Source of the DNA: Somniosus microcephalus
Lineage: Eukaryota
Direction of reading: 5' to 3'
NCBI GenBank assembly: GCA_052327205.1
Contig: CM126204.1
Location: 220,286,001-220,350,000 of the forward strand
DNA: 64,000 nucleotides
Shown here: one piece after another, positions 1 through 64,000 of the stretch
Position numbering within the stretch: the first letter of the stretch is position 1
Layout: every line of letters starts with the position of its first letter
Position numbers and translations under genes: made by a program
The notes under the pieces: model-generated
The model's database searches: none
Seen by the model: the letters and a program-made list of their open reading frames with translations, nothing else
What the model was told of the DNA's origin: nothing

Positions 1-88
1 GCGGAAACTCAATTTGTACTTAAAATTTCGCCATCTCTTGCGCTGGTTTGAAAAAAAACATGCAACCTAGCAGAAGCTCCATGCACTT

Positions 89-556
89 GTCAGCTGTGGC
101 TCAGTTGGTAGCACTCTCGCCTCTGAGTCTGAAGGTTGTGGGTTCAAAATCCCACTCCAGAGACTTGAGCTTGAAATCCAGGCTGACACTCCAGTGCAGT
201 ACTGAGAGAGTGCTGCACTGTCTGAGGTGCCATCTCTCAGATGAGACATTAAACTGAGGCCCCATCTGCCCTCTCAGGTTGATGTAAAAGATCTCATGGC
301 ACTATTTGGAGTAGAGTATGGGAGTTATCCCGGTGTCCTGGCCAATATTTATCCCTCAACCAACATCGCTAAACAGTTTATCTTTTCATTATCATATTGC
401 TGTTTGTGGGGGCTTGCTGTGTACAAATTGGCTACCGCGTCTCCCTACACTACAACAGTGACTACACTTCAAAAGAATTTCCTTGGCTGTAAAGCACTTT
501 CGGACATCCTGAGATTGTGAAAGGCACTAGATAAATACAAGTCTTTCTTTCTTTCT
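89..556 (+). mobile_element. tRNA-derived Deu-domain SINE (SacSINE1-like)
   Basis: tRNA-like head with A/B boxes (TGGCTCAGTTGG...GGTTCAAAATCC), central GGTGTCCTGGCCAATATTTATCCCTCAACC core and (CTTT)n tail; many copies in the window. Confidence 0.8.
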
Positions 557-739
557 TTTGGGTCTTGAAGAAATGGTTTTACACCAAAAAGGGCATGGAT
601 TGGAGAATCAGCGTTTCTGACCTGCACACCCATTGCCATTGGGAACACAGGACCACTGCATTTGCCAAATAGTTTCTTATGTAATAAATAACACTGGCCT
701 CTGATCTGTCACAAATACTTTTGAAGTACTTTTATAGCT

Positions 740-1450
740 CTACCTCAGTACATCTTCTCTTGACCTCTCCACAGTCTCTAAATTGTCTGACTGCTTGTCC
801 GGCATACAGTTCTGGATGAGCAAAAATTTTCCCCAATTAAATATTGGGATGACCGAAGCCAGTGTTTTCGGTCCCCACCACAAACTCCATTCCCTAGCCA
901 CTGACTCCAACCCTCTCCCTAACATCTGTCTGAGGCTGAACCACACTTTTCACAACCTTGGTGTCATATTTGACCCTGAAATGAGCTTCCGACCACATAT
1001 CCGCAGCATAACAAAGACCACCTATTTCCACCTCTGTAACATCGCCCGTCTCCGCCCTTGCCTCAGCTCATCCATTGCTGAAACCCTCATCCATGCCTTT
1101 GTTACCTCTAGACTTGACTATTCCAACACACTCCTGGCTGGCCTCCCACATTCTGCCCTACGTAAACTTGAGGTCATCCAAAACTTGGCTTATCGTGTCC
1201 TAACTCGCACCAAGTCCCGTTCATAATCTCCCCTGGGCTCGCTGACCTACATTGGCTCCCGGTTAAGCAGCACCTCGATTTCAAAATTCTCATCCTTGTT
1301 TTCAAATCCCTCCATGGCCTCGCCCCTCCCTATCTCTGTAATCTCCTTCAGCCCCACAACACCCACTCCTCTAATTCTGCCCTCTTGAGCATCCCTGATT
1401 ATAATCGCTCAACCATTGGTGGCCGTGCCTTCAGTTGCCTAGGCCCTAAG
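740..1450 (+). mobile_element. L2/CR1-group LINE 3' part (RT C-terminus), split by LTR element A
   Basis: ORF 783-1226 has the typical motif ETLIHAFVTSRLDYSN; the sequence resumes at 9844 after the CTAAG TSD. Confidence 0.85.
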
Positions 1451-1650
1451 TGTTGTGTCGGTACCTTTCTACCTAGACACAATTTAGGACTCAGAACTCA
1501 GAGATTCAAACATGAAGTGCTTTATTGGAAGGAAAGGAAGTTCTGGCAAGTTCCGAACAAAGAGAGCTAAAACTTAACAGAGAACACCCAACCATTTATC
1601 TCCTATGACAGTGCCACCACAGGTGGGAGGAGAACACACAATACATAACA
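1451..1650 (-). repeat. 3' LTR of element A
   Basis: Direct repeat of 9639-9838; adjacent polypurine tract on the minus strand. Confidence 0.95.
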
Positions 1651-1745
1651 TTTCCTCCCCTCTTAAATGGAAGGTCCACATTATTCCTCAACAGGTAAGT
1701 TACTTTCAATGCACTCAACGAACCAAGGGTAGAGGTAGACTGCCA

Positions 1746-2010
1746 TGTTATGTTCATTAATAAATATACATTCTTATTCTGAACACAGCTAGCTTTTGCT
1801 AGACCTTTTATTGAGCACATGTGGACTAGGTACAGTATCTGTAGAGGCTTCCATCTTGACTGCTGCCTTGTGGGTAGCCTAGTGCCTCATGGGTAATGTA
1901 GTCTTACAGCTAGGTAGTGTAGTCTTATACATACAGCTATATACAGCTCTACACAGCTCTATGGCTCCACCTAATGTCCACTATAGAATGACATGTTATT
2001 GATCACTACA
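1746..2010 (-). repeat. 3' LTR of Gypsy element C
   Basis: TG...CA ends, minus-strand AATAAA, preceded on the minus strand by the PPT AAGAAAGGGGGA (2011-2022); no partner LTR in the window. Confidence 0.75.
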
Positions 2011-2157
2011 TCCCCCTTTCTTTGAGGTTTAACAAAATCAATATCAATCAACTTTCAAGAAAACAATAAAGATAATATCAGTAACACTTTTGTTAGTGCT
2101 CTATAAACATAAACATTTTCAAAACAGTCAACACATTTTCAAAGCTTTACATTGTAC

Positions 2158-3636
2158 TCAAATATTAAGTCTATCAGGCTTTTTTACTTCACGTGTGGAT
2201 CTTCTCAACACGGGTAAGTCTGATGTGTCTTCATGAGATTGTTCTGGCGGTGAATGACAAGATGCAGTTGCGGCATTGTCATCAATCTGTTCTTGTATAG
2301 ATCGAGGTCTCCTAGCGATCTTTGCTTGGAGAGGGTTTCAGTGTTTCCTTCACTCTTCATGCCATAACTCTCAATGTAGTCAATGCACTCTCGAAAAACC
2401 GCTGGCAGCTGGATCCCATCATACAGCATAGTCCTCTCAGCAGCCTCAGCTAATGGAACACCAAAGATTGGACTGAGGGAAGAAGGAGTATCCACCGGAA
2501 CTGCTTCCTGCTCTGCTGCAGGCTTCTTCTTTTTCTTTTTCTCTTTCCACTGCTTAACAACATCTGCTGCGGTTATATCTTTGGACTTTTTCTCCTTGTG
2601 TTTTTTCTCTTTGTGCTTTTCTTTGACCTTAAAGTCTTTTTCTTTATTCTTGGAGAAACTAGGCTTTTTGAAGACATGGATACCCTTTGGCCTTTCCATC
2701 CTTGATGGGCTCTCTGCTTCATCACCTGAGTCATCTGGTCTGCTTATGGCACAGTTTATACGGTAGACTCTCTTGACCAGTTCTAAGTCTTCACAAGCTT
2801 TGTCACCTAGTATCGAAATCAAGTCTTTCAGCCACAACAGAAAACATGAGATGATGCACTTTGTCTTTGACTGCCACTTTGAGTCTGCATACACCTAAGC
2901 TATCTATTTTCTGTCCATTATAGTCCTTCAGTAGTACTGACTTTTTCTCTATTTTGGGCTTTTCTTTCATATTGTTAATGTCACTCATACTGATTAAGTT
3001 TGCTTTTGCCCCAGTGTCCAGACTCAATGTAACTAATGCTCCATTTATCTGCAGTGGGATCATCCATTTGTCCACTTTTACTGCATTGACTTTATGTTCA
3101 GCATTGTCCATTTCTGAGGGCTGCACATTTTCTGTATCTTTTTTGATATCGTCACTTGACACCATTCCTACAAAAAATGTCTCACTTAAATCAGTGTCCT
3201 CAATCACATTAACTTGTTTCCCTTTCGTTGTTTTTACTTTTGAAAAGCATTGTTTGGCAAAGTGATTCTTTCCATTACATTTTGAGCACATTTTTCCAAA
3301 CGCTGGGCATTGTCTTAACTGGTGGTTGTAACCACAGTGTTTACAATTAAAAATTTCATCCTCCGATTGCTTTTCATTTCTGTTCTGCCCACGTTTCTTC
3401 CCCTTGTAGGACACAGCACCGACAGCAGCATTATCACTCATTACATTCGCATCATTATTGATTTCACTGAAAGTCTTCGCGTGCTTTTGAGCTAGCTCGC
3501 TGGCTTGGCATATTTTCACCGCATTTTCCAAATTTAGTTCGGTTTCTCTCAACAGACGTTCCCTGATGTTTTTATCATGAATACCAAACACAATCTGGTC
3601 ATGAATCATGGATGCTTTGAGCTCAGAGAAATTATG
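2158..3636 (-). pseudogene. Element C internal ORF: partial gag, Zn knuckle, protease, captured RALBP1 fragment, integrase C-terminal tail (frameshifted)
   Basis: MIHDQIVFGI gag; CSKCNGKNHFAKQC knuckle; LDTGA protease; SILGDKACEDLELVKRV protease end after a +1 frameshift near 2817; ends LRRSTREVKKPDRLNI-stop before the PPT. Confidence 0.8.
2346..2735 (-). pseudogene. RALBP1: Transduced RALBP1/RLIP76 fragment (Lys-rich region plus start of RhoGAP domain)
   Basis: SGDEAESPS...KGIHVFKKPSFSK...KSKDITAADVVKQWKEKKKKKKP...PIFGVPL...YDGIQLPAVFRECIDYIESYGMK matches vertebrate RALBP1 as recalled. Confidence 0.9.
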
Positions 3637-6204
3637 TGGAAGCGGATACTGCACCGTGTGAAGCACCGGATTAACAGTGATCTTGAAATCACCACGGATG
3701 CGAACCTTCCCCGGTTCCCCCGGCTTGTTGCTCGATGAACGCTTCATGACTGGGACAATGGGCGTGGCCCACTCACTCCAGTCTACCTTAGACAGTACTC
3801 CTGAACGTTCTAGCCCTTCCAGCTCAGCTTCCACAGCAGGTCGTATTGCATAAGGTACCGGTCTGGCTTTAAAAAATTTCGGGTTTGCATGTTCTTCAAT
3901 CTTGATGTTTGCCGTAATTCCTCTCAGTGTTCCCAGTCCTTGTTGGAACACCTCTTTAGCATCGTCCAATATTCTGGACAATCGTTTAGGTTTGACATCT
4001 TTTGTACCGGAATCTACCGTTAGTGCTTTTAAGGAATGCCAGTCCATATTTATTTTCCTAATCCACTCCCGTCCCAGTAGTGGTGGACCTCCCTCAGGTA
4101 GCACATATAAGTCCATTCCTCGGCTTTCTTTGCCCTTGTGGACCACCTTTACCTCTATCTTCCCGATGGGGTATACTCTTTGCCCCGTGTATGTTTTCAA
4201 TACAATCTCCGTATCCCGTAGGGGAATATGTGGGAATAACCTTTTGTAATCTTTCTTATTCATGACCGTCAATGCCGATCCAGTGTCCAATTCCATCTTC
4301 ACTTGGACTCCTGCTATCTGAAGTGTGACCCAAATTGTTTGGAGGTCTGCTTCCTTACCAACATTGTGTACTCTTAGACTACCCAGTTCATTACTGCTGG
4401 CGTCTGAATCTGACTTCTGTTCATTCGAACTGTTCTCTGTCACCTTGTGTACCTTTTTGTACTTTTCCTGCGGTGACTTTTTGTTGCTGGTCTTCTTTCC
4501 TGACCGGCATACTTTAGCTATGTGACCAAGCCTGCCACATTTTCTGCATTCCTGATTTTTGAACCAGCACTGGTTCTGATCGTGTGTTGTCTTTCCACAA
4601 CGATAACATTTTACTGTACTCAAGACCATTTGATTGGTACAGAGTTCCGGTGACCGTAGCTGCATTTCCGCAGTGCCTCTTGCTGCGGCTTCTTGCGATG
4701 CTGCAATAGTGACAGCTTTGTCAAGCGTAAGATCATTCTCTTCAAGCAGTCGCTTTTGTGTTCCTTCTTTTAACAATCCACACACAAATTTATCTCTCAG
4801 CGCATCTGCTAGCCCTGTCCCAAACTGACAGTACTTCATTGGCTTACGTAGTTCAATTAAAAATTCAGCGGTGCTTTCGTCTTTCAACTGCGTTCTTTTG
4901 TAAAATTTAAATCGTTCCGCTATCATCAGCGGCGTGGGGTTTAAATGATTTTTCAGGACAGTAACAATATTCGCGAAGGTCTGATCCGCCAGTTTAATTG
5001 GTGATAGAAGGTGCTTCAATAGCCCGTATGTCTTCGCCCCATTGAGCTTAATAAGGTTAATGCTTTCTCATCATCTGGTACCTTATTTGCTTTACAATAA
5101 ACTTCCATGCGTTCTACATATGTGGTCCAATCTTCGACATCACTATCAAAGGTATTAATGCTCCCATGTTTAGGCATCCTTGCAAGTTTTTAAATTTTTT
5201 TTTTTTAAATGGCGGCTTCCCGCGCTTGTCTTCTTCCCCCGCCTACTAAAATGGCGGCTTCCCGCGCTTGGCGGTCTTTCCCGCGCTCGTCTTCTTCCCC
5301 CGCCGACTACAATGGTGGATTCCCTCGTTTGACTTCTTCCCCCGCTGGCTGCAATGGCGATTGCCTTGCTGCTGCCGTTCTCACCTCCCCAGCGGTTCTC
5401 ACTCCCCGACGCTGCTTTGCCTTGCAGCCCCGCTTGCAGCCCGGTCCTTTACACCGGCTGTGTTTGATTTCTCCACGGCTCTCGTGCCTTAAGCTTCTCA
5501 ACTCCCCGACGCTGTTTTGCCTCGCAGCCCCGCTCGCAGCCCGCTACTGTACACCGGCTGCGTTTGAGTTCTCCGTGGCTCTCGAGCCTTAAGCTGCCCC
5601 AGTCGCTGCGCCTCTCGGCCTCGATTGCAGCCCGGGCCTTTCTACCGGCCGTGGTCGAGCTCTCCGCCCTTATTCCTCCGTTTTCCCTCCCCTACTCCAC
5701 AGTCAACGCGGCCGACTTTCTGCTCGTGTCGCTGATCAGCTTACCCACCACCGTGGTAGAAGGGATGAACACTGCCTGTCGCTGATGGAGGGCTTCGTGG
5801 TCAGAATTCTTTTTCTTTGTAACCCGGGTTCTCGATGCCTCCTGTGCGATGGTGCTCAGCAGGATGATGAGGGCGGATGCCTCTTCTCGACGCCCGTTTT
5901 GAGGACGAAGCTGCCTTGGATGTAAATTTGACGCAGGGTAAGATCGGACTCGTCGCCACTGTTGAGTCTGTATGTCCCAGTTAGGTTTAGGATCAATCAC
6001 TGGACACAGACAACAAGAATAACTTTTAACAGGTCTTTACTATTCGAAGGTCAGGGCTGAACTGCCCAGCAAATCCTTGCACAACACTTATATACCGGTG
6101 TGGTCACCACCGGTATTACAGTATTACAGTATACAGCAGCCAAGAGAAAGTAGTACACCTCTTAAGGTAGTTCTCTTAAGGTGGAACAGGTTACATACAC
6201 CACA
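3637..6204 (-). mobile_element. Gypsy element B (5' LTR, PBS, gag, protease, RT start), 3' part deleted; related to element D
   Basis: LTR 5960-6204; PBS TGGCGACGAG at 5949-5958; ATG at 5177 (MPKHGSI); CCHC knuckles; LDTGS protease; RT start WATPIVPV...GDFKITVN; gag closely resembles the ORF at 30139-32172. Confidence 0.88.
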
Positions 6205-6328
6205 GAATTGTTGTTTAAAAATCCGCCAATTGTAGTCGACATTTCCCTCGAAATTCAAATGCTCTGGTGGCTTCAAATTCTCCATGTCGCTTTTCACAAT
6301 TTTCAGCAGACATGGGGAACATGTTTTG
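6205..6328 (-). mobile_element. 5' remnant of element C (leader and gag N-terminus), interrupted by element B
   Basis: Minus strand reads MENLKPPEHLNFEGNVDYNWRIFKQQF, a typical Gypsy gag start, ending exactly at the B LTR. Confidence 0.7.
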
Positions 6329-6643
6329 GCACGGTGGCATAGTGGTTAGCACTGTTGCCTCACAGCGCCAGGGACCCGGGTTCGAATCCGGCCTCGGGTG
6401 ACTGTCTGTGTGGAGTTTGCACATTCTCCCCGTGTTTGCGTGGGTTTCCTTCGGGTGCTCCGGTTTCCTCCCACAGTCCAAAGATGTGCGGGTTAGGTTG
6501 ATTGGCTATGATAAATTGACCCTTAGTGTTAGGGGGATTAAATACGTGTGGCTACGGGGATAGGGTGGGATATGTGTTGGTGCAGGCTCGATGGGCTGAA
6601 ATGGCCTCTATCTACACTGTGGGGTTTCTGTGATTCTGTGATT
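6329..6643 (+). mobile_element. HE1-like V-SINE
   Basis: tRNA head, V-domain TGGAGTTTGCACATTCTCCCCGTG...TCCGGTTTCCTCCCACAGTCCAAAG, (TTCTGTGA)n CR1-type tail; very similar copy at 11401-11726. Confidence 0.9.
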
Positions 6644-8301
6644 CCCATCGAGACCTGGCCACCAGAAGTAGCTTTTTGCCATTTCCTTCATCCGAACCAT
6701 CCCACTGTGGCCTGTATGAAGTTGTTGCAGTATAGGTTCCCTCAGAGGTGGCGGAATGATGACACGGCATCCCCAAAGAAGACAACCTGCCTGGACGGAG
6801 AGCTCATTTCTTTTTGAAACGTAAGGTTTCAAACTAGGAGAATCTCCTATCGCTCTCCCTCGAATGACATCGTCCATTACCTCAGACAGGACTGGATCGT
6901 TGCGGGTGTACCTTCGCACCTGAACTGCAGTGACAGGTGCTCCCTCCACTTGTCTAAAGTGGAAGATGTCGATCTGACGAGGCTCTGGGGGAGTAACAGG
7001 CAAGGGTAGCCTCGAGAGACCGTCTGCGTTGCCGTGCAAGTCTAATTTGCGATATTTGAAGTCGTATGTGTGTCCTGACAACAGTAAAGCCCACCTTTGC
7101 ATCCTGCTTGCAGCGAGAGACGGAATTCCGGTGTGGGGCCCGAAGATTGAAGTCAATGGACGGTGGTCCGTCAGGAGTGTGAACCTTCTCTCAAACAGGT
7201 ACTAATGAAATTTTCGAATTCCAAAAACGATTCACAAGGCCTCGCGCTCGATCTGCGCATAGTTACTCTCGGCCTTGTTCAAGGTGCGTGATGCGAAGGC
7301 GATAGGTTTCTCTTCACCCGAAGGCATGATGTGGGATATGACTGCACCCACACCATATGGTGATGCATCACATGCTCGCTGCACTGGTAGCTTTGGGTCG
7401 AAGTGTGTCAGGACCTCCGAATTCAGCAATGCTTTCTTTGCTTGGGCGAAAGCTTCGTTGCACAGTTCAGTCCATTTCCATGTTTTGCCTTGACATAGCA
7501 ACTGATGTAATGGCTTCAGCAATGTTGCTAAGTCTGGAATAAACTTCCCATAGTAGTTAAGTAGCCCCAGAAATGAACGTAACTGGCTCACATTCTGGGG
7601 TGCTGGGGCCTCCACGATCGCCTTGACCTTTGACGGCGCCTTATGCAGGCCAGTAGCGTCAATCACATGCCCCAGGTACTCAACTGAAGACTGAAAGAAT
7701 TCACATTTGTCTTTATGAACTCTGAGTCCGTACTCTTTCAGTCGTTGTAGTGTTGCATCCAAGTTCAGAAGATGATCCTCCTCATTTGTCCCAGTGACAA
7801 GGATGTCGTCCAGGTAGCACTGGACTCCTGGCAGTCCACTCAAAATCTGATCCATTGCCCTTTGGAATAGAGCAGGGGCCGACGCAATTCCAAACGGAAG
7901 GCGGCAGTACCTGTATAGCCCCTTGTGTGTCACAATTGTCAGCAGCTCCTTTGATTTGTCATCGACATGCATTTGTAGATAAGCCTGGAATAAGTCTATT
8001 TTGCTGAACTTTTGCCCTCCGGCCAGGCCCGTAAAAGATCATCAATGAGGGGAAGAGGGTACTGTTCCACAGACAGCACCGGGTTAATAGTCACTTTAAA
8101 ATCCCCACAGATTCGAACAGATCCATCCTTTTTCAGGACAGGAACAATGGGTGTGGCCCATTTGCTCACGCTCACAGGCTCCAGGACTCCATTCTCGACT
8201 AAGGCCTCCAAGTTAGCCTCAACTTTTGGCCTAATTGCATCGGGTACAGGTCGGGCTTTGTGAAACTTCGGCTTGCTGTCAGGTTTAATGTCCAGTCTCA
8301 C
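6644..8301 (-). pseudogene. Element A pol (RT, RNaseH, start of integrase), frameshifted and truncated
   Basis: RLPFGIASAP, YLDD, RNaseH DAS...NYAQIEREAL, integrase HH region LHTGHSG...YFWWPGLD; truncated at the SINE. Confidence 0.9.
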
Positions 8302-9560
8302 GCTGAACTTTTCATGCTCCCAAGTTCCCCATTGAAAAGTTCTGCATGTTTGTTTAACACTGCAGTCAGACCTGACTCCCCTTTTGACATCATGCAGACT
8401 GCAGGCCAGTCTAGCGTGATTTTCTCTAGCCTCGCACGTCCCAGTAGCGATGGGTAATTTCCCTTTACCACATATAGTGGCAGTTTTGCAGTCTGTCCGT
8501 TCAATTTAACTGTCACCTCAATGATGCCTCTCATGGCCACAGGTTTGCCAGTATACGTCTTTAGCACAATGTTTGTTGGCTGAAGGGTAAGATGCTTTAG
8601 CATTTTGTTGCAGACAGTGTCTGAAACAAGGGACACAGCCGCGCCTGTGTCCACCTCCATCCGCACTGATTTTCCCTCCACCAGTGGTGACACCCAGTAG
8701 CCATTTGAACCACCTGCAACCGTCAGTATGTGCACCTCTTCCTCCTCAGAGGTGTCGCTCCCCTCTGTTTTGCTTGTTCCATCATACTGCACTGAATGAA
8801 CACTCTTTTTCCTCTCTTGTCCAAATACAGACATTTTGCTTCCATGCTTCCCAGCTCTGTCTGTTCTTTTTGTACCTCTACAGGCGCGTTCAATGTGACC
8901 CTTTTTGCCACAATTTCGGCATTCCAGCTCCGTACACCAGCAGTCATTAGCGTGATGGCCCGTTTTCCCACAACGGTAACATGTGCCGTTCCGCGCACCT
9001 TTAGGCTCAGACGACACCTTGTGAACTCTCCCTGTTGAACTCAGCTGGTGAGCCTCCTTTTCCGCCTTCTCCATGGAGACACTAACTTCAATGGCCTTTT
9101 CAAGAGTAAGGTTGTCCTCAGTAAGAAGGTGCTTCTGTGTGGCTGCATTTTGCAGACCACACACCAGCCTGTCTCTAATGGTGTCATTCAGCACCTCCTT
9201 GAACTGGCAGTGTTCCGACAACCTTTTTAAAGCAGCAATAAACATCGTCACTGATTCCCCCTCCTCTTGATTCTGTTTGTGAAATCTAAATCTCTCAGCA
9301 ATAACCAAAGTTTTTGGTGAAAAATGTGCTCCAAGAATTTCCACTAGTTGCTTATATGTTTTAGTTCCTGGCTTATCTGGCTGCACGAGGCTGCAAAGTA
9401 AATTGAAAGTCTTCGGCCCGATTACACTCAAAAAGGTAGGCACGACCTTTTCATTTGCCACCGCATTCGCCAATACAAAATAGTCAAAACGTTCCGTATA
9501 TGCGCTCCATTGCTCCACATTTTCATCAAAATCACCGATGTTTCCTAATATAGTAGCCAT
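8298..9560 (-). pseudogene. Element A gag-protease
   Basis: ATG at 9560; IAERFRF...IRDRLVCGL gag; two CCHC knuckles; VDTGA protease. Confidence 0.9.
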
Positions 9561-9638
9561 CTCACGGTTCAAATTAAATTTTCTGTTTACTCACTGCACC
9601 CGTAATGTACGCAGATTCATCCGCTCCTCATTGCCACT

Positions 9639-9838
9639 TGTTGTGTCGGAACCTTTCTACCAAGACACAATTTAGGACTCAGAACTCAGAGATTCAAACA
9701 TGAAGTGCTTTATTGGAAGGAAAGGAAGTTCTGGCAAGTTCCGAACAAAGAGAGCTAAAACTTAACAGAGAACACCCAACCATTTATCTCCTGTGACAGC
9801 GCCACCACAGGTGGGAGGAGAACACACAATACATAACA
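9639..9838 (-). repeat. 5' LTR of element A
   Basis: Direct repeat of 1451-1650, adjacent to the PBS. Confidence 0.95.
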
Positions 9839-9843
9839 CTAAG

Positions 9844-10065
9844 CTCTGGAATTCCCTGCCTAAACCAGTCCGCCTCGCTACCTCTCCCTCCTCCTTTAAG
9901 ACGCTTCTTAATACCTACCTCTTTGACCAAGCTTTTGGTCACCTGCCCTAATTTATCCTTATGTGGCTCGGTGTCAAATTTTTTGTCTTAAAATACTCCT
10001 GTGCAGCGCCTTGGGACATTTTACTACGTTAAAGGCACTATATAAATAGAAGTTGTTGTTGTTGT
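9844..10065 (+). mobile_element. L2/CR1-group LINE 3' end (continuation of 740-1450)
   Basis: LWNSLP...FKTLLNTYLFDQAF and a (TTG)n tail. Confidence 0.85.
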
Positions 10066-10099
10066 ACAGTGACTTGTTATGAAATTAACATCAGAAACA

Positions 10100-10590
10100 T
10101 GCTAGAAACAGGAGCGAGGCGAATAACTGGGCGCTCTGCTATTTTGTTGGTTGAGGGAAGAATGGTGGCCAGGACACTCAGAGAGCTCTCTTGGTCTTTG
10201 AATAGTGCCAGGGAATCTCTTACGGTTTATATATTTGAATATCTTTAAGAAGGATTTAAGAAGGAGATAGATAGATAGATTTCTAGACACAAAAGGCATC
10301 AAGGGGTATGAGGAGAGAGCGGGAATAGGGTATTGAGTTAGAGGATCAGCCATGATCATATTGAATGGCGGAGCAGGCTTGAAGGGCCGAATGGCCCACT
10401 CCTGCTCCTATTTTTCTATGTTTCTATGTTTAACACCTCAGTTGAAGGACGGCCCCTCCGACAGTGCAGCGCTCCCTCGGTATTGCTCTGTGCATGTCAA
10501 CCTGAATTATGGGTTCATTTGCCCGGAGTGGGGCTTGAACTCACGACCTTCTGACTTAGAGGTCAGCGTGCTGGTGGCTGAGGCATGTTG
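10100..10590. mobile_element. Deu-SINE (minus strand) interrupted by a CR1 3' UTR fragment (about 10240-10428, plus strand)
   Basis: Reverse-complement SINE pieces flank GATCAGCCATGATC...GGCCGAATGGCC...(TTCTATGT)n. Confidence 0.65.
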
Positions 10591-11174
10591 ACACAAATGC
10601 AGCAGTCAGATAACCCTGGCTCAGCCCCAAGCAGGTCATAGTATCGCTTCGAACTCTGGATCGCGGCTGAACCTATATAGGGAATGCTGCAGATGCAGCG
10701 CAGGTCAATCTGCATTTTGAAAGAGATCAAAAGGCAATACTTTCCCCCTCTTTTCAGAAGCTGTTAGAATTGCCAGAGCTAATTCCACACTCCCAGCGGA
10801 GCAGGTGTGTGTGCAGGGAGTACCAGTCAGAGAAACCCCGACTGCAATATTGTAGCCCTCTCACAAAGCACAGTCCCTTCGAGCACGGAATGGTGGAATT
10901 ATCCCAACACTTTCCCTTTATATTTTGCATTATTTTGACAATGAAAGCAATGAGGTCATCAGTCTCAGCTCCCCTTTCTGTCTCCCTGTGCTAATTCTAC
11001 TCATTCATTGCATAGCTATCTTGCTTCTTCATTCTCCCAATACTTTGCACTCATCGGCATAACATTTGATTTGCTATTCATCTTCTTGTCATTCCATTTG
11101 CCTCACTTGCTGAACCGAGCTTGCTGAAGAATGTATTTGACTGTGGGACAGGTATCTCCCACTGCGACATCACT

Positions 11175-11985
11175 ACAACAACTTGCATTTATATAGCACC
11201 TTTAACGTAGTAAAATGTCCCAAGGTGCATTACAGGAGGGTTATCAGGCAAAATTTGACACCGAGCCACATGAGAAGATATTAGAACAGGTCAAAGAAGT
11301 AGGTTTTAAGGTGCTTCTTAAAGGAGGAGAGAGAGGCAGAGTGGTTTAGGGAGGGAATTACAGAGCTGAGGGCCCAGGCAGCTGTAGGCACGGCCGCCAA
11401 TCACAGAATCACAGAAACCCCACAGTGCAGATAGAGGCTATTTCGGCCCATCGAGCCTGCACCGACACATATCCTACCCGATCCCTGTAACCCCTACACC
11501 AACACATATCCCACCCTATCCCCCTAACGGTCAATTTATCATAGCCAATCAACCTAACCCACACATCTTTGGACTGTGGGAGGAAACCGGAGCTCCCGGA
11601 GAAAACCCACGCAAACACGGGGAGAATGTGCAAACTCCACACAGACCGTCACCCGAGGCCGGATTCGAACCCGGGTCCCTGGCTCTGTGAGGCAACAGTG
11701 CTAACCACTATGCCACCGTGCTGCCCAATGGTGGAGCAATTAAAATTGGGGATGCACAAGAGGCCAGATTTGGAGAAGCGCAGAGATCTCGGAGGGCTGT
11801 AGGACGGGAGGAGGTTACAGAGGTAGAGAGGGGCGAAGCCGTGGAGGGAATTTGAACACAAGGATGAGAATTTTAAAATCAAGTTGTTGCTGGAGCAGGT
11901 GGCAATGTAGGTCAGTGAGCACAGGGGTGAGGGGTGAACTGAACTTGGTGCGAGTTAAGATACAGGCAGCAGAGTTTTGGATGGT
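11175..11985 (-). mobile_element. L2/CR1-group LINE 3' fragment containing a V-SINE
   Basis: Reverse-complement similarity to 1190-1450 and 9844-10065. Confidence 0.8.
11401..11726 (-). mobile_element. HE1-like V-SINE
   Basis: Reverse complement of 6329-6643; flanked by a short CCAAT-like duplication. Confidence 0.9.
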
Positions 11986-12184
11986 CAAAGTCCTATGTGC
12001 TCCCAGGAATAAGTAGGGCTACATGACACCTGACCTTCGACAATTACCTGCGACTGCACCATTTTGTGATTCCTTCTAAAAAACAAGGACATTACAACAG
12101 CGGGATTACTAAGGCTCCTATTTAACGCTGCAGCCTCCGGCCCATCCGAGCTGCCTGTCGCAGGGCTGGGCTGCCTCCGAGCCC

Positions 12185-13470
12185 GCAGCGCTGCCTCCAA
12201 CCCTGCCCAAAGGAGCTCTCCTACCCTCCCTGAACTACCTGCAGCTCCTGCCTAAATCAGCTTCCCTATCCTCACACAGCTGCCTCCAACCCTGCCCAAA
12301 GGAGCTCTCCTACCCTCCCTGAACTGCCTCCAGCTCCTGCCAAGCTACTCCCAGCCCCACGGAGCTGCCTCAAACTCTGACTGAACATCTCCCCCACCAC
12401 CCCACAACTGCCCCTTACCCCCACGGAGCTTCAACTGCCCTTCAAGTCATTTCGAAGTCTGCCAAGTCTTTGCGATAGACTATAAAAGGAAAAAGATTTT
12501 AAAAAGTGGCAAATGTAGGCAAACTTTCACTTCAGGCCAGTTCATTTAGTTGTTACTGATTTATCGTGACCATATGTGAAGGGAAAGGTTTCTGTATAAC
12601 TGAGACCCAGGGGATAACAGCGTTTAAGCAAGTTCACAGCTCCATGTGCCGTCTTTCTCCTGCCGTGCACATCATCTTGGTGCAGTCACCTCACCTTCCC
12701 ATGTTGGTGCCACCGGATTGGAAAAGTCCTCACACGGAGCAGCAGGGTGCTCAAGTTCAGTTCACGAAAGAGAAAACCCAACCTCACTGTAGCCCGTTGC
12801 GATGCTGGAGGTGGTGGGAGTTGGAATCGAAGCCTCAACCCCACCTGTGGTGCTGCTGACTTGCAGCACCTGGCGTGGCGCGGTTTAATCTCCAAAATGT
12901 ACTGAGCTTGGGCAGCATTGAGGACCATTACAGCTGGTATCTGGGACATGGAGGGGATAGAAATAAAGTAAAATCGCCCAGGGTTCCTACTCCGTATTGT
13001 TATCCGCTGGTCCGTGCTGCGAGGTGAGTGCATGTGGGTAATTATAGAATTGGCTTGTCTGCTGTGCACTCCATGGTTGAATGGCCTGCTGACACTCACT
13101 GTTTCAGGCCACAGAGGTACTGAAATGGTGCTGGTGCCCAATAAATGTTAGCAGGAGAGGGAACAAAATTAGTACATATGAGACTTTGAGGCAGGAGCTG
13201 GAGGCAGCTGTGTTGGGGTAAGGGGCAATTCTGAGGTGGTAGGGGGAAGCTCAGTGAGAGTTTGAGGCAGCACCATGTGGGAAGGTCCTGGGGGTGGGGG
13301 AAGTCAAGTGGAGGCAGCTTGCCAGGAACTGGAGGCAGCTCTGTTGCGGTGGGGGGGGGGGGGGGTTGGCCGTAGCTTGCTGGGGGTAGGGGGATGTTCA
13401 GGAAGAGTTGGAGGCAGCTCACTGGCACCAGAGGCAGCTTGGTGGAGGTAGGGAGAGCTCCTATGTGTTG
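12185..13470. repeat. Imperfect inverted-repeat element with internally repetitive arms
   Basis: 12364-12425 is approximately the reverse complement of 13211-13271; GCTGCCTCC motifs on the left and GGAGGCAGC on the right; tandem duplication at 12190-12340. Confidence 0.6.
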
Positions 13471-13576
13471 TGGGGCTGGGGGGGGTGGCGGGTAGGAGGA
13501 AGGTACTGGTGACATCAGAGATGTACAGCAGGGGAAATCAGGTGGCATTTTTTTCCCCCTTTGTTTTCTTTTTTGA

Positions 13577-13801
<225 letters not shown>

Positions 13802-13849
13802 TAAAGTAGTGCTGCAAAGGTTTAGAATGGTGTCCTTTCACCTCTGTGC

Positions 13850-14285
13850 GAGCCGTGGGTAGCACACTTGCCTCTGAGTCAGAAGGTTGTGGGTTCATAG
13901 CCCCACTCCAGAGACTTGAGCACAGAATCTAGGTTGGCACACCTAGCACCTGAGGGAGTGCTGCACTGTCGGAAGTGCTGCCTTATGGATGAGATGTTAA
14001 AACGAGGCCCCGTCTGCCCTTTCAGGTGGATGTAAAGGATCCCATGACACTGTTTCGAAGAAGAGTTCCCCCCGGTGTTGACCAATATTTATCCTTCAAC
14101 CAACATCATTAAAACAGATGATCTGGTCATTACCACATTGCTGTTTGTGGGATCTTGCTGTGTGCAAATTAGCTGGCACGTTTCATACATTAGAACTGTG
14201 GCTATACTTCAAAAGTGCTTCATTGGCTGTAAACCCCATTTGGGACATCCTGAGGTCATGGAAAGTGCTGGTCTATCTTTCTTTT
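13850..14285 (+). mobile_element. Deu-domain tRNA SINE
   Basis: Similar to 89-556. Confidence 0.8.
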
Positions 14286-14536
14286 CTCTGGGGCCTGGAT
14301 TCAAGTCAATTGGCAATCTCATTCATTGAGACCTTACTCATGGCTGCTGTGGGTAATGGAGATGTCACATTGGTATAGAAGGAGATCCCATTATTGGTTG
14401 GGGTGAAGGTGCATTGCTGTGGGACGGAGAACAAACTTCACACCTGGCACTGAAGTACATAGGCTGACAGGTCACTCTAAGTGAAGAAGTCTTAAGTGTT
14501 CTCCTACACTGACATTCCACCTCTTCCTGATCCTGA

Positions 14537-14775
14537 AAGAAAGAACTTAGCATTTGTACAGCGTCTTTCACAACTTCAAAACGTCCTAAAGCACTTTACA
14601 GCCAATTAATTGCTTTTGAAGTATCATCGCTGTTGTTTTGCAGACAAATGCGGCAGCCAATTTGCACACAGTAAGGTCCTACAAACAGAAAATGAGATAA
14701 ATAACTAGTTATATCGGTTTCTCAAGGTGTTTATTGAGGGATGCATGTTGGCCAGGACACCAAGAGAACTTCCTT
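14537..14775 (-). mobile_element. Deu-domain SINE 3' half
   Basis: Reverse-complement similarity to 330-556. Confidence 0.7.
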
Positions 14776-14852
14776 ACTTTTTGTAGGAAATATAGTGAGG
14801 CATGTAACTGATGTGAAAGTAGGAGAGCAATTGTGAAATATCAACCACAATA

Positions 14853-15184
14853 CAGGAAACTTTGTGATATCCGGCACTGACGGGACCGGCATGTTGCCGA
14901 TCTATCAAAACTGCCAGACATACAAAGTTAATGTTGAAGCATACGGAGGTTTTCATCTCCGTATCTGACAACAAACACTGTTGCTTAGCAACAGCTTCTA
15001 AAGAGTCGGCTGCAGCTGCAAGCGTCTGTAGCTGAAGCTGTTGCTATAGCTACAGACCTTGCAGTGGCTGACTGGGAAAAAAAAGAACGAGATCTAAAAA
15101 AAACTTACAGAAAACAGTTCCTGATTTTTGCCGTTAGATCAAGTGTTCCGGACATACAACCTCCGGATAAACTAAAGTTTCCTG
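14853..15184. mobile_element. Tc1/mariner-pogo (Tigger-like) MITE
   Basis: 22-bp TIRs, CAGGAAACTTTGTGATATCCGG versus reverse complement CAGGAAACTTTAGTTTATCCGG (18/22); TA on both sides; central palindrome AGCAACAGCTTC...GAAGCTGTTGCT. Confidence 0.8.
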
Positions 15185-15315
15185 TACAATTAGGTTTGAC
15201 ATGGAAATAGAAAAGGATAATGAAGAGTCAAAGATAAGGGTGCTGTTAGGATACACCCAGTATCATGTAATCCTTTGGTGGGTCATTCATTTATGAAGGT
15301 TGGTATAGAAATAAT

Positions 15316-16370
15316 GGCCCAGATTTTGCGGTCAGTGGCGAAGGAATGATGCTCACCATTCACCTCGCTGACAGCTGCCCACAGACATTTTGCGAGCTAT
15401 AGAGCAGAGACTTGCTCTAAATCCGCCGTCTGATCCAGCGAGGTGCCCTCTACAGGTGATCTGTGGCGTCTGTGAGAAGGGAAAGCAACAGCAAGGCTCT
15501 CCAACCTATCAGGCTGAAGAATCCTCACAGAGACCCGCAGGCCGGAATTTTAATTTGGAGGTTGGTAGGGAGATAGGTGTTGGGGGCGGGGGGGGGCTGG
15601 AAAGCGGTAGAGAAACCCGGGAGAACGGTATTCCCACAGGCCCTGCCGAATTTAACGGCAGGGCCTTATTAGCATGTCAAAGCATTGATTCCTGCCTGCA
15701 GCCAGCCAGATGAAGAGGCTGGCTAGTTTTGTGGCACCAGGCCACAGAGAGGCTGGAGGGGGGCTCGGGGGTGGGGATCGGAGGCCAGAGGGGGGATTGG
15801 GGATCAGAGGCCTCGTTTGGGGGGTGCGGGGGTGGTAGGTCGGAGGTCTCGGGGCTGATCGGAGGCCACGAGGGGAGATCGGAAAGGTCGGGGGTTGTCC
15901 GATTGCAGGAGGTTGGTGAGGCAAGAAGTGGAAAGGCACTTACCTCCAGGTTCCAGCAATCCTTGCCTTCCTTTAGCTGGCGGGTGTCCCAAGGCCCGGG
16001 AAACCCGGCTACCCAGAGTTACATTTAAAATGGTGGTTCACCATGAGGCACAGAGCCTCATTATAATATTTAAAGTTCCAACATGCCATTAAAAACTCAC
16101 TTACTCCTAAATATACCAGCCTTAACCTTTTCAGCCATTTTTAGTGCGGAACCAGTGGGCAAGTACCTCAAGTTCACGCCGTTGCATTCATTTCAGTACC
16201 GAGTCTATCAGTGAGGACTGCAACAGCGCACCCTGTGGAGGAGCAGGGTGTCTCTGACAGCAACGTCCGGATTTCCGCACTTAACCGCGCATGCGTGGAC
16301 ACCAGAAGTTGCCCTGTAATAACGGTGAGCACTGATAGCCTCACCGTTATTATTACCGCAAAACCCGTCC
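15316..16370. mobile_element. Possible GC-rich non-autonomous DNA element(s) with imperfect terminal inverted repeats
   Basis: GGCCCAGATTTTGCGGT...ACCGCAAAACCCGTCC ends and a CpG-rich interior; no clear TSD. Confidence 0.4.
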
Positions 16371-16499
16371 GTTGTGTTCTTTGCAACACCCCCGCATTCT
16401 CACCTCTTATAACAGGGTTTGGTCTTGCCGATTAGTGTGAAAGTATAACTTATCCTATTCTTAACACCTATGGCTTCACGCCTGAAGCATATAGGCAAA

Positions 16500-18882
16500 A
16501 GGAGAAGAAATTGGAGAAAAGCTGATTTTGAGAGGCTGAGAATAGGACTTGGGAAAATAAAATGGACAACAACATTGCCAAACAATGATGTAGAACAGCA
16601 ATGGGAAAAATTTTAAATGGTGTTCAACAGAGTCCAGGAAAAATATATTCCGCTAAAAAAATGAACAAAATAAGCAATAAAGGAGCACCATGAATGAATA
16701 AAGCCATAAGGGAAAAATTGAGGGTGAGGAAAGAGGCATAGATTAAGTATATGGACCGCAGAGGAGAGCATGGACAGCACGGGAGAGCATGATAAGGGAG
16801 AATATGAAGGGATTAGGAGAGAAGTCAAAAAAAAATTAGGAAGGCAAAGAGGAACTATGAAATTAAATTATCAAGGAACATAAAACAAAATAGTAAAATA
16901 TTTCATAAGGACATAAATAAAAAAAGGAAGATCGGGATGGGAATAGAGCCACTAAGGGATGGACAGGATTATACCACAGGCAACGACAGAGAGATGGCAG
17001 AAATATTAAATAATTACTTTGCTTCAGTATTTACCAGGGAGATAGAACAGGTGGACATGACATTGGATCATGAGATTAGTAATGAATTAAATGCATTTAA
17101 AAAAAAGAGGAGATATATTAAATAAACTAATCAAACTCAAAGAGGAAAAAAATCCTGGATTACATCCGTGTATTTTAAAAGAAACCAGGGAAGAGACAGC
17201 AGAGGCATTAATAATTTGTTTAAAAAAGGTGTAGTACCAGAGGACTGGTGGATAGCTGACGTAATCCCTATATTTAAGAAGGGAGAGAGAACATGTCCAG
17301 GGAACTGTAGACCAGTCAGCTTATTGTCGCTGGGTCTAAATCCTGGAACTCTCCCCCTAACAGCACTGTGGGATTACCTTCACCACATGCACTGCAGCGG
17401 TTCAAGAAGGCAGCTCACCAGCACCTTCTCGAGGGCAATTAGGGATGGGCAATAAATGCTGGCCTTGCCAGCGACGCCCACATCCCATAAATGAATTAAG
17501 AGTTAACATCAGTGGTTGGAACAATAATGGAATCCTTATAAAGGAGAAAATAGAGGAACATCTAGAAACCAAAAATATAATAATGAATAGTCAGCATGGA
17601 TTTCAAAAGGGAAAGTCTTGCTTGACCAACCTCATTGAATTTTTTGAGGAGGTAACAGAGAGACTAGACAAGGGTAATGCAGTAGATGTAATTTATCTAG
17701 ATTTTCAAAAGGCCTTCGATAAGGTATCACATAATAAACTAATGAGTAAGGTCAGGGAATGCGGAGTCAGGGGACAAGTAGCAGATTGGATAGCTAGCTG
17801 GCTTCAAGACTGAAAGCAGAGAGGAGGGGTAAAGGGTAGCTATTCACAGTGGCAGAAGGTGGATAGTGGTGTTCTACAAGGATCAGTGCTGGGACCACTG
17901 TTGTTCACAATTTATATTAACAATTTAGACTTTGGAATCAAAAACACAATTTCTAAATTTGCAGATGACACCAAATTGGGGGGATAGCCAATACTGAGGA
18001 GGACTGCAACAAATTGCAGGAGGACATTATTAAACTTGTAGAATGGGCATATAATTGGCAATTGAATTTTAACACAGATAAATGTGAGGTATTATATTTT
18101 GGTAGGGAGGTCACTTATTACTTGGAGGGGGTGAGTCTGGGTGGGATAGAGGAGCAAAGGCATCTCGGAGTACAAATACACAAATCACTGAAAGTAGCGA
18201 CACAGGTTAACAAGTCCATAAAAAGCAAACCAAGCACTAGGGTTTATTTCTAGAGGGATAGAATTGAAAAGTAGAGAAGTTATGCTAAACCTGTATCGAA
18301 CCTTGGTTAGACAACACTTGGAGTACTGCGTACAATTCTGGTCGCCATATTATAGAAAGGATATAGAGGCATTGGAGAGGGTGCAGAGAAGATTTACAAG
18401 GATGATATCAGAAATGCAAGTGTATCTCTATCAGGAAAGGATGAACAGGCTGGGTCCCTTTTCGCTTGAAAAAAAGAAGGCTGAGGGGTGACCTAATAGA
18501 GGTCTTTAAAATTATGAAAGGTTTTGATAGCGTGGATACAGAGAGAGTGTTTCCACTTTTGGGGAAGAGAATAACCAAAGGCCATCAATGTAAGATAGTC
18601 ACCAACAAATCAAATAGGGAATTCAGAAGAAACTTCTTTACCCAGAGGGTGGTGAGAATGTGGAACTCGCTACCACAGGGAGTAGTTGAGGCAAATTATA
18701 TAGATGCATTTAAGGGGAGGCTAGATAAGCATATGAGGGAGAAGGGAATAGAGGGTTATGCTGACAGAGTTAGATGAGGAAGGACGGGAGGGGGCTCAAA
18801 TGGAGCATAAACTCTGGCATGGACTGGTTGAGCCAAATGGCCTTTTTCTGTGCTGTATATCCTATGTAATCCTATGTAATTG
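16500..18882 (+). mobile_element. CR1 LINE ORF2 (RT) remnant with 3' tail; contains a short insert of another LINE 3' end (about 17325-17500)
   Basis: SQHGFQKGKSCLTNLIEFFEEV, YLDFQKAFDKV, FADDTK, LEYCVQFWSPY, WNSLP; tail (TCCTATGTAA)2. Confidence 0.92.
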
Positions 18883-18931
18883 AGAAAAAGCTCGATACAG
18901 TATGTATGGGGAGTTAGTCATTGAGTTACAA

Positions 18932-20340
18932 GATCATAGAATCATAGAACGGTTACAGCACATAAGGAGGCCATTCGGCCCTTCGAGCACGTGCCAGCTC
19001 TCTGCAAGAAAGAAAGACTTGCATTTATATAGCATCTTTCACGACCACCGGACGTCTCAAAGCGCTTTACAGCCAATGAAGCACTTTTGGAGTGTAATTA
19101 CTGTTGTAATGTGGGAGAGCACTTCAGCTAAACCCACTCCCCCGCCCTTTCCCCGAATACCTGCAATTTTTTTCCTTCAGGTATTTACCCAATTCCCTTT
19201 TGAAAGCCATGATTGAGTCTGCCTCCACCACCCTCTCAGGCAGTGCATTCCAGATCATAACCACTCGCTGCGTAAAAAAGTTTTTCCTCTTGTTGCCTTT
19301 GGTTCTTCTGCCAATCACGTTAAATCTGTGTCCTCTGGTTCTCGACCTTTCTGCCAATGGGAACAGTTTCTCTCTATCTACTCTGTCTATAGACACCTCG
19401 TGATTTTGAACACCTCTATCAAATCTCCTCTCAACCTTCTCTGCTCTAAGGAGAACAACCCCAGCTTCTCTAGTCTATCCACGTAACTGAAGTCTCTCAT
19501 CCCTGGAACAATTCTTATAAAGCCTCTCTAAGGCTTTCACATCCTTCCTAAAGTGCGGTGCCCAGAATTGGACACAATACTCCAGTTGAGGCTGAACCAA
19601 TGTTTTATAAAGGTTCATCATAACTTCCTTGCTTTTGTACTCTATGCCTCTATTTATGAAGCCCAGTATCCCGTATGCTTTTTTAACTGCTTTCTTAACC
19701 TGCCCTGCCACCTTCAACGATTTGTGCACATATACCACCAGGTCTCTCTGTTCATGCACCCCATTTAGAATTGTACCCTTTAGTTTATATTGCCTCTCCT
19801 CATTCTTCCTACGAAAATATATCACTTCGCACTTTTCTGCATTAAATTTAATCTGCCACGTGTCCGCCCATTTCACCAGCCTGTCTATGTCTTCTTGAAG
19901 TCTATTACTATCCTCCTCTCTGTTCACAATACTTCCAAGTTTTGTGTCATCTGCAAATTTTAAAATTGTGCCCTATACACCCAAGTCTATGTCATTAATA
20001 TATATCAAGAAAAGCAGTGGTCCTAGAACCGACCCCTGGGGAACACCACTGTACACCTTCCTCCAGTCTGAAAAACAACCGTTTACCACTCTTCTGTTTC
20101 CTGTCACTTAGCCAATTCCGTATCCTTGCTGCCACTGTCCCTTTTATCATGGGCTTCAACTTTGCTGGCAAGCCTATTATGTGGCACTTTGTCGAACGCC
20201 TTTTAGAAATCCATGTACACCACATCAACTGCATTGCCCTCATCAACCCTCTCTGTTACCTCATCAAAAAACTCAATCAAGTTAGTTAAACACAATTTGC
20301 CTTTAACAAATCCGTGTTGGCTTTCCTTAATTAACCAAGA
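18932..20340 (-). mobile_element. CR1 LINE 3' remnant (SINE fragment inserted at about 19005-19115)
   Basis: LEYCVQFWAPHFRKD, WNALPERVVEA; (ATCATAGA)n tail. Confidence 0.9.
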
Positions 20341-20964
20341 TATTTGTAAATTTGTGGCTGGAAAGTGAAAATGTAAAATATTATAATAGTTTTTATCATG
20401 TAATGTTAATTTCTGGAGATGGTTTCAGATGAATAGGGTGGCTTGACCAGGAATGTAAAATCATGAAACAGTTACGCAACCAAACAGACCTTTGTGTGAA
20501 CTCATGAGCATCGAATGTCCAAAAACTAAATGGATGGTCAGATTCCTCCTGCTGGTTGAATGTGGGATCTGACTCAAGGGGCGGAATGGCCTACTCCTAT
20601 TCCTATGTTGATTTTTTGCATTGATTACACAACCCACCTTGCTATGTCTTTCCATCCCCAGGTATGGACCTGCCCAGTGAGCTTGTAACTGGCCGAAGCA
20701 CCAACACACTCAGTCCCACTCAAACCCCCCGGTGTCTCTCATTGCGATCGTCCCAGTTTGTTCTGGCAGCTTTGTGCCACAGTTTATTAGATTCTTCTGT
20801 GCAAGCTCAGCCAACCTAGTTAGGACATACTTCACTCTGCTTCTGTTCCAGTCAGTGGTCTTCCCATGATTGTGATTAGCGTGAATGGACCCTACACTCA
20901 GCTGTATGGTAATTCAAATAGCGAGAAACTTGTAGATCCTTGAAGTAGATAAGAATGAAAGAAA

Positions 20965-21215
20965 AAAAGAAAGACTTGCATTTATATTGTGCCTTTCATG
21001 ACCTCAGGACGTCCCAAAACACTTTACAGTCAATGAAGTACTTTTGAAGTCTATTTACTGTTGTAATGTAGGAAACACGGCAGCCAATTTGCGCACAAGC
21101 TCACACAAACAGCAATGAGATAATGACTAGATAATCTATTTTAGTGATGTTGGTTGAGAGATAAATATTGGCCAGAACACCAGGGGGAGCTCCTATGCTC
21201 TTCTTTGAAATAGTA
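20965..21215 (-). mobile_element. Deu-domain SINE 3' half
   Basis: Reverse-complement similarity to 330-556. Confidence 0.75.
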
Positions 21216-21727
21216 AGACATGTGAGCAGTCTCATTGTATGGTAAACCGTTGGACAGCGTCAAAGCTCCGTCACAATCCCTACACATTATTCACAAACCT
21301 AACCAGTTTTATGTGGCAGTTGAGCCACTCATTTATGCAACAACCCTAAATGAGAGAAGTTGATCCACCTCATACCATCCTCAGATGAACTGGCTGGTAG
21401 AGCGGTTTTAATGACATGATGCACTTGCACACTGAGCAGAACATCAATAGAGAGGATTAAGCACTTCCATCTCAAGAGGAGCAGGGCAGTTCTCCACTCT
21501 GAGTCAGAAGGTCATGGCACCTCATTGAGGCAGTAGTGTCCCCCCCCCTCTTCCAACCCTGCCCCTATGAACCACCAAAGAGCCATCATGTATTGGAGCA
21601 AAAAGATTTGGTACAAAACCCTCAATGTTGTCTTGCCGTGTAAATCCTTTGCATTACCCTTTGTGTACAGCATGGCCCTCATCTCATCACCGCTTTTCCT
21701 TTTTGTCTTTTTATCACCCCCTGGCAG

Positions 21728-21887
21728 GTATCAAACTGGTTTGGTAACAAGCGAATCCGATACAAGAAAAACATAGGCAAGTTCCAGGAGGAAGCGAATC
21801 TGTACGCCGCCAAAACAGCGGTAACTGCGACAAACGCGACAGCTCAAGGAAGCCAAGCCAACTCCCCGTCCACTCCCAACTCCACTG
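21728..21887 (+). CDS. PBX1: PBX-family exon: HD helix 3 and C-terminal extension (equivalent to PBX1 exon 6)
   Basis: AG at 21726-21727 and GTGAGT at 21888; 160 bp, in frame with the previous exon: [53 protein letters not shown]; the tail resembles PBX1 [23 protein letters not shown]. Confidence 0.93.
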
Positions 21888-22934
21888 GTGAGTGTTTATG
21901 GGCCACTTTGCACAGCCAGACACTAATCAGTTCTCCAATTCGAACAACTCTTAAAGGACATCTCCACCCCTCATTGTGATTATGGAGAAGCTGAAAGGTC
22001 AATTGTCATTGTAGGACATCTCAAATTACTTCCTGGGGCACACAGGAAATCATGTGCCAAGCAATTTCATCCCACAATAGTCTAAACATCTCAAGGTTTA
22101 TAGGCAGGTAAGAATGATCGTGGTCTGTAAGACCATGACTTTTGGTCATAGTTAGTCAGTATCGGGATTATCCTCTCCGATAGATAGTAGGGCCTTGGCA
22201 CAATTGCAACTTCATTTCTGAAGATGAGAAGCCAATTGCGTCTCCCAAGTCCTCAGAAATTCTAATGAATTGGCTGCGCTTTCTCATGCCAGTATGTGTT
22301 CCATTAGACACAGATAGAAAGTCACTACAATGCTAAGTGACCTTTCAGCTTGGGCACAGTTATAATTTGGTAGGAGTTGTCATTTAAATCAAATGGTACC
22401 TTGTTATGGATTAATAAGCCTTGATGATATTAGGATGGGGGTGGGGGGGTGGCAAAAGGTCATGGATCCCCCTCCACAGCTACTAAAACTTACGCTGCTT
22501 TCTCAGTCATCGGTTAGTAGTGCATGAAATTGGACCCAATAACTACAAGGTTACCCTGCTGTTCTTCTGCTCATTGAGGGTTGCCACACATCTGATAAGT
22601 TCTGTGGCGGTTGGTTGTCAACTAGGATTCATGAGTAGAGTTCTCAGCCCCTTGCGTGCTCTTGGGCCCACTTGAGATGTAGAAGAGTTTGCGATTTCTG
22701 CCGGAGTTTCACAGGACTAGAGATGATAGGCTAAGAAAAGAGAAGACACTTTTCTCTGCCTCATCCTAAGAAAAAAAGACTTGCATTGATAAAGCACCTC
22801 ATCGCATCTCTCAACATGCTTTACATATTTTGAGGTCCAGTGATTTAATGGCAGCAAAAGTAACAGCCATTTTGAGCACAGCAAGACTCCACAAATAGCA
22901 ATGAGATGGATAACCAGTTAATCTGCTTTTGGAA

Positions 22935-23420
22935 ATAACAACAGAAAATGCTGGAAAAACTCAGCAGGTCAGGCAACATCCGTGGAGAGAAATTTGAGTT
23001 GACGTTTCGGGTTGGACCCTTCTTCAAAACTGGAAAGAAAAGAAACTAGATCGGAGGCAGGGCTGCGATCGGACAAAAGAATAAAAGAAACAAAAGAAGT
23101 AAAAGAGATTAGAAGCTAGGCGAGATGGTAATAGGCTGGGATTAGGTGTAAAGTGTACTGGCAGGGCAAAAGATAGCTGCCAGGTGTGAGAGAGAAACAA
23201 AAGGAAAGGGGGGGGGGGAAAGGAGTGGAACAATTACAAGAGAAAATGAAATGGGTGCCGAGCTTATGATCTGAAATTGTTGAACTCGATATTGAGTCCG
23301 GAAGGCTGCAGACTGCCTAATCGGAAGATGAGGTGCTGTTCCTCGAGTTTACGTTGAGCTTCCGTGGAACAATACAAGAGGCCAAGGACGGTGAGGTCCG
23401 AGTGGGAATGGAGCGGTGAA
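22935..23420 (-). mobile_element. Penelope-like element 3' remnant inserted in a SINE
   Basis: Minus strand reads QRKLEEQHLIFRLGSLQPSGLNIEFNNF (GIY-YIG C-terminus), followed by a degenerate hammerhead-like terminal repeat. Confidence 0.75.
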
Positions 23421-23897
23421 TTAATCTGCTTTTGGTGCTTGTAGTTGAGGGAGGAATGTTGAACTCCATGTACTCTTAAAACATCAGGGGATCTTCAACA
23501 TCCACCTGAGTAGCCTCAGTTCAACATCTCATGTCAAAGATGGCTCCTCAGACAATGCAAGTGTCCCGCAGTACTGCAGTGGAGTTCTCAGCCTGGATTA
23601 CGTGCTCAAGTCTTCAAGCTTTACTCATCATTATTGTCTCTCCTGGAACAACCCATGACCACTCCTCACTCATGCCCAATCTGCAGTCTCAGTTGTCTCC
23701 CATCCAGTGCTTCTCCCAACAGAATTATTCCTTTGTTTACTGTCTTCCACAACCTCTGGTGCTCCTGACATGAATGTTCTTTATGTGTACAGACACACTA
23801 CTGCTGTTGGTGCATGTCATATCTGCTGGAATTCTAGCTCTTTAATATATGTGTGATACCACTCCAAGGACTACAGCACAGAACTTCTGATCAACCT

Positions 23898-24804
23898 TGT
23901 AAGGGTTTGGGGGCTTCTTTAAACTGGTTTAAAGTAATTTTCCTGGTCTTGCAGGACCAATTCCAATAAAATCAATTTTATTACAGCGGTTACGAATTGC
24001 TACCCCTCCTTTAGTTCTGAGTGGAGGAACTTATAATTAATGATATTAAAACGGAACAAGTGGTTTGGATGAGAGAAAAAAATCAAGTTTTATTACCTAA
24101 ATAAACTACAATCAAAATATCAAACTATCCCACACGCACACAGTAATTACAGTAAAACTATATAACAGGGGGTTGCAGACGGCAAAAACGAGGGATACAA
24201 TGGCTACAATGTTATTTAAACAATCTTAGCAATTCCCTTAAATCACCACCCCTTAGCTCCTGCTAGGTTGCCTTGTTGAGGAGTCAGAACACCCTGCTCA
24301 CCTGTGGTCCAGCGAAGTAAGAGAGAGAGAGAGATAGCTTCTCAGCCGCGATCTTTATACCTGGTGAGGTCCTGCCATTCTGCCTTGCAAGAGCTGTGTG
24401 CAAAATTCCCCACCCAAAACGTTCCAATACACAAGAGAAAGCTGTGATTGGCTAACTCAAAGTGGTTAGACTGGGTTAATGTGTCTTCCGGAGCTTCCTG
24501 GGCTGAAACAAAAGGGAGATACAACTGCTCTATTGTCCAGTGCTGGGTGATTTAAAACCCATTCAAATCTTGAACGATTCCCATTCAAGGTGCAAAAGTC
24601 TCTTCTGCCGTTTAGATGTGTCCACTCGATATACAAACAAATGCTAATAGCATTCAATTGCTTTGTAAACAAAGCATTGTCCTTTGTCTTCGGCCATGTG
24701 GTGACAGCCATTTTTATCCCTGGAAATTTAAAAGCACATCGCCCAGGGATTCTTTAATCAAAAAAATGAATCTTCAGAACTGTAAATTATTGCGAATTCT
24801 TACA
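23898..24804 (-). mobile_element. Possible solo LTR (about 0.9 kb)
   Basis: TGTAAG...CTTACA ends; minus-strand CCAAT, TATAAA and AATAAA in LTR order; no TSD found. Confidence 0.4.
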
Positions 24805-25516
24805 CCAAGTTGAGAAGTGAACATGTTCTGTACTCTGTTAAGTCTGTGAATTATTTAGTTAATTAAGACACAGACTAATGAGTAACAATAAAAACAGGTC
24901 TTTACTGGTTGGAGGTAGGGACTATACGTAGGTCTTTACTTCATGCCCACAGGCGGGAACTGAGGGGAGATCAGTACCCACAGTACTATTTATACCCCTA
25001 TGGCCAGGAGTGGTACTGCGTATCACTACGCCCTACAAGTAGTGCAGTCCTGTCCATAGGTTCAAAGTAGCACACATATTACATACACAACATTCCTCCC
25101 TTCCTAGCTTTACAGTCATCTCCCCATTTAACATAACGTAATAACATATATACATATATAACTTCAGGTTTACATAACTGTGGTAAACCACGTTCACTAT
25201 CGTATCACTGTTAGTAGTTAGCACTGTTCACCACTGTTCGTTATAACTGTATCACTGACCACTATTGTATCACGGTACGAGGTCGCCTCTTGCCACACTG
25301 CTATACCTGGGATGACCACTGCCGACTCCGCCTTGGCTCCACCCACCAGGCCAGGTATAAAGGTGAGCGACTGGCTGGTATTCCTCCTGCTTGGATCGGA
25401 TCACCCACGAGAGTGGGCTCTGTTATTTAGTCAATAAAAACCTTTAGTCACCTTCGTAACTCTTCGCCTTTTATTGGAGGAATTGATAGGTATATCAATT
25501 TTATTGACTAAATTTA

Positions 25517-28500
25517 ATGATGTCCGACAACGAGTCACAACCGGCGGAGGAGCCACCAGCGCAGCTCCCAGGAGCACAGCCACACCAGCCAGCTTGGCTG
25601 CGAGCCCTCAGACCGCCGTACCTGGACCTGAACCCACGAGCAGCAAACTCAGCCGCAGACTTTAAACACTGGCTGGTCTGCTTCGAATCATACCTGAGAG
25701 AATCCAGCGTCCCTCAGGCATCCAAACTAAGTGTCCTGCAGGCACAACTGAGCCCGAGAGTATACACTCTCATCGAGGACATGACTACCTACGAGACCGC
25801 CATCAACCTGCTGAAACAGAAGTACCGGACCCCGGTAAACTACATGTACGCTAGGCACCTCCTAAGATCACGGCCGCAACAGCCAGGAGAATCAGTAGCC
25901 GAATTCTCACAGGCGCTATATGCACTCGCCAGGAACTGTGAGTTTAAATCGGTGTCGGCAGCCGAAAATACTGAAGATAATATCCGCGACGCATTCCTGA
26001 AAGGCCTACGGTCCGAGTACTCACGGCAAAGACTGCTGGAAGCTAAAGACCTCAGCATGGAAAAAGCTGAAGTCCTCGCTATCTCCCTGGAAGTGGCCCA
26101 CCAAGATCAGGAAGCATTCACCAGGTACTGCTCGCGACCCTGGGACTCGGGCCCGACCCCTACCACAGCACCCTTCCCAGCGCCGCCCCCGGGACCTACC
26201 TCTGCGTCGGCGTCCCGGACCCGACCGGCCCCGCCACCCCCGGCACCGGCCCCGACATCGGGCATCCGCGATCGGGCCGCCGGCTGTTTTTTTTGTGGCC
26301 AGGAGAAGCACCCGAGGTCGCGCTGCCCAGCCAAGAACTCCATATGTAAAACCTGCCTGAAGAAAGGCCACTTCTCCAAGGCCTGCAGGAGCGGATCCTC
26401 AGAGGCCAGCAGTGCCGCATGCGAACTATGGGGGCGGCCATCTTCGTTTAGGGCAACTGAGGCCAGCATCCCCACACATGAGTCATGGGGGCGGCCATCT
26501 TTGTTTAGGGCACCTGAGGCCAGCATCCCCACACATGAGTCATGGGGGCGGCCATCTTTGTTTAGGGCAACTGAGGCCAGCATCCCCACACATGAGTCAT
26601 GGGGGCGGCCATCTTTGATTAAGGCAACCGACCCCAATAGTGCCTCATGGGGCCCTACCTCGTGGGAGACGCCATTTTACTCACCACGCCCGACCGCCTC
26701 GCCCGCAGATGACAACGACTCGCTCAGCTACACACTAGCTTCCGTCACCCTGGACCAAGCCCGCCCGCACCATCTGTCCAAGTCAATGATGGACATCAAA
26801 GTGAACGGCCACGCCACGACCTGCCTGTTCGACAGCGGAAGCACGGAGAGCTTCATCCACCCAGACACGGTGAGCCACTACTCCCTCTCTGTCCTACCAA
26901 CGCGCAGCCGAATCTCGATGGCATCGAGGTCCCACGCCACGGACATCAGCGGCTACTGTGTCGTGACCCTGTCGGTTAAGGGCACGGAGTATAAAAACTT
27001 TAAACTCCTCGTCCTCCCCCATCTCTGCGCTGCCGTCCTACTAGGGCTGGACTTCCAATCCCACCTCCAAAGCGTAACCCTAGCATACGGTGGACCCCTC
27101 CCCCCACTCACAGTCAACAACCAGCAAACGTTAAACCGCCCACCGCGTAACACCTGCAGCCTCTCCACCCTCAAGGTCCCGCCACCCTCTCTGTTTGCTA
27201 ACCTTACCCCTGACTGCAAACCCGTCGCTACCAAAAGCAGGCGGTATAGCGCCGGGGACAGAGCCTTCATTAGCTCTGAGGTGCGGCGCCTCCTGAAAGA
27301 GGGCATTATCGAGGGGAGCAGCAGCCCCTGGCGTGCCCAGGTCGTAGTCGTAAAGACCGGCGATAAAAACCGCCTGGTCATCGACTACAGCCAGACCATA
27401 AACAGATATACCCAGCTGGACGCATACCCCCTCCCCCGCATATCTGACATGGTCAATCAGATTGCACAGTATAAAGTATTCTCGACCATCGACCTGAAGT
27501 CGGCCTACCACCAACTCCCTATCCACCCTGAGGACCGCCAGTATACCGCCTTCGAGGCGAATGGGCGCCTATACCACTTCCTTAGGGTCCCCTTCGGTGT
27601 CACTAATGGGGTCTCGGTCTTCCAAAGGGAGATGGACCAGATGGTTGACCAGAACGAACTGCAGGCTACATTCCCCTACCTAGATAACGTCACTATCTGC
27701 GGCCGCGACCGGCAGGAACATGACGCGAATCTGGAGAAATTCCTCCGTACGGCCCAACGGCTGAACCTCACCTACAATAAGGAGAAATGCGTGTTTAACA
27801 CCACGCGCCTTGCCATCCTCGGCTGCGTAGTGGAGAACGGAATCATCGGCCCCGACCCAGAAAGAATGCGCCCCCTCATGGAGCTACCCCTCCCCCACTG
27901 CCCTAAAGCACTTAGGAGAACCCTGGGGCTTTTCGCCTACTATGCCCAATGGGTACCCAATTACGCGGACAAAGCCAGACCCCTCCTGAAAGCCACTTCC
28001 TTCCCCCTCACGGAGGAGGCGTGCGCGGCCTTCTCCCTCATTAAGGGAGACATAGCCAAGGCCACGATGCACGCAGTGGACGAGTCCATCCCCTTTCAGG
28101 TGGAGAGCGACGCATCCGACTTCGCCTTAGCCGCCACCCTAAACCAGGAGGGGAGGCCAGTGGCCTTCTTCTCAAGGACCCTACAGGGCCCCGAGATCCG
28201 ACATTCGTCGGTCGAGAAAGAGGCCCAGGCGATCGTGGAGGCAGTACGGCGCTGGAGGCACTACCTGGCAGGCAAACGATTTACCCTCCTCACCGACCAG
28301 CGTTCGGTGGCTTTCATGTTTAATAACAAGCTGAAGGGCAAAATCAAGAATGACAAGATTTTGAGATGGAGAATCGAGCTCTCCACCTACGATTATGAGA
28401 TCTTGTACCGGCCAGGCAAGCTGAACGAATCCCCTGATGCCCTTTCACGAATGACATGCGCCAGCGCGCATATCGATAGGCTTCAGACCCTCCACGACCA

Positions 28501-29542
28501 GCTCTGCCACCCCGGAGTCACCAGACTCTACCATTTCATTAAGGCCCGCAACCTGACCTACTCCATCGAGGAGGTCAGGACCATGACCAGGAACTGCCAG
28601 ACCTGTGCGGAGTGCAAACCGCACTTCTATAGGCCGGACCGAGCAAGCCTGATCAAGGCCACCCGCCCCTTCGAGCGCCTGAGCATCGACTTTAAGGGGC
28701 CCCTCCCGTCCTCTGACCGTAATGTGTACTTCCTCAACATCGTTGATGAGTACTCCCGTTTCCACTTTGCCTTCCCCTGCCCCGACATGACCAGTAGCAC
28801 GGTCATTAAGTGCCTGAATGCCCTCTTCGCCTTGTTCGGGTTCCCGAACTATATACACAGCGACCGGGGCTCCTCCTTCATGAGCGAGGAACTCCGGCAA
28901 TTCCTCCTAGAGAGAGGTATTGCAGCAAGCAGGACCACCAGCTACAACCCCAGAGGTAACGGTCAGGTGGAAAGAGAGAACGCGACGGTATGGAAGGCCG
29001 TCCTCTTAGCCTTAAAGTCTAAGGGCCTCCCAACCTCCCGCTGGCAAGAAGTCCTCCCGACAGCGCTGCACTCCATCCGGTCATTACTTTGCACGGCCAC
29101 TAACACCACCCCCCATGAACGAATGTTCGTTTTCCCCAGGAAGTCGACTACGGGAACCACTCTACCAACCTGGCTGACCGCCCCGGGGCCGGTCTGGCTG
29201 CGGAAACACGTGAGGACCCATAAAACGGACCCCCTGGTCGAGAGGGTGAACCTCCTGCACGCCAACCCCCAGTACGCCTACGTGGCGTACCCAGACGGGC
29301 GGGAGGACACTGTCTCCCTACGAGACCTCGCACCCTCAGCCGATCCGGAAACACCGCCACCACCCCCCCCAACCTCAGTCCAGGTAGACGGCATGCCGGA
29401 ACCCCACGAGCCCTCGCCGACCACGCAAACACCAGCATCAACACCGGATAAGGCACCAGCACCGGATAAGGCAACACCACCGCTGCGGCGATCGGAGAGG
29501 CTTACGAAGCCTCCGGACAGACTGACCTACCAGAATTGGTAG
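25517..29542 (+). CDS. Element E gag-pol polyprotein, 1341 aa (Gag, 2 CCHC, PR, RT, RNaseH, IN)
   Basis: Uninterrupted ORF; CKTCLKKGHFSKAC, FDSGS, RVPFGVTNG, YLDN, SDAS...SVEKEA, HHCC, DEYSR...HSDRG...GNGQVER. Confidence 0.95.
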   Translation: MMSDNESQPAEEPPAQLPGAQPHQPAWLRALRPPYLDLNPRAANSAADFKHWLVCFESYLRESSVPQASKLSVLQAQLSPRVYTLIEDMTTYETAINLLKQKYRTPVNYMYARHLLRSRPQQPGESVAEFSQALYALARNCEFKSVSAAENTEDNIRDAFLKGLRSEYSRQRLLEAKDLSMEKAEVLAISLEVAHQDQEAFTRYCSRPWDSGPTPTTAPFPAPPPGPTSASASRTRPAPPPPAPAPTSGIRDRAAGCFFCGQEKHPRSRCPAKNSICKTCLKKGHFSKACRSGSSEASSAACELWGRPSSFRATEASIPTHESWGRPSLFRAPEASIPTHESWGRPSLFRATEASIPTHESWGRPSLIKATDPNSASWGPTSWETPFYSPRPTASPADDNDSLSYTLASVTLDQARPHHLSKSMMDIKVNGHATTCLFDSGSTESFIHPDTVSHYSLSVLPTRSRISMASRSHATDISGYCVVTLSVKGTEYKNFKLLVLPHLCAAVLLGLDFQSHLQSVTLAYGGPLPPLTVNNQQTLNRPPRNTCSLSTLKVPPPSLFANLTPDCKPVATKSRRYSAGDRAFISSEVRRLLKEGIIEGSSSPWRAQVVVVKTGDKNRLVIDYSQTINRYTQLDAYPLPRISDMVNQIAQYKVFSTIDLKSAYHQLPIHPEDRQYTAFEANGRLYHFLRVPFGVTNGVSVFQREMDQMVDQNELQATFPYLDNVTICGRDRQEHDANLEKFLRTAQRLNLTYNKEKCVFNTTRLAILGCVVENGIIGPDPERMRPLMELPLPHCPKALRRTLGLFAYYAQWVPNYADKARPLLKATSFPLTEEACAAFSLIKGDIAKATMHAVDESIPFQVESDASDFALAATLNQEGRPVAFFSRTLQGPEIRHSSVEKEAQAIVEAVRRWRHYLAGKRFTLLTDQRSVAFMFNNKLKGKIKNDKILRWRIELSTYDYEILYRPGKLNESPDALSRMTCASAHIDRLQTLHDQLCHPGVTRLYHFIKARNLTYSIEEVRTMTRNCQTCAECKPHFYRPDRASLIKATRPFERLSIDFKGPLPSSDRNVYFLNIVDEYSRFHFAFPCPDMTSSTVIKCLNALFALFGFPNYIHSDRGSSFMSEELRQFLLERGIAASRTTSYNPRGNGQVERENATVWKAVLLALKSKGLPTSRWQEVLPTALHSIRSLLCTATNTTPHERMFVFPRKSTTGTTLPTWLTAPGPVWLRKHVRTHKTDPLVERVNLLHANPQYAYVAYPDGREDTVSLRDLAPSADPETPPPPPPTSVQVDGMPEPHEPSPTTQTPASTPDKAPAPDKATPPLRRSERLTKPPDRLTYQNW
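26402..26655 (+). repeat. 57-bp coding tandem repeat (SWGRPSLFRATEASIPTHE) in the gag-protease linker
   Basis: About four near-identical 19-aa units. Confidence 0.9.
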
Positions 29543-30138
29543 TACACTTCACCCCGCCGGACTTAATTCTAAACAAGGGGTGAATGTGGTAAACCACGTT
29601 CACTATCGTATCACTGTTAGTAGTTAGCACTGTTCACCACTGTTCGTTATAACTGTATCACTGACCACTATTGTATCACGGTACGAGGTCGCCTCTTGCC
29701 ACACTGCTATACCTGGGATGACCACTGCCGACTCCGCCTTGGCTCCACCCACCAGGCCAGGTATAAAGGTGAGCGACTGGCTGGTATTCCTCCTGCTTGG
29801 ATCGGATCACCCACGAGAGTGGGCTCTGTTATTTAGTCAATAAAAACCTTTAGTCACCTTCGTAACTCTTCGCCTTTTATTGGAGGAATTGATAGGTATA
29901 TCAATAACAGAATAACATAGATACATAGATAACTTCATGTCAAAACAGATCACAGATTCAGTCTCTGTGGAAAACAGTTCACAGATTCAATCTCTGTGGT
30001 GTAGTCGGTTCACGTTGCTGGAGTGACTCATTCAATAGTCCTTCCATGGATTTAACAGTTTGAACTTCCGAACTGAATTGGCTCCGTTCGGAGGGACCAC
30101 GTGTGTGATCTGCTAGAGGTAATAATGGTTCAGATGGG

Positions 30139-32331
30139 TCATCTTCTGTTTCGACTTTTCCTTTTCTGCTTCTTGGAGACTCTCTGGGCTCCACTGTCAG
30201 CTGCCAGCTGCATGCGCAGTTCCTCCTTCTCTTCCTCCTTTTTCCGTAGTAGAGCCACCTTCTCCCGATGTTCCGTAGACTTTCGGTGCTCCTCCATGCT
30301 TTCTGTATGGTGGGAGTCGAAGTTACAAGTTGGGCAGGACAGGACATAGTAAAATTCGGTGTCGTCCTGATCTAAGCCAGTGAGAGGGTCTTCTATTTCC
30401 TCCATACCCAGCTGGGCGTTAGCCAGCTTTTGTTCCAAGTCCAGACATCTTTCCTGAAGAGACTTCTTCATGCGTACCTCTTCATCCAGCTTTTTCTGGG
30501 CTTTCAGCAAGTCGTTTACTAATGACCTCATTTGAGATTTTACTACTTCAACTTCTTTTGGAGATTGATTGATCGGACTATTCAATCCCTCTACCGGAGC
30601 AGCTGTTTCAGCGGTCTGTTGTTCTACGTTGACGTGAGTCAGCGTACTTTTGGCATCCAAGGGCTGCTCTGTTGCAGTCATCTCAGTCTGTGTTGCCACC
30701 TCAGCTCTTCCAATAACCTTTGAGAGCTCCGAACCCCTTTCGTTTGAATATTGAAGTTCGTGTTCAAGTTTTTCCCATTTCAGAGTCCTGTCCTTCAGCA
30801 TATGCAGGAGTTGGCTGACCGTTAACTCCTCTGACATCAGATGTTTTGTGTGCTCCTGCTCCATTTTCTCCATCAGCTGCTTCTGTTGTCTTTCCAGATT
30901 CTCCAACTCTATATCAAAGAACTCTTTCGTTGCATTCAACTCTTGCTCAAAACGGCGAAGCATTTGTTCTAATTGCTGTTGTAGTTTGAAATGGAGTTGA
31001 GTTCGAGCCCGGTGTCCCTCAGAAATGGGCACATCAGTAGACTTGCCAGACTCAGAATCCACAGTTAAACTATGTTGTTGTTGCTCAGTGGAATTCTGTG
31101 CTGAAACTTTGTCTTTTGCACCTGAGTTGGGCTTACCATCATCCGTTCCAGAGTCTGGGCCGACTATCTTCACCGAGTTCTCACTCGTTATTGTTTGTAG
31201 GAAATGCCAGTCCATATTCATTTTCCTAATCCACTCCCGTCCTAGTAGTGGAGGACCTCCTTCAGATATCACATATAAGTCCATTATTTGACTGTCTTCG
31301 CCCTTGTGGACCACTGCAACCTCTATTTTCCCGATGGGGTACACTCTTTGCCCTGTGTATGTTTTCAATATAATCCCCGTATCCTGTAGGGGAATATGTT
31401 GGAATAACTTTCCGTAATCTTTCTTATTTATGACCGTCAATGCCGATCCAGTGTCCAATTCCAGTTTTACTTGGACTCCTTCTATCTGAAGAGTGACCCA
31501 AATTATCTGGAGGTCTGCACCCTTACCAGCGTTGAGTACTCTTAAGCTAGCCAGTTCATTACTGCTAGCGTCTGAATCGGACTCCTGTTCGGTCACCTTG
31601 TGTACCTTTGCGTATTTTCCTTGCGGTGACTTCTTGTTGCTGGTCTTCTTCCCTGACCTGCATACTCTAGCTATATGTCCAAGCCTACCACAAGTTCTAC
31701 ATTCTTGGTTTTTAAACCAACACTGGTTCTGATCATGCGTTGTCTTTCCACAACGATAACATTTGCCAGAACTCACACCCAATTTGTGTGCACTGAGCTC
31801 CGGTGACCGTAGCTGCATTACTGCCGTGCCTCTCGCTGCGGCTTCGTGTGCTGCTGCCATAGTGACCGCCTTCTCAAGCGTCAGCTCATTCTCCTCGAGC
31901 AGTCGCTTTTGTGTATCCTGTTTAAATAAACCACACACAAATTTGTCTCGTAGTGCATCTCTCAGTCCCGTTCCAAACTGGCAATATTTCGCTAATTTAC
32001 GCAATTCCAGCAAATATTCAGCATTGCTTTCATGCTGTAGCTGCCTTCTGTCATAAAATTTAAATCGTTCCACTAGCATCAGCGGCGTGGGGTTTAGATG
32101 ATCTTTCAGGACAGTAACAATCTCATCGAACGTCTTATCCGCCGGTTCATCTGGTGATAACAGGTGTTTCAATTGCCCGTATGTCTTCGCACCCTATAAA
32201 TTTAATAATGTTAGAGCTTTATCTTGGTCACAAATTTTATTGGCCTTACAATAATTTTTTACTCTTTCAACATATATGGCCCAATCTTCGAGGTCACTAT
32301 CAAAGGTGCTAATATTCCCGTGTTTAGGCAT
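30139..32331 (-). CDS. Element D gag-protease fused to host-derived STK10, OPTN and DNAJC21 fragments (one premature TAG at 32194-32196)
   Basis: ATG at 32331 (MPKHGNIS) is in frame with the 677-aa ORF; knuckles, LDTGS protease, then coiled coils and a C2H2 finger; a second frame ends PQRLNL-stop at 29979, typical of a Gypsy pol terminus. Confidence 0.85.
30142..30405 (-). pseudogene. DNAJC21: Transduced DNAJC21-like C2H2 zinc finger and basic segment
   Basis: [11 protein letters not shown]-x12-H-x5-HREKVALL...[10 protein letters not shown] versus recalled DNAJC21 LYDDLYCPAC...HEKSKKHREMVALL...QKLSKKQKKK. Confidence 0.7.
30409..30840 (-). pseudogene. OPTN: Transduced optineurin-like coiled-coil segment
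   Basis: EELTVSQLL...AEVATQTE...[37 protein letters not shown] versus recalled [12 protein letters not shown]...SEIETQTE...[37 protein letters not shown]. Confidence 0.8.
30845..31020 (-). pseudogene. STK10: Transduced STK10/LOK (SLK family) coiled-coil segment
   Basis: HRARTQL...[42 protein letters not shown] versus recalled STK10 [42 protein letters not shown]. Confidence 0.85.
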
Positions 32332-33999
32332 TGTAGATTTGCAATTTCTCAGATTTTATTTTCTTTACTTGCTATCAAAAATGGCGGCTTCCCGCTCTTG
32401 CCGTTGTCCTCCGCCCACAAAATGGCGGTTTTCCCGCGCTTGGCGGTCTTCACCCGTCCCCCGATGCCGTCTCCCTTCAGCCCCCGAGTGCGGCCCTTAT
32501 CTTCGCCGCGATCGCCCGAGTGCGGCCCTTATCAGCGGATGTGATCGATGGCCCGGCTGCGCCTCGCACTTGAAAGCGGCCCGGCCCTTATCAGTGCTTG
32601 CGATCGATGGCCCGGCTGCGCCCCTCACTTCAAAGCGGCCCGGCCCTTATCTGCCGATCGCTATCGCCCTGTACCTCTCTCTTCCCCAGTCCTGTCTTCT
32701 ACTCCGGTTCACAAGCTGATGGAGGCTTCAGGGTCCTAATGCCTGTCGCTTCCAGTGGGTTGGTGAGTGGTGAGGTTTGAAACCTCTCTTCAACCGCCGT
32801 AGGGTAAGAACCTGACTCGTCGCCAGTGTTAAGTCTGTGAATTATTTAGTTAATTAAGACACAGACTAATGAGTAACAATAAAAACAGGTCTTTACTGGT
32901 TGGAGGTAGGGACTATACGTAGGTCTTTACTTCATGCCCACAGGCGGGAACTGAGGGGAGATCAGTACCCACAGTACTATTTATACCCCTATGGCCAGGA
33001 GTGGTACTGCGTATCACTACACCCTACAAGTAGTGCAGTCCTGTCCATAGGTTCAAAGTAGCACACATATTACATACACAACATACTCGAGCTGCATTTC
33101 TGTGTGTCCTATTTTTACTCATCATCAAAATAGTGTGCACATGAATGAGTGTGTACATTAAGTTCACTGATCAGAAGTTATACCTTCAGATGCTCTCTGC
33201 CAAGCCACCTAAAAGACACTGCAACAGTATATTGTAGCAAAGGGCAAGTTACAGAGACATGGTTCATAGAGCTTCTCTCTTCATTAGGAAACAGGTATAT
33301 TGTGGGCAGATATTGCAAAGCTCTGTTGCCAGTGTGGAGCCTTGCTTGTGCGAGTGCAGGCTGCACTGTTGTAGTTCTATCTACACTAATGTCCAGCAAG
33401 GCACTAAGCCAGCAGAGGAACCTTGCAATTTCTGCCCTATTGCATTAGATCTGAGGTTATGGTATATCAGAGGGTGCTGTGAGCAGCAAATCTGGTCCTG
33501 AAATTGGCAGGAGGCGAGTTGATCTCCAGACCCACACTTATGTGTCAAGGATACCCCATTGATACAAAGTTAGGGTGTAGGGCTTCTGAGTGCCAGTCTG
33601 AGGACCACTCGCTGCTTCCACCTCGTCATGACCCTGTCTGAAATCCCAGGGACGAGGTTATCAACACATTGGGGACAGGTGCCCACACATGTAGCCATGC
33701 AAGAGGGGGCTCTGCTCGCTTCACTTATTGTGGAGCTCACATGCAGCCCAGTGTGCCACCCACACATGCTCTGAGCAGATGTAGGTGCCACTGGGCCAGT
33801 CGGAGGCATGTCTGGCGGGATTCCTCGAGTGGCCCAGGAGCAACGCTCGGACAATTTCGCAAACCGTTGCCAGGACATAAGGAAGGGCAGGCGGGCGGGG
33901 GAAACAGAATCAGCCTCTGCTGAATCTCCATCAGAATCCCAACCCCCATGAGGGAGCTGAATTTCTGGGCGAGGGACTCTTTCTGCTCCTGGTGTCACA

Positions 34000-34700
34000 C
34001 TTTCTCTCAGCAAACTGTTTCCGTGTGGGAGTCAAAATAAATTTAGCACCTGAAGTGACCTGCATCAGCCCAATTCAGGCTATTGAACTCAGTCTTGTGG
34101 TGCCAATCAAGTGGACTACTCGGTCCCAAAAGGTCTTGAGCCTCCAGTGTGTTGCTGTGGCATTACTCATCCAGATGAGTGATAAGTATTCCATTACACT
34201 CCCGATTTGAGCCGTGTAGAAGGTGAGGAGGTTTTGAGGGGGTCAGGAGGTGAGCCAGTCATCAGTAAGAACCTAGCCTCTGCCCTGCTCTGGTAGCCAC
34301 ATTGTCGATATGGCTAATTCAGTTCAACTCACGGTCAATGGTGACCTCTAAGATGTTGATGGTGGGTCTAAACGATGGTGGTGCTGTTGAACATCAGGGG
34401 CAGATGGTAGGGCTATGTTGTTGTTGGAGATGATTATTACCCAGCACTTTTTTTGGTGTGAATATTACCTGACACTTGTCACCTCAAACCTGGATGTTGT
34501 CCAGTTCCTGCTGCATGCGGACACGGGCTGCTTCATTATCAGAAGAAATATGAATGGAGCTGTACCCTGTAGAATCATCAGCAAACAGCCCCACTCCTGA
34601 CCTTATGCTGGAGGGAAGGTCGTTGTTAAAGGAGTTGAAGATGACTGGGCGAAGGACACGGTTCTGAGGAACTCCTGAAGCAATATCTATGGGGTCAAGC
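34000..34700 (-). mobile_element. Old LINE RT remnant
   Basis: SGVPQNRVLRPVIFNSFNNDLPSSIRSGVGLFADDST. Confidence 0.75.
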
Positions 34701-34954
34701 CTCCCTCTAGGACTTGAGCACATAATGTAGGCTGCCCATTCAGATACTGGGTAACATTCATCCTTCAACCAACACCATGAAAAACAGACGAATTGGTCCT
34801 TCTCCTCACTTACTGCGTGTGCAACCTTGCTGCATGAAAATTGGCTGCTCTGTTTGCCTGCATAACAATCACTATACTTCAAAAAGTAATTCATGATTTG
34901 TGAAGCACAGGATGTCCTGTGGATATCATAAAATGGCCTGGCCGACAATTTCAT

Positions 34955-35520
34955 AAAATCATAGAATGATACAGCACTGAAGGAGGCCAGGAGGCCCATC
35001 ATGCCTGTGCTGGCTCTTTGAACGAGCTATCCAATTAGTCCCACAGCCCTGCTCTTCCTCATGGCCCTGTAAATTTTTCCTGTTCAAGTATTTATCCAAT
35101 TCACTTTTGAAAGTTACTATTGAATCTGTTTCCACCAGCCTTTCGGGCTGTGTATTCCAGATCATAACAACTCGCTGTGTCAAAAAAAATTCTCCTCATC
35201 AATCCTTGGTTCTTTTACCAATGATCTTAAATCTGTGTCTTCTAGTTACCAACCCTCCTGCCAGTGGAAATAGTTTCTCCCTATCTACTCTATCAAAACC
35301 CATCATAATTTTGAACACCTCTATTAAATCTCTCCTTAACGTTCTTTGGAACAATCGCCGTTTCTCAAGAATCTCGACATAACTGAAGTCCCTCATCCCT
35401 AGTACCATTCTCGCAAATCTCCTCTGCACCCTCTATAAGGCCTTGGCATCCTTCCTAAAGTGTGGTACCCAGAATTGGATGCAATACTCCAGCTGAGATC
35501 TAACCAGTGACTTATATAGC
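34955..35520 (-). mobile_element. CR1 LINE 3' remnant
   Basis: LEYCIQFWVPHFRKD, RDLIEVFKIM, TQRVVMIWN; ATCATAGAA tail. Confidence 0.88.
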
Positions 35521-36383
35521 TCTTCCTCACCACTCACTGTACCATTGTAACAAATGGATGGTGACTCAGCTGTGGACATCAGGAATTGGATGTAAGCTTC
35601 TAGATTAATGGGTGTGCCAATTCTGGGAGGGGCAATAGATCCAAACCATAGCACTGAATGCTAAGAACAGAACCTTACAATCAGATACTAGGCCAACAGG
35701 ATTAAATGACCTTTCAATGCATTGTCAGGAACCAGACCCACCACTTCCACTAGATTGCCAGAGATTGCATGATGTTCAGCAGTAGGGAAGATGGGTGAAA
35801 ACCTGCAGTTCATCTGTTGGTCTTCTCGGCCTCAGTCTCCAGATGATCTTCAAAGGAACACCCGTGTCTCCTCCATCGCCAAGGCTGTCTTCAGGAAGCA
35901 CCCTTGTCTCTTTTGTGGCAAACAACTGTCAATAGATCCTCAGGACATGAACACAACCCCGATGTCCAAGAAGGTTCTTCTAGCATCTCTCTAACACTTC
36001 TGGATGGGCTTGCTGTCTTCTCTGACCTGTTGTCTCCAACCTCTCTTTGTCTCACAACCTTTTTTGTCCCTAGTTTCTCAACAACAACTTGGATTTATTT
36101 AGCACCTTTAATGTAGTAAACTGTCCCAAGTTGCTTCACAGGAGCATTAGCAAATAAATTTTGACACCGAGCCACATAAGGAGATATTAGGACAGGTGAC
36201 CAAAAGCTTGGTCAAAGAATTAGGTTCTAAGGAGCGTCGTAAAGGAAGGGCCCCATTCACCCAATCTGCAGGACGATACACCTCCACTCACTTGGTTTGC
36301 CAGCCGGCAGTGATTCACCGGATCCCAACTGACCCAAAGGATGGAATTCAGGTCTCAAAATCCTGGTCTAACTATGTGCATGG

Positions 36384-36637
36384 TGTAAAGTCTGTGGTTT
36401 GTATTGTAAATAATACACAGACTCCAAGATTAACAAACAAAACAGGTCTTTACTATTCAGAGGTTCAGGCGATTCTGCCCTAGTTAACGTATCACAACCC
36501 TTATATACTGGTGTGGTCACTATCGGTATTACAGTATACATGAGCCAACAAATAGTGCCACACCTAAAGTAGTGCTCTTAAAGGCGAACGGTTACATTCT
36601 ATAGTTCCCTTAAAGGTAAACGGGTACATACACTACA
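36384..36637 (-). mobile_element. Solo LTR related to the element B LTR
   Basis: TG...CA ends; TSD CATGG at 36379-36383 and 36638-36642; shares AACAGGTCTTTACTATTC and TTATATAC.GGTGTGGTCAC with 5960-6204. Confidence 0.9.
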
Positions 36638-38089
36638 CATGGGAGTTTAAATGGACCAGGTCCCAGAATATTGGTCTAACCATGTGCATGGGAGTTTGGA
36701 TGGACTTCAGGTCTCCGAATCCTAAGTTCTGTGCAGTCCTTGTGAATGTGACCCTCTAATGATGGGAATCACATTGCAGGGTACAGGACTCCCTACTTCA
36801 GAGCTCCCAGCAAAGTAATATTGCTCAACGCACACAAGTGCCTGGTTTGGATGAAGATATTATCCCCTGGAAGTGCAGTGGGCCACTCGACTTTCAGTAG
36901 AGTGTGAGGAGAGGGGTCGAGTGGGGGGGGCGGGACTCTTTCTCTCTGTCTTCAGTACCTAACCTCTGACTGTCAAAGCAGCACTGGTGTCATAGCTGTG
37001 CAGGTGAGGGGGGAGGGAGCAGGGCTGGGGGATGGTGGGGAGAGGTTCATGCTTCATTGTTGGCTTGTTTTCCCAGCTGAAGGTTTCAGTGACAACAGGG
37101 GAGAACCCAAAAGTTAACAAAAACAAAAAAGCTAAAGAATGAACGAGGTGCACACAAATTAGGCCTTAGTTTAACATCCTGTGCTTCCACTGGGTTTCTG
37201 GAGCTGTGCTTCAAGGTAAATTAAGAGTGAGCATGATGGTTGTTGCAATGATGGTCGAGGGGCAGGGGCCTGGCTGGTTTTCCTGCCGGCGTTCTAGGTC
37301 TCGATGGAATTTAAATGCTTCTTGTGCTCTTTGTGCGGTGCGTGTGCGTGTCTGTTGCTGGCTTTTAAATTGGATCATTACTGCGCGCACGTGCGTGTGC
37401 ATGCACACATTGATGTCAGTGTGCATGCGTGTCTGGGCGCTAGCACGTCTGCGTGGGTGTGTTCCTGTCTCAATGGCGCCCTTAATGAGGTGCCCTCCCA
37501 TGTGATCCTGTATGGTAAACGCCCATTGGCTGCCCCTTGGGTTTCCGTGGATGCGCCGGCACATGTGCATGCTTGTCAGGGAGGCGGCCATGCCATTCAT
37601 ACTGGTTACCCGCCACGTGCTGTGCAGCTCAGCGCGTTTCCCCGGGTGCGTGCTCCAGCACAGACAAGGAAATTTACCATGTCTAGATGTTGATCTTCCA
37701 TTGCTTTTTGTCGTGCGTTTCATACACGTGGACCTTTCGGTTTCCCAGAAAAAGCAAGTCACAGAGAATGATTGCCGTGCCGGCTACAGTCAGTCAGCCT
37801 CGGCGGAACTGCCCATGGTTTTCGGGATGTGATGTTAATACTGGAGTCCTCCTGCCCCACCACCCATCACGCTCGGTGGCACCTTGCCCCGCAGAAGGTG
37901 CCACCGCCTAGGCCGACTCGGAGTCAATGTTCTTTCCCGGCCTATGTGGGCTGCGTCTCATTGTGGCCGGTTTACCACTCCAGATATGATGTGATACGGA
38001 GATGAGGGAGGAGAGTGAAAGAAATTCCAATCACAATCCGGCCCAGATTTGGGCAGTAGGCAAATCCCAATTGATCCAGAAATATCCAC

Positions 38090-38340
38090 TCTGTGTCTGT
38101 GTCTGTGTGAGCATGTCTGTGTGTGTGTGTGGTGTGGCTGGGTGTGATTGTGCATGTGTGTGTGGCTATGTCTGTGTGAGCATTTCTGTGTGTGTGGTGT
38201 TGTGTCTGTGGCTTGGTGTGATTGTGTGTGTGTGTTTGTGTCTGTGTCAGGTTGTTGTGTGTGTGCTGAGCCTGTGTGAATGCGCACACATATGTGTGTG
38301 TGCACGTGCACATTGTAAGGGTACGTGCATGTGTATACAT
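38090..38340. repeat. Degenerate (TG)n microsatellite
   Basis: TG-rich low-complexity tract. Confidence 0.9.
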
Positions 38341-39554
38341 GGCCCTATCTCCCAACCTGGCTGTACAGAGCTGTGCGTGAATGATCTGCATTCTCATTAA
38401 CAGAGAAAGGTTTTATTTTTAAAAAGTGTTGACTTTTTTCAGATAGGATTGCAAATTGCAGTGTTGCGAGCTGTCACTCTGATTCAGTGACCATGGTCAG
38501 TGATCTGCTGGATTAAGTAGTTAGCTAGACAACTCACTGCAACCCGATTGGGTGATTTGGAAGACAGTTGAAATTGAGGGCGCTGTGGGTTCTGTTAGGT
38601 TTCAGCGTTTGGTGATTATTAATAATAATAATTCAACTTTATTGTCATTGTACAATGCACAAGTACATGAACAACGAAATGTGATCTTGCAAGCTCCCAT
38701 GAGTCCAGTCCAAATAACATTAACATTAAATGTAAATAGCACCGTCCTGGGAGAAGCAAAGCCGCTGCGCCTCTGCGTGCCGCCATTCCATTTCCACCAT
38801 TCCTCCTGTCTGACAATCTTCAGCCCAACGCCTGTGCCTGCTCATCAGCCGCCCCTCCCGGAGCTGCTTCTGTGACCTTCTCATCAACTGCCCCTCTGTG
38901 GGGCTCCTTCTGTGACCTTCTGCAGCTGGTCATACCCTGATGGTCACCCCTCCAGGTACTAACCAGGCCTGGCCCTGCTTAGCTTCCAAGCCTTGCCAGT
39001 GACCCTGTCCCTAGTCCCAGGAACAGGGCCCAACTGTCCAGTTTTGAAATGGCAACATCTGATAAACCAGTGCCACCATGGATCAACCCTCCTGGGATAT
39101 ACTCCGGGTACCAGGGCAATACCATAAAAAGTTCCTGAAGTGATGCCGTGGGCAACAGTCCACAAATACGCGACACGTCTGTCCGAGATTTTACTCTCAG
39201 CGGAATTGTTACCCTCTTAAATAGAAATGTGAGAATGTTTCAACTGAACTGGCGATCAGAGGAATTTCAGGGCCAGGGTGTCTAACGGGCAAGGCCTCTG
39301 GGCACTGCCAGGAGTCCCCTGTGCACCCTGACCCCCCACCCGCCGCAACTTACTGTCCAATAGAATGCTAAAGGTGGAAATTTACCCCAGATGTAAAAAG
39401 TGCCAATTCATTCATATCCACCTTGAGACTTTGAAAGCATTGTTGCTGTGACGATGGGTTAGATTCAATTTACTGCTTGCTTATTTCATCCTCTCCTTTC
39501 ATCGACATTGACCTCTGGGATTGTAATATTATATCCCACTTCCACTCCCCATTT

Positions 39555-39895
39555 TCTACTCTTCTCTTATTCCCCTTCTCTCTCCTTTCCTCCCACTCTT
39601 CTCCTTTTTCCTCCCCTCATCTTTCAGCTCCTTTCCTCTCCGCTTGCTTTCTACCCTTTCTCTTCTCTCCTCTCTTCTGCTGTCCTCTCCTCTCCTCTAC
39701 CCTCCTCCCCCTCCCCTCTCCGCTCCTGTCCTCTCCTCTCTTTTCTTCTCCTCTCCTCTCCTCTCCTCTCCTCTCCTCCCCTCTCTGCTCCTCTCCTCTC
39801 CCTCTCCTCCCCTCTCTGCTCCTTTCCCCTCTCCGCTCCTTCCCTCTCTCGCCTCCTCTCCCTCTCCTCCCCTCTCCACTCCTCCCCCCACCTAC
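39555..39895. repeat. Polypyrimidine (CCTCT)n tract
   Basis: Almost pure C/T. Confidence 0.92.
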
Positions 39896-40609
39896 CTTGT
39901 GAATTGCCCAAGAGGGGTTGTTAAGTGCAGGAACACAGTAGTAGTGGGGGATTGAATAGTGAGAGTAGAGGGGAGGGCCGATTCTCCTCTCCAGGCTCCA
40001 CAGGGTGCAGTCAGGTGCAGCATACCAGAGGTGCACTGCGCTTATGGAGAGAGGAGCCTGGTCAAGTGTCCTGGCCTGGGTTCTTTGCAAAGGCCAGGAT
40101 CTCTCCTGGCTGTCGGGGCCTTGAGGAGGGAGGCAGGAGCAGGGACCCAGCTGAAGGCCAACGGAGGGACCTGTGGCCATGCCTTGGCCAGCATTATTGG
40201 GGCCTTCTGGCTGAGACTGGAGACTGAGACAGCAACCCCGATGCTCGAAATCGTGCTGGGGTGGTCGGGGGAGGAAGTTTAATTTACCTTGAGTGGGACA
40301 ATCTTCAGGCTTCCCCATGGACCCTGCAAACCCATCAAGGGTCCGAGCAGTCATTTGTTTTTGAGGGGAACATCGCTCCGTATGGGCAGTCACAGTTGTA
40401 GCAAGAGGACAATGAGGGGGCAGGAGGTTGGGAATGCTCCCCTCCTGCCTTATCTACCTGGTTACGTAGGTACTGCAGGCAAGCTACATCAATCCAGGAA
40501 ACCCAAGAAATCTCAGGGCAATGTTTTTGAGGTGAAGTGGGAGGCTGATGACCTGTGATGCCAACCAACCATTTCTTCTTCGCTATACCTGCGACCTCAA
40601 TTTTCACTC

Positions 40610-40850
40610 AGGGCAGTGAACAGGAAGGTCCACTCGAGTTATTTCCACAACTGTAGATGTGAGGCCTGAATGGTGAATTACCTTCCAGGTGTCAGGGTAA
40701 GGGACAATATGAAGCAAGTGCAGAAGCTCTTGGGATTCGGTGAGGTGCAGATCAGCCAGAAGTCATGGTTCATGTCGGGACCAATGATATTAGAGAGGAA
40801 TTGGATTCAGGTCTTGCAACAACAGCTCCAGGGAACTAAGTGATGGATTA
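40610..40850 (+). mobile_element. CR1 ORF1 SGNH-esterase remnant
   Basis: LPGVRVRD...QPEVMVHVGTNDI motif across a frameshift. Confidence 0.7.
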
Positions 40851-41320
40851 AAAACAGAAATCGCTGGAAATACTCAGCAGATCAGGCGACATCTGTGGAG
40901 AGAGAAATAAAGTTAATGTTTCAGGTCGATAACCTTTCGTCAGTACTGGAAAAAGTTAGAGATGTCACAGGTTTTAAGCAAGTGCAGGGGCAGGGAAAGA
41001 GGGGACGGGAGGAAGGAACAAAAGGGAAGCTCTGTGATAGGATGGAAGGCAGGAGAGATTAAATGACAAAAGAGATGATGGTGCAAGGTGAAAGAAGACG
41101 GTAATGGGACAAGTAAAGAAGCAAAAGATGGGTCTGGAGGAGGTGTAAATGGCAACAGCAGAATCATTAGCAGCACCTGCTGTCTGAAAAAATGGGCGCA
41201 GTGGTTATGATCTGAAGTTGTTGAAATCGATGTTGAGTCCGGAAGGCTATAAAGTGCCTAATTGATGGATGGGATGCTGTTCCTCGATCTTCTGTTGAAC
41301 TTCATTGGAACAGTGTGGGA
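40850..41320 (-). mobile_element. Penelope-like element 3' remnant
   Basis: QQKIEEQHPIHQLGTL GIY-YIG tail; similar to 22935-23420; hammerhead-like core at 40905-40943. Confidence 0.75.
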
Positions 41321-42986
41321 GATGGCTCAAGTGATGGATTAAGCAATAGGATCTCAAAATGGCAATCTCAGGCGTGCTACCAGTCCCGGGTGCTAGCCAG
41401 TACAGTTGGCTTGCTAACCCTCCGGGACTGTCCTGGAGTCTCCAGGAATCTCCCAATAATGCTGCAAGCAACCAGGGAGAAAAAACACAGGGACATGAAA
41501 ATAAATTGTTTTTTTACCATTTCCTTTGAACACTTCTGTTTATTAGTTACCAAAATATTGGAGATGAGGAAGCAAGGCTGTTTGACTGACAGTCAAGGGT
41601 CATCCACTGGGGCAACAAAGAGCCTGTTGGTTTTGTCGAGGGAAATTGCGGTACAGCATAGATGGACGTGTTGGCGACTAATGGCGGGAGCGGGTTGGGG
41701 GGGTGGGGACGGGACAGTTGGAGGTGGGAGGTGATGTGATGAAACCTCTCGGAACACATCCAACCAGAGTTGGCCCCAGGTGCAGGAGCAGCCAGACTGA
41801 GGAAGTAAATGCATAGCTCGAGACCTGAGGGGCGGTTCAGATTCCTGGGACATTGGGACCCGTTATACCAACAGGCCAGTCTGCACCTGACCTGAGCAGA
41901 GCTGGGACAACTATTCTCAGTGGGGAGGAGAATAGTTAACTAGGGCTTTGGGGGAGCTGCTTGGGCAAAGCAGGGCGGGGCCAAGTAAGGCAGTAATGCA
42001 GGAAGGGAAAGTAAGCTGCCTAAGGTATGTTTTCCGGGGCTCTGCTGGCAGCGGCCAGAACGTCAGACTCATAACCACAGGCGTCGATTTCCCCACCGCC
42101 GCTTTGGGTTCCAAACTGAGGCCTCGCTACCAGAATGCACAGAGCATGGTCACATCGAAGAATTGTGGTCCCGCATTGGAAATCTTGATGCCAGCTGAGG
42201 GGCCGCCCACATTTCAGACATGCACAGTACGGATCCTGGGCCAAGTAGGTCTCTTAAAGGTAGGTGATGTGCAGACAAGTGCTTTTTCGTGTGTGTTTCC
42301 CAGACATTGCTGCTGCATTTTTAGTCCATTCGACACTTCATTTTGCCATTTTTTTGGGCAGTGCTTCTCTTCACTATTCTTGCTTGTTGCTGGCAGTTCC
42401 GTGGCATGGCATAAAGAAAGTGGTGAGCTCTCCTTTTGGGATTCTGAATGTTCTGGCTGCTTCAGGCAAGGATGAAGAGCTTGTGAGGGGGCCATCAAAG
42501 GCAGGCACGACCACACCTGAGGCGTTTTGTCCACACCCGTCAACTACCCCGCCAATGGGTTGATGGTCTCTTGAACACGCGTCAGGGAAAGACTTGGTCT
42601 GTGCTACCTCCACTTCGCAAGGCAACATCTGGAGCAGGAACAGGTCTTCCCATAGAAGTGAAGGGGTCACCACAGCATGAAGCTTTCCTTCTGTCGGATT
42701 CATCCAAATCAGCGTAGGGATGTGCCCCACCTCAGGTGGGCCACAGTCCAAAGACCTGTGTCAAGCGAGTGGCAGACATATTCAAGGGGAAACACCTCTG
42801 CTTCCCCCCTGCAAAAGGAGGCATTGACTAGAGTGGAGGCAGAGCTTACCCTTGAGGGCAAGGTGTGGCAGATGGAACCCACATGGGAAATGCGGGTTTG
42901 TCACAGCAACACTACGGTCCACGTGCAAAGAATGGGTTTGCACTCAGTGGATGTTCAGATGGCTCTGAGCACAGAGGCATCGTTAT

Positions 42987-43400
42987 AGAAAGAAAGAATT
43001 TGCATTTATATAGTGGCATTCACGATTTCTAGACATCCAAAGTGCTTTGCAGCCAATTGAGTGCTTTTTTGAAGTGTAGTCACTGTTGTAATGTAGGAAA
43101 TGCAGCAGCCCACTTGTGCACAGTGAGATCCCACAAACAGCAATAATGGCCAGGTAATCTGTTATGGTGATATTGGGTGAGGGATAAATAGTGGGCAGGA
43201 TATTGGGGAAAACTCCCCCGCTCTTCTTCGGAATACCGTGGGATCTTTTACGTCTCATCTAAAAGACGGCACCTCCGACAGTGCAGCACTTCCTCAGTAC
43301 TGCACTGAAGTATCAGCCTGGATTGTGTGCTGAAGTCCTGAAGTGGGACTTGAACCTATGACCTTCCGGTGCAGAGGCGAGAGTGCTGCCTGCTGACATG
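42987..43400 (-). mobile_element. Deu-domain tRNA SINE
   Basis: Reverse complement of 89-556. Confidence 0.8.
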
Positions 43401-43759
43401 GCTAATTACACATGTCAATCCAATAAGCAGCCCTGATGTTCAGAGCAAACATCAATTCATGGTGGCTGTATATTTGGAAGGAGAAGTGGGGAGGTAGAGA
43501 AGTGGCTCAGAGGAGACAATAGCTGCTGTCTACACCAAGAAACCGCCAACAGCAGAGGAGGGGTAGTGACTGGTACCCTGAGCATCTGTTTGCTGTTCCA
43601 CCTATTCCTGTGAGCAATAATTGCCACCCAGCTTTGGCAGGATGAGTGTGTACAAAGGGGCAATAGATGGGTCCGATGCTTGAAGTGGTACCTCCTACAC
43701 GTCTGTGGGAGTTGACAAAGAATGTGCAAAAAGTGAGGTGCATGCTCAACTTTGCCTCC

Positions 43760-44030
43760 ACCCTGAGACCCGGATGCCTCTTCCTCCTTTGCAGCCACTT
43801 ATGAGGGAGCTGAGTGGCTACATTGACTCCATCGGCAACCACCCTGCATGTAGCTGGCAACAGTGCTTGTACCAGGCAGTGGCCTTCAGTCCCAAAGAGG
43901 CCCATCCTCCTTCCGTACACCTCTGAAGCAGGACCTCCAACTCTTCAGCACCAAAGGGAGCAAGCAGTGTGGCCCGTATGTTCCTGCTGTGCTATTGCAA
44001 TCAATTTATCCAGTTTTTCTGCCGCCCCCC
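43760..44030 (-). mobile_element. Possible degenerate Harbinger-associated Myb/SANT-like ORF
   Basis: RRMGLFG...VVADGVNV...KWLQRRKR loosely fits a Myb/SANT trihelix pattern. Confidence 0.3.
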
Positions 44031-44619
44031 CCCCACCACAACTTTCCCTTTAAAGGTTAGCTGCGGCCCTTTAAAAGCTGCTGGCTCATTGAATTTTCGG
44101 ATCCACCGCCACACATTCCTCTTTCTGGAAGCTTTTTCCTGTGCCTGCAACCCAGTCTAATCAGGTGGTGGGTTCCCATTGGAAAATTCAATCAGGACCC
44201 AGCCTCTGTGTCTCAGGGACTGGTGAGCCTGTGAATTTTGCCAACCAAACCCCATTTTCCTCTTTATCGGAACATTGGGACCTTGGTGTATTGGTTAAAA
44301 TGGAGAAATTACCTGAGCAAGGATGCCAAACTGAAATGGATCTTTATCTATGGACAGAGTGAAGGAGACAAAACTGGGGAACAGGTTCAGTGTCTAAAAT
44401 AGAAAATCCAGGTCAGGATTGGCAATTAAATACTTGGAGTTAATACTTTCAGGGAGGATAAGGGAGGAAGAAAAATGGAGGAGTGACGAATAGTGTGATT
44501 AACGAGAGACAATTTTAACCCCAAGCGGGTTTCGGGCAGGTGGGGTGGGGGCTGATTTCTTCCTTCTCCTTGTAGCTAAAGAGGAAAGCCACCCTCTACA
44601 GTCTGTAATATAGAATGGA

Positions 44620-45909
44620 ATTATTCAGCCCTTAGGAGAAATGTGAGTTAAGATGAGCTAGAAAGGACAGAATTCTAGGCATCTGGTGCTTGACAATCCT
44701 TAATCGATGTCTTTGAAGAATAGTGACCAGAATAGATAAAGGGAATGCAGTGACACTATGTGGTTCATGTGAATTATCAAAAAGCATTGATGGGGTCTCC
44801 GAGGAGACTTATGAAAGGATAATTGCGCATGGAATTAATGGCAGTGTGATCACATGGATAGAGAGATGGTTGGGGGTCAGAAAGCAAATGCTAGGGGTAA
44901 TAAAATGTTTCTCAAGCAGTGAAGATGTAATGAGTACACAGGCAAAATACTGTGGATGCTGGAAATCTGAAATATAAACATAAAATGCTCAAAATACTCA
45001 GCAGGTCAAACAGCATCTGTTCCACAGGAATCTGGGCTGGGGACTTATTTATGATATAAAATATAAATGATCCAGACTTGGAAATTGAGAGAATAATATT
45101 TGCTAATGAAGCTAAATTGGAGGGCGTGTGGCAAATTGTGAGGATTGCAAAAGACTGCAGGAGGACATAGGCAGTCTCGTAAGATGGGCAGGTAGATGGA
45201 GGATGCAGTTCAATGCAGAGAAATTTTTGGCAGATTATTCCACATTCTCACTGCCCTCTGTGTAAAGAAATATTTTTAAATTTCCCCTTATTCCTGTTTG
45301 TGATCATCTTAAATTAGTGGCCTTAACATCTCCCCAACCCATTTGGGAAATAAGAACAGGGATTGGAAATCCATCTTCGTGGTTAGAGTTGAAACACTGT
45401 AGAGGAGCAGAGGTTTGTGGGTCACTAAAGGAAGCAGTCCAAGTAGATAAGAATATAAAAAAGGCAAACAGAATCTTTGACTATGTATCTACAAGCAGAG
45501 AATACAAAAGCAAGGAAGTAATATTGAGTTCAGCCAATTCCTGAGTCAAGACCTCAGTGCAAGAGCTAAATTAGGCTGCAATTGGAGTTTTCTGCACAGT
45601 TTTGGACACCAATGATATGAAGGGTATAAATGTAATGGACAAGGTGTAGCATAGATTCACCAGGATGTCACCAGGGATGAAAAGAAAAGGAGCTTGAAAA
45701 GGTAGGTTTTTTTCTAACAGGGGCTGAGAAGGTCGAGGTCCTCCAGATTATAAAAGGTTCTGAGCAGGTAAATAGTGATCGATGGTTTCCATTGGTTGGG
45801 GAGATGTTAAGGACACCAATTTAAGATGATCACAAACAGGAATAAGGGGAAATTTAAAACATTTCTTTACACAGAGGGCAGAGAGAATGTGGAATAATCT
45901 GCCAAAAAT
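44620..45909 (+). mobile_element. Degenerate CR1 LINE RT and 3' remnant with internal inverted duplication
   Basis: TRIDKGNAV, AHGINGSVITWIERWL, KKANRIF...EYKSKEVIL, FFTQRAERMWNNLP. Confidence 0.8.
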
Positions 45910-48900
45910 GAATGCAGGAGAGAAGGATTAGACTAGGTGCAATATTAAAGAGAATGGGGAGTGAGCAGGAGAGGAGGATTAGACAGGGTGTGAGCAAAAG
46001 AGAATGGGGAGTGAGCAGGAGAGGAGGTTTAGACTGGGTGCGATATTAAAGAGAATGGGGAGTGAGCAAGAGAGGAGGATTAGACTGGGTGTGATATTAA
46101 AGAGAATGGGGAGTGAGCAGGAGAGGAGCATTAGACTGGGTGTGATATTAAAGAGAATGGGGAGTGAGCAGGAGAGAAGGATTAGACTGGGTGTGATATT
46201 AAAGAGAATGGGGAGTGAGCCGGAGAGGCGGATTAGACTGGGTGTGATATTAAAGAGAATGGGGAGTGAGCAGGAGAGGGTGATTAGACTGGGTGTGATA
46301 TTAAAGAGAATGGGGAGTGAGCAGGAGAGGAGGGTTAGACTGGGTGTGATATTAAAGAGAGTGGGGAGTGAGCATGAGAGGAGGATTAGACTGGGTGTGA
46401 TATTAAAGAGAATGGGGAGTGAGCAGGAGAGAAGGATTAGACTGGGTGTGATATTAAAGAGAATGGGGAGTGAGCAGCAGAGGAGGATTAGAATGGGTGT
46501 GATATTAAAGAGAATGTGGAGTGAGCAGGAGAGGAGGATTAGACTGGGTGTGATATTAAATAGAATGGGGAGTGCGCAGGAGAGGAGGGTTAGACTGGGT
46601 GTGATATTAATGAGAATGGGGTGTGAGCAGGAGAGGAGGATTAGACTGGGTGTGATATTAAAGAGAATGGGGAGTGCGCAGGAGAGGAGGATTAGACTGG
46701 GTGTGATATTAAAGAGAGTGGGGAGTGAGCAGGAGAGGAGGATTAGACTGGGTGTGATATTAATGAGAATGGGGTGTGAGCAGGAGAGGAGGATTAGACT
46801 GGGTGTGATATTATTGAGAATGGGGTGTGAGCATGAGAGGAGGATTAGACTGGGTGTGATATTATTGAGAATGGGGAGTGAGCAGGAGAGGAGGATTAGA
46901 CTGGGTGTGATATTAAAGAGAATGGGAAGTGAGCAGGAGAGGATGATTAGACTGGGTGTGATATTATTGAGAATGGGGAGTGAGCAGGAGAGAAGGATTA
47001 GACTGGGTGTGATATTATTGAGAATGGGGTGTGAGCGGGAGAGGAGGATTAGACTGGGTGTGATATTAAAGATAATGGGGAGTGAGCAGGAGAGAAGGAT
47101 TAGACTGGGTGTGATATTAAAGATATTGGGGATAGTGCAGGAGTGGAGGATTAGACTGGGTGTCATATTAAACAGAATGGGGAGTGAGCAGGAGAGGAGG
47201 ATTAGACTGGGTGTGATATTAAAGAGAATGTGGAGTGAGCAGGAGAGGAGGATTAGACTGGGTGTGATATTAAAGAGAGTGGGGAGTGAGCAGGAGGAGG
47301 AGGATTAGACTGGGTGTGATATTAAAGAGAGTGGGGAGTGAGCAGGAGAGGAGGATTAGACTGGGTGTGATATTAACGAGAATGGGGAGTGAGCAGGAGA
47401 GGAGGATTAGACTGGGTGTGATATTAATGAGAATGGGGAGTGAGCAGGAGAGGAGGATTAGACTGGGTGTGATATTAATGAGAATGGGGAGTGAGCAGGA
47501 GAGGAGGATTAAACTGGGTGTGATATTAATGAGAATGGGGAGTGAGCAGGAGAGTAGGATTAGACTGGGTGTGATATTAAACAGAATGGGGAGTGAGCAG
47601 GAGAGGAGGATTAGACTGGGTGTGATATTAAAGGGAGTGGGGAGTGAGCAGGAGTGGAGGATTAGACTGGGTGTGATATTAATAAGAATGGGGAGTGCGC
47701 AGGAGAGGAGAATTAGAATGGGTGTGATATTAATGAGAATGGGGAGTGAGCAGGAGAGGAGGATTAGATTGGGTGTGATATTAATGAGAATGGGGAGTGA
47801 GCAGGAGAGGAGGATTAGACTGGGTGTGATATTAATGAGAATGGGGAGTGAGCAGGAGAGGAGGATTAGACTGGGTGTGATATTAAAGGGAATGAGGAGT
47901 GAGAAGGAGAGAAGGATTAGACTGGGTGTGATATTAAAGAGAATGAGGAGTGAGCAGGAGAGGAGGATTAGACTGGATGTGATATTAAAGGGAATGAGGA
48001 GTGAGAAGGAGAGAAGGATTAGACTGGGTGTGATATTAAAGAGAATGAGGAGTGAGCAGGAGAGGAGGATTAGACTCGGTGTGATATTCAAGAGAATGAG
48101 GAGTGAGCAGGAGAGGAGGATTAGACTGGGTGTGATATTAAAGAGAATGTGGAGTGAGCAGGAGAGGAGGGTTAGACTGGGTGTGATATTAATGAGAATG
48201 GGGTGTGAGCAGGAGAGGAGGATTAGACTGGGTGTGATATTAAAGAGAATGGGGAGTGAGCAGGAGAGGAGGGTTAGACTGGCTGTGATATTAATGAGAA
48301 TGGGGTGTGAGCAGGAGAGGAGGATTAGACTGGGTGTGAAATTATTGAGAATGGGGAGTGAGCAGGAGAGGAGGATTAGACTGGGTGTGATATTAAAGAG
48401 AATGGGGAGAGAGCAGGAGAGGAGGATTAGACTGGGTGTGATATTAAAGAGAATCGGGAGTGAGCAGGAGAGAAGGATTAGACTGGGTGTGATATTAAAG
48501 AGAATGGGGAGTGAGCAGGAGAGGAGGATTAGACTCGGTGTGATATTAAAAAAAATGGGGTGGGAGCAGGAGAGGAGGATTAGACTGGGTGTGATATTAA
48601 AGAGAATGGGGAGTGAGCAGGAGAGGAGGATTAGACTGGGTGTGATATTAAAGAGAATGGGGAGTGAGCAGGAGAGGAGGATTAGACTGAGTGCAATATT
48701 AAAGAGAATGGGGAGTGAGCACGAGAGAAGGATTAGACTGGGTGTGATATTAAAGAGAGTGGGGAGTGAGCAGGAGAGGAGGATTAGACTGGGTGTGATA
48801 TTAAAGAGAATGGGGAGTGAGCAGGAGAGGAGGATTAGATTGGGTGTGATATTAAAGAGAATGGAGAATGAGCAGGAGAGGAGGATTAGACTGGGTGCGA

Positions 48901-51900
48901 TATTTAAGAGAATGGGGAGTGAGCAGGAGAGGAGGATTAGACTGGGTGTGATATTAAAGAGAATGGGGAGTGAGCAGGAGAGGAGAATTAGAATGGGTGT
49001 GTTATTAAAGAGAATGGGGAGTGAGCAGGAGAGGAGGATTAGACTGGGTGTGTTATTAAAGAGAATGGGGAGTGAGCAGGAGAGGAGGATTAGACTGGGT
49101 GTGATATTAAAGAGAATGAGGAGTGAGCAGGAGAGGAGGATTAGACTGGGTGTGATATTAAAGAGAATGGGGAGTGAGCAGGAGAGGAGGATTAGACTGG
49201 GTGTGTTATTAAAGAGAATGGGGAGTGAGCAGGAGAGGAGGATTAGACTGGGTGTGATATTAAAGAGAATGGGGAGTGAGCAGGAGAGGAGGATTAGACT
49301 GGGTGTGATATTAAAGAGAATGGGGAGTGAGCAGGAGAGGAGGATTAGACTCCGTGTGATATTAAAGTGAATGGAGAATGAGCAGGAGAGGAGGATTAGA
49401 CGGGGTGTGATATTAAAGAGAATGCGGAGTGAGCAGGAGAGGAGGATTAGACTGGGTGTGATATTGAAGAGAATGGGGAGTGAGCAGGAGAGGAGGATTA
49501 GACTCCGTGTGATATTAAAGAGAATGGAGTGTGAGCAGGATAGGAGGATTAGACTGCGTGTGATATTAAAGAGAATGGGGTGTGAGCAGGAGAGGAGGAT
49601 TAAACTGGGTGTAATATTAAAGAGAATGGGGAGTGAGCAGGAGAGGAGGATTAGACTCGGTATAATATTAAAGAGAATGAGGTGTGGGCAGGAGAGGAGG
49701 ATTAGACTGGGTGCGATATTAAAGAGAATGGGGAGTGAGCAGGAGAGGAGGATTAGACTGGGTGTGATATTAATAAGAATGGGGAGTGCGCAGGAGAGGA
49801 GAATTAGAATGGGTGTGATATTAATGAGAATGGGGAGTGAGCAGGAGAGGAGGATTAGACTGGGTGTGATATTAATGAGAATGGGGAGTGAGCAGGAGAG
49901 GAGGATTAGACTGGGTGTGATATTAATGAGAATGGGGAGTGAGCAGGAGAGGAGGATTAGACTGGGTGTGATATTAAAGGGAATGAGGAGTGAGAAGGAG
50001 AGAAGGATTAGACTGGGTGTGATATTAAAGAGAATGAGGAGTGAGCAGGAGAGGAGGATTAGACTGGGTGTGATATTAAAGGGAATGAGGAGTGAGAAGG
50101 AGAGAAGGATTAGACTGGGTGTGATATTAAAGAGAATGAGGAGTGAGCAGGAGAGGAGGATTAGACTGGGTGTGATATTAATAAGAATGGGGAGTGCGCA
50201 GGAGAGGAGAATTAGAATGGGTGTGATATTAATGAGAATGGGGAGTGAGCAGGAGAGGAGGATTAGACTGGGTGTGATATTAATGAGAATGGGGTTTGAG
50301 CAGGAGAGGAGGATTAGACTCGGTGTGATATTCAAGAGAATGAGGAGTGAGCAGGAGAGGAGGATTAGACTGGGTGTGATATTAAAGAGAATGTGGAGTG
50401 AGCAGGAGAGGAGGGTTAGACTGGGTGTGATATTAATGAGAATGGGGTGTGAGCAGGAGAGGAGGATTAGACTGGGTGTGATATTAAAGAGAATGGGGAG
50501 TGAGCAGGAGAGGAGGGTTAGACTGGCTGTGATATTAATGAGAATGGGGTGTGAGCAGGAGAGGAGGATCAGACTGGGTGTGAAATTATTGAGAATGGGG
50601 AGTGAGCAGGAGAGGAGGATTAGACTGGGTGTGATATTAAAGAGAATGGGGAGTGAGCAGGAGAGGAGGATTAGACTGGGTGTGATATTAAAGAGAATCG
50701 GGAGTGAGCAGGAGAGAAGGATTAGACTGGGTGTGATATTAAAGAGAATGGGGAGTGAGCAGGAGAGGAGGATTAGACTCGGTGTGATATTAAAAAAAAT
50801 GGGGTGGGAGCAGGAGAGGAGGATTAGACTGGGTGTGATATTAAAGAGAATGGGGAGTGAGCAGGAGAGTGGGATTAGACTGGGTGTGATATTAAAGAGA
50901 ATGAGGTGTGAGCAGGAGAGGAGGATTAGACTGGGTGTGATATTAAAGAGAATGGGGTGTGAGCAGGAGAGGAGGATTAGACTGGGTGTGATATTAAAGA
51001 GAATGGGGAGTGAGCAGGAGAGGAGGATTAGACTGAGTGCAATATTAAAGAGAATGGGGAGTGAGCACGAGAGAAGGATTAGACTGGGTGTGATATTAAA
51101 GAGAGTGGGGAGTGAGCAGGAGAGGAGGATTAGACTGGGTGCGATATTAAAGAGAAAGAGGTGTGAGCAGGAGAGGAGGATTAGATTGGGTGTGATATTA
51201 AAGAGAATGGAGAATGAGCAGGAGAGGAGGATTAGACTGGGTGCGATATTTAAGAGAATGGGGAGTGAGCAGGAGAGGAGAATTAGAATGGGTGTGTTAT
51301 TAAAGAGAATGGGGAGTGAGCAGGAGAGGAGGATTAGACTGGGTGTGTTATTAAAGAGAATGGGGAGTGAGCAGGAGAGGAGGATTAGACTCCGTGTGAT
51401 ATTAAAGTGAATGGAGAATGAGCAGGAGAGGAGGATTAGACGGGGTGTGATATTAAAGAGAATGCGGAGTGAGCAGGAGAGGAGGATTAGACTGGGTGTG
51501 ATATTGAAGAGAATGGGGAGTGAGCAGGAGAGGAGGATTAGACTGGGTGTGTTATTAAAGAGAATGGGGAGTGTGCAGGAGAGGAGGATTAGACTCCGTG
51601 TGATATTAAAGAGAATGGAGTGTGAGCAGGATAGGAGGATTAGACTGCGTGTGATATTAAAGAGAATGGGGTGTGAGCAGGAGAGGAGGATTAAACTGGG
51701 TGTAATATTAAAGAGAATGGGGAGTGAGCAGGAGAGGAGGATTAGACTCGGTATAATATTAAAGAGAATGAGGTGTGGGCAGGAGAGGAGGATAAGACTG
51801 GGTGTGTCTTTAAAGAGAATGGGGTGTGAGCAGGATAGGAGGATTAGACTGGGTGTGATATTAAAGAGAATGTGGAGTGAGCAGGAGAGGAGGATTAGAC

Positions 51901-54900
51901 TCGGTGTGATATTAAAGAGAATGAGGTGTGGGCAGGAGAGGAGGATTAGACTGGGTGCGATATTAAAGAGAATGGGGAGTGAGCAGGAGAGAAGGAATAG
52001 ACTGGGTTTGATATTAAGGAGAATGGGGAGTGAGCAGGAGAGGAGGATTAGACAGGGTGTGATATTAAAGAGAATGAGGAGTGAGCAGGAGAGGCGGATT
52101 AGACTGGGTGTGATATTAAAGAGAATGGGGAGTGAGCAGGAGAGAAGGATTAGATTGGGTGTGATATTCAAGAGAATGGGGAGTGAGCAGCAGAGGAGGA
52201 TTAGACTGGGTGTGATATTAAAGAGAATGTGGAGTGAGCAGGAGAGGAGGGCTAGGCTGGGTGTGATATTAAATAGAATGGGGAGTGCGCAGGAGAGTAG
52301 GGTTAGACTGGGTGTGATATTAATGAGACTGGGGAGTGAGCAGGAGAGGAGGATTAGACTGGGTGTGATATTAAAGAGAATGGGGAGAGCGCAGGAGAGG
52401 AGGGTTAGACTGGGTGTGATATTAATGAGAATGGGGTGTGAGCAGGAGAGGAGGATTAGACTGGGTGTGATATTAAAGAGAGTGGGGAGTGAGCAGGAGA
52501 GGAGGATTAGACTGGGTGTGATATTATTGAGAATGGGGAGTGAGCAGGAGAGAAGGATTAGACTGGGTGTGATATTATTGAGAATGGGGAGTGAGCAGGA
52601 GAGGAGGATTAGACTGGGTGTGATATTAAAGAGAGTGGGGAGTGTGCAGGAGAGGAGGATTAGACTGGGTGTGATATTAAAGAGAGTGGGGAGTGAGCAG
52701 GAGAGGAGGATTAGATTGGGTGTGATATTAAAGAGAATGGGCAGTGAGCAGGAAAGGAGGATTAGACTGTGTGTGATATTAAAGAGAGTGGGGATAGAGC
52801 AGGAGTGGAGGATTAGATAGGGTGTCATATTAAAGAGAATGGGGAGTGAGCAGGAGAGGAGGATTAACCTGGGTGTGATATTAAAGAGAATGGGGAGTGA
52901 GCAGGAGAGGAGGATTTGACTGGGTGTGAAATTAAAGAGAATGTGGAGTGAGCAGGAGAGGAGGATTAGACTGGGTGTGATATTAAAGAGAATGTGGAGT
53001 GAGCAGGAGAGGAGGATTAGACAGCGTGCGATATTAAAGAGAATGGGGAGTGAGCAGGAGAGGAGGATTAGACTGGGTGTGATATTAAAGAGAATGAGGT
53101 GTGAGCAGGAGAGGAGGATTAGACTGGGTGTGATATTAAAGAGAATGGGGTGTGAGCAGGAGAGGAGGATTAGACTGGGTGTGATATTAAAGAGAATGGG
53201 GAGTGAGCAGGAGAGGAGGATTAGACTGAGTGCAATATTAAAGAGAATGGGGAGTGAGCACGAGAGAAGGATTAGACTGGGTGTGATATTAAAGAGAGTG
53301 GGGAGTGAGCAGGAGAGGAGGATTAGACTGGGTGCGATATTAAAGAGAAAGAGGTGTGAGCAGGAGAGGAGGATTAGATTGGGTGTGATATTAAAGAGAA
53401 TGGAGAATGAGCAGGAGAGGAGGATTAGACTGGGTGCGATATTTAAGAGAATGGGGAGTGAGCAGGAGAGGAGGATTAGACTGGGTGTGATATTAAAGAG
53501 AATGGGGAGTGAGCAGGAGAGGAGAATTAGAATGGGTGTGTTATTAAAGAGAATGGGGAGTGAGCAGGAGAGGAGGATTAGACTGGGTGTGTTATTAAAG
53601 AGAATGGGGAGTGAGCAGGAGAGGAGGATTAGACTCCGTGTGATATTAAAGTGAATGGAGAATGAGCAGGAGAGGAGGATTAGACGGGGTGTGATATTAA
53701 AGAGATTGCGGAGTGAGCAGGAGAGGAGGATTAGACTGGGTGTGATATTGAAGAGAATGGGGAGTGAGCAGGAGAGGAGGATTAGACTGGGTGTGTTATT
53801 AAAGAGAATGGGGAGTGTGCAGGAGAGGAGGATTAGACTCCGTGTGATATTAAAGAGAATGGAGTGTGAGCAGGATAGGAGGATTAGACTGCGTGTGATA
53901 TTAAAGAGAATGGGGTGTGAGCAGGAGAGGAGGATTAAACTGGGTGTAATATTAAAGAGAATGGGGAGTGAGCAGGAGAGGAGGATTAGACTCGGTATAA
54001 TATTAAAGAGAATGAGGTGTGGGCAGGAGAGGAGGATTAGACTGGGTGCGATATTAAAGAGAATGGGGAGTGAGCAGGAGAGGAGGAATAGACTGGGTGT
54101 GAAATTAAAGAGAATGGGGAGTGAGCAGGAGAGGAGGGTTAGACTGGGTGTGATATTAAAGAGAATGGGGAGTGAGCAGGAGAGGAGGATAAGACTGGGT
54201 GTGTCTTTAAAGAGAATGGGGTGTGAGCAGGATAGGAGGATTAGACTGGGTGTGATATTAAAGAGAATGAGGTGTGGGCAGGAGAGGAGGATTAGACTGG
54301 GTGCGATATTAAAGAGAATGGGGAGTGAGCAGGAGAGGAGGATTAGACTCCGTGTGATATTAAAGAGAATGGAGTGTGAGCAGGATAGGAGGATTAGACT
54401 GCGTGTGATATTAAAGAGAATGGGGTGTGAGCAGGAGAGGAGGATTAAACTGGGTGTAATATTAAAGAGAATGGGGAGTGAGCAGGAGAGGAGGATTAGA
54501 CTCGGTATAATATTAAAGAGAATGAGGTGTGGGCAGGAGAGGAGGATTAGACTGGGTGCGATATTAAAGAGAATGGGGAGTGAGCAGGAGAGGAGGAATA
54601 GACTGGGTGTGAAATTAAAGAGAATGGGGAGTGAGCAGGAGAGGAGGGTTAGACTGGGTGTGATATTAAAGAGAATGGGGAGTGAGCAGGAGAGGAGGAT
54701 AAGACTGGGTGTGTCTTTAAAGAGAATGGGGAGTGAGCAGGAGAGGAGGATTGGACTCGGTGTGATATTAAAGAGAATGAGGTGTGGGCAGGAGAGGAGG
54801 ATTAGACTGGGTGCGATATTAAAGAGAATGGGGAGTGAGCAGGAGAGAAGGAATAGACTGGGTTTGATATTAAGGAGAATGGGGAGTGAGCAGGAGAGGA

Positions 54901-57900
54901 GGATTAGACAGGGTGTGATATTAAAGAGAATGAGGAGTGAGCAGGAGAGGCGGATTAGACTGGGTGTGATATTAAAGAGAATGGGGAGTGAGCAGGAGAG
55001 AAGGATTAGATTGGGTGTGATATTCAAGAGAATGGGGAGTGAGCAGCAGAGGAGGATTAGACTGGATGTGATATGAAAGAGAATGTGGAGTGAGCAGGAG
55101 AGGAGGGCTAGGCTGGGTGTGATATTAAATAGAATGGGGAGTGCGCAGGAGAGTAGGGTTAGACTGGGTGTGATATTAATGAGACTGGGGAGTGAGCAGG
55201 AGAGGAGGATTAGACTGGGTGTGATATTAAAGAGAGTGGGGAGTGAGCAGGAGAGGAGGATTAGACTGGGTGTGATATTATTGAGAATGGGGAGTGAGCA
55301 GGAGAGAAGGATTAGACTGGGTGTGATATTATTGAGAATGGGGAGTGAGCAGGAGAGGAGGATTAGACTGGGTGTGATATTAAAGAGAGTGGGGAGTGTG
55401 CAGGAGAGGAGGATTAGACTGGGTGTGATATTAAAGAGAGTGGGGAGTGAGCAGGAGAGGAGGATTAGATTGGGTGTGATATTAAAGAGAATGGGCAGTG
55501 AGCAGGAAAGGAGGATTAGACTGTGTGTGATATTAAAGAGAGTGGGGATAGAGCAGGAGTGGAGGATTAGATAGGGTGTCATATTAAAGAGAATGGGGAG
55601 TGAGCAGGAGAGGAGGATTAACCTGGGTGTGATATTAAAGAGAATGGGGAGTGAGCAGGAGAGGAGGATTTGACTGGGTGTGAAATTAAAGAGAATGTGG
55701 AGTGAGCAGGAGAGGAGGATTAGACTGGGTGTGATATTAAAGAGAATGTGGAGTGAGCAGGAGAGGAGGATTAGACAGCGTGCGATATTAAAGAGAATGG
55801 GGAGTGAGCAGGAGAGGAGGATTAGACTGGGTGTGATATTAATGAGAATGGGGAGTGAGCAGGAGAGGAGGATGAGACTGGGTGTGATATTAAAGAGAAT
55901 GAGATGTGAGCAGGAGAGGAGGATTAGACTGGGTGTGATATTAAAGAGAATGGGGAGTGAGCAGGAGAGAAGGATTAGACTGGGTATGATATTAAAGAGA
56001 ATCGGGAGTGAGCAGGAGAGAAGGATGAGACTGGGTGTGATATTAAAGAGAATGGGGAGTGAGCAGCAGAGGAGGATTAGACTGGGTGTGATATTAAAGA
56101 GAATGTGGAGTGAGCAGGAGAGGAGGATTAGACTGAGAGTGATATTAAAGAGAGTGGGGGGTGAGCAGGAGAGGAGGATTAGACTGGGTGTGACATTAAA
56201 AAGAATGGGGTGTGAGCAGGACAGGAGGATTAGACTTAGTGCGATATTAAAGAGAATGTGAAGTGAGCAGGAGAGAAGGATTAGACTGGGTGCGATATTA
56301 AAGAGAATGGGGAGTGAGCAGGAGAGGAGGATTAGACTGCGTATGATATTAAAGAGAATGGGAAGTGAGCAGGAGAGGAGGAATAGACTGGGTGTGATAT
56401 TAAATAGAATGAGGTGTGAGCAGGAGAGGAGGATTAGACAGGGTGTGACATTAAAGAGAATGGGGAGTGAGCAGGAGAGAAGGATTAGACTGGGTGTGTT
56501 ATTAAAGAGAATGGGGAGTGAGCAGGAGAGGAGGATTAGACTCCGTGTGATATTAAAGAGAATGGAGTGTGAGCAGGATAGTATGATTAGACTGCGTGTG
56601 ATATTAAAGAGAATGGGGTGCGAGCAGGAGAGGAGGATTAAACTGGGTGTAATATTAAAGAGAATGGGGAGTGAGCAGGAGAGGAGGATTAGACTCGGTG
56701 TAATATTAAAGAGAATGAGGTGTGGGCAGGAGAGGAGGATTAGACTGGGTGCGATATTAAAGAGAATGGGGAGTGAGCAGGAGAGGAGGAATAGACTGGG
56801 TGTGATATTAAAGAGAATGGGGAGTGAGCAGGAGAGGAGTATTAGACTGGGTGTGTTATTAAAGAGAATGGGGTGTGAGCAGGATAGGAGGATTAGACTG
56901 GGTGTGATATTAAAGAGAATGTGGAGTGAGCAGGAGAGGAGGATTAGACTCGGTGTGATATTAAAGAGAATGAGGTGTGGGCAGGAGAGGAGGATTAGAC
57001 TGGGTGCGATATTAAAGAGAATGGGGAGTGAGCAGCAGAGGAGGATTAGACTGGGTGTGATATTAAAGAGAATGTGGAGTGAGCAGGAGAGGAGGACTAG
57101 GCTGAGTGTGATATTAAATAGAATGGGGAGTGCGCAGGAGAGGAGGGTTAGACTGGGTGTGATACTAATGAGACTGGGGAGTGAGCAGGAGAGGAGGATT
57201 AGACTGGGTGTGATATTAAAGAGAATGGGGAGTGCGCAGGAGAGGAGGGTTAGACTGGGTGTGATATTAAAGAGAATGGGGTGTGAGCAGGAGAGGAGGA
57301 TTAGACTGGGTGTGATATTAAAGAGAGTGGGGAGTGAGCAGGAGAGGAGGATTAGACTGGGTGTGATATTATTGAGAATGGGGAGTGAGCAGGAGAGAAG
57401 GATTAGACTGGATGTGATATTATTGAGAATGGGGAGTGAGCAGGAGAGGAGGATTAGACTGGGTGTGATATTAAAGAGAGTGGGGAGTGTGCAGGAGAGG
57501 AGGATTAGACTGGGTGTGATATTAAAGAGAGTGGGGAGTGAGCAGGAGAGGAGGATTAGATTGGGTGTGATATTAAAGAGAATGGGCAGTGAGCAGGAAA
57601 GGAGGATTAGACTGTGTGTGATATTAAAGAGAGTGGGGATAGAGCAGGAGTGGAGGATTAGATAGGGTGTCATATTAAAGAGAATGGGGAGTGAGCAGGA
57701 GAGGAGGATTTGACTGGGTGTGAAATTAAAGAGAATGTGGAGTGAGCAGGAGAGGAGGATTAGACTGGGTGTGATATTAAAGAGAATGTGGAGTGAGCAG
57801 GAGAGGAGGATTAGACAGCGTGCGATATTAAAGAGAATGGGGAGTGAGCAGGAGAGGAGGATGAGACTGGGTGTGATATTAAAGAGAATGAGATGTGAGC

Positions 57901-60900
57901 AGGAGAGGAGGATTAGACTGGGTGTGATATTAAAGAGAATGGGGAGTGAGCAGGAGAGAAGGATTAGACTGGGTGTGATATTAAAGAGAATCGGGAGTGA
58001 GCAGGAGAGAAGGATTAGACTGGGTGTGATATTAAAGAGAATGTGGAGTGAGCAGGAGAGGAGGATTAGACTGAGAGTGATATTAAAGAGAATGGGGTGT
58101 GAGCAGGAGAGGAGGATTAGACTGGGTGTGATATGAAAGAGAGTGGGGGGTGAGCAGGAGAGGAGGATTAGACTGGGTGTGACATTAAAAAGAATGGGGT
58201 GTGAGCAGGACAGGAGGATTAGACTTAGTGCGATATTAAAGAGAATGTGAAGTGAGCAGGAGAGAAGGATTAGACTGGGTGCGATATTAAAGAGAATGGG
58301 GAGTGAACAGGAGAGGAGGATTAGACTGCGTATGATATTAAAGAGAATGGGAAGTGAGCAGGAGAGGAGGAATAGACTGGGTGTGATATTAAATAGAATG
58401 TGGTGTGAGCAGGAGAGGAGGATTAGACAGGGTGTGACATTAAAGAGAATGGGGAGTGAGCAGGAGAGAAGGATTAGACTGGGTGTGTTATTAAAGAGAA
58501 TGGGGAGTGAGCAGGAGAGGAGGATTAGACTGGGTGTGTTATTAAAGAGAATGGGGAGTGAGCAGGAGAGGAGGATTAGACTCCGTGTGATATTAAAGAG
58601 AATGGAGTGTGAGCAGGATAGGAGGATTAGACTGCGTGTGATATTAAAGAGAATGGGGTGTGAGCAGGAGAGGAGGATTAAACTGGGTGTAATATTAAAG
58701 AGAATGGGGAGTGAGCAGGAGAGGAGGATTAGACTCGGTGTAATATTAAAGAGAATGAGGTGTGGGCAGGAGAGGAGGATTAGACTGGGTGCGATATTAA
58801 AGAGAATGGGGAGTGAGCAGGAGAGGAGGAATAGACTGGGTGTGATATTAAAGAGAATGGGGAGTGAGCAGGAGAGGAGGATTAGACTGGGTGTGTTATT
58901 AAAGAGAATGGGGTGTGAGCAGGATAGGAGGATTAGACTGGGTGTGATATTAAAGAGAATGTGGAGTGAGCAGGATAGGAGGATTAGACTCGGTGTGATA
59001 TTAAAGAGAATGAGGTGTGGGCAGGAGAGGAGGATTAGACTGGGTGCGATATTAAAGAGAATGGGGAGTGAGCAGCAGAGGAGGATTAGACTGGGTGTGA
59101 TATTAAAGAGAATGTGGAGTGAGCAGGAGAGGAGGACTAGGCTGGGTGTGATATTAAATAGAATGGGGAGTGCGCAGGAGAGGAGGGTTAGACTGGGTGT
59201 GATATTAATGAGACTGGGGAGTGAGCAGGAGAGGAGGATTAGACTGGGTGTGATATTAAAGAGAATGGGGAGTGCGCAGGAGAGGAGGGTTAGACTGGGT
59301 GTGATATTAATGAGAATGGGGTGTGAGCAGGAGAGGAGGATTAGACTGGGTGTGATATTAAAGAGAGTGGGGAGTGAGCAGGAGAGGAGGATTAGACTGG
59401 GTGTGATATTATTGAGAATGGGGAGTGAGCAGGAGAGAAGGATTAGACTGGGTGTGATATTATTGAGAATGGGGAGTGAGCAGGAGAGGAGGATTAGACT
59501 GGGTGTGATATTAAAGAGAGTGGGGAGTGTGCAGGAGAGGAGGATTAGACTGGGTGTGATATTAAAGAGAGTGGGGAGTGAGCAGGAGAGGAGGATTAGA
59601 TTGGGTGTGAAATTAAAGGGAATGGGCAGTGAGCAGGAAAGGAGGATTAGACTGTGTGTGATATTAAAGAGAGTGGGGATAGAGCAGGAGTGGAGGATTA
59701 GATAGAGTGTCATATTAAAGAGAATGGGGAGTGAGCAGGAGAGGAGGATTAACCTGGGTGTGATATTAAAGAGAAAGGGGAGTGAGCAGGAGAGGAGGAT
59801 TTGACTGGGTGTGAAATTAAAGAGAATGTGGAGTGAGCAGGATAGGAGGATTAGACTGGGTGTGATATTAAAGAGAATGTGGAGTGAGCAGGAGAGGAGG
59901 ATTAGACAGCGTGCGATATTAAAGAGAATGGGGAGTGAGCAGGAGAGGAGGATTAGACTGGGTGTGATATTAATGAGAATGGGGAGTGAGCAGGAGAGGA
60001 GGATGAGACTGGGTGTGATATTAAAGAGAATGAGATGTGAGCAGGAGAGGAGGATTAGACTGGGTGTGATATTAAAGAGAATGGGGAGTGAGCAGGAGAG
60101 AAGGATTAGACTGGGTGTGATATTAAAGAGAATCGGGAGTGAGCAGGAGAGAAGGATGAGACTGGGTGTGATATTAAAGAGAATGGGGAGTGAGCAGCAG
60201 AGGAGGATTAGACTGGGTGTGATATTAAAGAGAATGTGGAGTGAGCAGGAGAGGAGGATTAGACTGAGTGTGATATTAAAGAGAATGGGAAGTGAGCAGG
60301 AGAGGAGGAATAGACTGGATGTGATATGAAAGAGAGTGGGGGGTGAGCAGGAGAGGAGGATTAGACTGGGTGCGACATTAAAAAGAATGGGGTGTGAGCA
60401 GGACAGGAGGATTAGACTTAGTGCGATATTAAAGAGAATGTGAAGTGAGCAGGAGAGAAGGATTAGACTGGGTGCGATATTAAAGAGAATGGGGAGTGAG
60501 CAGGAGAGGAGGATTAGACTGCGTATGATATTAAAGAGAATGGGAAGTGAGCAGGAGAGGAGGAATAGACTGGGTGTGATATTAAATAGAATGAGGTGTG
60601 AGCAGGAGAGGAGGATTAGACTGGGTGTGACATTAAAGAGAATGGGGAGTGAGCAGGAGAGAAGGATTAGACTGGGTGTGTTATTAAAGAGAATGGGGAG
60701 TGAGCAGGAGAGGAGGATTAGACTCCGTGTGATATTAAAGAGAATGGAGTGTGAGCAGGATAGGAGGATTAGACTGCGTGTGATATTAAAGAGAATGGGG
60801 TGTGAGCAGGAGAGGAGGATTAAACTGGGTGTAATATTAAAGAGAATGGGGAGTGAGCAGGAGAGGAGGATTAGACTCGGTGTAATATTAAAGAGAATGA

Positions 60901-63900
60901 GGTGTGGGCAGGAGAGGAGGATTAGACTGGGTGCGATATTAAAGAGAATAGGGAGTGAGCAGGAGAGGAGGAATAGACTGGGTGTGATATTAAAGAGAAT
61001 GGGGAGTGAGCAGGAGAGGAGGGTTAGACTGGGTGTGATATTAAAGAGAATGGGGAGTGAGCAGGAGAGGAGGATTAGACTGGGTGTGTTATTAAAGAGA
61101 ATGGGGTGTGAGCAGGATAGGAGGATTAGATTGGGTGTGATATTAAAGAGAATGTGGAGTGAGCAGGAGAGGAGGATTAGACTCGGTGTGATATTAAAGA
61201 GAATGAGGTATGGGCAGGAGAGGAGGATTAGACTGGGTGCGATATTAAAGAGAATGGGGAGTGAGCAGGAGAGGAGGAATAGACTGGGTGTGATATTAAA
61301 GAGAATGGGGAGTGAGCAGGAGAGGAGGATTAGACAGGGTGTGATATTAAAGAGAATGAGGAGTGAGCAGGAGAGGCGGATTAGACTGGGTGTGATATTA
61401 AAGAGAATGGGGAGTGAGCAGGAGAGAAGGATTAGATTGGGTGTGATATTCAAGAGACTGGGGAGTGAGCAGGAGAGGAGGATTAGACTGGGTGTGATAT
61501 TAAAGAGAATGGGGAGTGCGCAGGAGAGGAGGGTTAGACTGGGTGTGATATTAATGAGAATGGGGTGTGAGCAGGAGAAGAGGATTAGACTGGGTGTGAT
61601 ATTAAAGAGAGTGGGGAGTGAGCAGGAGAGGAGGATTAGACTGGGTGTGATATTATTGAGAATGGGGAGTGAGCAGGAGAGAAGGATTAGACTGGGTGTG
61701 ATATTATTGAGAATGGGGAGTGAGCAGGAGAGGAGGATTAGACTGGGTGTGATATTAAAGAGAGTGGGGAGTGTGCAGGAGAGGAGGATTAGACTGGGTG
61801 TGATATTAAAGAGAGTGGGGAGTGAGCAGGAGAGGAGGATTAGATTGGGTGTGATATTAAAGAGAATGGGCAGTGAGCAGGAAAGGAGGATTAGACTGTG
61901 TGTGATATTAAAGAGACTGGGGATAGAGCAGGAGTGGAGGATTAGATAGGGTGTCATATTAAAGAGAATGGGGAGTGAGCAGGAGAGGAGGATTAACCTG
62001 GGTGTGATATTAAAGAGAACGGGGAGTGAGCAGCAGAGGAGGATTTGACTGGGTGTGAAATTAAAGAGAATGTGGAGTGAGCAGGAGAGGAGGATTAGAC
62101 TGGGTGTGATATTAAAGAGAATGTGGAGGGAGCAGGAGAGGAGGATTAGACAGCGTGCGACATTAAAGAGAATGGGGAGTGAGCAGGAGAGGAGGATTAG
62201 ACTGGGTGTGATATTAATGAGAATGGGGAGTGAGCAGGAGAGGAGGATGAGACTGGGTGTGATATTAAAGAGAATGAGGTGTGAGCAGGAGAGGAGGATT
62301 AGACTGGGTGTGATATTAAAGAGAATGGGGAGTGAGCAGGAGAGAAGGATTAGACTGGGTGTGATATTAAAGAGAATCGGGAGTGAGCAGGAGAGAAGGA
62401 TGAGACTGGGTGTGATATTAAAGAGAATGGGGAGTGAGCAGCAGAGGAGGATTAGACTGGGTGTGATATTAAAGAGAATGTGGAGTGAGCAGGAGAGGAG
62501 GATTAGACTGAGTGTGATATTAAAGAGAATGGGGTGTGAGCAGGAGAGGAGGATTAGACTGGGTGTGATATGAAAGAGAGTGGGGTGTGAGCAGGAGAGG
62601 AGGATTAGACTGGGTGTGACATTAAAAAGAATGGGGTGTGAGCAGGACAGGAGGATTAGACTTAGTGCGATATTAAAGAGAATGTGAAGTGAGCAGGAGA
62701 GAAGGATTAGACTGGGTGCGATATTAAAGAGAATGGGGAGTGAGCAGGAGAGGAGGATTAGACTGCGTATGATATTAAAGAGAATGGGAAGTGAGCAGGA
62801 GAGGAGGAATAGACTGGGTGTGATATTAAATAGAATGAGGTGTGAGCAGGAGAGGAGGATTAGACTGGGTGTGACATTAAAGAGAATGGGGAGTGAGCAG
62901 GAGAGAAGGATTAGACTGGGTGTGATATTAAAGAGAATGGGGAGTGAGCAGGAGAGAAGGATAAGACTGGGTGTGATATTAAAGAGAATGGGGAGAGAGC
63001 AGGAGAGGAGGATTCGACTGGGTGTGATATTAAAGAGAATGGGGAGTGAGCAGGAGAGGAGGATTAGATTGGGTGTGATATTAAAGAGAATGGGCAGTGA
63101 GCAGGAAAGGAGGATTAGACTGTGTGTGATATTAAAGAGAGTGGGGATAGAGCAGGAGTGGAGGATTAGATAGGGTGTCATATTAAAGAGAATGGGGAGT
63201 GAGCAGGAGAGGAGGATTAGACTCGGTGTAATATTAAAGAGAATGAGGTGTGGGCAGGAGAGGAGGATTAGACTGGGTGCGATATTAAAGAGAATGGGGA
63301 GTGAGCAGGAGAGGAGGAATAGACTGGGTGTGATATTAAAGAGAATGGGGAGTGAGCAGGAGAGGAGGGTTAGACTGGGTGTGATATTAAAGAGAATGGG
63401 GAGTGAGCAGGAGAGGAGGATTAGACTGGGTGTGTTATTAAAGAGAATGGGGTGTGAGCAGGATAGGAGGATTAGACTGGGTGTGATATTAAAGAGAATG
63501 TGGAGTGAGCAGGAGAGGAGGATTAGACTCGGTGTGATATTAAAGAGAATGAGGTGTGGGCAGGAGAGGAGGATTAGACTGGGTGCGATATTAAAGAGAA
63601 TGGGGAGTGAGCAGGAGAGGAGGAATAGACTGGGTGTGATATTAAAGAGAATGGGGAGTGAGCAGGAGAGGAGGATTAGACAGGGTGTGATATTAAAGAG
63701 AATGGGGAGTGAGCAGGAGAGGAGGATTAGACTGGGTGTGATATTAAAGAGAATGGGGAGTGAGCAGGAGAGGAGGATTTGACTGGGTGTGAAATTAAAG
63801 AGAATGTGGAGTGAGCAGGAGAGGAGGATTAGACTGGGTGTGATATTAAAGAGAATGTGGAGTGAGCAGGAGAGGAGGATTAGACAGCGTGCGATATTAA

Positions 63901-64000
63901 AGAGAATGGGGAGTGAGCAGGAGAGGAGGATTAGACTGGGTGTGATATTAATGAGAATGGGGAGTGAGCAGGAGAGGAGGATGAGACTGGGTGTGATATT
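45910..64000. repeat. 51-bp tandem satellite, about 355 units, running off the window end
   Basis: Consensus GACTGGGTGTGATATTAAAGAGAATGGGGAGTGAGCAGGAGAGGAGGATTA; diagnostic variants recur at multiples of 51 bp. Confidence 0.98.

What the first reader, a model, noticed from the sequence alone, without database searches (positions are those of the whole stretch)
1746..3636. A second, unrelated Gypsy element with RALBP1 coding sequence in place of pol
Seen: element C runs gag, knuckle, protease (..SILGDKACEDLELVKRVYRIN) directly and in frame into about 130 aa that I recognise as RALBP1. An integrase-type tail (RRSTREVKKPDRLNI), the PPT and an LTR follow. Removing one base near 2817 restores a continuous Gag-PR-RALBP1 frame. 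The fragment covers the Lys-rich basic region and stops at about the start of the RhoGAP catalytic motif (EGIYRVSG), so it should not be an active GAP. Inference: the basic segment could serve as a nucleic-acid-binding or nuclear-localisation module.
Basis: partly seen in the sequence, partly recalled or inferred. Interest (0 to 1): 0.8.

Follow-up and report, generated by a model that had tools for sequence, protein, structure and literature searches.

The report
Shark retrotransposon carrying RALBP1 gene pieces
A jumping-gene family in a shark genome swapped its copying enzymes for two pieces of the host gene RALBP1 and still multiplied to about 2,800 copies with the help of its parent family; such gene capture is known, but this scale in a vertebrate is unusual, and no function of the captured piece is shown.

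Summary
The window holds a broken, nested copy of a 2.6-kb non-autonomous Gypsy element. In it, about 2.5 kb of pol is replaced by RALBP1 sequence. The genome (a cartilaginous fish) has 2,841 matches to the Gypsy/RALBP1 junction and 6,646 to the parent's junction.

Copies have two LTRs (49 of 60), 5-bp target-site duplications and median LTR divergence of 1.7%. The insert has two pieces, not one: 384 nt of one exon, in frame behind Gag-PR, and 55 nt of the last exon, out of frame. The three joins sit on 5-, 7- and 2-nt microhomologies, which points to reverse-transcriptase template switching onto host mRNA. The integrase tail is out of frame with the fusion. The catalytic GAP arginine is missing.

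Gag-PR flanks recombined with the parent family, while the RALBP1 piece has a single origin. RNA reads cover the piece, mostly in sense. I found no sign of selection on it: mutations after insertion look neutral, and shared variants are too few to test. Best reading: a captured passenger in a short, helper-dependent parasite. A known mechanism at an unusual scale.

The parts
1746..2010 (-). 3' LTR of the RALBP1-carrying element (TG...CA)
   Evidence: Matches both LTRs of other copies
2011..2022 (-). Polypurine tract
   Evidence: Sequence; same word before the 3' LTR in other copies
2158..2298 (-). 3' end of the parent's integrase coding region (..RRSTREVKKPDRLNI*). The fusion frame reads across it in another frame and stops at 2205-2207
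   Evidence: parent copies match from here on
2299..2353 (-). Second RALBP1 piece: last 55 nt of the coding sequence, cut at the stop codon, out of frame; joined to the integrase tail over a 2-nt microhomology
   Evidence: present in 58 of 60 sampled copies
2347..2730 (-). First RALBP1 piece (about residues 93-230 of the host protein): Lys/Glu-rich disordered region, poly-Lys stretch and start of the RhoGAP domain, without the arginine finger. 7-nt microhomology GTGAAGG at 2347-2353; 5-nt microhomology CTCAG at 2726-2730; in frame with Gag-PR
2731..3060 (-). Aspartyl protease and PR-RT linker; frame broken near 2817 in this copy
   Evidence: Pfam PF13975/PF13650; open in other copies
3061..3634 (-). 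3' part of gag with two Cys/His knuckles
   Evidence: 25 of 29 other loci match 1746-3634 in one piece at 93-97%
6205..6310 (-). Displaced start of the element's gag; the 5' LTR and PBS are lost in this copy
   Evidence: 87-98% match to the gag start of other copies
3637..6204 (-). Context: a different Gypsy element (LTR, gag, PR, start of RT) inserted in the element's gag and truncated
   Evidence: absent from other copies
1451..9838 (-). Context: outer Gypsy element, LTRs 1451-1650 and 9639-9838 (98% alike), TSD CTAAG, into which the others are nested

Best explanation
This is a non-autonomous Ty3/Gypsy derivative made once by reverse-transcriptase template switching inside a virus-like particle that held both parent RNA and RALBP1 mRNA. 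Read in sense, the switch points are: parent PR-RT linker to a RALBP1 exon (CTCAG), that exon to the last exon (GTGAAGG), and the last exon to the parent's integrase tail (CT). The product kept both LTRs, the PBS, the PPT and gag-PR, and lost RT, RNase H and most of IN. It is 2.6 kb against the parent's 4.65 kb. It was then copied to about 2,800 sites with RT and IN from the parent family, being co-packaged with parent RNA and exchanging gag-PR segments with it. The RALBP1 piece most likely rides along as an in-frame, stop-free filler; short length and intact cis signals would explain the spread. Shown: structure, junctions, copy number, TSDs, single origin, allele sharing with parents. Inferred: mRNA template, trans-complementation, passenger status.
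For: Eight of 20 loci found with the integrase tail are longer (about 4.4-4.7 kb) parents that match the chimera up to the 5' junction and from the 3' junction on. One parent frame reads PR-RT-RNaseH-IN. Junction microhomologies of 5, 7 and 2 nt; the middle join lies 18 nt before the exon's end and links sites 38 kb apart in the host gene. Junction counts 2,841 and 2,797 against 6,646 for the parent, controls 0. 49 of 60 chimeras have two LTRs and 36 a 5-bp TSD; median LTR divergence 1.7%, parents 2.2% (20 pairs of 40, one spurious). Variants shared by 3 or more chimeras are also polymorphic among 40 parents: 71 of 92 in gag, 19 of 26 in PR; r2 falls from 0.27 to 0.05 with distance. The RALBP1 piece has only 4 shared variants and the lowest pairwise distance, 1.8% against 2.4-4.4%. 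Single-copy N:S is near neutral in all regions.
Against: The join is in frame (1 in 3 by chance) and source copies kept the frame open. Only this one derivative was seen at such numbers, though other deletion derivatives were not counted. The test for selection in the active lineage has no power (4 shared variants). No retained exon-exon junction proves an mRNA template. An earlier, unchecked scan note describes a second Gypsy family with a host fragment (RBM25) in place of pol at high copy number, so capture with amplification may not be accidental.
Confidence: 0.72

Rival explanations
1. The RALBP1 piece works as protein for the element: a polybasic, disordered tail on Gag-PR (or released by PR at the old PR-RT boundary) that helps particle assembly, RNA binding, membrane or nuclear targeting, and so favoured this derivative.
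For: In-frame fusion at the PR-RT linker. Length changes shared among copies are multiples of 15 nt. 30% of junction-bearing family members are chimeras. Sense RNA covers the piece. The region is polybasic and proposed to bind membranes (PMC8124665, passages). Chimera-only shared variants in gag-PR lean synonymous, 9 S to 11 N against 61 to 260 for single-copy ones, which hints that the element made its own Gag-PR.
Against: The 15-nt losses lie in an EEKHK repeat whose length also varies among host orthologues. Non-fixed shared changes in the piece are 3 N to 2 S. No depletion of frameshifts. The gag-PR signal may come from parents that were not sampled (40 of 6,646).
Confidence: 0.12
2. The piece acts as RNA: it shields the element from silencing or makes small RNAs that hit host RALBP1, as TART does with nxf2 in Drosophila.
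For: About 2,800 copies, median 2.0% from the host exon. At 4 of 4 testable sites the element and a separate processed piece agree against the host gene; one is I to L at a residue that is I in the 7 database orthologues aligned. Captured fragments are linked to higher copy number in telomeric elements (PMC13534243, passages).
Against: RALBP1 is not known to me as a silencing gene. A host-side change of the same kind also lies in the next exon, outside the captured piece (1 in about 76 nt). All five changes are A/T to G/C in the host, which fits GC-biased conversion or an older allele. The processed piece may not be an independent outgroup. No small-RNA data were seen.
Confidence: 0.1
3. One copy has been domesticated as a Gag-PR-RALBP1 host gene.
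For: 15 of 60 copies have an open frame. One RNA run is strongly sense-biased over the piece.
Against: Single-copy changes are neutral. No fusion protein among the 120 listed of 354 hits or 62 hits. The window copy is broken and truncated.
Confidence: 0.04
4. A processed RALBP1 pseudogene was inserted later into this one Gypsy copy, or the structure is an assembly artefact.
For: A processed RALBP1 piece does exist elsewhere in the genome, and the window is a nest of three elements.
Against: About 2,800 copies share the same junctions. No poly(A) or TSD around the insert. Pol is replaced, not interrupted. Contigs of another run cover the piece at multi-copy depth.
Confidence: 0.01

Closest known systems
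LTR-mediated retrocopies of animals (Tan et al. 2016, PMC5131818; abstract, passages and Discussion read)
   Same: Partial mRNA copy inside a discontinuous LTR element, microsimilarity at switch points, several switches, sense orientation and in-frame reading, co-transcription, capacity for secondary retroposition.
   Different: The cases read are single or few copies. Here there are about 2,800, with gag-PR kept as one frame with the host piece and recombination with the helper. The paper's supplementary tables were not read and may list higher copy numbers.
Maize Bs1 (as described in PMC5131818 and PMC13317346, passages)
   Same: LTR element with host gene segments inside, some in frame and some out of frame, all copies sharing switch points.
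   Different: Bs1 has 1-5 copies, three donor genes and is reported as translated. Here one donor gene, thousands of copies, translation untested.
Drosophila telomeric TART/nxf2, piwi and aub captures (PMC13534243, passages)
   Same: Host coding fragment fixed in a multi-copy retroelement; link with higher copy number.
   Different: Those are non-LTR elements, the fragments are 140-235 bp, donors are mostly piRNA genes, and piRNA targeting was measured. None of that is shown here.
Acutely transforming retroviruses with gag-onc fusions (recalled, no call)
   Same: A host signalling gene fused in frame behind gag in place of pol, dependent on a helper.
   Different: No env or infection, germline amplification of a Gypsy element, catalytic residue absent, no effect on cells known.

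Membership tests
Ty3/Gypsy LTR retrotransposon (parent family) | pol order PR-RT-RNaseH-IN | tested here: met
   Pfam on one parent copy, single gag-pol frame
Ty3/Gypsy LTR retrotransposon (parent family) | TG...CA LTRs, PBS, PPT, short TSD | tested here: met
   5-bp TSD in 36 of 49 two-LTR chimeras and 12 of 20 parents; the primer tRNA was not identified
Ty3/Gypsy LTR retrotransposon (parent family) | RT phylogeny and clade | not tested
   No RT tree was built
Non-autonomous LTR element | Lacks RT, RNase H and IN core but keeps cis signals | tested here: met
Non-autonomous LTR element | Contemporary autonomous partner with shared LTR and gag | tested here: met
   6,646 parent junctions, similar LTR ages, shared alleles; many parent copies are themselves broken
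LTR-mediated retrocopy (Tan et al. 2016) | Partial host mRNA flanked by a discontinuous LTR element | tested here: met
LTR-mediated retrocopy (Tan et al. 2016) | Microsimilarity at switch points; no poly(A) or TSD around the insert | tested here: met
   5, 7 and 2 nt; the 2-nt match alone is no more than chance
LTR-mediated retrocopy (Tan et al. 2016) | Intron loss showing an mRNA template | tested here: inconclusive
   Two exonic pieces 38 kb apart are joined with no intron sequence, but no exon-exon junction is retained
LTR-mediated retrocopy (Tan et al. 2016) | Co-transcription with the element | tested here: inconclusive
   Continuous, mostly sense depth across the junctions in one of two RNA runs; junction-spanning reads are not counted directly
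LINE-made processed pseudogene | Poly(A) tail and TSD around the insert | tested here: not met
Domesticated gag-derived gene or functional retrogene | Purifying selection on a fixed copy | tested here: not met
   Pooled single-copy N:S near neutral in 60 of about 2,800 copies; one constrained copy elsewhere is not excluded
Anti-silencing capture (TART/nxf2 type) | Antisense small RNAs from the piece target the donor gene | not testable with these tools
   No small-RNA run was offered
Anti-silencing capture (TART/nxf2 type) | Donor gene diverges faster in the captured region | tested here: inconclusive
   4 host-side changes in about 270 nt inside and 1 in about 76 nt outside
gag-onc transducing retrovirus | Enveloped, infectious helper | tested here: not met
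   Parents are about 4.65 kb with one gag-pol frame and no further frame of 150 aa or more in the two copies listed
RhoGAP | Arginine finger and GAP fold | tested here: not met
   The piece ends at ..MKSEG, before IYR (PMC8124665)

The most novel reading that the evidence does not exclude
The captured RALBP1 segment was co-opted by the element itself, either as a polybasic tail on Gag-PR or as an RNA that draws host silencing onto RALBP1. That would explain why this one derivative reached about 2,800 copies and would make it a germline Gypsy counterpart of gag-onc transduction. With the RBM25 case noted elsewhere in the scan, it could mark a recurring route in vertebrates by which Gypsy parasites gain charged host segments.
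Probability: 0.2. Interest if true: 0.85.

Novelty: new variant of a known kind. Interest (0 to 1): 0.57.

Why it matters
Gene capture by LTR elements in animals is described mostly from single or few copies. Here a captured, in-frame piece of a Ral effector became about 30% of a large Gypsy family, so the genome holds about 2,800 near-copies of one RALBP1 exon, some transcribed. Thousands of dated copies with a single-origin insert and recombining flanks allow a direct test of whether a captured host fragment raises transposon fitness, a question left open in the Drosophila work. They also give a rare record of helper co-packaging in a vertebrate germline. In practice the copies will disturb RALBP1 annotation, read mapping and knock-down design in these sharks.

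Tried and rejected
Later pseudogene insertion and assembly artefact: rejected.

Cryptic splicing as the source of the middle join: unlikely, because the join lies 18 nt before the real GT donor and sits on a 7-nt shared word. A weak GC donor is not fully excluded.

The copy lying 24 kb upstream of the host gene's ATG exon as the birthplace of the chimera: rejected. It has its own TSD (GTAAC), sits in another Gypsy gag, and carries the derived 30-nt loss. By my hand estimate one copy per 100 kb is expected about 4% of the time.

A second high-copy RALBP1-capturing family: a pattern at the shared flank of two processed pieces found 1 match.

Low diversity of the RALBP1 piece as a sign of constraint: rejected, because single-copy mutation density equals that of PR and the excess in gag-PR is shared with parents.

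The 754-aa frame 2803-5067 as a gene: it is a chance join of two elements.

Protein databases: no Gag-PR-RALBP1 fusion among the 120 listed of 354 hits (347-1106 aa) or 62 hits (125-401 aa).

One search listed no RNA holder in its index, which says nothing about expression.

Literature: RALBP1 + Gypsy gave 1 unrelated paper; two searches gave none; searches listed nothing on this family. Repeat libraries (Repbase, Dfam) could not be searched.

A maximum-likelihood tree failed for memory; FastTree was used. Scripts were unavailable, so later tallies are by hand. No fold or complex prediction was run.

Full report
Observation. On the minus strand, window 3634-2731 encodes the 3' part of a gag, two Cys/His knuckles and an aspartyl protease (Pfam gag-asp_proteas E 3.6e-6). 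One frame, 2894-2205 (229 aa), runs from the end of the protease into RALBP1. The only PDB hit is RalBP1 2mbg_A (E 1e-18), and the five best of 354 database hits are RALBP1 of cartilaginous fishes at 80-85%, so the host is most likely a shark or ray. The frame is broken near 2817 in this copy. The 3' LTR is 1746-2010 and the PPT 2011-2022.

The window copy is a ruin. It lies inside an outer Gypsy element (LTRs 1451-1650 and 9639-9838, 98% alike, TSD CTAAG). Its gag start is displaced to 6205-6310 by a third element (3637-6204) and a deletion of about 287 nt, and its 5' LTR is gone. The 754-aa frame 2803-5067 is a chance join of two elements.

It is a family. A DNA search of the own genome (6.4 Gb) with the RALBP1 piece gave 584 candidates; all 40 scored matched at 98% or more. 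25 of the 29 other loci fetched match window 1746-3634 in one piece. Junction words, with up to 2 mismatches, occur 2,841 times (5' join) and 2,797 times (3' join); the parent's PR-RT junction occurs 6,646 times; reversed controls gave 0. I took the first 60 chimeric and 40 parent-type places listed on contig C1 (exact junction matches, the first parent place skipped because it lay near the contig start and was not needed). 49 of 60 chimeras have two LTRs and a script found a 5-bp TSD in 36; median LTR divergence is 1.7% (IQR 1.0-2.2). Among parents, 20 of 40 gave LTR pairs (one spurious), 12 a TSD, median 2.2%. At the epaulette-shark rate of 7e-10 per base per generation (PMC10587355, passages; wide interval) this is of the order of ten million generations, a rough hand estimate. 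15 of 60 chimeras still have an open frame of 560 aa or more.

Parent and donor. Eight of 20 loci found with the integrase tail are longer elements (about 4.4-4.7 kb) that match the chimera up to the 5' join and again from the 3' join. One parent frame reads PR, RT, RNase H, IN, the Ty3/Gypsy order, and is 92% identical to a chimeric copy over 461 aa up to ..RPDDS. The host RALBP1 gene lies on C7 at about 32.29-32.33 Mb.

Three joins. (1) Parent to RALBP1 exon over CTCAG, inside the exon and in frame. (2) That exon to the last exon over GTGAAGG, 18 nt before the splice donor; the two sites are 38 kb apart in the gene; the frame shifts relative to RALBP1. (3) Last exon, cut at its stop codon, to the parent's integrase tail over CT. 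The integrase tail is not in the fusion frame, which ends in about 47 new residues. The first piece covers the disordered, Lys/Glu-rich and poly-Lys region and stops four residues before the arginine of EGIYR, the arginine finger in PMC8124665 (passages). It cannot be a GAP. This anatomy fits the template-switch model of Tan et al. (PMC5131818; abstract, passages, Discussion read). No exon-exon junction is retained, so the mRNA template is inferred.

One capture, then mixing with the helper. Against the host exon, copies differ at 5 near-fixed sites and most (53 of 60) lack one 15-nt repeat unit; the window's subfamily lacks two. Pairwise distance among chimeras is 1.8% in the RALBP1 piece, 2.4% in the integrase tail and 3.3-4.4% in gag-PR, and chimeras and parents mix in the gag-PR trees. 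Of variants shared by 3 or more chimeras, 71 of 92 in gag and 19 of 26 in PR are also polymorphic among the 40 parents, and r2 falls from 0.27 (under 100 nt) to 0.05 (over 700 nt). This is what co-packaging with parent RNA would leave.

Selection. Non-CpG single-copy changes, N to S: gag 148:42, PR 130:26, RALBP1 90:27, new tail 23:5, close to the site ratios of about 4:1. Inserted copies therefore decay freely. Shared changes lean synonymous in PR (8:12, Fisher p 7e-5) and weakly in gag (32:18, p 0.065), mostly by inheritance from parents. The RALBP1 piece has 4 shared variants, too few to test. Distinct frameshifts are not depleted there (11 in 372 nt; PR 17 in 483; gag 16 in 786). Against the passenger reading: the join is in frame, source copies kept the frame open, and chimera-only shared variants in gag-PR are 9 S to 11 N, though only 40 parents were sampled.

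Other species and RNA. One search listed 24 runs; ten of three organism labels hold 0.34-0.49 of the words. Four were laid on one natural copy. Contigs of organism C cover the RALBP1 piece at summed depths of 3,000-7,400. Organism D covers gag-PR and the integrase tail but has no depth over 1826-2101 and shows parent-type loose ends, so it seems to hold the parent only; contigs show presence, not absence. Two RNA runs of organism B (one study) cover the piece. In X23 depth is 181-310 in the direction that means sense in most stranded libraries against 8-33, with no drop at the 5' join (370, 324, 336) and 76 parent-type loose ends there. No host-type loose end or host-type base is among the rows shown, but 293 and 297 rows were not shown and human-like reads are filtered out. 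X24 is lower and weakly stranded (81-147 against 46-92), as read-through from introns would give. Transcription of chimeras is likely; translation is untested; organism B need not be the window's species.

Host-side changes. A processed RALBP1 piece on C35 agrees with the element against the host gene at 4 of 4 testable sites, one being I to L at a residue that is I in all 7 database orthologues aligned. A fifth such change lies in the next exon, outside the captured piece. All are A/T to G/C in the host. Escape from small-RNA targeting, as for nxf2 and TART (PMC13534243, passages), is possible; biased gene conversion or an older allele is simpler.

Comparison and novelty. The mechanism is known: LTR-mediated retrocopies in fly, mosquito, zebrafish, chicken and mammals, and maize Bs1 with 1-5 copies (PMC5131818; PMC13317346, passages). 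I found no paper on this family: RALBP1 + Gypsy gave one unrelated paper, none, and nothing on it. The library lacks most subscription journals, repeat databases were not searchable, and the supplements of Tan et al. were not read. The likeness to gag-onc retroviruses is recalled, not checked. An unchecked note from this scan (e1-7809224) reports a Gypsy family with RBM25 in place of pol in another genome; look-ups by sequence and place found nothing.

Verdict. A real, well-resolved case of host-gene capture by a Gypsy element, amplified to about 2,800 copies as a helper-dependent parasite. New variant of a known kind. Capture and amplification are close to certain; passenger status about 0.72; a role for the piece as protein or RNA about 0.2. 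Interest 0.57.

Noticed in passing
L066:1-3072 and L065:9713-10000 (G000:C7, about 24 kb upstream of the RALBP1 ATG exon): A chimeric copy lies beside its own donor gene on the same strand, inside another Gypsy gag, with TSD GTAAC and a 745-nt insertion at the middle join. It looks like a secondary insertion; whether it is in intron 1 was not determined.
   Followed up: partly
L070:4203-4568 and L071:4740-4820: Two processed RALBP1 pieces on C35 and C36 (one with a spliced exon junction) end at the same place and share a 3' flank of unknown repeat type: a second, low-copy RALBP1 retrocopy lineage.
   Followed up: partly
L063:3044-3454 (host RALBP1 exon): The host gene carries L where all 7 aligned orthologues, the element and the processed piece have I (DGIQLP), plus several A/T to G/C synonymous changes.
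   Followed up: partly
window 45869-64000: A large tandem array of a 51-nt unit, about 350 copies at about 95% identity, with extreme GC skew (about 0.8), running to the window's end.
   Followed up: no
window 5200-5670: The leader of the middle Gypsy element holds GC-rich internal repeats of about 54-61 and 100 nt.
   Followed up: no
window 6329-6643 and 11399-11721: Two copies of a short interspersed repeat in opposite orientation, 91-96% alike, one next to the lost 5' end of the element.
   Followed up: no
L152, L159, L177, L186 and L164-L167, L174 (parent copies): Several parent copies break at the same pol positions (about 3057 and 2904 of the reference parent), some with an insertion of 700-900 nt; L158 and L181 share an internal deletion. 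Further non-autonomous subfamilies may exist.
   Followed up: no
L125:2203-2267: In both RNA runs many reads cover only this stretch of the integrase tail, with parent-type sequence before it and an unrelated AC-rich sequence behind it (300 and 146 reads): probably a separate expressed chimeric transcript.
   Followed up: no

Follow-up and report, generated by a model that had tools for sequence, protein, structure and literature searches.

The window, a 64,000-nt stretch of Somniosus microcephalus DNA, holds an LTR element, termed D, whose features lie on the minus strand. Its 5′ LTR (32827..33083) and 3′ LTR (24836..25092) are both 257 nt long, have TG..CA termini, and differ by one mismatch; they are bounded by the unstranded 5-bp copies of a target site duplication (TSD), GAGTA (upstream 33084..33088, downstream 24831..24835). 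A motif resembling a primer binding site (PBS; 32816..32825) starts 1 base past the LTR and keeps its position in other D copies, with substitutions now and then, and a polypurine tract (PPT; 25093..25111) adjoins the 3′ LTR. These are the near-identical LTRs, TSD, PBS, and PPT that a preliminary description of this DNA had claimed. The gag gene (31498..32331, ATG at 32331), with two CCHC knuckles (~31770-31657), is followed by an aspartic protease (31190..31497) with a DTG motif and weak Pfam matches, which are stronger in relatives than in D. Pfam searches of D for RT, RNase H (RH), and integrase (IN) domains found none, only the Gag knuckles and the protease, in agreement with the claimed absence of RT, RNaseH, and the integrase core. 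The integrase C-terminal remnant (29979..30026) ends in PQRLNL, in another frame as previously described; the integrase of a full gag-pol relative, L021, has the same ending.

The span 24836..33083 had been described as one element. Its ends are indeed those of the outer LTRs, but 25179..29903 is a separate gag-pol element of gypsy type, inserted in the 3′ UTR of D on the plus strand, in the opposite orientation. This nested element has 319-nt LTRs identical to each other, a 5-bp TSD, and one 1,344-aa Gag-PR-RT-RH-IN frame (25508-29542). D proper is 3,518 bp, the intact 4.7-kb nested element making up the rest. The claim of an open frame fails for the window copy, in which codon 46 of Gag is a stop (32194..32196, in frame); 15 of 18 other full-length D copies are unbroken.

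Past the protease, the ORF runs on for ~346 aa rather than the ~290 aa first reported, and it opens with an additional piece, from STK10 exon 9 (31016..31186, aa ~401-479, 86-88% nucleotide identity to the host exon). This piece is in frame, has a 69-nt internal deletion, and is the start of the captured lap discussed below. Next comes the PKK coiled coil of STK10 exons 11/12 (30839..31020, aa 616-675), joined without an intron at 30934/30933, for which the proposed STK10 identity is upheld by Pfam (PKK, E=1e-9) and by a 77% match to shark STK10 616-675. OPTN coding exons 5-8 (30395..30846, aa 226-384) follow with three intronless exon joins and, consistent with the earlier assignment, match shark OPTN 226-384 at 71%. 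Their end overlaps an 18-nt remnant of STK10 exon 8 (30388..30405), a microhomology deletion scar. The DNAJC21 piece (30142..30387) comprises a C2H2 finger, an acidic helix, and a basic tail, and is closed by a stop codon (30139-30141). A last STK10 piece, from exon 8/9 (30027..30147, aa ~326-388), is the end of the captured lap and sits past the stop codon, out of frame. The original inventory of STK10 cargo, correct for the coiled coil, had missed the first and last of these pieces.

Searches with D's own DNAJC21 segment (word-indexed and phmmer) gave zero or only generic zinc-finger matches. The proposed identity holds through the relative L052, which is less diverged than D, matches DNAJC21 (top E=5e-18), and is identical to the host DNAJC21 exon over 31 codons, and through two located host exons to which D aligns (30201-30298 and 30143-30181). 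The exon encoding the first ~90 nt, with the first half of the finger, was sought in the host by pattern and in 60 kb around the exons already located, without success, and a PDB sequence search with the D cargo as query returned 0 matches. All four zinc ligands (C-x2-C-x12-H-x5-H), said earlier to survive, are present in 16 of the 16 D ORFs examined. The whole-protein search with host OPTN was flooded by element copies, and host genes were located via their non-captured parts; the host assembly carries extra bases in two OPTN exons. D is 80-94% identical to the host exons, and the suggested check of exon joins found introns absent for STK10, OPTN, and DNAJC21 alike. Partners have 7-12 nt in common at the cargo junctions, and cargo entry shows microsimilarity at the switch points and no poly(A) tail.

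The junction between STK10 and the integrase tail has 9,309 matches in the genome and 0 for a reversed control; among the first 100 matches listed, 59 carry D's spelling. In the 18 full-length D copies collected, as the preliminary description had advised, a 5-bp TSD accompanies 17, and the LTR mismatches number 0-2 in the 15 that are readable. D is multi-copy, and the claim that it is recently mobile and non-autonomous stands: it lacks RT, RH, and IN, yet has many dispersed recent copies. Paired LTRs, TSD, PBS-like motif, and PPT identify an LTR retrotransposon, and the domain order PR-RT-RH-IN of L021, with no env, is that of Ty3/gypsy (Metaviridae-type) elements. The Gag-PR of L021 is 88% identical to that of the oldest subfamily, S, and 83% to that of D, making L021 a candidate autonomous partner, though the D LTR gave no match to the LTR of L021. 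Judged by its sequence, D is a young non-autonomous Ty3/gypsy element, and the original observation is confirmed as real and larger than first noted.

Subfamily S encodes, in one frame, Gag-protease, a short RT stub, STK10 aa 386-704 followed by aa 291-388, and the integrase tail. The two STK10 segments join precisely at splice sites and together make up a circular permutation of coding exons 8-12 that is 1,245 nt long to the base, with a single 12-nt site serving as both its start and its end. Host exons 8-12 likewise total 1,245 nt, contain no stop, and occur once each in the locus. The back-splice junction is base-exact in 20 of 20 S loci, agreeing with the host donor and acceptor, and is also present in locus L119. 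Compared with the full gag-pol relative, the host site used at both ends of the lap agrees at 11 of 12 nt with the RT end and at 7 of 8 with the integrase end. Neither the flanking exon 7 nor the exon after 12 was matched in 30 loci. The single start/end site, the exact length, and the back-splice junction together point to one lap of a circular RNA, and a circular or back-spliced origin of the STK10 unit is very probable. Contigs from two public runs, which we guess to be RNA, display only the linear order of the host exons and, on the element, a joint that jumps 1,245 nt backward. Among the datasets listed as containing the element, none is on record as RNA. Runs X1 and X5 had zero gag cover and are uninformative in either direction. 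No paper naming circSTK10 was found in a literature search.

The same junction would be left by a linear exon-repeat or trans-spliced RNA containing exons 8-12 twice, from which sequence alone does not distinguish a circle, or the unit may derive from a cDNA circle that entered, by a single crossover, an element previously deleted between its two LDE motifs. In the parent the motif stands at either end of pol, which would explain entry and exit at the same site without run-off. Non-colinear junctions of this kind generally arise by back-splicing, no genomic duplication of exons was found in the host STK10 locus, and no cargo-less 1,245-nt skip occurs among the joints listed. Published accounts describe, in the passages concerned, other routes to non-colinear junctions (PMC4897178) and trans-spliced RNAs mistaken for circRNAs (PMC10450196). 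Taken together, we consider an origin other than circular RNA unlikely.

The later steps can be read from nested common junctions, in an architecture map of 30 loci plus six extra loci chosen by junction spelling, not by ORF. The S form was followed by a 417-nt deletion, after which OPTN exons 3-8 took the place of the back-splice junction, and another deletion came next. DNAJC21 was inserted after OPTN, its out-of-frame 3′ junction being compensated by a 13-nt deletion, and a later net gain of 7 nt let the ORF terminate in DNAJC21's own basic tail. The six extra loci yield intermediates, one of which keeps the back-splice junction despite the 417-nt deletion; D itself has lost this junction. 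A tree of the STK10 codons in common nests D beside L052/L054, while sister branches took titin-like Ig repeats and LanC-like pieces; all subfamilies examined contain the PKK coiled coil. RALBP1 counts among the other cargoes of the family, Pfam and PDB searches with the L053 insert gave no match, and PF21884 matches were seen on C17. D's gag-protease and LTR differ from those of preceding forms, and gag dS is 0.6-0.85 versus 0.14-0.18 for the cargo. D's gag, being far from that of the ancestral subfamilies, was probably swapped in, and the cargo persisted through changes of gag, LTR, and 3′ tail.

A serial template-switch history is almost certain from these junctions, and D probably belongs, as a late and very successful branch, to a non-autonomous gypsy family that began when a circular RNA of the host was captured. 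The preliminary description had invoked serial mRNA capture by template switching. The pieces are spliced, serial, and joined at 7-12 nt of microhomology, and the microhomology at the 3′ end of DNAJC21 is consistent with a linear spliced mRNA, but the founding unit is back-spliced rather than a piece of mRNA. We propose that RT, while synthesising the minus strand, switched at the integrase tail from the element RNA to circSTK10 (exons 8-12) through a microhomology common to both templates, copied one circuit through the back-splice junction, and switched back at the RT N-terminus of the element, where the same motif occurs. RNase H destroys the template behind RT, and this degradation would halt synthesis after one lap. 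The element would then make Gag-PR-cargo, borrowing RT and integrase in trans.

Selection had been deduced from diverged cargo kept open in a young insertion. This argument is weak, since copies with 0-2 LTR mismatches stay open anyway and the window copy is broken; the better evidence is frame keeping across the lineage and retention of the zinc ligands, the amino-acid signal being mixed. In the D line, 12 of the 12 junctions and indels that precede the last ~30 codons are in frame, the null chance being ~0.45-0.55 per microhomology (0.5^12 ~ 2e-4). The tally was made post hoc, most O/E loci were drawn from a protein search that is itself frame-biased, and the three events located at the 3′ end of DNAJC21 are out of frame. 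The dN/dS check proposed earlier gave an omega of 0.38-0.54 (about 0.4-0.55) for D-lineage STK10+OPTN (p 0.0015-0.035; p=0.028 in a class-stratified test), but N:S in the cargo is 38:24 for private and 33.5:21.5 for fixed changes (Fisher p=1). As private mutations resemble the fixed ones and are themselves slightly N-poor (p=0.08), part of the reduction in omega may come from the mutation spectrum. In the finger, 15 of 19 non-ligand residues have changed versus none of the four ligands (p=0.008; p=0.004 stepwise over 11 copies). Two candidate signals were rejected: the D gag omega of 0.13-0.2 as evidence on the non-autonomous phase, gag appearing to be swapped, and positive selection on the finger (omega 2.1-3.8, p 0.04-0.3), which was too unstable.

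That the open frame is under selection is quite likely, whereas selection on the amino acids of the cargo is modest and disputed. Our preferred reading is that selection would chiefly maintain one long open frame, for RNA stability or translation-coupled packaging, and that the coiled coils and zinc finger would be under a weaker but genuine constraint. Repeated trimming and replacement of the cargo suggest that no long piece is indispensable, and whether the cargo protein may have some function for the element is about evenly balanced. With the same history, the cargo could be a true accessory protein, freed by the protease, that drove the expansion; its coiled coils, finger, and basic tail could serve particle assembly, RNA binding, nuclear targeting, or as a decoy for host factors (OPTN-dependent autophagy). 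The unchanged ligands amid a remodelled finger, the omega below 1, the ubiquitous PKK coiled coil, the native basic tail restored by the 7-nt gain, the survival of cargo through the other replacements, and the prevalence of D's spelling all favor this possibility. It is nevertheless the less probable one, given that the polymorphism control fails to separate fixed from private changes, that sister branches accept unrelated cargo, and that D has lost the LIR-like motif of OPTN that O/E retain.

Were only Gag-protease selected, the cargo would be neutral baggage, its frames open by chance and through the youth of the copies. An in-frame share per microhomology above one third, the equal N:S ratios, and the broken frames of three of the 18 full-length copies and of the window copy fit such baggage, which is made improbable by the uniformly in-frame upstream events, the compensation of an out-of-frame capture by the 13-nt deletion, and the four invariant ligands. 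Less likely still is cargo that acts as RNA, its host likeness evading small-RNA silencing or yielding small RNAs against STK10, OPTN, and DNAJC21. Some 9,300 copies resemble host genes, and LTR-borne retrocopies have been reported, in the relevant part of one study, to give silencing RNAs (PMC9674220), but frame and ligand retention would be left unexplained, and the drift of D from the host exons has eroded any mimicry.

The family is a base-exact record of one lap, two switch points, and the parent element, and a fossil record of a circRNA that does not depend on RNA-seq and its artefacts. It shows in detail how circular RNA can turn into genomic DNA and how new chimeric proteins form, its nested series building a chimeric ORF stepwise from at least three host genes across thousands of copies and remodelling a zinc finger around fixed ligands. 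It also offers a concrete, testable mechanism for the circRNA-to-genome route, left open in the part of the circRNA-pseudogene paper bearing on it (PMC4897178). In practical terms, annotation and read mapping of STK10, OPTN, and DNAJC21 in this genome will be confounded by ~9,300 copies that carry intronless STK10 sequence and, in many cases, pieces of the other two genes. More tentatively, and with rather less than even confidence, the gypsy lineage could be a standing platform that turns co-packaged host RNAs, preferentially circular ones, into accessory proteins, one chimera having been selected to ~9,300 copies. Exons 3-8 of OPTN are covered almost to their outer edges by the captured piece, the extent expected of a second near-full lap.

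Gene capture by LTR elements has precedents, as do pseudogenes derived from circRNAs; a literature search found no full-lap circRNA capture founding a mass family. Acutely transforming retroviruses are vertebrate LTR retroelements carrying captured host mRNA, and the analogy to oncogene transduction drawn earlier holds for the mechanics. It does not extend further: the relatives of D are gypsy-type with no env domain, the cargo has no kinase domain, and nothing points to transformation. Crocodilian ERVs with KIT-ligand and nectin3 are likewise vertebrate LTR retroelements with captured host mRNA, reportedly under purifying selection, but, as described in the sections of PMC4299795 on them, they are true retroviruses with single near-complete genes in 6-9 copies. 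From both, the shark family differs in being gypsy-type, without env, and in carrying fragments without catalytic domains. Maize Bs1 is also an LTR element with exonic pieces of three host genes and common switch points, but it is a plant element with 1-5 copies, and the passages on it mention no circular template (PMC5131818, PMC7264820). LTR-mediated retroposition as outlined by Tan et al. 2016 (PMC5131818) similarly puts spliced host RNA in place of part of the internal ORF, with microsimilarity at switch points and multi-gene chimeras remobilised as non-autonomous elements; relative to the elements in that account, one capture here led to ~9,300 copies, from a back-spliced start and with in-frame accretion onto Gag-protease. 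The mouse circRFWD2 pseudogenes (Dong et al. 2016, PMC4897178) share the diagnostic non-colinear exon junction, the absence of poly(A), LTR-enriched flanks, and relatives from which, as from D, the junction has disappeared. The main text on them reports 33 high-confidence copies, no defined element structure, and a mechanism called "mysterious", whereas in the shark family the complete lap, its two switch points, and the parent element are resolved, together with a fusion frame that is open.

Element D lies at 33083-24836 on the minus strand, with a 5-bp TSD and 257-nt LTRs that differ from each other at one base, in agreement with the preliminary description. Nested in it, at 25179-29903, is a separate element that has its own TSD, a Gag-PR-RT-RH-IN frame of 1,344 aa, and two 319-nt LTRs of identical sequence; D proper measures 3,518 bp. 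The D ORF extends from an ATG at 32331 to 30139 (minus strand). In the window copy, its Gag-protease frame is interrupted by a stop at codon 46, after which come two knuckles, the protease, and a cargo of ~346 aa, which replaces the earlier estimate of about 290 aa.

D is not single-copy: a search of the 6.45-Gb genome with its cargo DNA returned 483 candidates, and the 40 that were scored were all at 99-100%. Among 20 fetched copies, which are those nearest the window copy and hence biased young, 18 were full-length (3.5-3.7 kb), 17 of these 18 have a 5-bp TSD, 15 have an unbroken ORF, and 15 readable copies show 0-2 LTR mismatches, the other three being affected by an offset artefact. One copy (L025) combines near-identical LTRs with non-matching flanks and is possibly a recombinant between two insertions. 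The STK10/integrase-tail junction pattern had 9,309 genomic matches (reversed control, 0), with the D spelling in 59 of the first 100 listed.

In protein searches, the post-protease region had best E-values of 5e-50 for OPTN (71%) and 5e-17 for STK10, confirming two of the pieces named in the preliminary description. The best matches were shark proteins, so a cartilaginous-fish host is assumed, and none of the 120 matches listed contained a Gag or protease domain. By pairwise alignment, D contains STK10 402-479, STK10 616-675, and OPTN 226-384. The third segment, proposed to be DNAJC21, gave no identification when queried alone in protein searches, but the same segment in a relative (L052), through which it was identified, has DNAJC21 in all its named matches. 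Two host DNAJC21 exons were found on C1 of the same genome. Host STK10 and OPTN were located on C8 and C17, respectively, with each exon single-copy. D is 80-94% identical to the host exons and lacks introns at the exon junctions that it spans, of which one lies in STK10, three in OPTN, and one in DNAJC21, the OPTN piece spanning several exons as had been anticipated. Compared with the captured copies, the assembled host OPTN (C17 ~85.885 Mb, L068) has one extra base each in coding exons 5 and 6, which breaks its frame; these are probably homopolymer assembly errors, otherwise the host gene is a pseudogene. On C1, a gap of 2.1 Mb separates DNAJC21 exons 1-4 from the later exons (2.65-2.68 Mb and 4.79 Mb), and their order is incompatible with a single gene on the minus strand, suggesting mis-scaffolding or two copies.

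The oldest subfamily, S, was retrieved using an STK10 stretch absent from D. Of the 89 matches to this query, 87 reached an identity of at least 88% (one being the host exon), and 20 loci were fetched. Their frame reads Gag-PR, RT stub, STK10 386-704, STK10 291-388, and integrase tail, and in 20/20 loci the 704-to-291 join coincides exactly with the donor of host exon 12 and the acceptor of host exon 8, a back-splice junction as in circular RNA. Host exons 8-12 sum to 1,245 nt and are stop-free. Contigs of two public runs, taken as RNA by a guess, contain the normal exon order together with a joint that jumps 1,245 nt backward along the element. At locus L021, a D copy sits within a relative that has full gag-pol; in this relative the RT N-terminus and the integrase tail match the host STK10 site at 11/12 and 7/8 nt, respectively, and a single host site holds both cargo ends. 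Given the exact exon 12/8 join, the stop-free 1,245 nt, and the location of both ends at one host site, the cargo is therefore a single full lap of a circle that preserves the frame; RT would have copied circSTK10 in one pass, ended by RNase H run-off. Less probably, the circle was inserted after an earlier deletion between the two element motifs, or an exon-repeat RNA supplied the permuted STK10.

The series from S to D was ordered from 30 loci mapped on host exons and six loci chosen solely by junction spelling. The first step was a 417-nt deletion that retained the back-splice junction (L119); within its STK10 exon 8, this locus also gained an in-frame stretch of ~320 aa consisting of titin-like I-set Ig repeats (L119:2271-3230), titin Ig exons being a known circRNA source. 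Next, the back-splice junction gave way to OPTN sequence that begins at nt 9 of exon 3 and ends close to the exon 8 boundary. In L029-L046 the captured piece begins 8 nt into exon 3 and reaches to within ~12 nt of the exon 8 end, nearly edge to edge, as would be expected of a circle of exons 3-8; mapping on host exons revealed no retained back-splice junction in it. A further deletion and the DNAJC21 insertion followed. The 3' microhomology of DNAJC21 was out of frame and is offset by a 13-nt deletion, and a net 7-nt gain leads into the native DNAJC21 tail and then a stop (L114-L116 and D); D has two additional deletions. A tree based on the 101 STK10 codons in common places D beside L052/L054 on a long branch, with 34-35 differences from the host versus 2-4 in S. 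Its Gag-PR is 75-78% identical to those of S and the later subfamily E, and its LTR matches theirs over ~87 nt only, which points to a move of the cargo to a new chassis. Mean LTR mismatches are 2.4 in 16 S loci, 2.0 in 18 loci of the OPTN-carrying subfamilies O/E, and 0.9 in 15 D loci. Runs X19 and X23, from two studies and from organisms F and H (either of which may be the source), have contigs in every one of the 30 bins of the S internal region; the 417-nt and 90-nt skips are among them. Elsewhere, an S-type ORF (L097, 6614-4404, minus strand) has a LanC-like fragment (PF05147, E=3e-17) where the first half of Gag would stand, and L053 has an insert with a putative zinc finger downstream of the protease (3810-4310), without Pfam or PDB match, part of which we take to resemble the KMT2A/B taspase-site region.

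We conclude that the open frame is selected. On the D line, all 12 junctions and indels that precede the final ~30 codons are in frame in a list compiled post hoc, with most O/E loci coming from a frame-biased search, whereas about half of microhomologies would be expected in frame; at the 3' end of DNAJC21, three events are not in frame. Avoidance of the RNA decay that a long 3' UTR can bring would select for the frame with no requirement for protein function. Selection on the chimeric protein, as proposed earlier, is favored by D-lineage changes common to 16 copies (214 STK10+OPTN codons; omega 0.38-0.54, p 0.0015-0.035; stratified test, p=0.028) and by the zinc finger, in which 15/19 non-ligand residues but no ligand changed (p=0.008), stepwise through L114-L116. 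However, the N:S ratio of private mutations (38:24) is the same as that of fixed ones (33.5:21.5; p=1). Protein-level constraint on the cargo is thus probable but unproven. Overall, the observations of the preliminary description stand with corrections, and its interpretation holds in part and is extended.

A second LTR element region (1790-5278, minus strand) comprises a Gag-PR 80% like that of D, an RT start, a second Gag-PR-like block, a RALBP1 fragment, and a PPT-LTR end, with the frame shifted between protease and cargo in the window copy. The RALBP1 fragment (~2340-2740; PDB 2mbg, E=1e-18) presumably corresponds to nearly an entire RALBP1 exon and seems to have been captured independently. 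The PR/RT junction at 3720-4300 yielded 1,589 candidates (40 scored, 99-100%), which marks another very young, large family. At 45870-64000, a 51-nt unit is tandemly repeated ~350 times, with an extreme GC skew (~0.79).

LTR-mediated capture, multi-gene chimeras, and secondary mobilization are established by Tan 2016 (PMC5131818), and crocodilian ERV captures are described in PMC4299795. In Dong 2016 (PMC4897178), 33 pseudogenes of circRFWD2 are described, their flanks rich in LTR sequence, and the question of mechanism is left open; LTR structure around these copies, which its supplements may show, would lower the novelty of our findings. A literature search mostly confined to papers outside subscription found nothing on the S/D family or on a defined LTR element that captured a full lap of a circRNA. 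According to PMC7264820, the copy number of transduced ORFs is one or a few, and PMC5131818 gives one to five copies for Bs1, in contrast to the 9,309 junction matches of the S/D family.

Follow-up and report, generated by a model that had tools for sequence, protein, structure and literature searches.

Element E, an intact Ty3/gypsy retrotransposon located in the window (the whole 64,000-nt stretch of Somniosus microcephalus DNA analysed here), probably primes its own reverse transcription without a tRNA, through a fold-back of its transcript resembling that of Tf1. We assign this reading, which is drawn by analogy, a probability of about 0.75. [quoted passage not shown]

Element E and its insertion site

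Element E extends from 25179 to 29903 and was recognized as a Ty3/gypsy element by its TG...CA LTRs, target-site duplication (TSD), polypurine tract (PPT), and the order protease, reverse transcriptase (RT), RNase H, and integrase (Table 1). The two LTRs are 100% identical and the element is intact, indicating that it was inserted or copied recently. Its insertion point is located within the 3' LTR, about 85 bp in, of an element on the minus strand whose LTRs lie near 24836–25092 and 32827–33083.

The first ATG of the ORF is found at 25517, 20 nt past the LTR, in agreement with the spacing given in the first-pass annotation of this DNA, and is followed by an in-frame ATG at 25520. The encoded protein contains two CCHC fingers, and its enzymatic domains are arranged as in gypsy elements. 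The catalytic acidic residues, whose positions were assigned via motifs, are presumably D864, E901, D926, and D973 in RNase H, and D1057, D1115, and E1151 in integrase. The acidic residues of RNase H are invariant across 79 aligned proteins.

Table 1. Coordinates of element E and its sequence features in the window.
Feature	Position	Strand	Remark
Left TSD, 5 bp	25174..25178		repeated at 29904–29908
5' LTR, 319 bp, TG...CA	25179..25497	+	same sequence as 3' LTR
TATAAA, possible upstream promoter	25356..25361	+	position varies among relatives
Putative self-primer (LTR arm)	25425..25439	+	3' end is the inferred cleavage point
AATAAA poly(A) signal, 3' end of primer arm	25433..25438	+	predicted to be paired in 5' LTR RNA
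Loop: rest of R, U5, and 1-nt spacer	25440..25498	+	inferred strong-stop template, from pairing geometry
Small hairpin at LTR end (U5-IR-like)	25481..25500	+	inverted repeat; not conserved across families
Putative primer-binding site, TTT not TGG	25499..25513	+	starts 2 nt past the LTR end
Single intact gag-PR-RT-RNase H-IN ORF	25517..29542	+	1340 aa counted from 25520
In-frame tandem repeat, 57 bp x 3.5	26428..26628	+	19-aa unit; interval from zinc fingers to protease
Polypurine tract adjoining 3' LTR	29571..29584	+	comparable tract in six relatives
3' LTR	29585..29903	+	AATAAA here predicted to be mostly unpaired
Primer-arm copy in 3' LTR	29831..29845	+	no local PBS partner; offset 4406
Right TSD	29904..29908		copy of 25174–25178

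Pairing between the PBS and the LTR

A TGG site was looked for after the 5' LTR of element E, which ends at 25497, and none was found, as the first-pass annotation had reported; the site starts with TTT. The perfect complementarity described there also proved exact: the PBS at 25499–25513 is the reverse complement of 25425–25439 over 15 bp, with AATAAA included. Likewise, the distance of 65–70 nt claimed between the TATA box and the partner arm was borne out, with TATAAA at 25356 preceding the arm by 69 nt.

A scan of positions 1–45800 for perfect inverted repeats of at least 11 bp with a loop of up to 150 nt detected seven, among which the 15-bp pairing of element E is the longest. When interior positions were taken as mock PBSs and compared with the LTR of element E, 0 of 2960 reached 15 bp (maximum 9), and this length was likewise reached by 0 of 5000 shuffled LTRs. 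The RNA fold of the pairing region has a z score of −3.04, with 1 of 200 shuffles being equally stable. Two TGG-type neighbours in the window served as controls; they carry TGG 1–2 nt past the 5' LTR, and their PBSs pair with their own LTRs over only 4 and 6 bp.

Conservation and covariation of the pairing among relatives

Ten related loci were obtained from a scan of bacterial genome contigs (GTDB MAGs), of which six were usable. L008–L010, which are remote integrase fragments of 24–37% identity, and L004, which has lost its own 5' end, were dropped before counting. L001–L007 are apparently animal retrotransposons that entered contigs labelled bacterial through host contamination. In L001, L002, and L005, the contig is one element long, in circular permutation, and has a single LTR, apparently arising from collapsed assembly or from one-LTR circles; in L007, the 5' boundary of the LTR was placed approximately. 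L003, a decayed L006-family copy (93% LTR identity) whose 3' LTR retains the pairing base, was set aside, and the count comprises six families: E, L001, L002, L005, L006, and L007. As a separate observation, positions 1700–5900 of L004 hold a Cigr-like pol and a 3' LTR (with ATTAAA) fused to the 5' part of a different element with a TGG site.

The PBS of every relative pairs perfectly with its own LTR, over 14 bp in L001, 13 bp in L002, 10 bp in L003, 15 bp in L005, and 14 bp in both L006 and L007, and only 0–3 of 5000 shuffled LTRs matched the observed stem length in these six. The register is identical in all seven elements, the PBS lying 2 nt past the LTR CA and beginning with TTT, and the loop varies from 23 to 58 nt. 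None of the seven testable elements has a TGG site after the LTR. In the literature, a self-primer has been recognized by PBS–LTR complementarity of at least 10 bp starting 0–5 bp after the LTR (PMC6317226), and such complementarity is present in 7/7. The variant self-priming proposed in the first-pass annotation, which had named loss of the pairing among relatives as the observation that would speak against it, gains support here, since all six testable relatives keep the pairing with compensatory changes.

The six families share 41–69% identity in Pol, and their LTRs are unalignable except for 30 nt between L006 and L007. Stem pairs were counted with the LTR end as anchor, as the loops came out misaligned under MAFFT. 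At stem positions 1–13, a range picked after the stems had been seen, all 78 of the 78 pairs are Watson–Crick, with no G–U; L006 and L007 have an 11-nt core in common. Positions 1–3 are invariant, and the remaining 10 of the 13 covary with two or three pair types. The true assignment of PBSs to LTRs ranks best of 720 permutations (next 76, mean 51). A PBS pairs with the LTR of another family over 4–8 bp, or over 10–12 bp within the related L003/L006/L007 group; among families it varies at 12 of 15 positions, matching its own LTR every time. The lack of G–U pairs would fit templated copying of the primer into the PBS.

In each family, the LTR arm terminates with a poly(A) hexamer, AATAAA in four, ATTAAA in one, and AGTAAA in one, all of which are common variants of the poly(A) signal. 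[quoted passage not shown] Both arms are rich in A/T, and chance complementarity was considered, but this explanation is refuted by the mock-PBS count in element E, by the shuffle counts in element E and the six relatives, and by the covariation across six families, and we regard it as practically impossible.

In a tree of element E, its homologues, and one neighbour as outgroup, to which L007 contributed 48 aa only, the stem-bearing elements span 122–127 of 127 tips; the backbone support is poor (0.13 without L005 and L007).

Proposed priming mechanism and transcription start

For element E, we propose the start of the transcript, its cleavage, and priming as follows. The transcript would most likely begin with a YA located where the stem starts or close by (A25425 or A25429), so that the primer would be 5'-terminal. 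It would then fold back, and 11–15 nt of LTR sequence with the poly(A) hexamer at their end would pair with the PBS. On the model of Tf1, RT/RNase H of the element itself would cut just past ...AAUAAA(A), at 25439/25440, and minus-strand DNA over 25498–25440 could be primed from the released 3'-OH, yielding a strong-stop DNA of 59 nt. This DNA would then be transferred to the short R tail of the 3' LTR, from the hexamer to the poly(A) site. Self-priming is favoured because the register at the LTR end is fixed despite the variable loop, and priming requires such a register. In addition, the recently copied element E needs a primer, yet it has no TGG, which was counted for self-priming.

At both candidate starts, A25425 (15-nt primer) and A25429 (11-nt primer), the A belongs to an Inr-like T[CT]A[GT]T; an Inr-like consensus, TCAKTY, has been reported (PMC3601003). 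Inside the arm, T[CT]A[GT]T occurs in three of the six families only. A YA is found within 0–3 nt of the stem start in 6/6 families, giving primers of 11–15 nt, with a joint background of 0.024 calculated post hoc. No TATA[AT]A lies about 30 nt before the partner arm in any of the seven elements. The YA at the stem start together with this absence suggests that the primer may be 5'-terminal, as in Tf1. The TATA box used as a reference in the first-pass annotation is indeed present at 25356, but it may not define the start. Overall, a short 5'-terminal primer is somewhat favoured over a longer one produced from an upstream start.

Transcription commonly starts about 30 nt after a TATA box, a rule that would place the start of element E near 25386 and give a primer of about 54 nt whose 5' extension is unpaired or folded. 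This form of self-priming, which is contained in the probability given above, would be a departure from Tf1. It draws on the TATAAA at 25356 in element E and a TATATA 64 nt before the end of the arm in L005, on the stem still forming in the longer RNA, and on the perfect stem running 1–3 nt upstream of the first YA in 5/6 families. Conversely, TATA[AT]A is absent from five of the seven LTRs and differently spaced in the other two, and an unmodified long primer would offer no obvious stop to plus-strand synthesis, so that a mismatched flap would be expected at the second strand transfer if the retroviral mechanism applies. We consider the extended primer unlikely on balance.

Predicted masking of the poly(A) signal and alternative primers

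The predicted probability that AAUAAA is unpaired is 0.00–0.28 in the 5' LTR versus 0.40–0.94 in three 3' LTR contexts. According to these folds, the duplex probably hides the AAUAAA of the 5' LTR while the 3' copy stays open, limiting premature polyadenylation; the masking suggested in the first-pass annotation is thus in line with folding prediction. The duplex might serve for this masking alone, with priming left to something else, as the location of the hexamer within the stem in 6/6 families and its unequal predicted accessibility between the two LTRs would also be expected in that case. However, the absence of TGG in 7/7 elements, the fixed +2 register, and the lack of G–U pairs would then be unexplained, and the PBS arm is transcribed 23–58 nt past the hexamer, which would be late for masking alone. 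A role confined to masking thus appears improbable.

Priming by another RNA was weighed as well. It had been stated that the 15-bp stem can form only at the 5' LTR, which holds for a local hairpin, but the arm copy in the 3' LTR (29831–29845) could pair over a long range. This copy, in cis or on a second packaged RNA, might prime on the PBS after trimming of the tail, being identical, predicted to be mostly unpaired, and expected close to the 3' end of the transcript. Yet the local 5' hairpin is strongly favoured in the fold prediction (mean pair probability of 0.90–0.98 over the minimal region in 7/7 elements), trimming would remove the R overlap needed in strand transfer, and no precedent was found in the portions of the self-priming literature covered; we rate such priming slightly below the masking-only reading. 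A host tRNA half or other small RNA acting as the primer, with the LTR match being secondary, is very improbable. Half-tRNA priming is known in some copia lineages (PMC6317226), but the PBS of the present elements differs among families at 12/15 positions and tracks the family's own LTR each time, and Rfam gave 0 matches at E values up to 5 across 25100–25700, a weak test for 15 nt. ARAGORN returned 0 hits. Self-priming from the 5' LTR arm remains the preferred reading.

Further RNA structure around the primer

The 'pretzel' of Tf1 needs two further duplexes beside the PBS (10.1101/2022.12.06.519325). Its central duplex is present in 7/7 elements, and its leader–loop duplex is no better than in shuffles in 7/7 (82–455 of 500 shuffles did equally well). 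Among the seven elements, loop folding surpasses that of shuffles only in L001 (10/300) and L002 (8/300). A helix right after the primer, obtained in 4/7 constrained folds, was rejected as a signal, as 30–99 of 300 shuffles did likewise. The second hairpin described at the LTR boundary was recovered with its 8-bp arms, 7 bp of which are used in the fold, and its 2-nt overlap with the PBS means that it would compete with the first two PBS bases in element E. It did not stand as a lineage feature, being found only in E and L002 (2/6 families).

Phylogenetic affiliation of element E

Element E is Cigr-1-like, as judged by RT similarity and motifs rather than by the tree. Its RT is identical to the Cigr1 RT provided in supplementary file 4 of PMC8220671 at about 118 of 228 positions (about 52%, counted by hand), and the two have WRAQ, DYSQT, and PFGVTNG in common. 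In the supplements of PMC8220671, PFGVTNG turned up once, in the Cigr1 RT, while the RTs of Tf1, Tf2, and fungal chromoviruses inspected by eye in part of file 4 contain neither WRAQ nor DYSQT; a by-eye comparison of the RT motifs of element E with Tf1, Tf2, Amn-ni, Maggy, and Cft1 gave no match. The three motifs are present in 117–118 of 121 collected proteins. Searches for motifs in the supplement text covered of PMC12471100, PMC6238403, PMC8556966, and PMC6317226 gave no result. Cigr-1 has been ranked as its own small clade (PMC6238403, PMC8556966).

Consistent with the first-pass annotation, no chromodomain was detected in element E, its C-terminal 146 aa included, or in 10 homologues that were scanned again, and PF00385 was found in 0/120 among the matches listed for element E. 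The missing chromodomain and the Cigr1-like RT motifs place element E outside the Tf1/sushi group. Among the matches listed, rays and sharks contribute the named proteins nearest to element E (76–83% over RT–RNase H), in keeping with a cartilaginous fish as host, and remoter named ones belong to a sea anemone, to two nematodes, and to a damselfly. The best PDB match is Ty3 (E 1e-60), which is uninformative on the clade, and the Gag of element E matched generic retrotransposon Gag clusters only in the ESM Atlas. Plasmid and phage collections contained 11 and 1 remote matches, respectively, with at most 36% identity and none belonging to the lineage of element E. A 5.3-kb 'plasmid' of a Wolbachia record, NZ_CP087956.1, encodes a gypsy RT, RNase H, and integrase (95% of the query, 32% identity) and is probably a host retroelement circle.

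The RT of element E carries YLDN at residues 720–723 (about 27677–27688) and not YxDD. Across the 121 proteins, 93 have YxDN and 25 have YxDD, with three unscored, and the two forms are interspersed in the displayed part of the tree. Since element E looks recently active, an RT with Asn at this position appears to be functional; the Ty1 RT reportedly tolerates this change in vitro. A search of full-text literature for YLDN gave nothing relevant. The Repbase names 'Selfy' and 'Smaug' likewise led to nothing relevant in the literature.

Comparison with known self-primed and tRNA-primed elements

Tf1, Tf2, Tj1, Tosmo, sushi-ichi, and Tcn1 constitute the self-priming chromoviruses of the Tf1/sushi group. 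Like them, element E has no tRNA site, and its PBS just past the 5' LTR complements its own LTR. The Tf1 primer consists of the first 11 bases, which RNase H cuts between bases 11 and 12 (PMC7175516); the primer of element E would be similar in length and may be 5'-terminal too. In contrast to the Tf1/sushi group, element E has neither a chromodomain nor the leader duplex of the pretzel, and its RT motifs differ from those of the Tf1, Tf2, and fungal chromovirus sequences inspected. Furthermore, the arm, 13–15 bp long in the families counted, always ends in a poly(A) hexamer, a feature not described for Tf1/sushi in the parts of the literature covered. By analogy, element E would work like Tf1 without belonging to the Tf1/sushi group.

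Cigr-1 itself is a short element with a single ORF, like element E, and its original description is reportedly that of Simmen and Bird in 2000. The RT motif of Cigr1 is YLDD, versus YLDN in element E. The clade includes the Cigr-1 of Ciona intestinalis and is also found in molluscs and annelids (PMC6238403, PMC8556966).

In the plant Ty1/copia superfamily, self-priming of the TAR lineage (Houba, Osr-1) was predicted from PBS–LTR complementarity (PMC6317226). TAR thus offers the same complementarity outside Tf1/sushi as element E does, although the superfamily and hosts differ. In view of TAR, self-priming probably had more than one origin, and element E is less surprising for that.

Saci-2/lennie and Mag-type elements are tRNA-primed animal Ty3/gypsy elements, and element E is likewise non-chromovirus and animal; its Gag is weakly similar to those of the TGG-primed neighbours in the window (E values of 2e-11 and 1.5e-8). 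Saci-2/lennie was ruled out as the clade of element E, which has a 5-bp TSD and no TGG, whereas in lennie the PBS is of the tRNA-Leu type and most TSDs are 4 bp long (PMC4558846), and Saci2-like elements have a tRNA PBS and 4-bp TSDs (PMC12471100). Skipper of Dictyostelium and the fungal GalEa resemble element E in having no TGG site. Skipper carries a polypyrimidine tract to which, in the account given, its LTR offers no complement (PMC5006619), and the GalEa hairpin sits inside the internal region (PMC6934838).

Novelty and implications

Self-priming has been described in Tf1/sushi and Tcn1, and copia TAR is predicted to use it (PMC6317226); within gypsy it is treated, in the literature covered, as a hallmark of the Tf1/sushi chromoviruses. 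Searches of full-text literature, mostly in open journals and partly in excerpt, retrieved no report of self-priming in animal gypsy elements outside the chromoviruses, Cigr-like ones included, and none placing a poly(A) signal in the primer. A prior description in the original Cigr-1 paper, Butler 2001, Levin's papers, Repbase, or GyDB is conceivable, with a substantial minority chance. We propose, tentatively and with the odds somewhat against the full combination, that a widespread and undescribed Cigr-1-like clade of animal gypsy elements, mostly with YxDN RTs, evolved tRNA-free priming independently of Tf1/sushi, in which the poly(A) signal forms the 3' end of the primer and, with no pretzel, one co-evolving duplex makes the primer, silences the 5' poly(A) site, and fixes the end of U5.

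Whether self-priming is ancestral or was repeatedly reinvented is a question raised previously (PMC3601003), and a second lineage, non-chromovirus and of animals, bears on it. Self-primed elements would score as having no PBS in tRNA-based annotation, and they would lie beyond the reach of 3' tRNA fragments, whose control operates through tRNA-type PBSs. The overlap of the primer with the poly(A) signal would compactly explain the use of this signal at the 3' end only. As an intact young copy with exact predicted coordinates, element E makes the model directly testable by mapping of RNA ends.

Other observations in the window

The U3 of both LTRs of element E (25196–25275 and 29602–29681) contains several short direct repeats of an ACTGT motif, seen by eye, which are possibly enhancer sites. 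The element hosting the insertion is a TGG-primed gypsy element on the minus strand (24836–33083) with 99.6% identical LTRs, and element E lies close to its PPT. A fragment at 4018–5278 is related to this host (80%). A second TGG-type gypsy element occupies 1451–9838, also on the minus strand, with 98% identical LTRs and nested insertions. From about 45900 to 64000, the window consists of a 51-bp satellite in about 350 copies; its plus strand is strongly skewed towards G (about 0.79) and contains long open frames.
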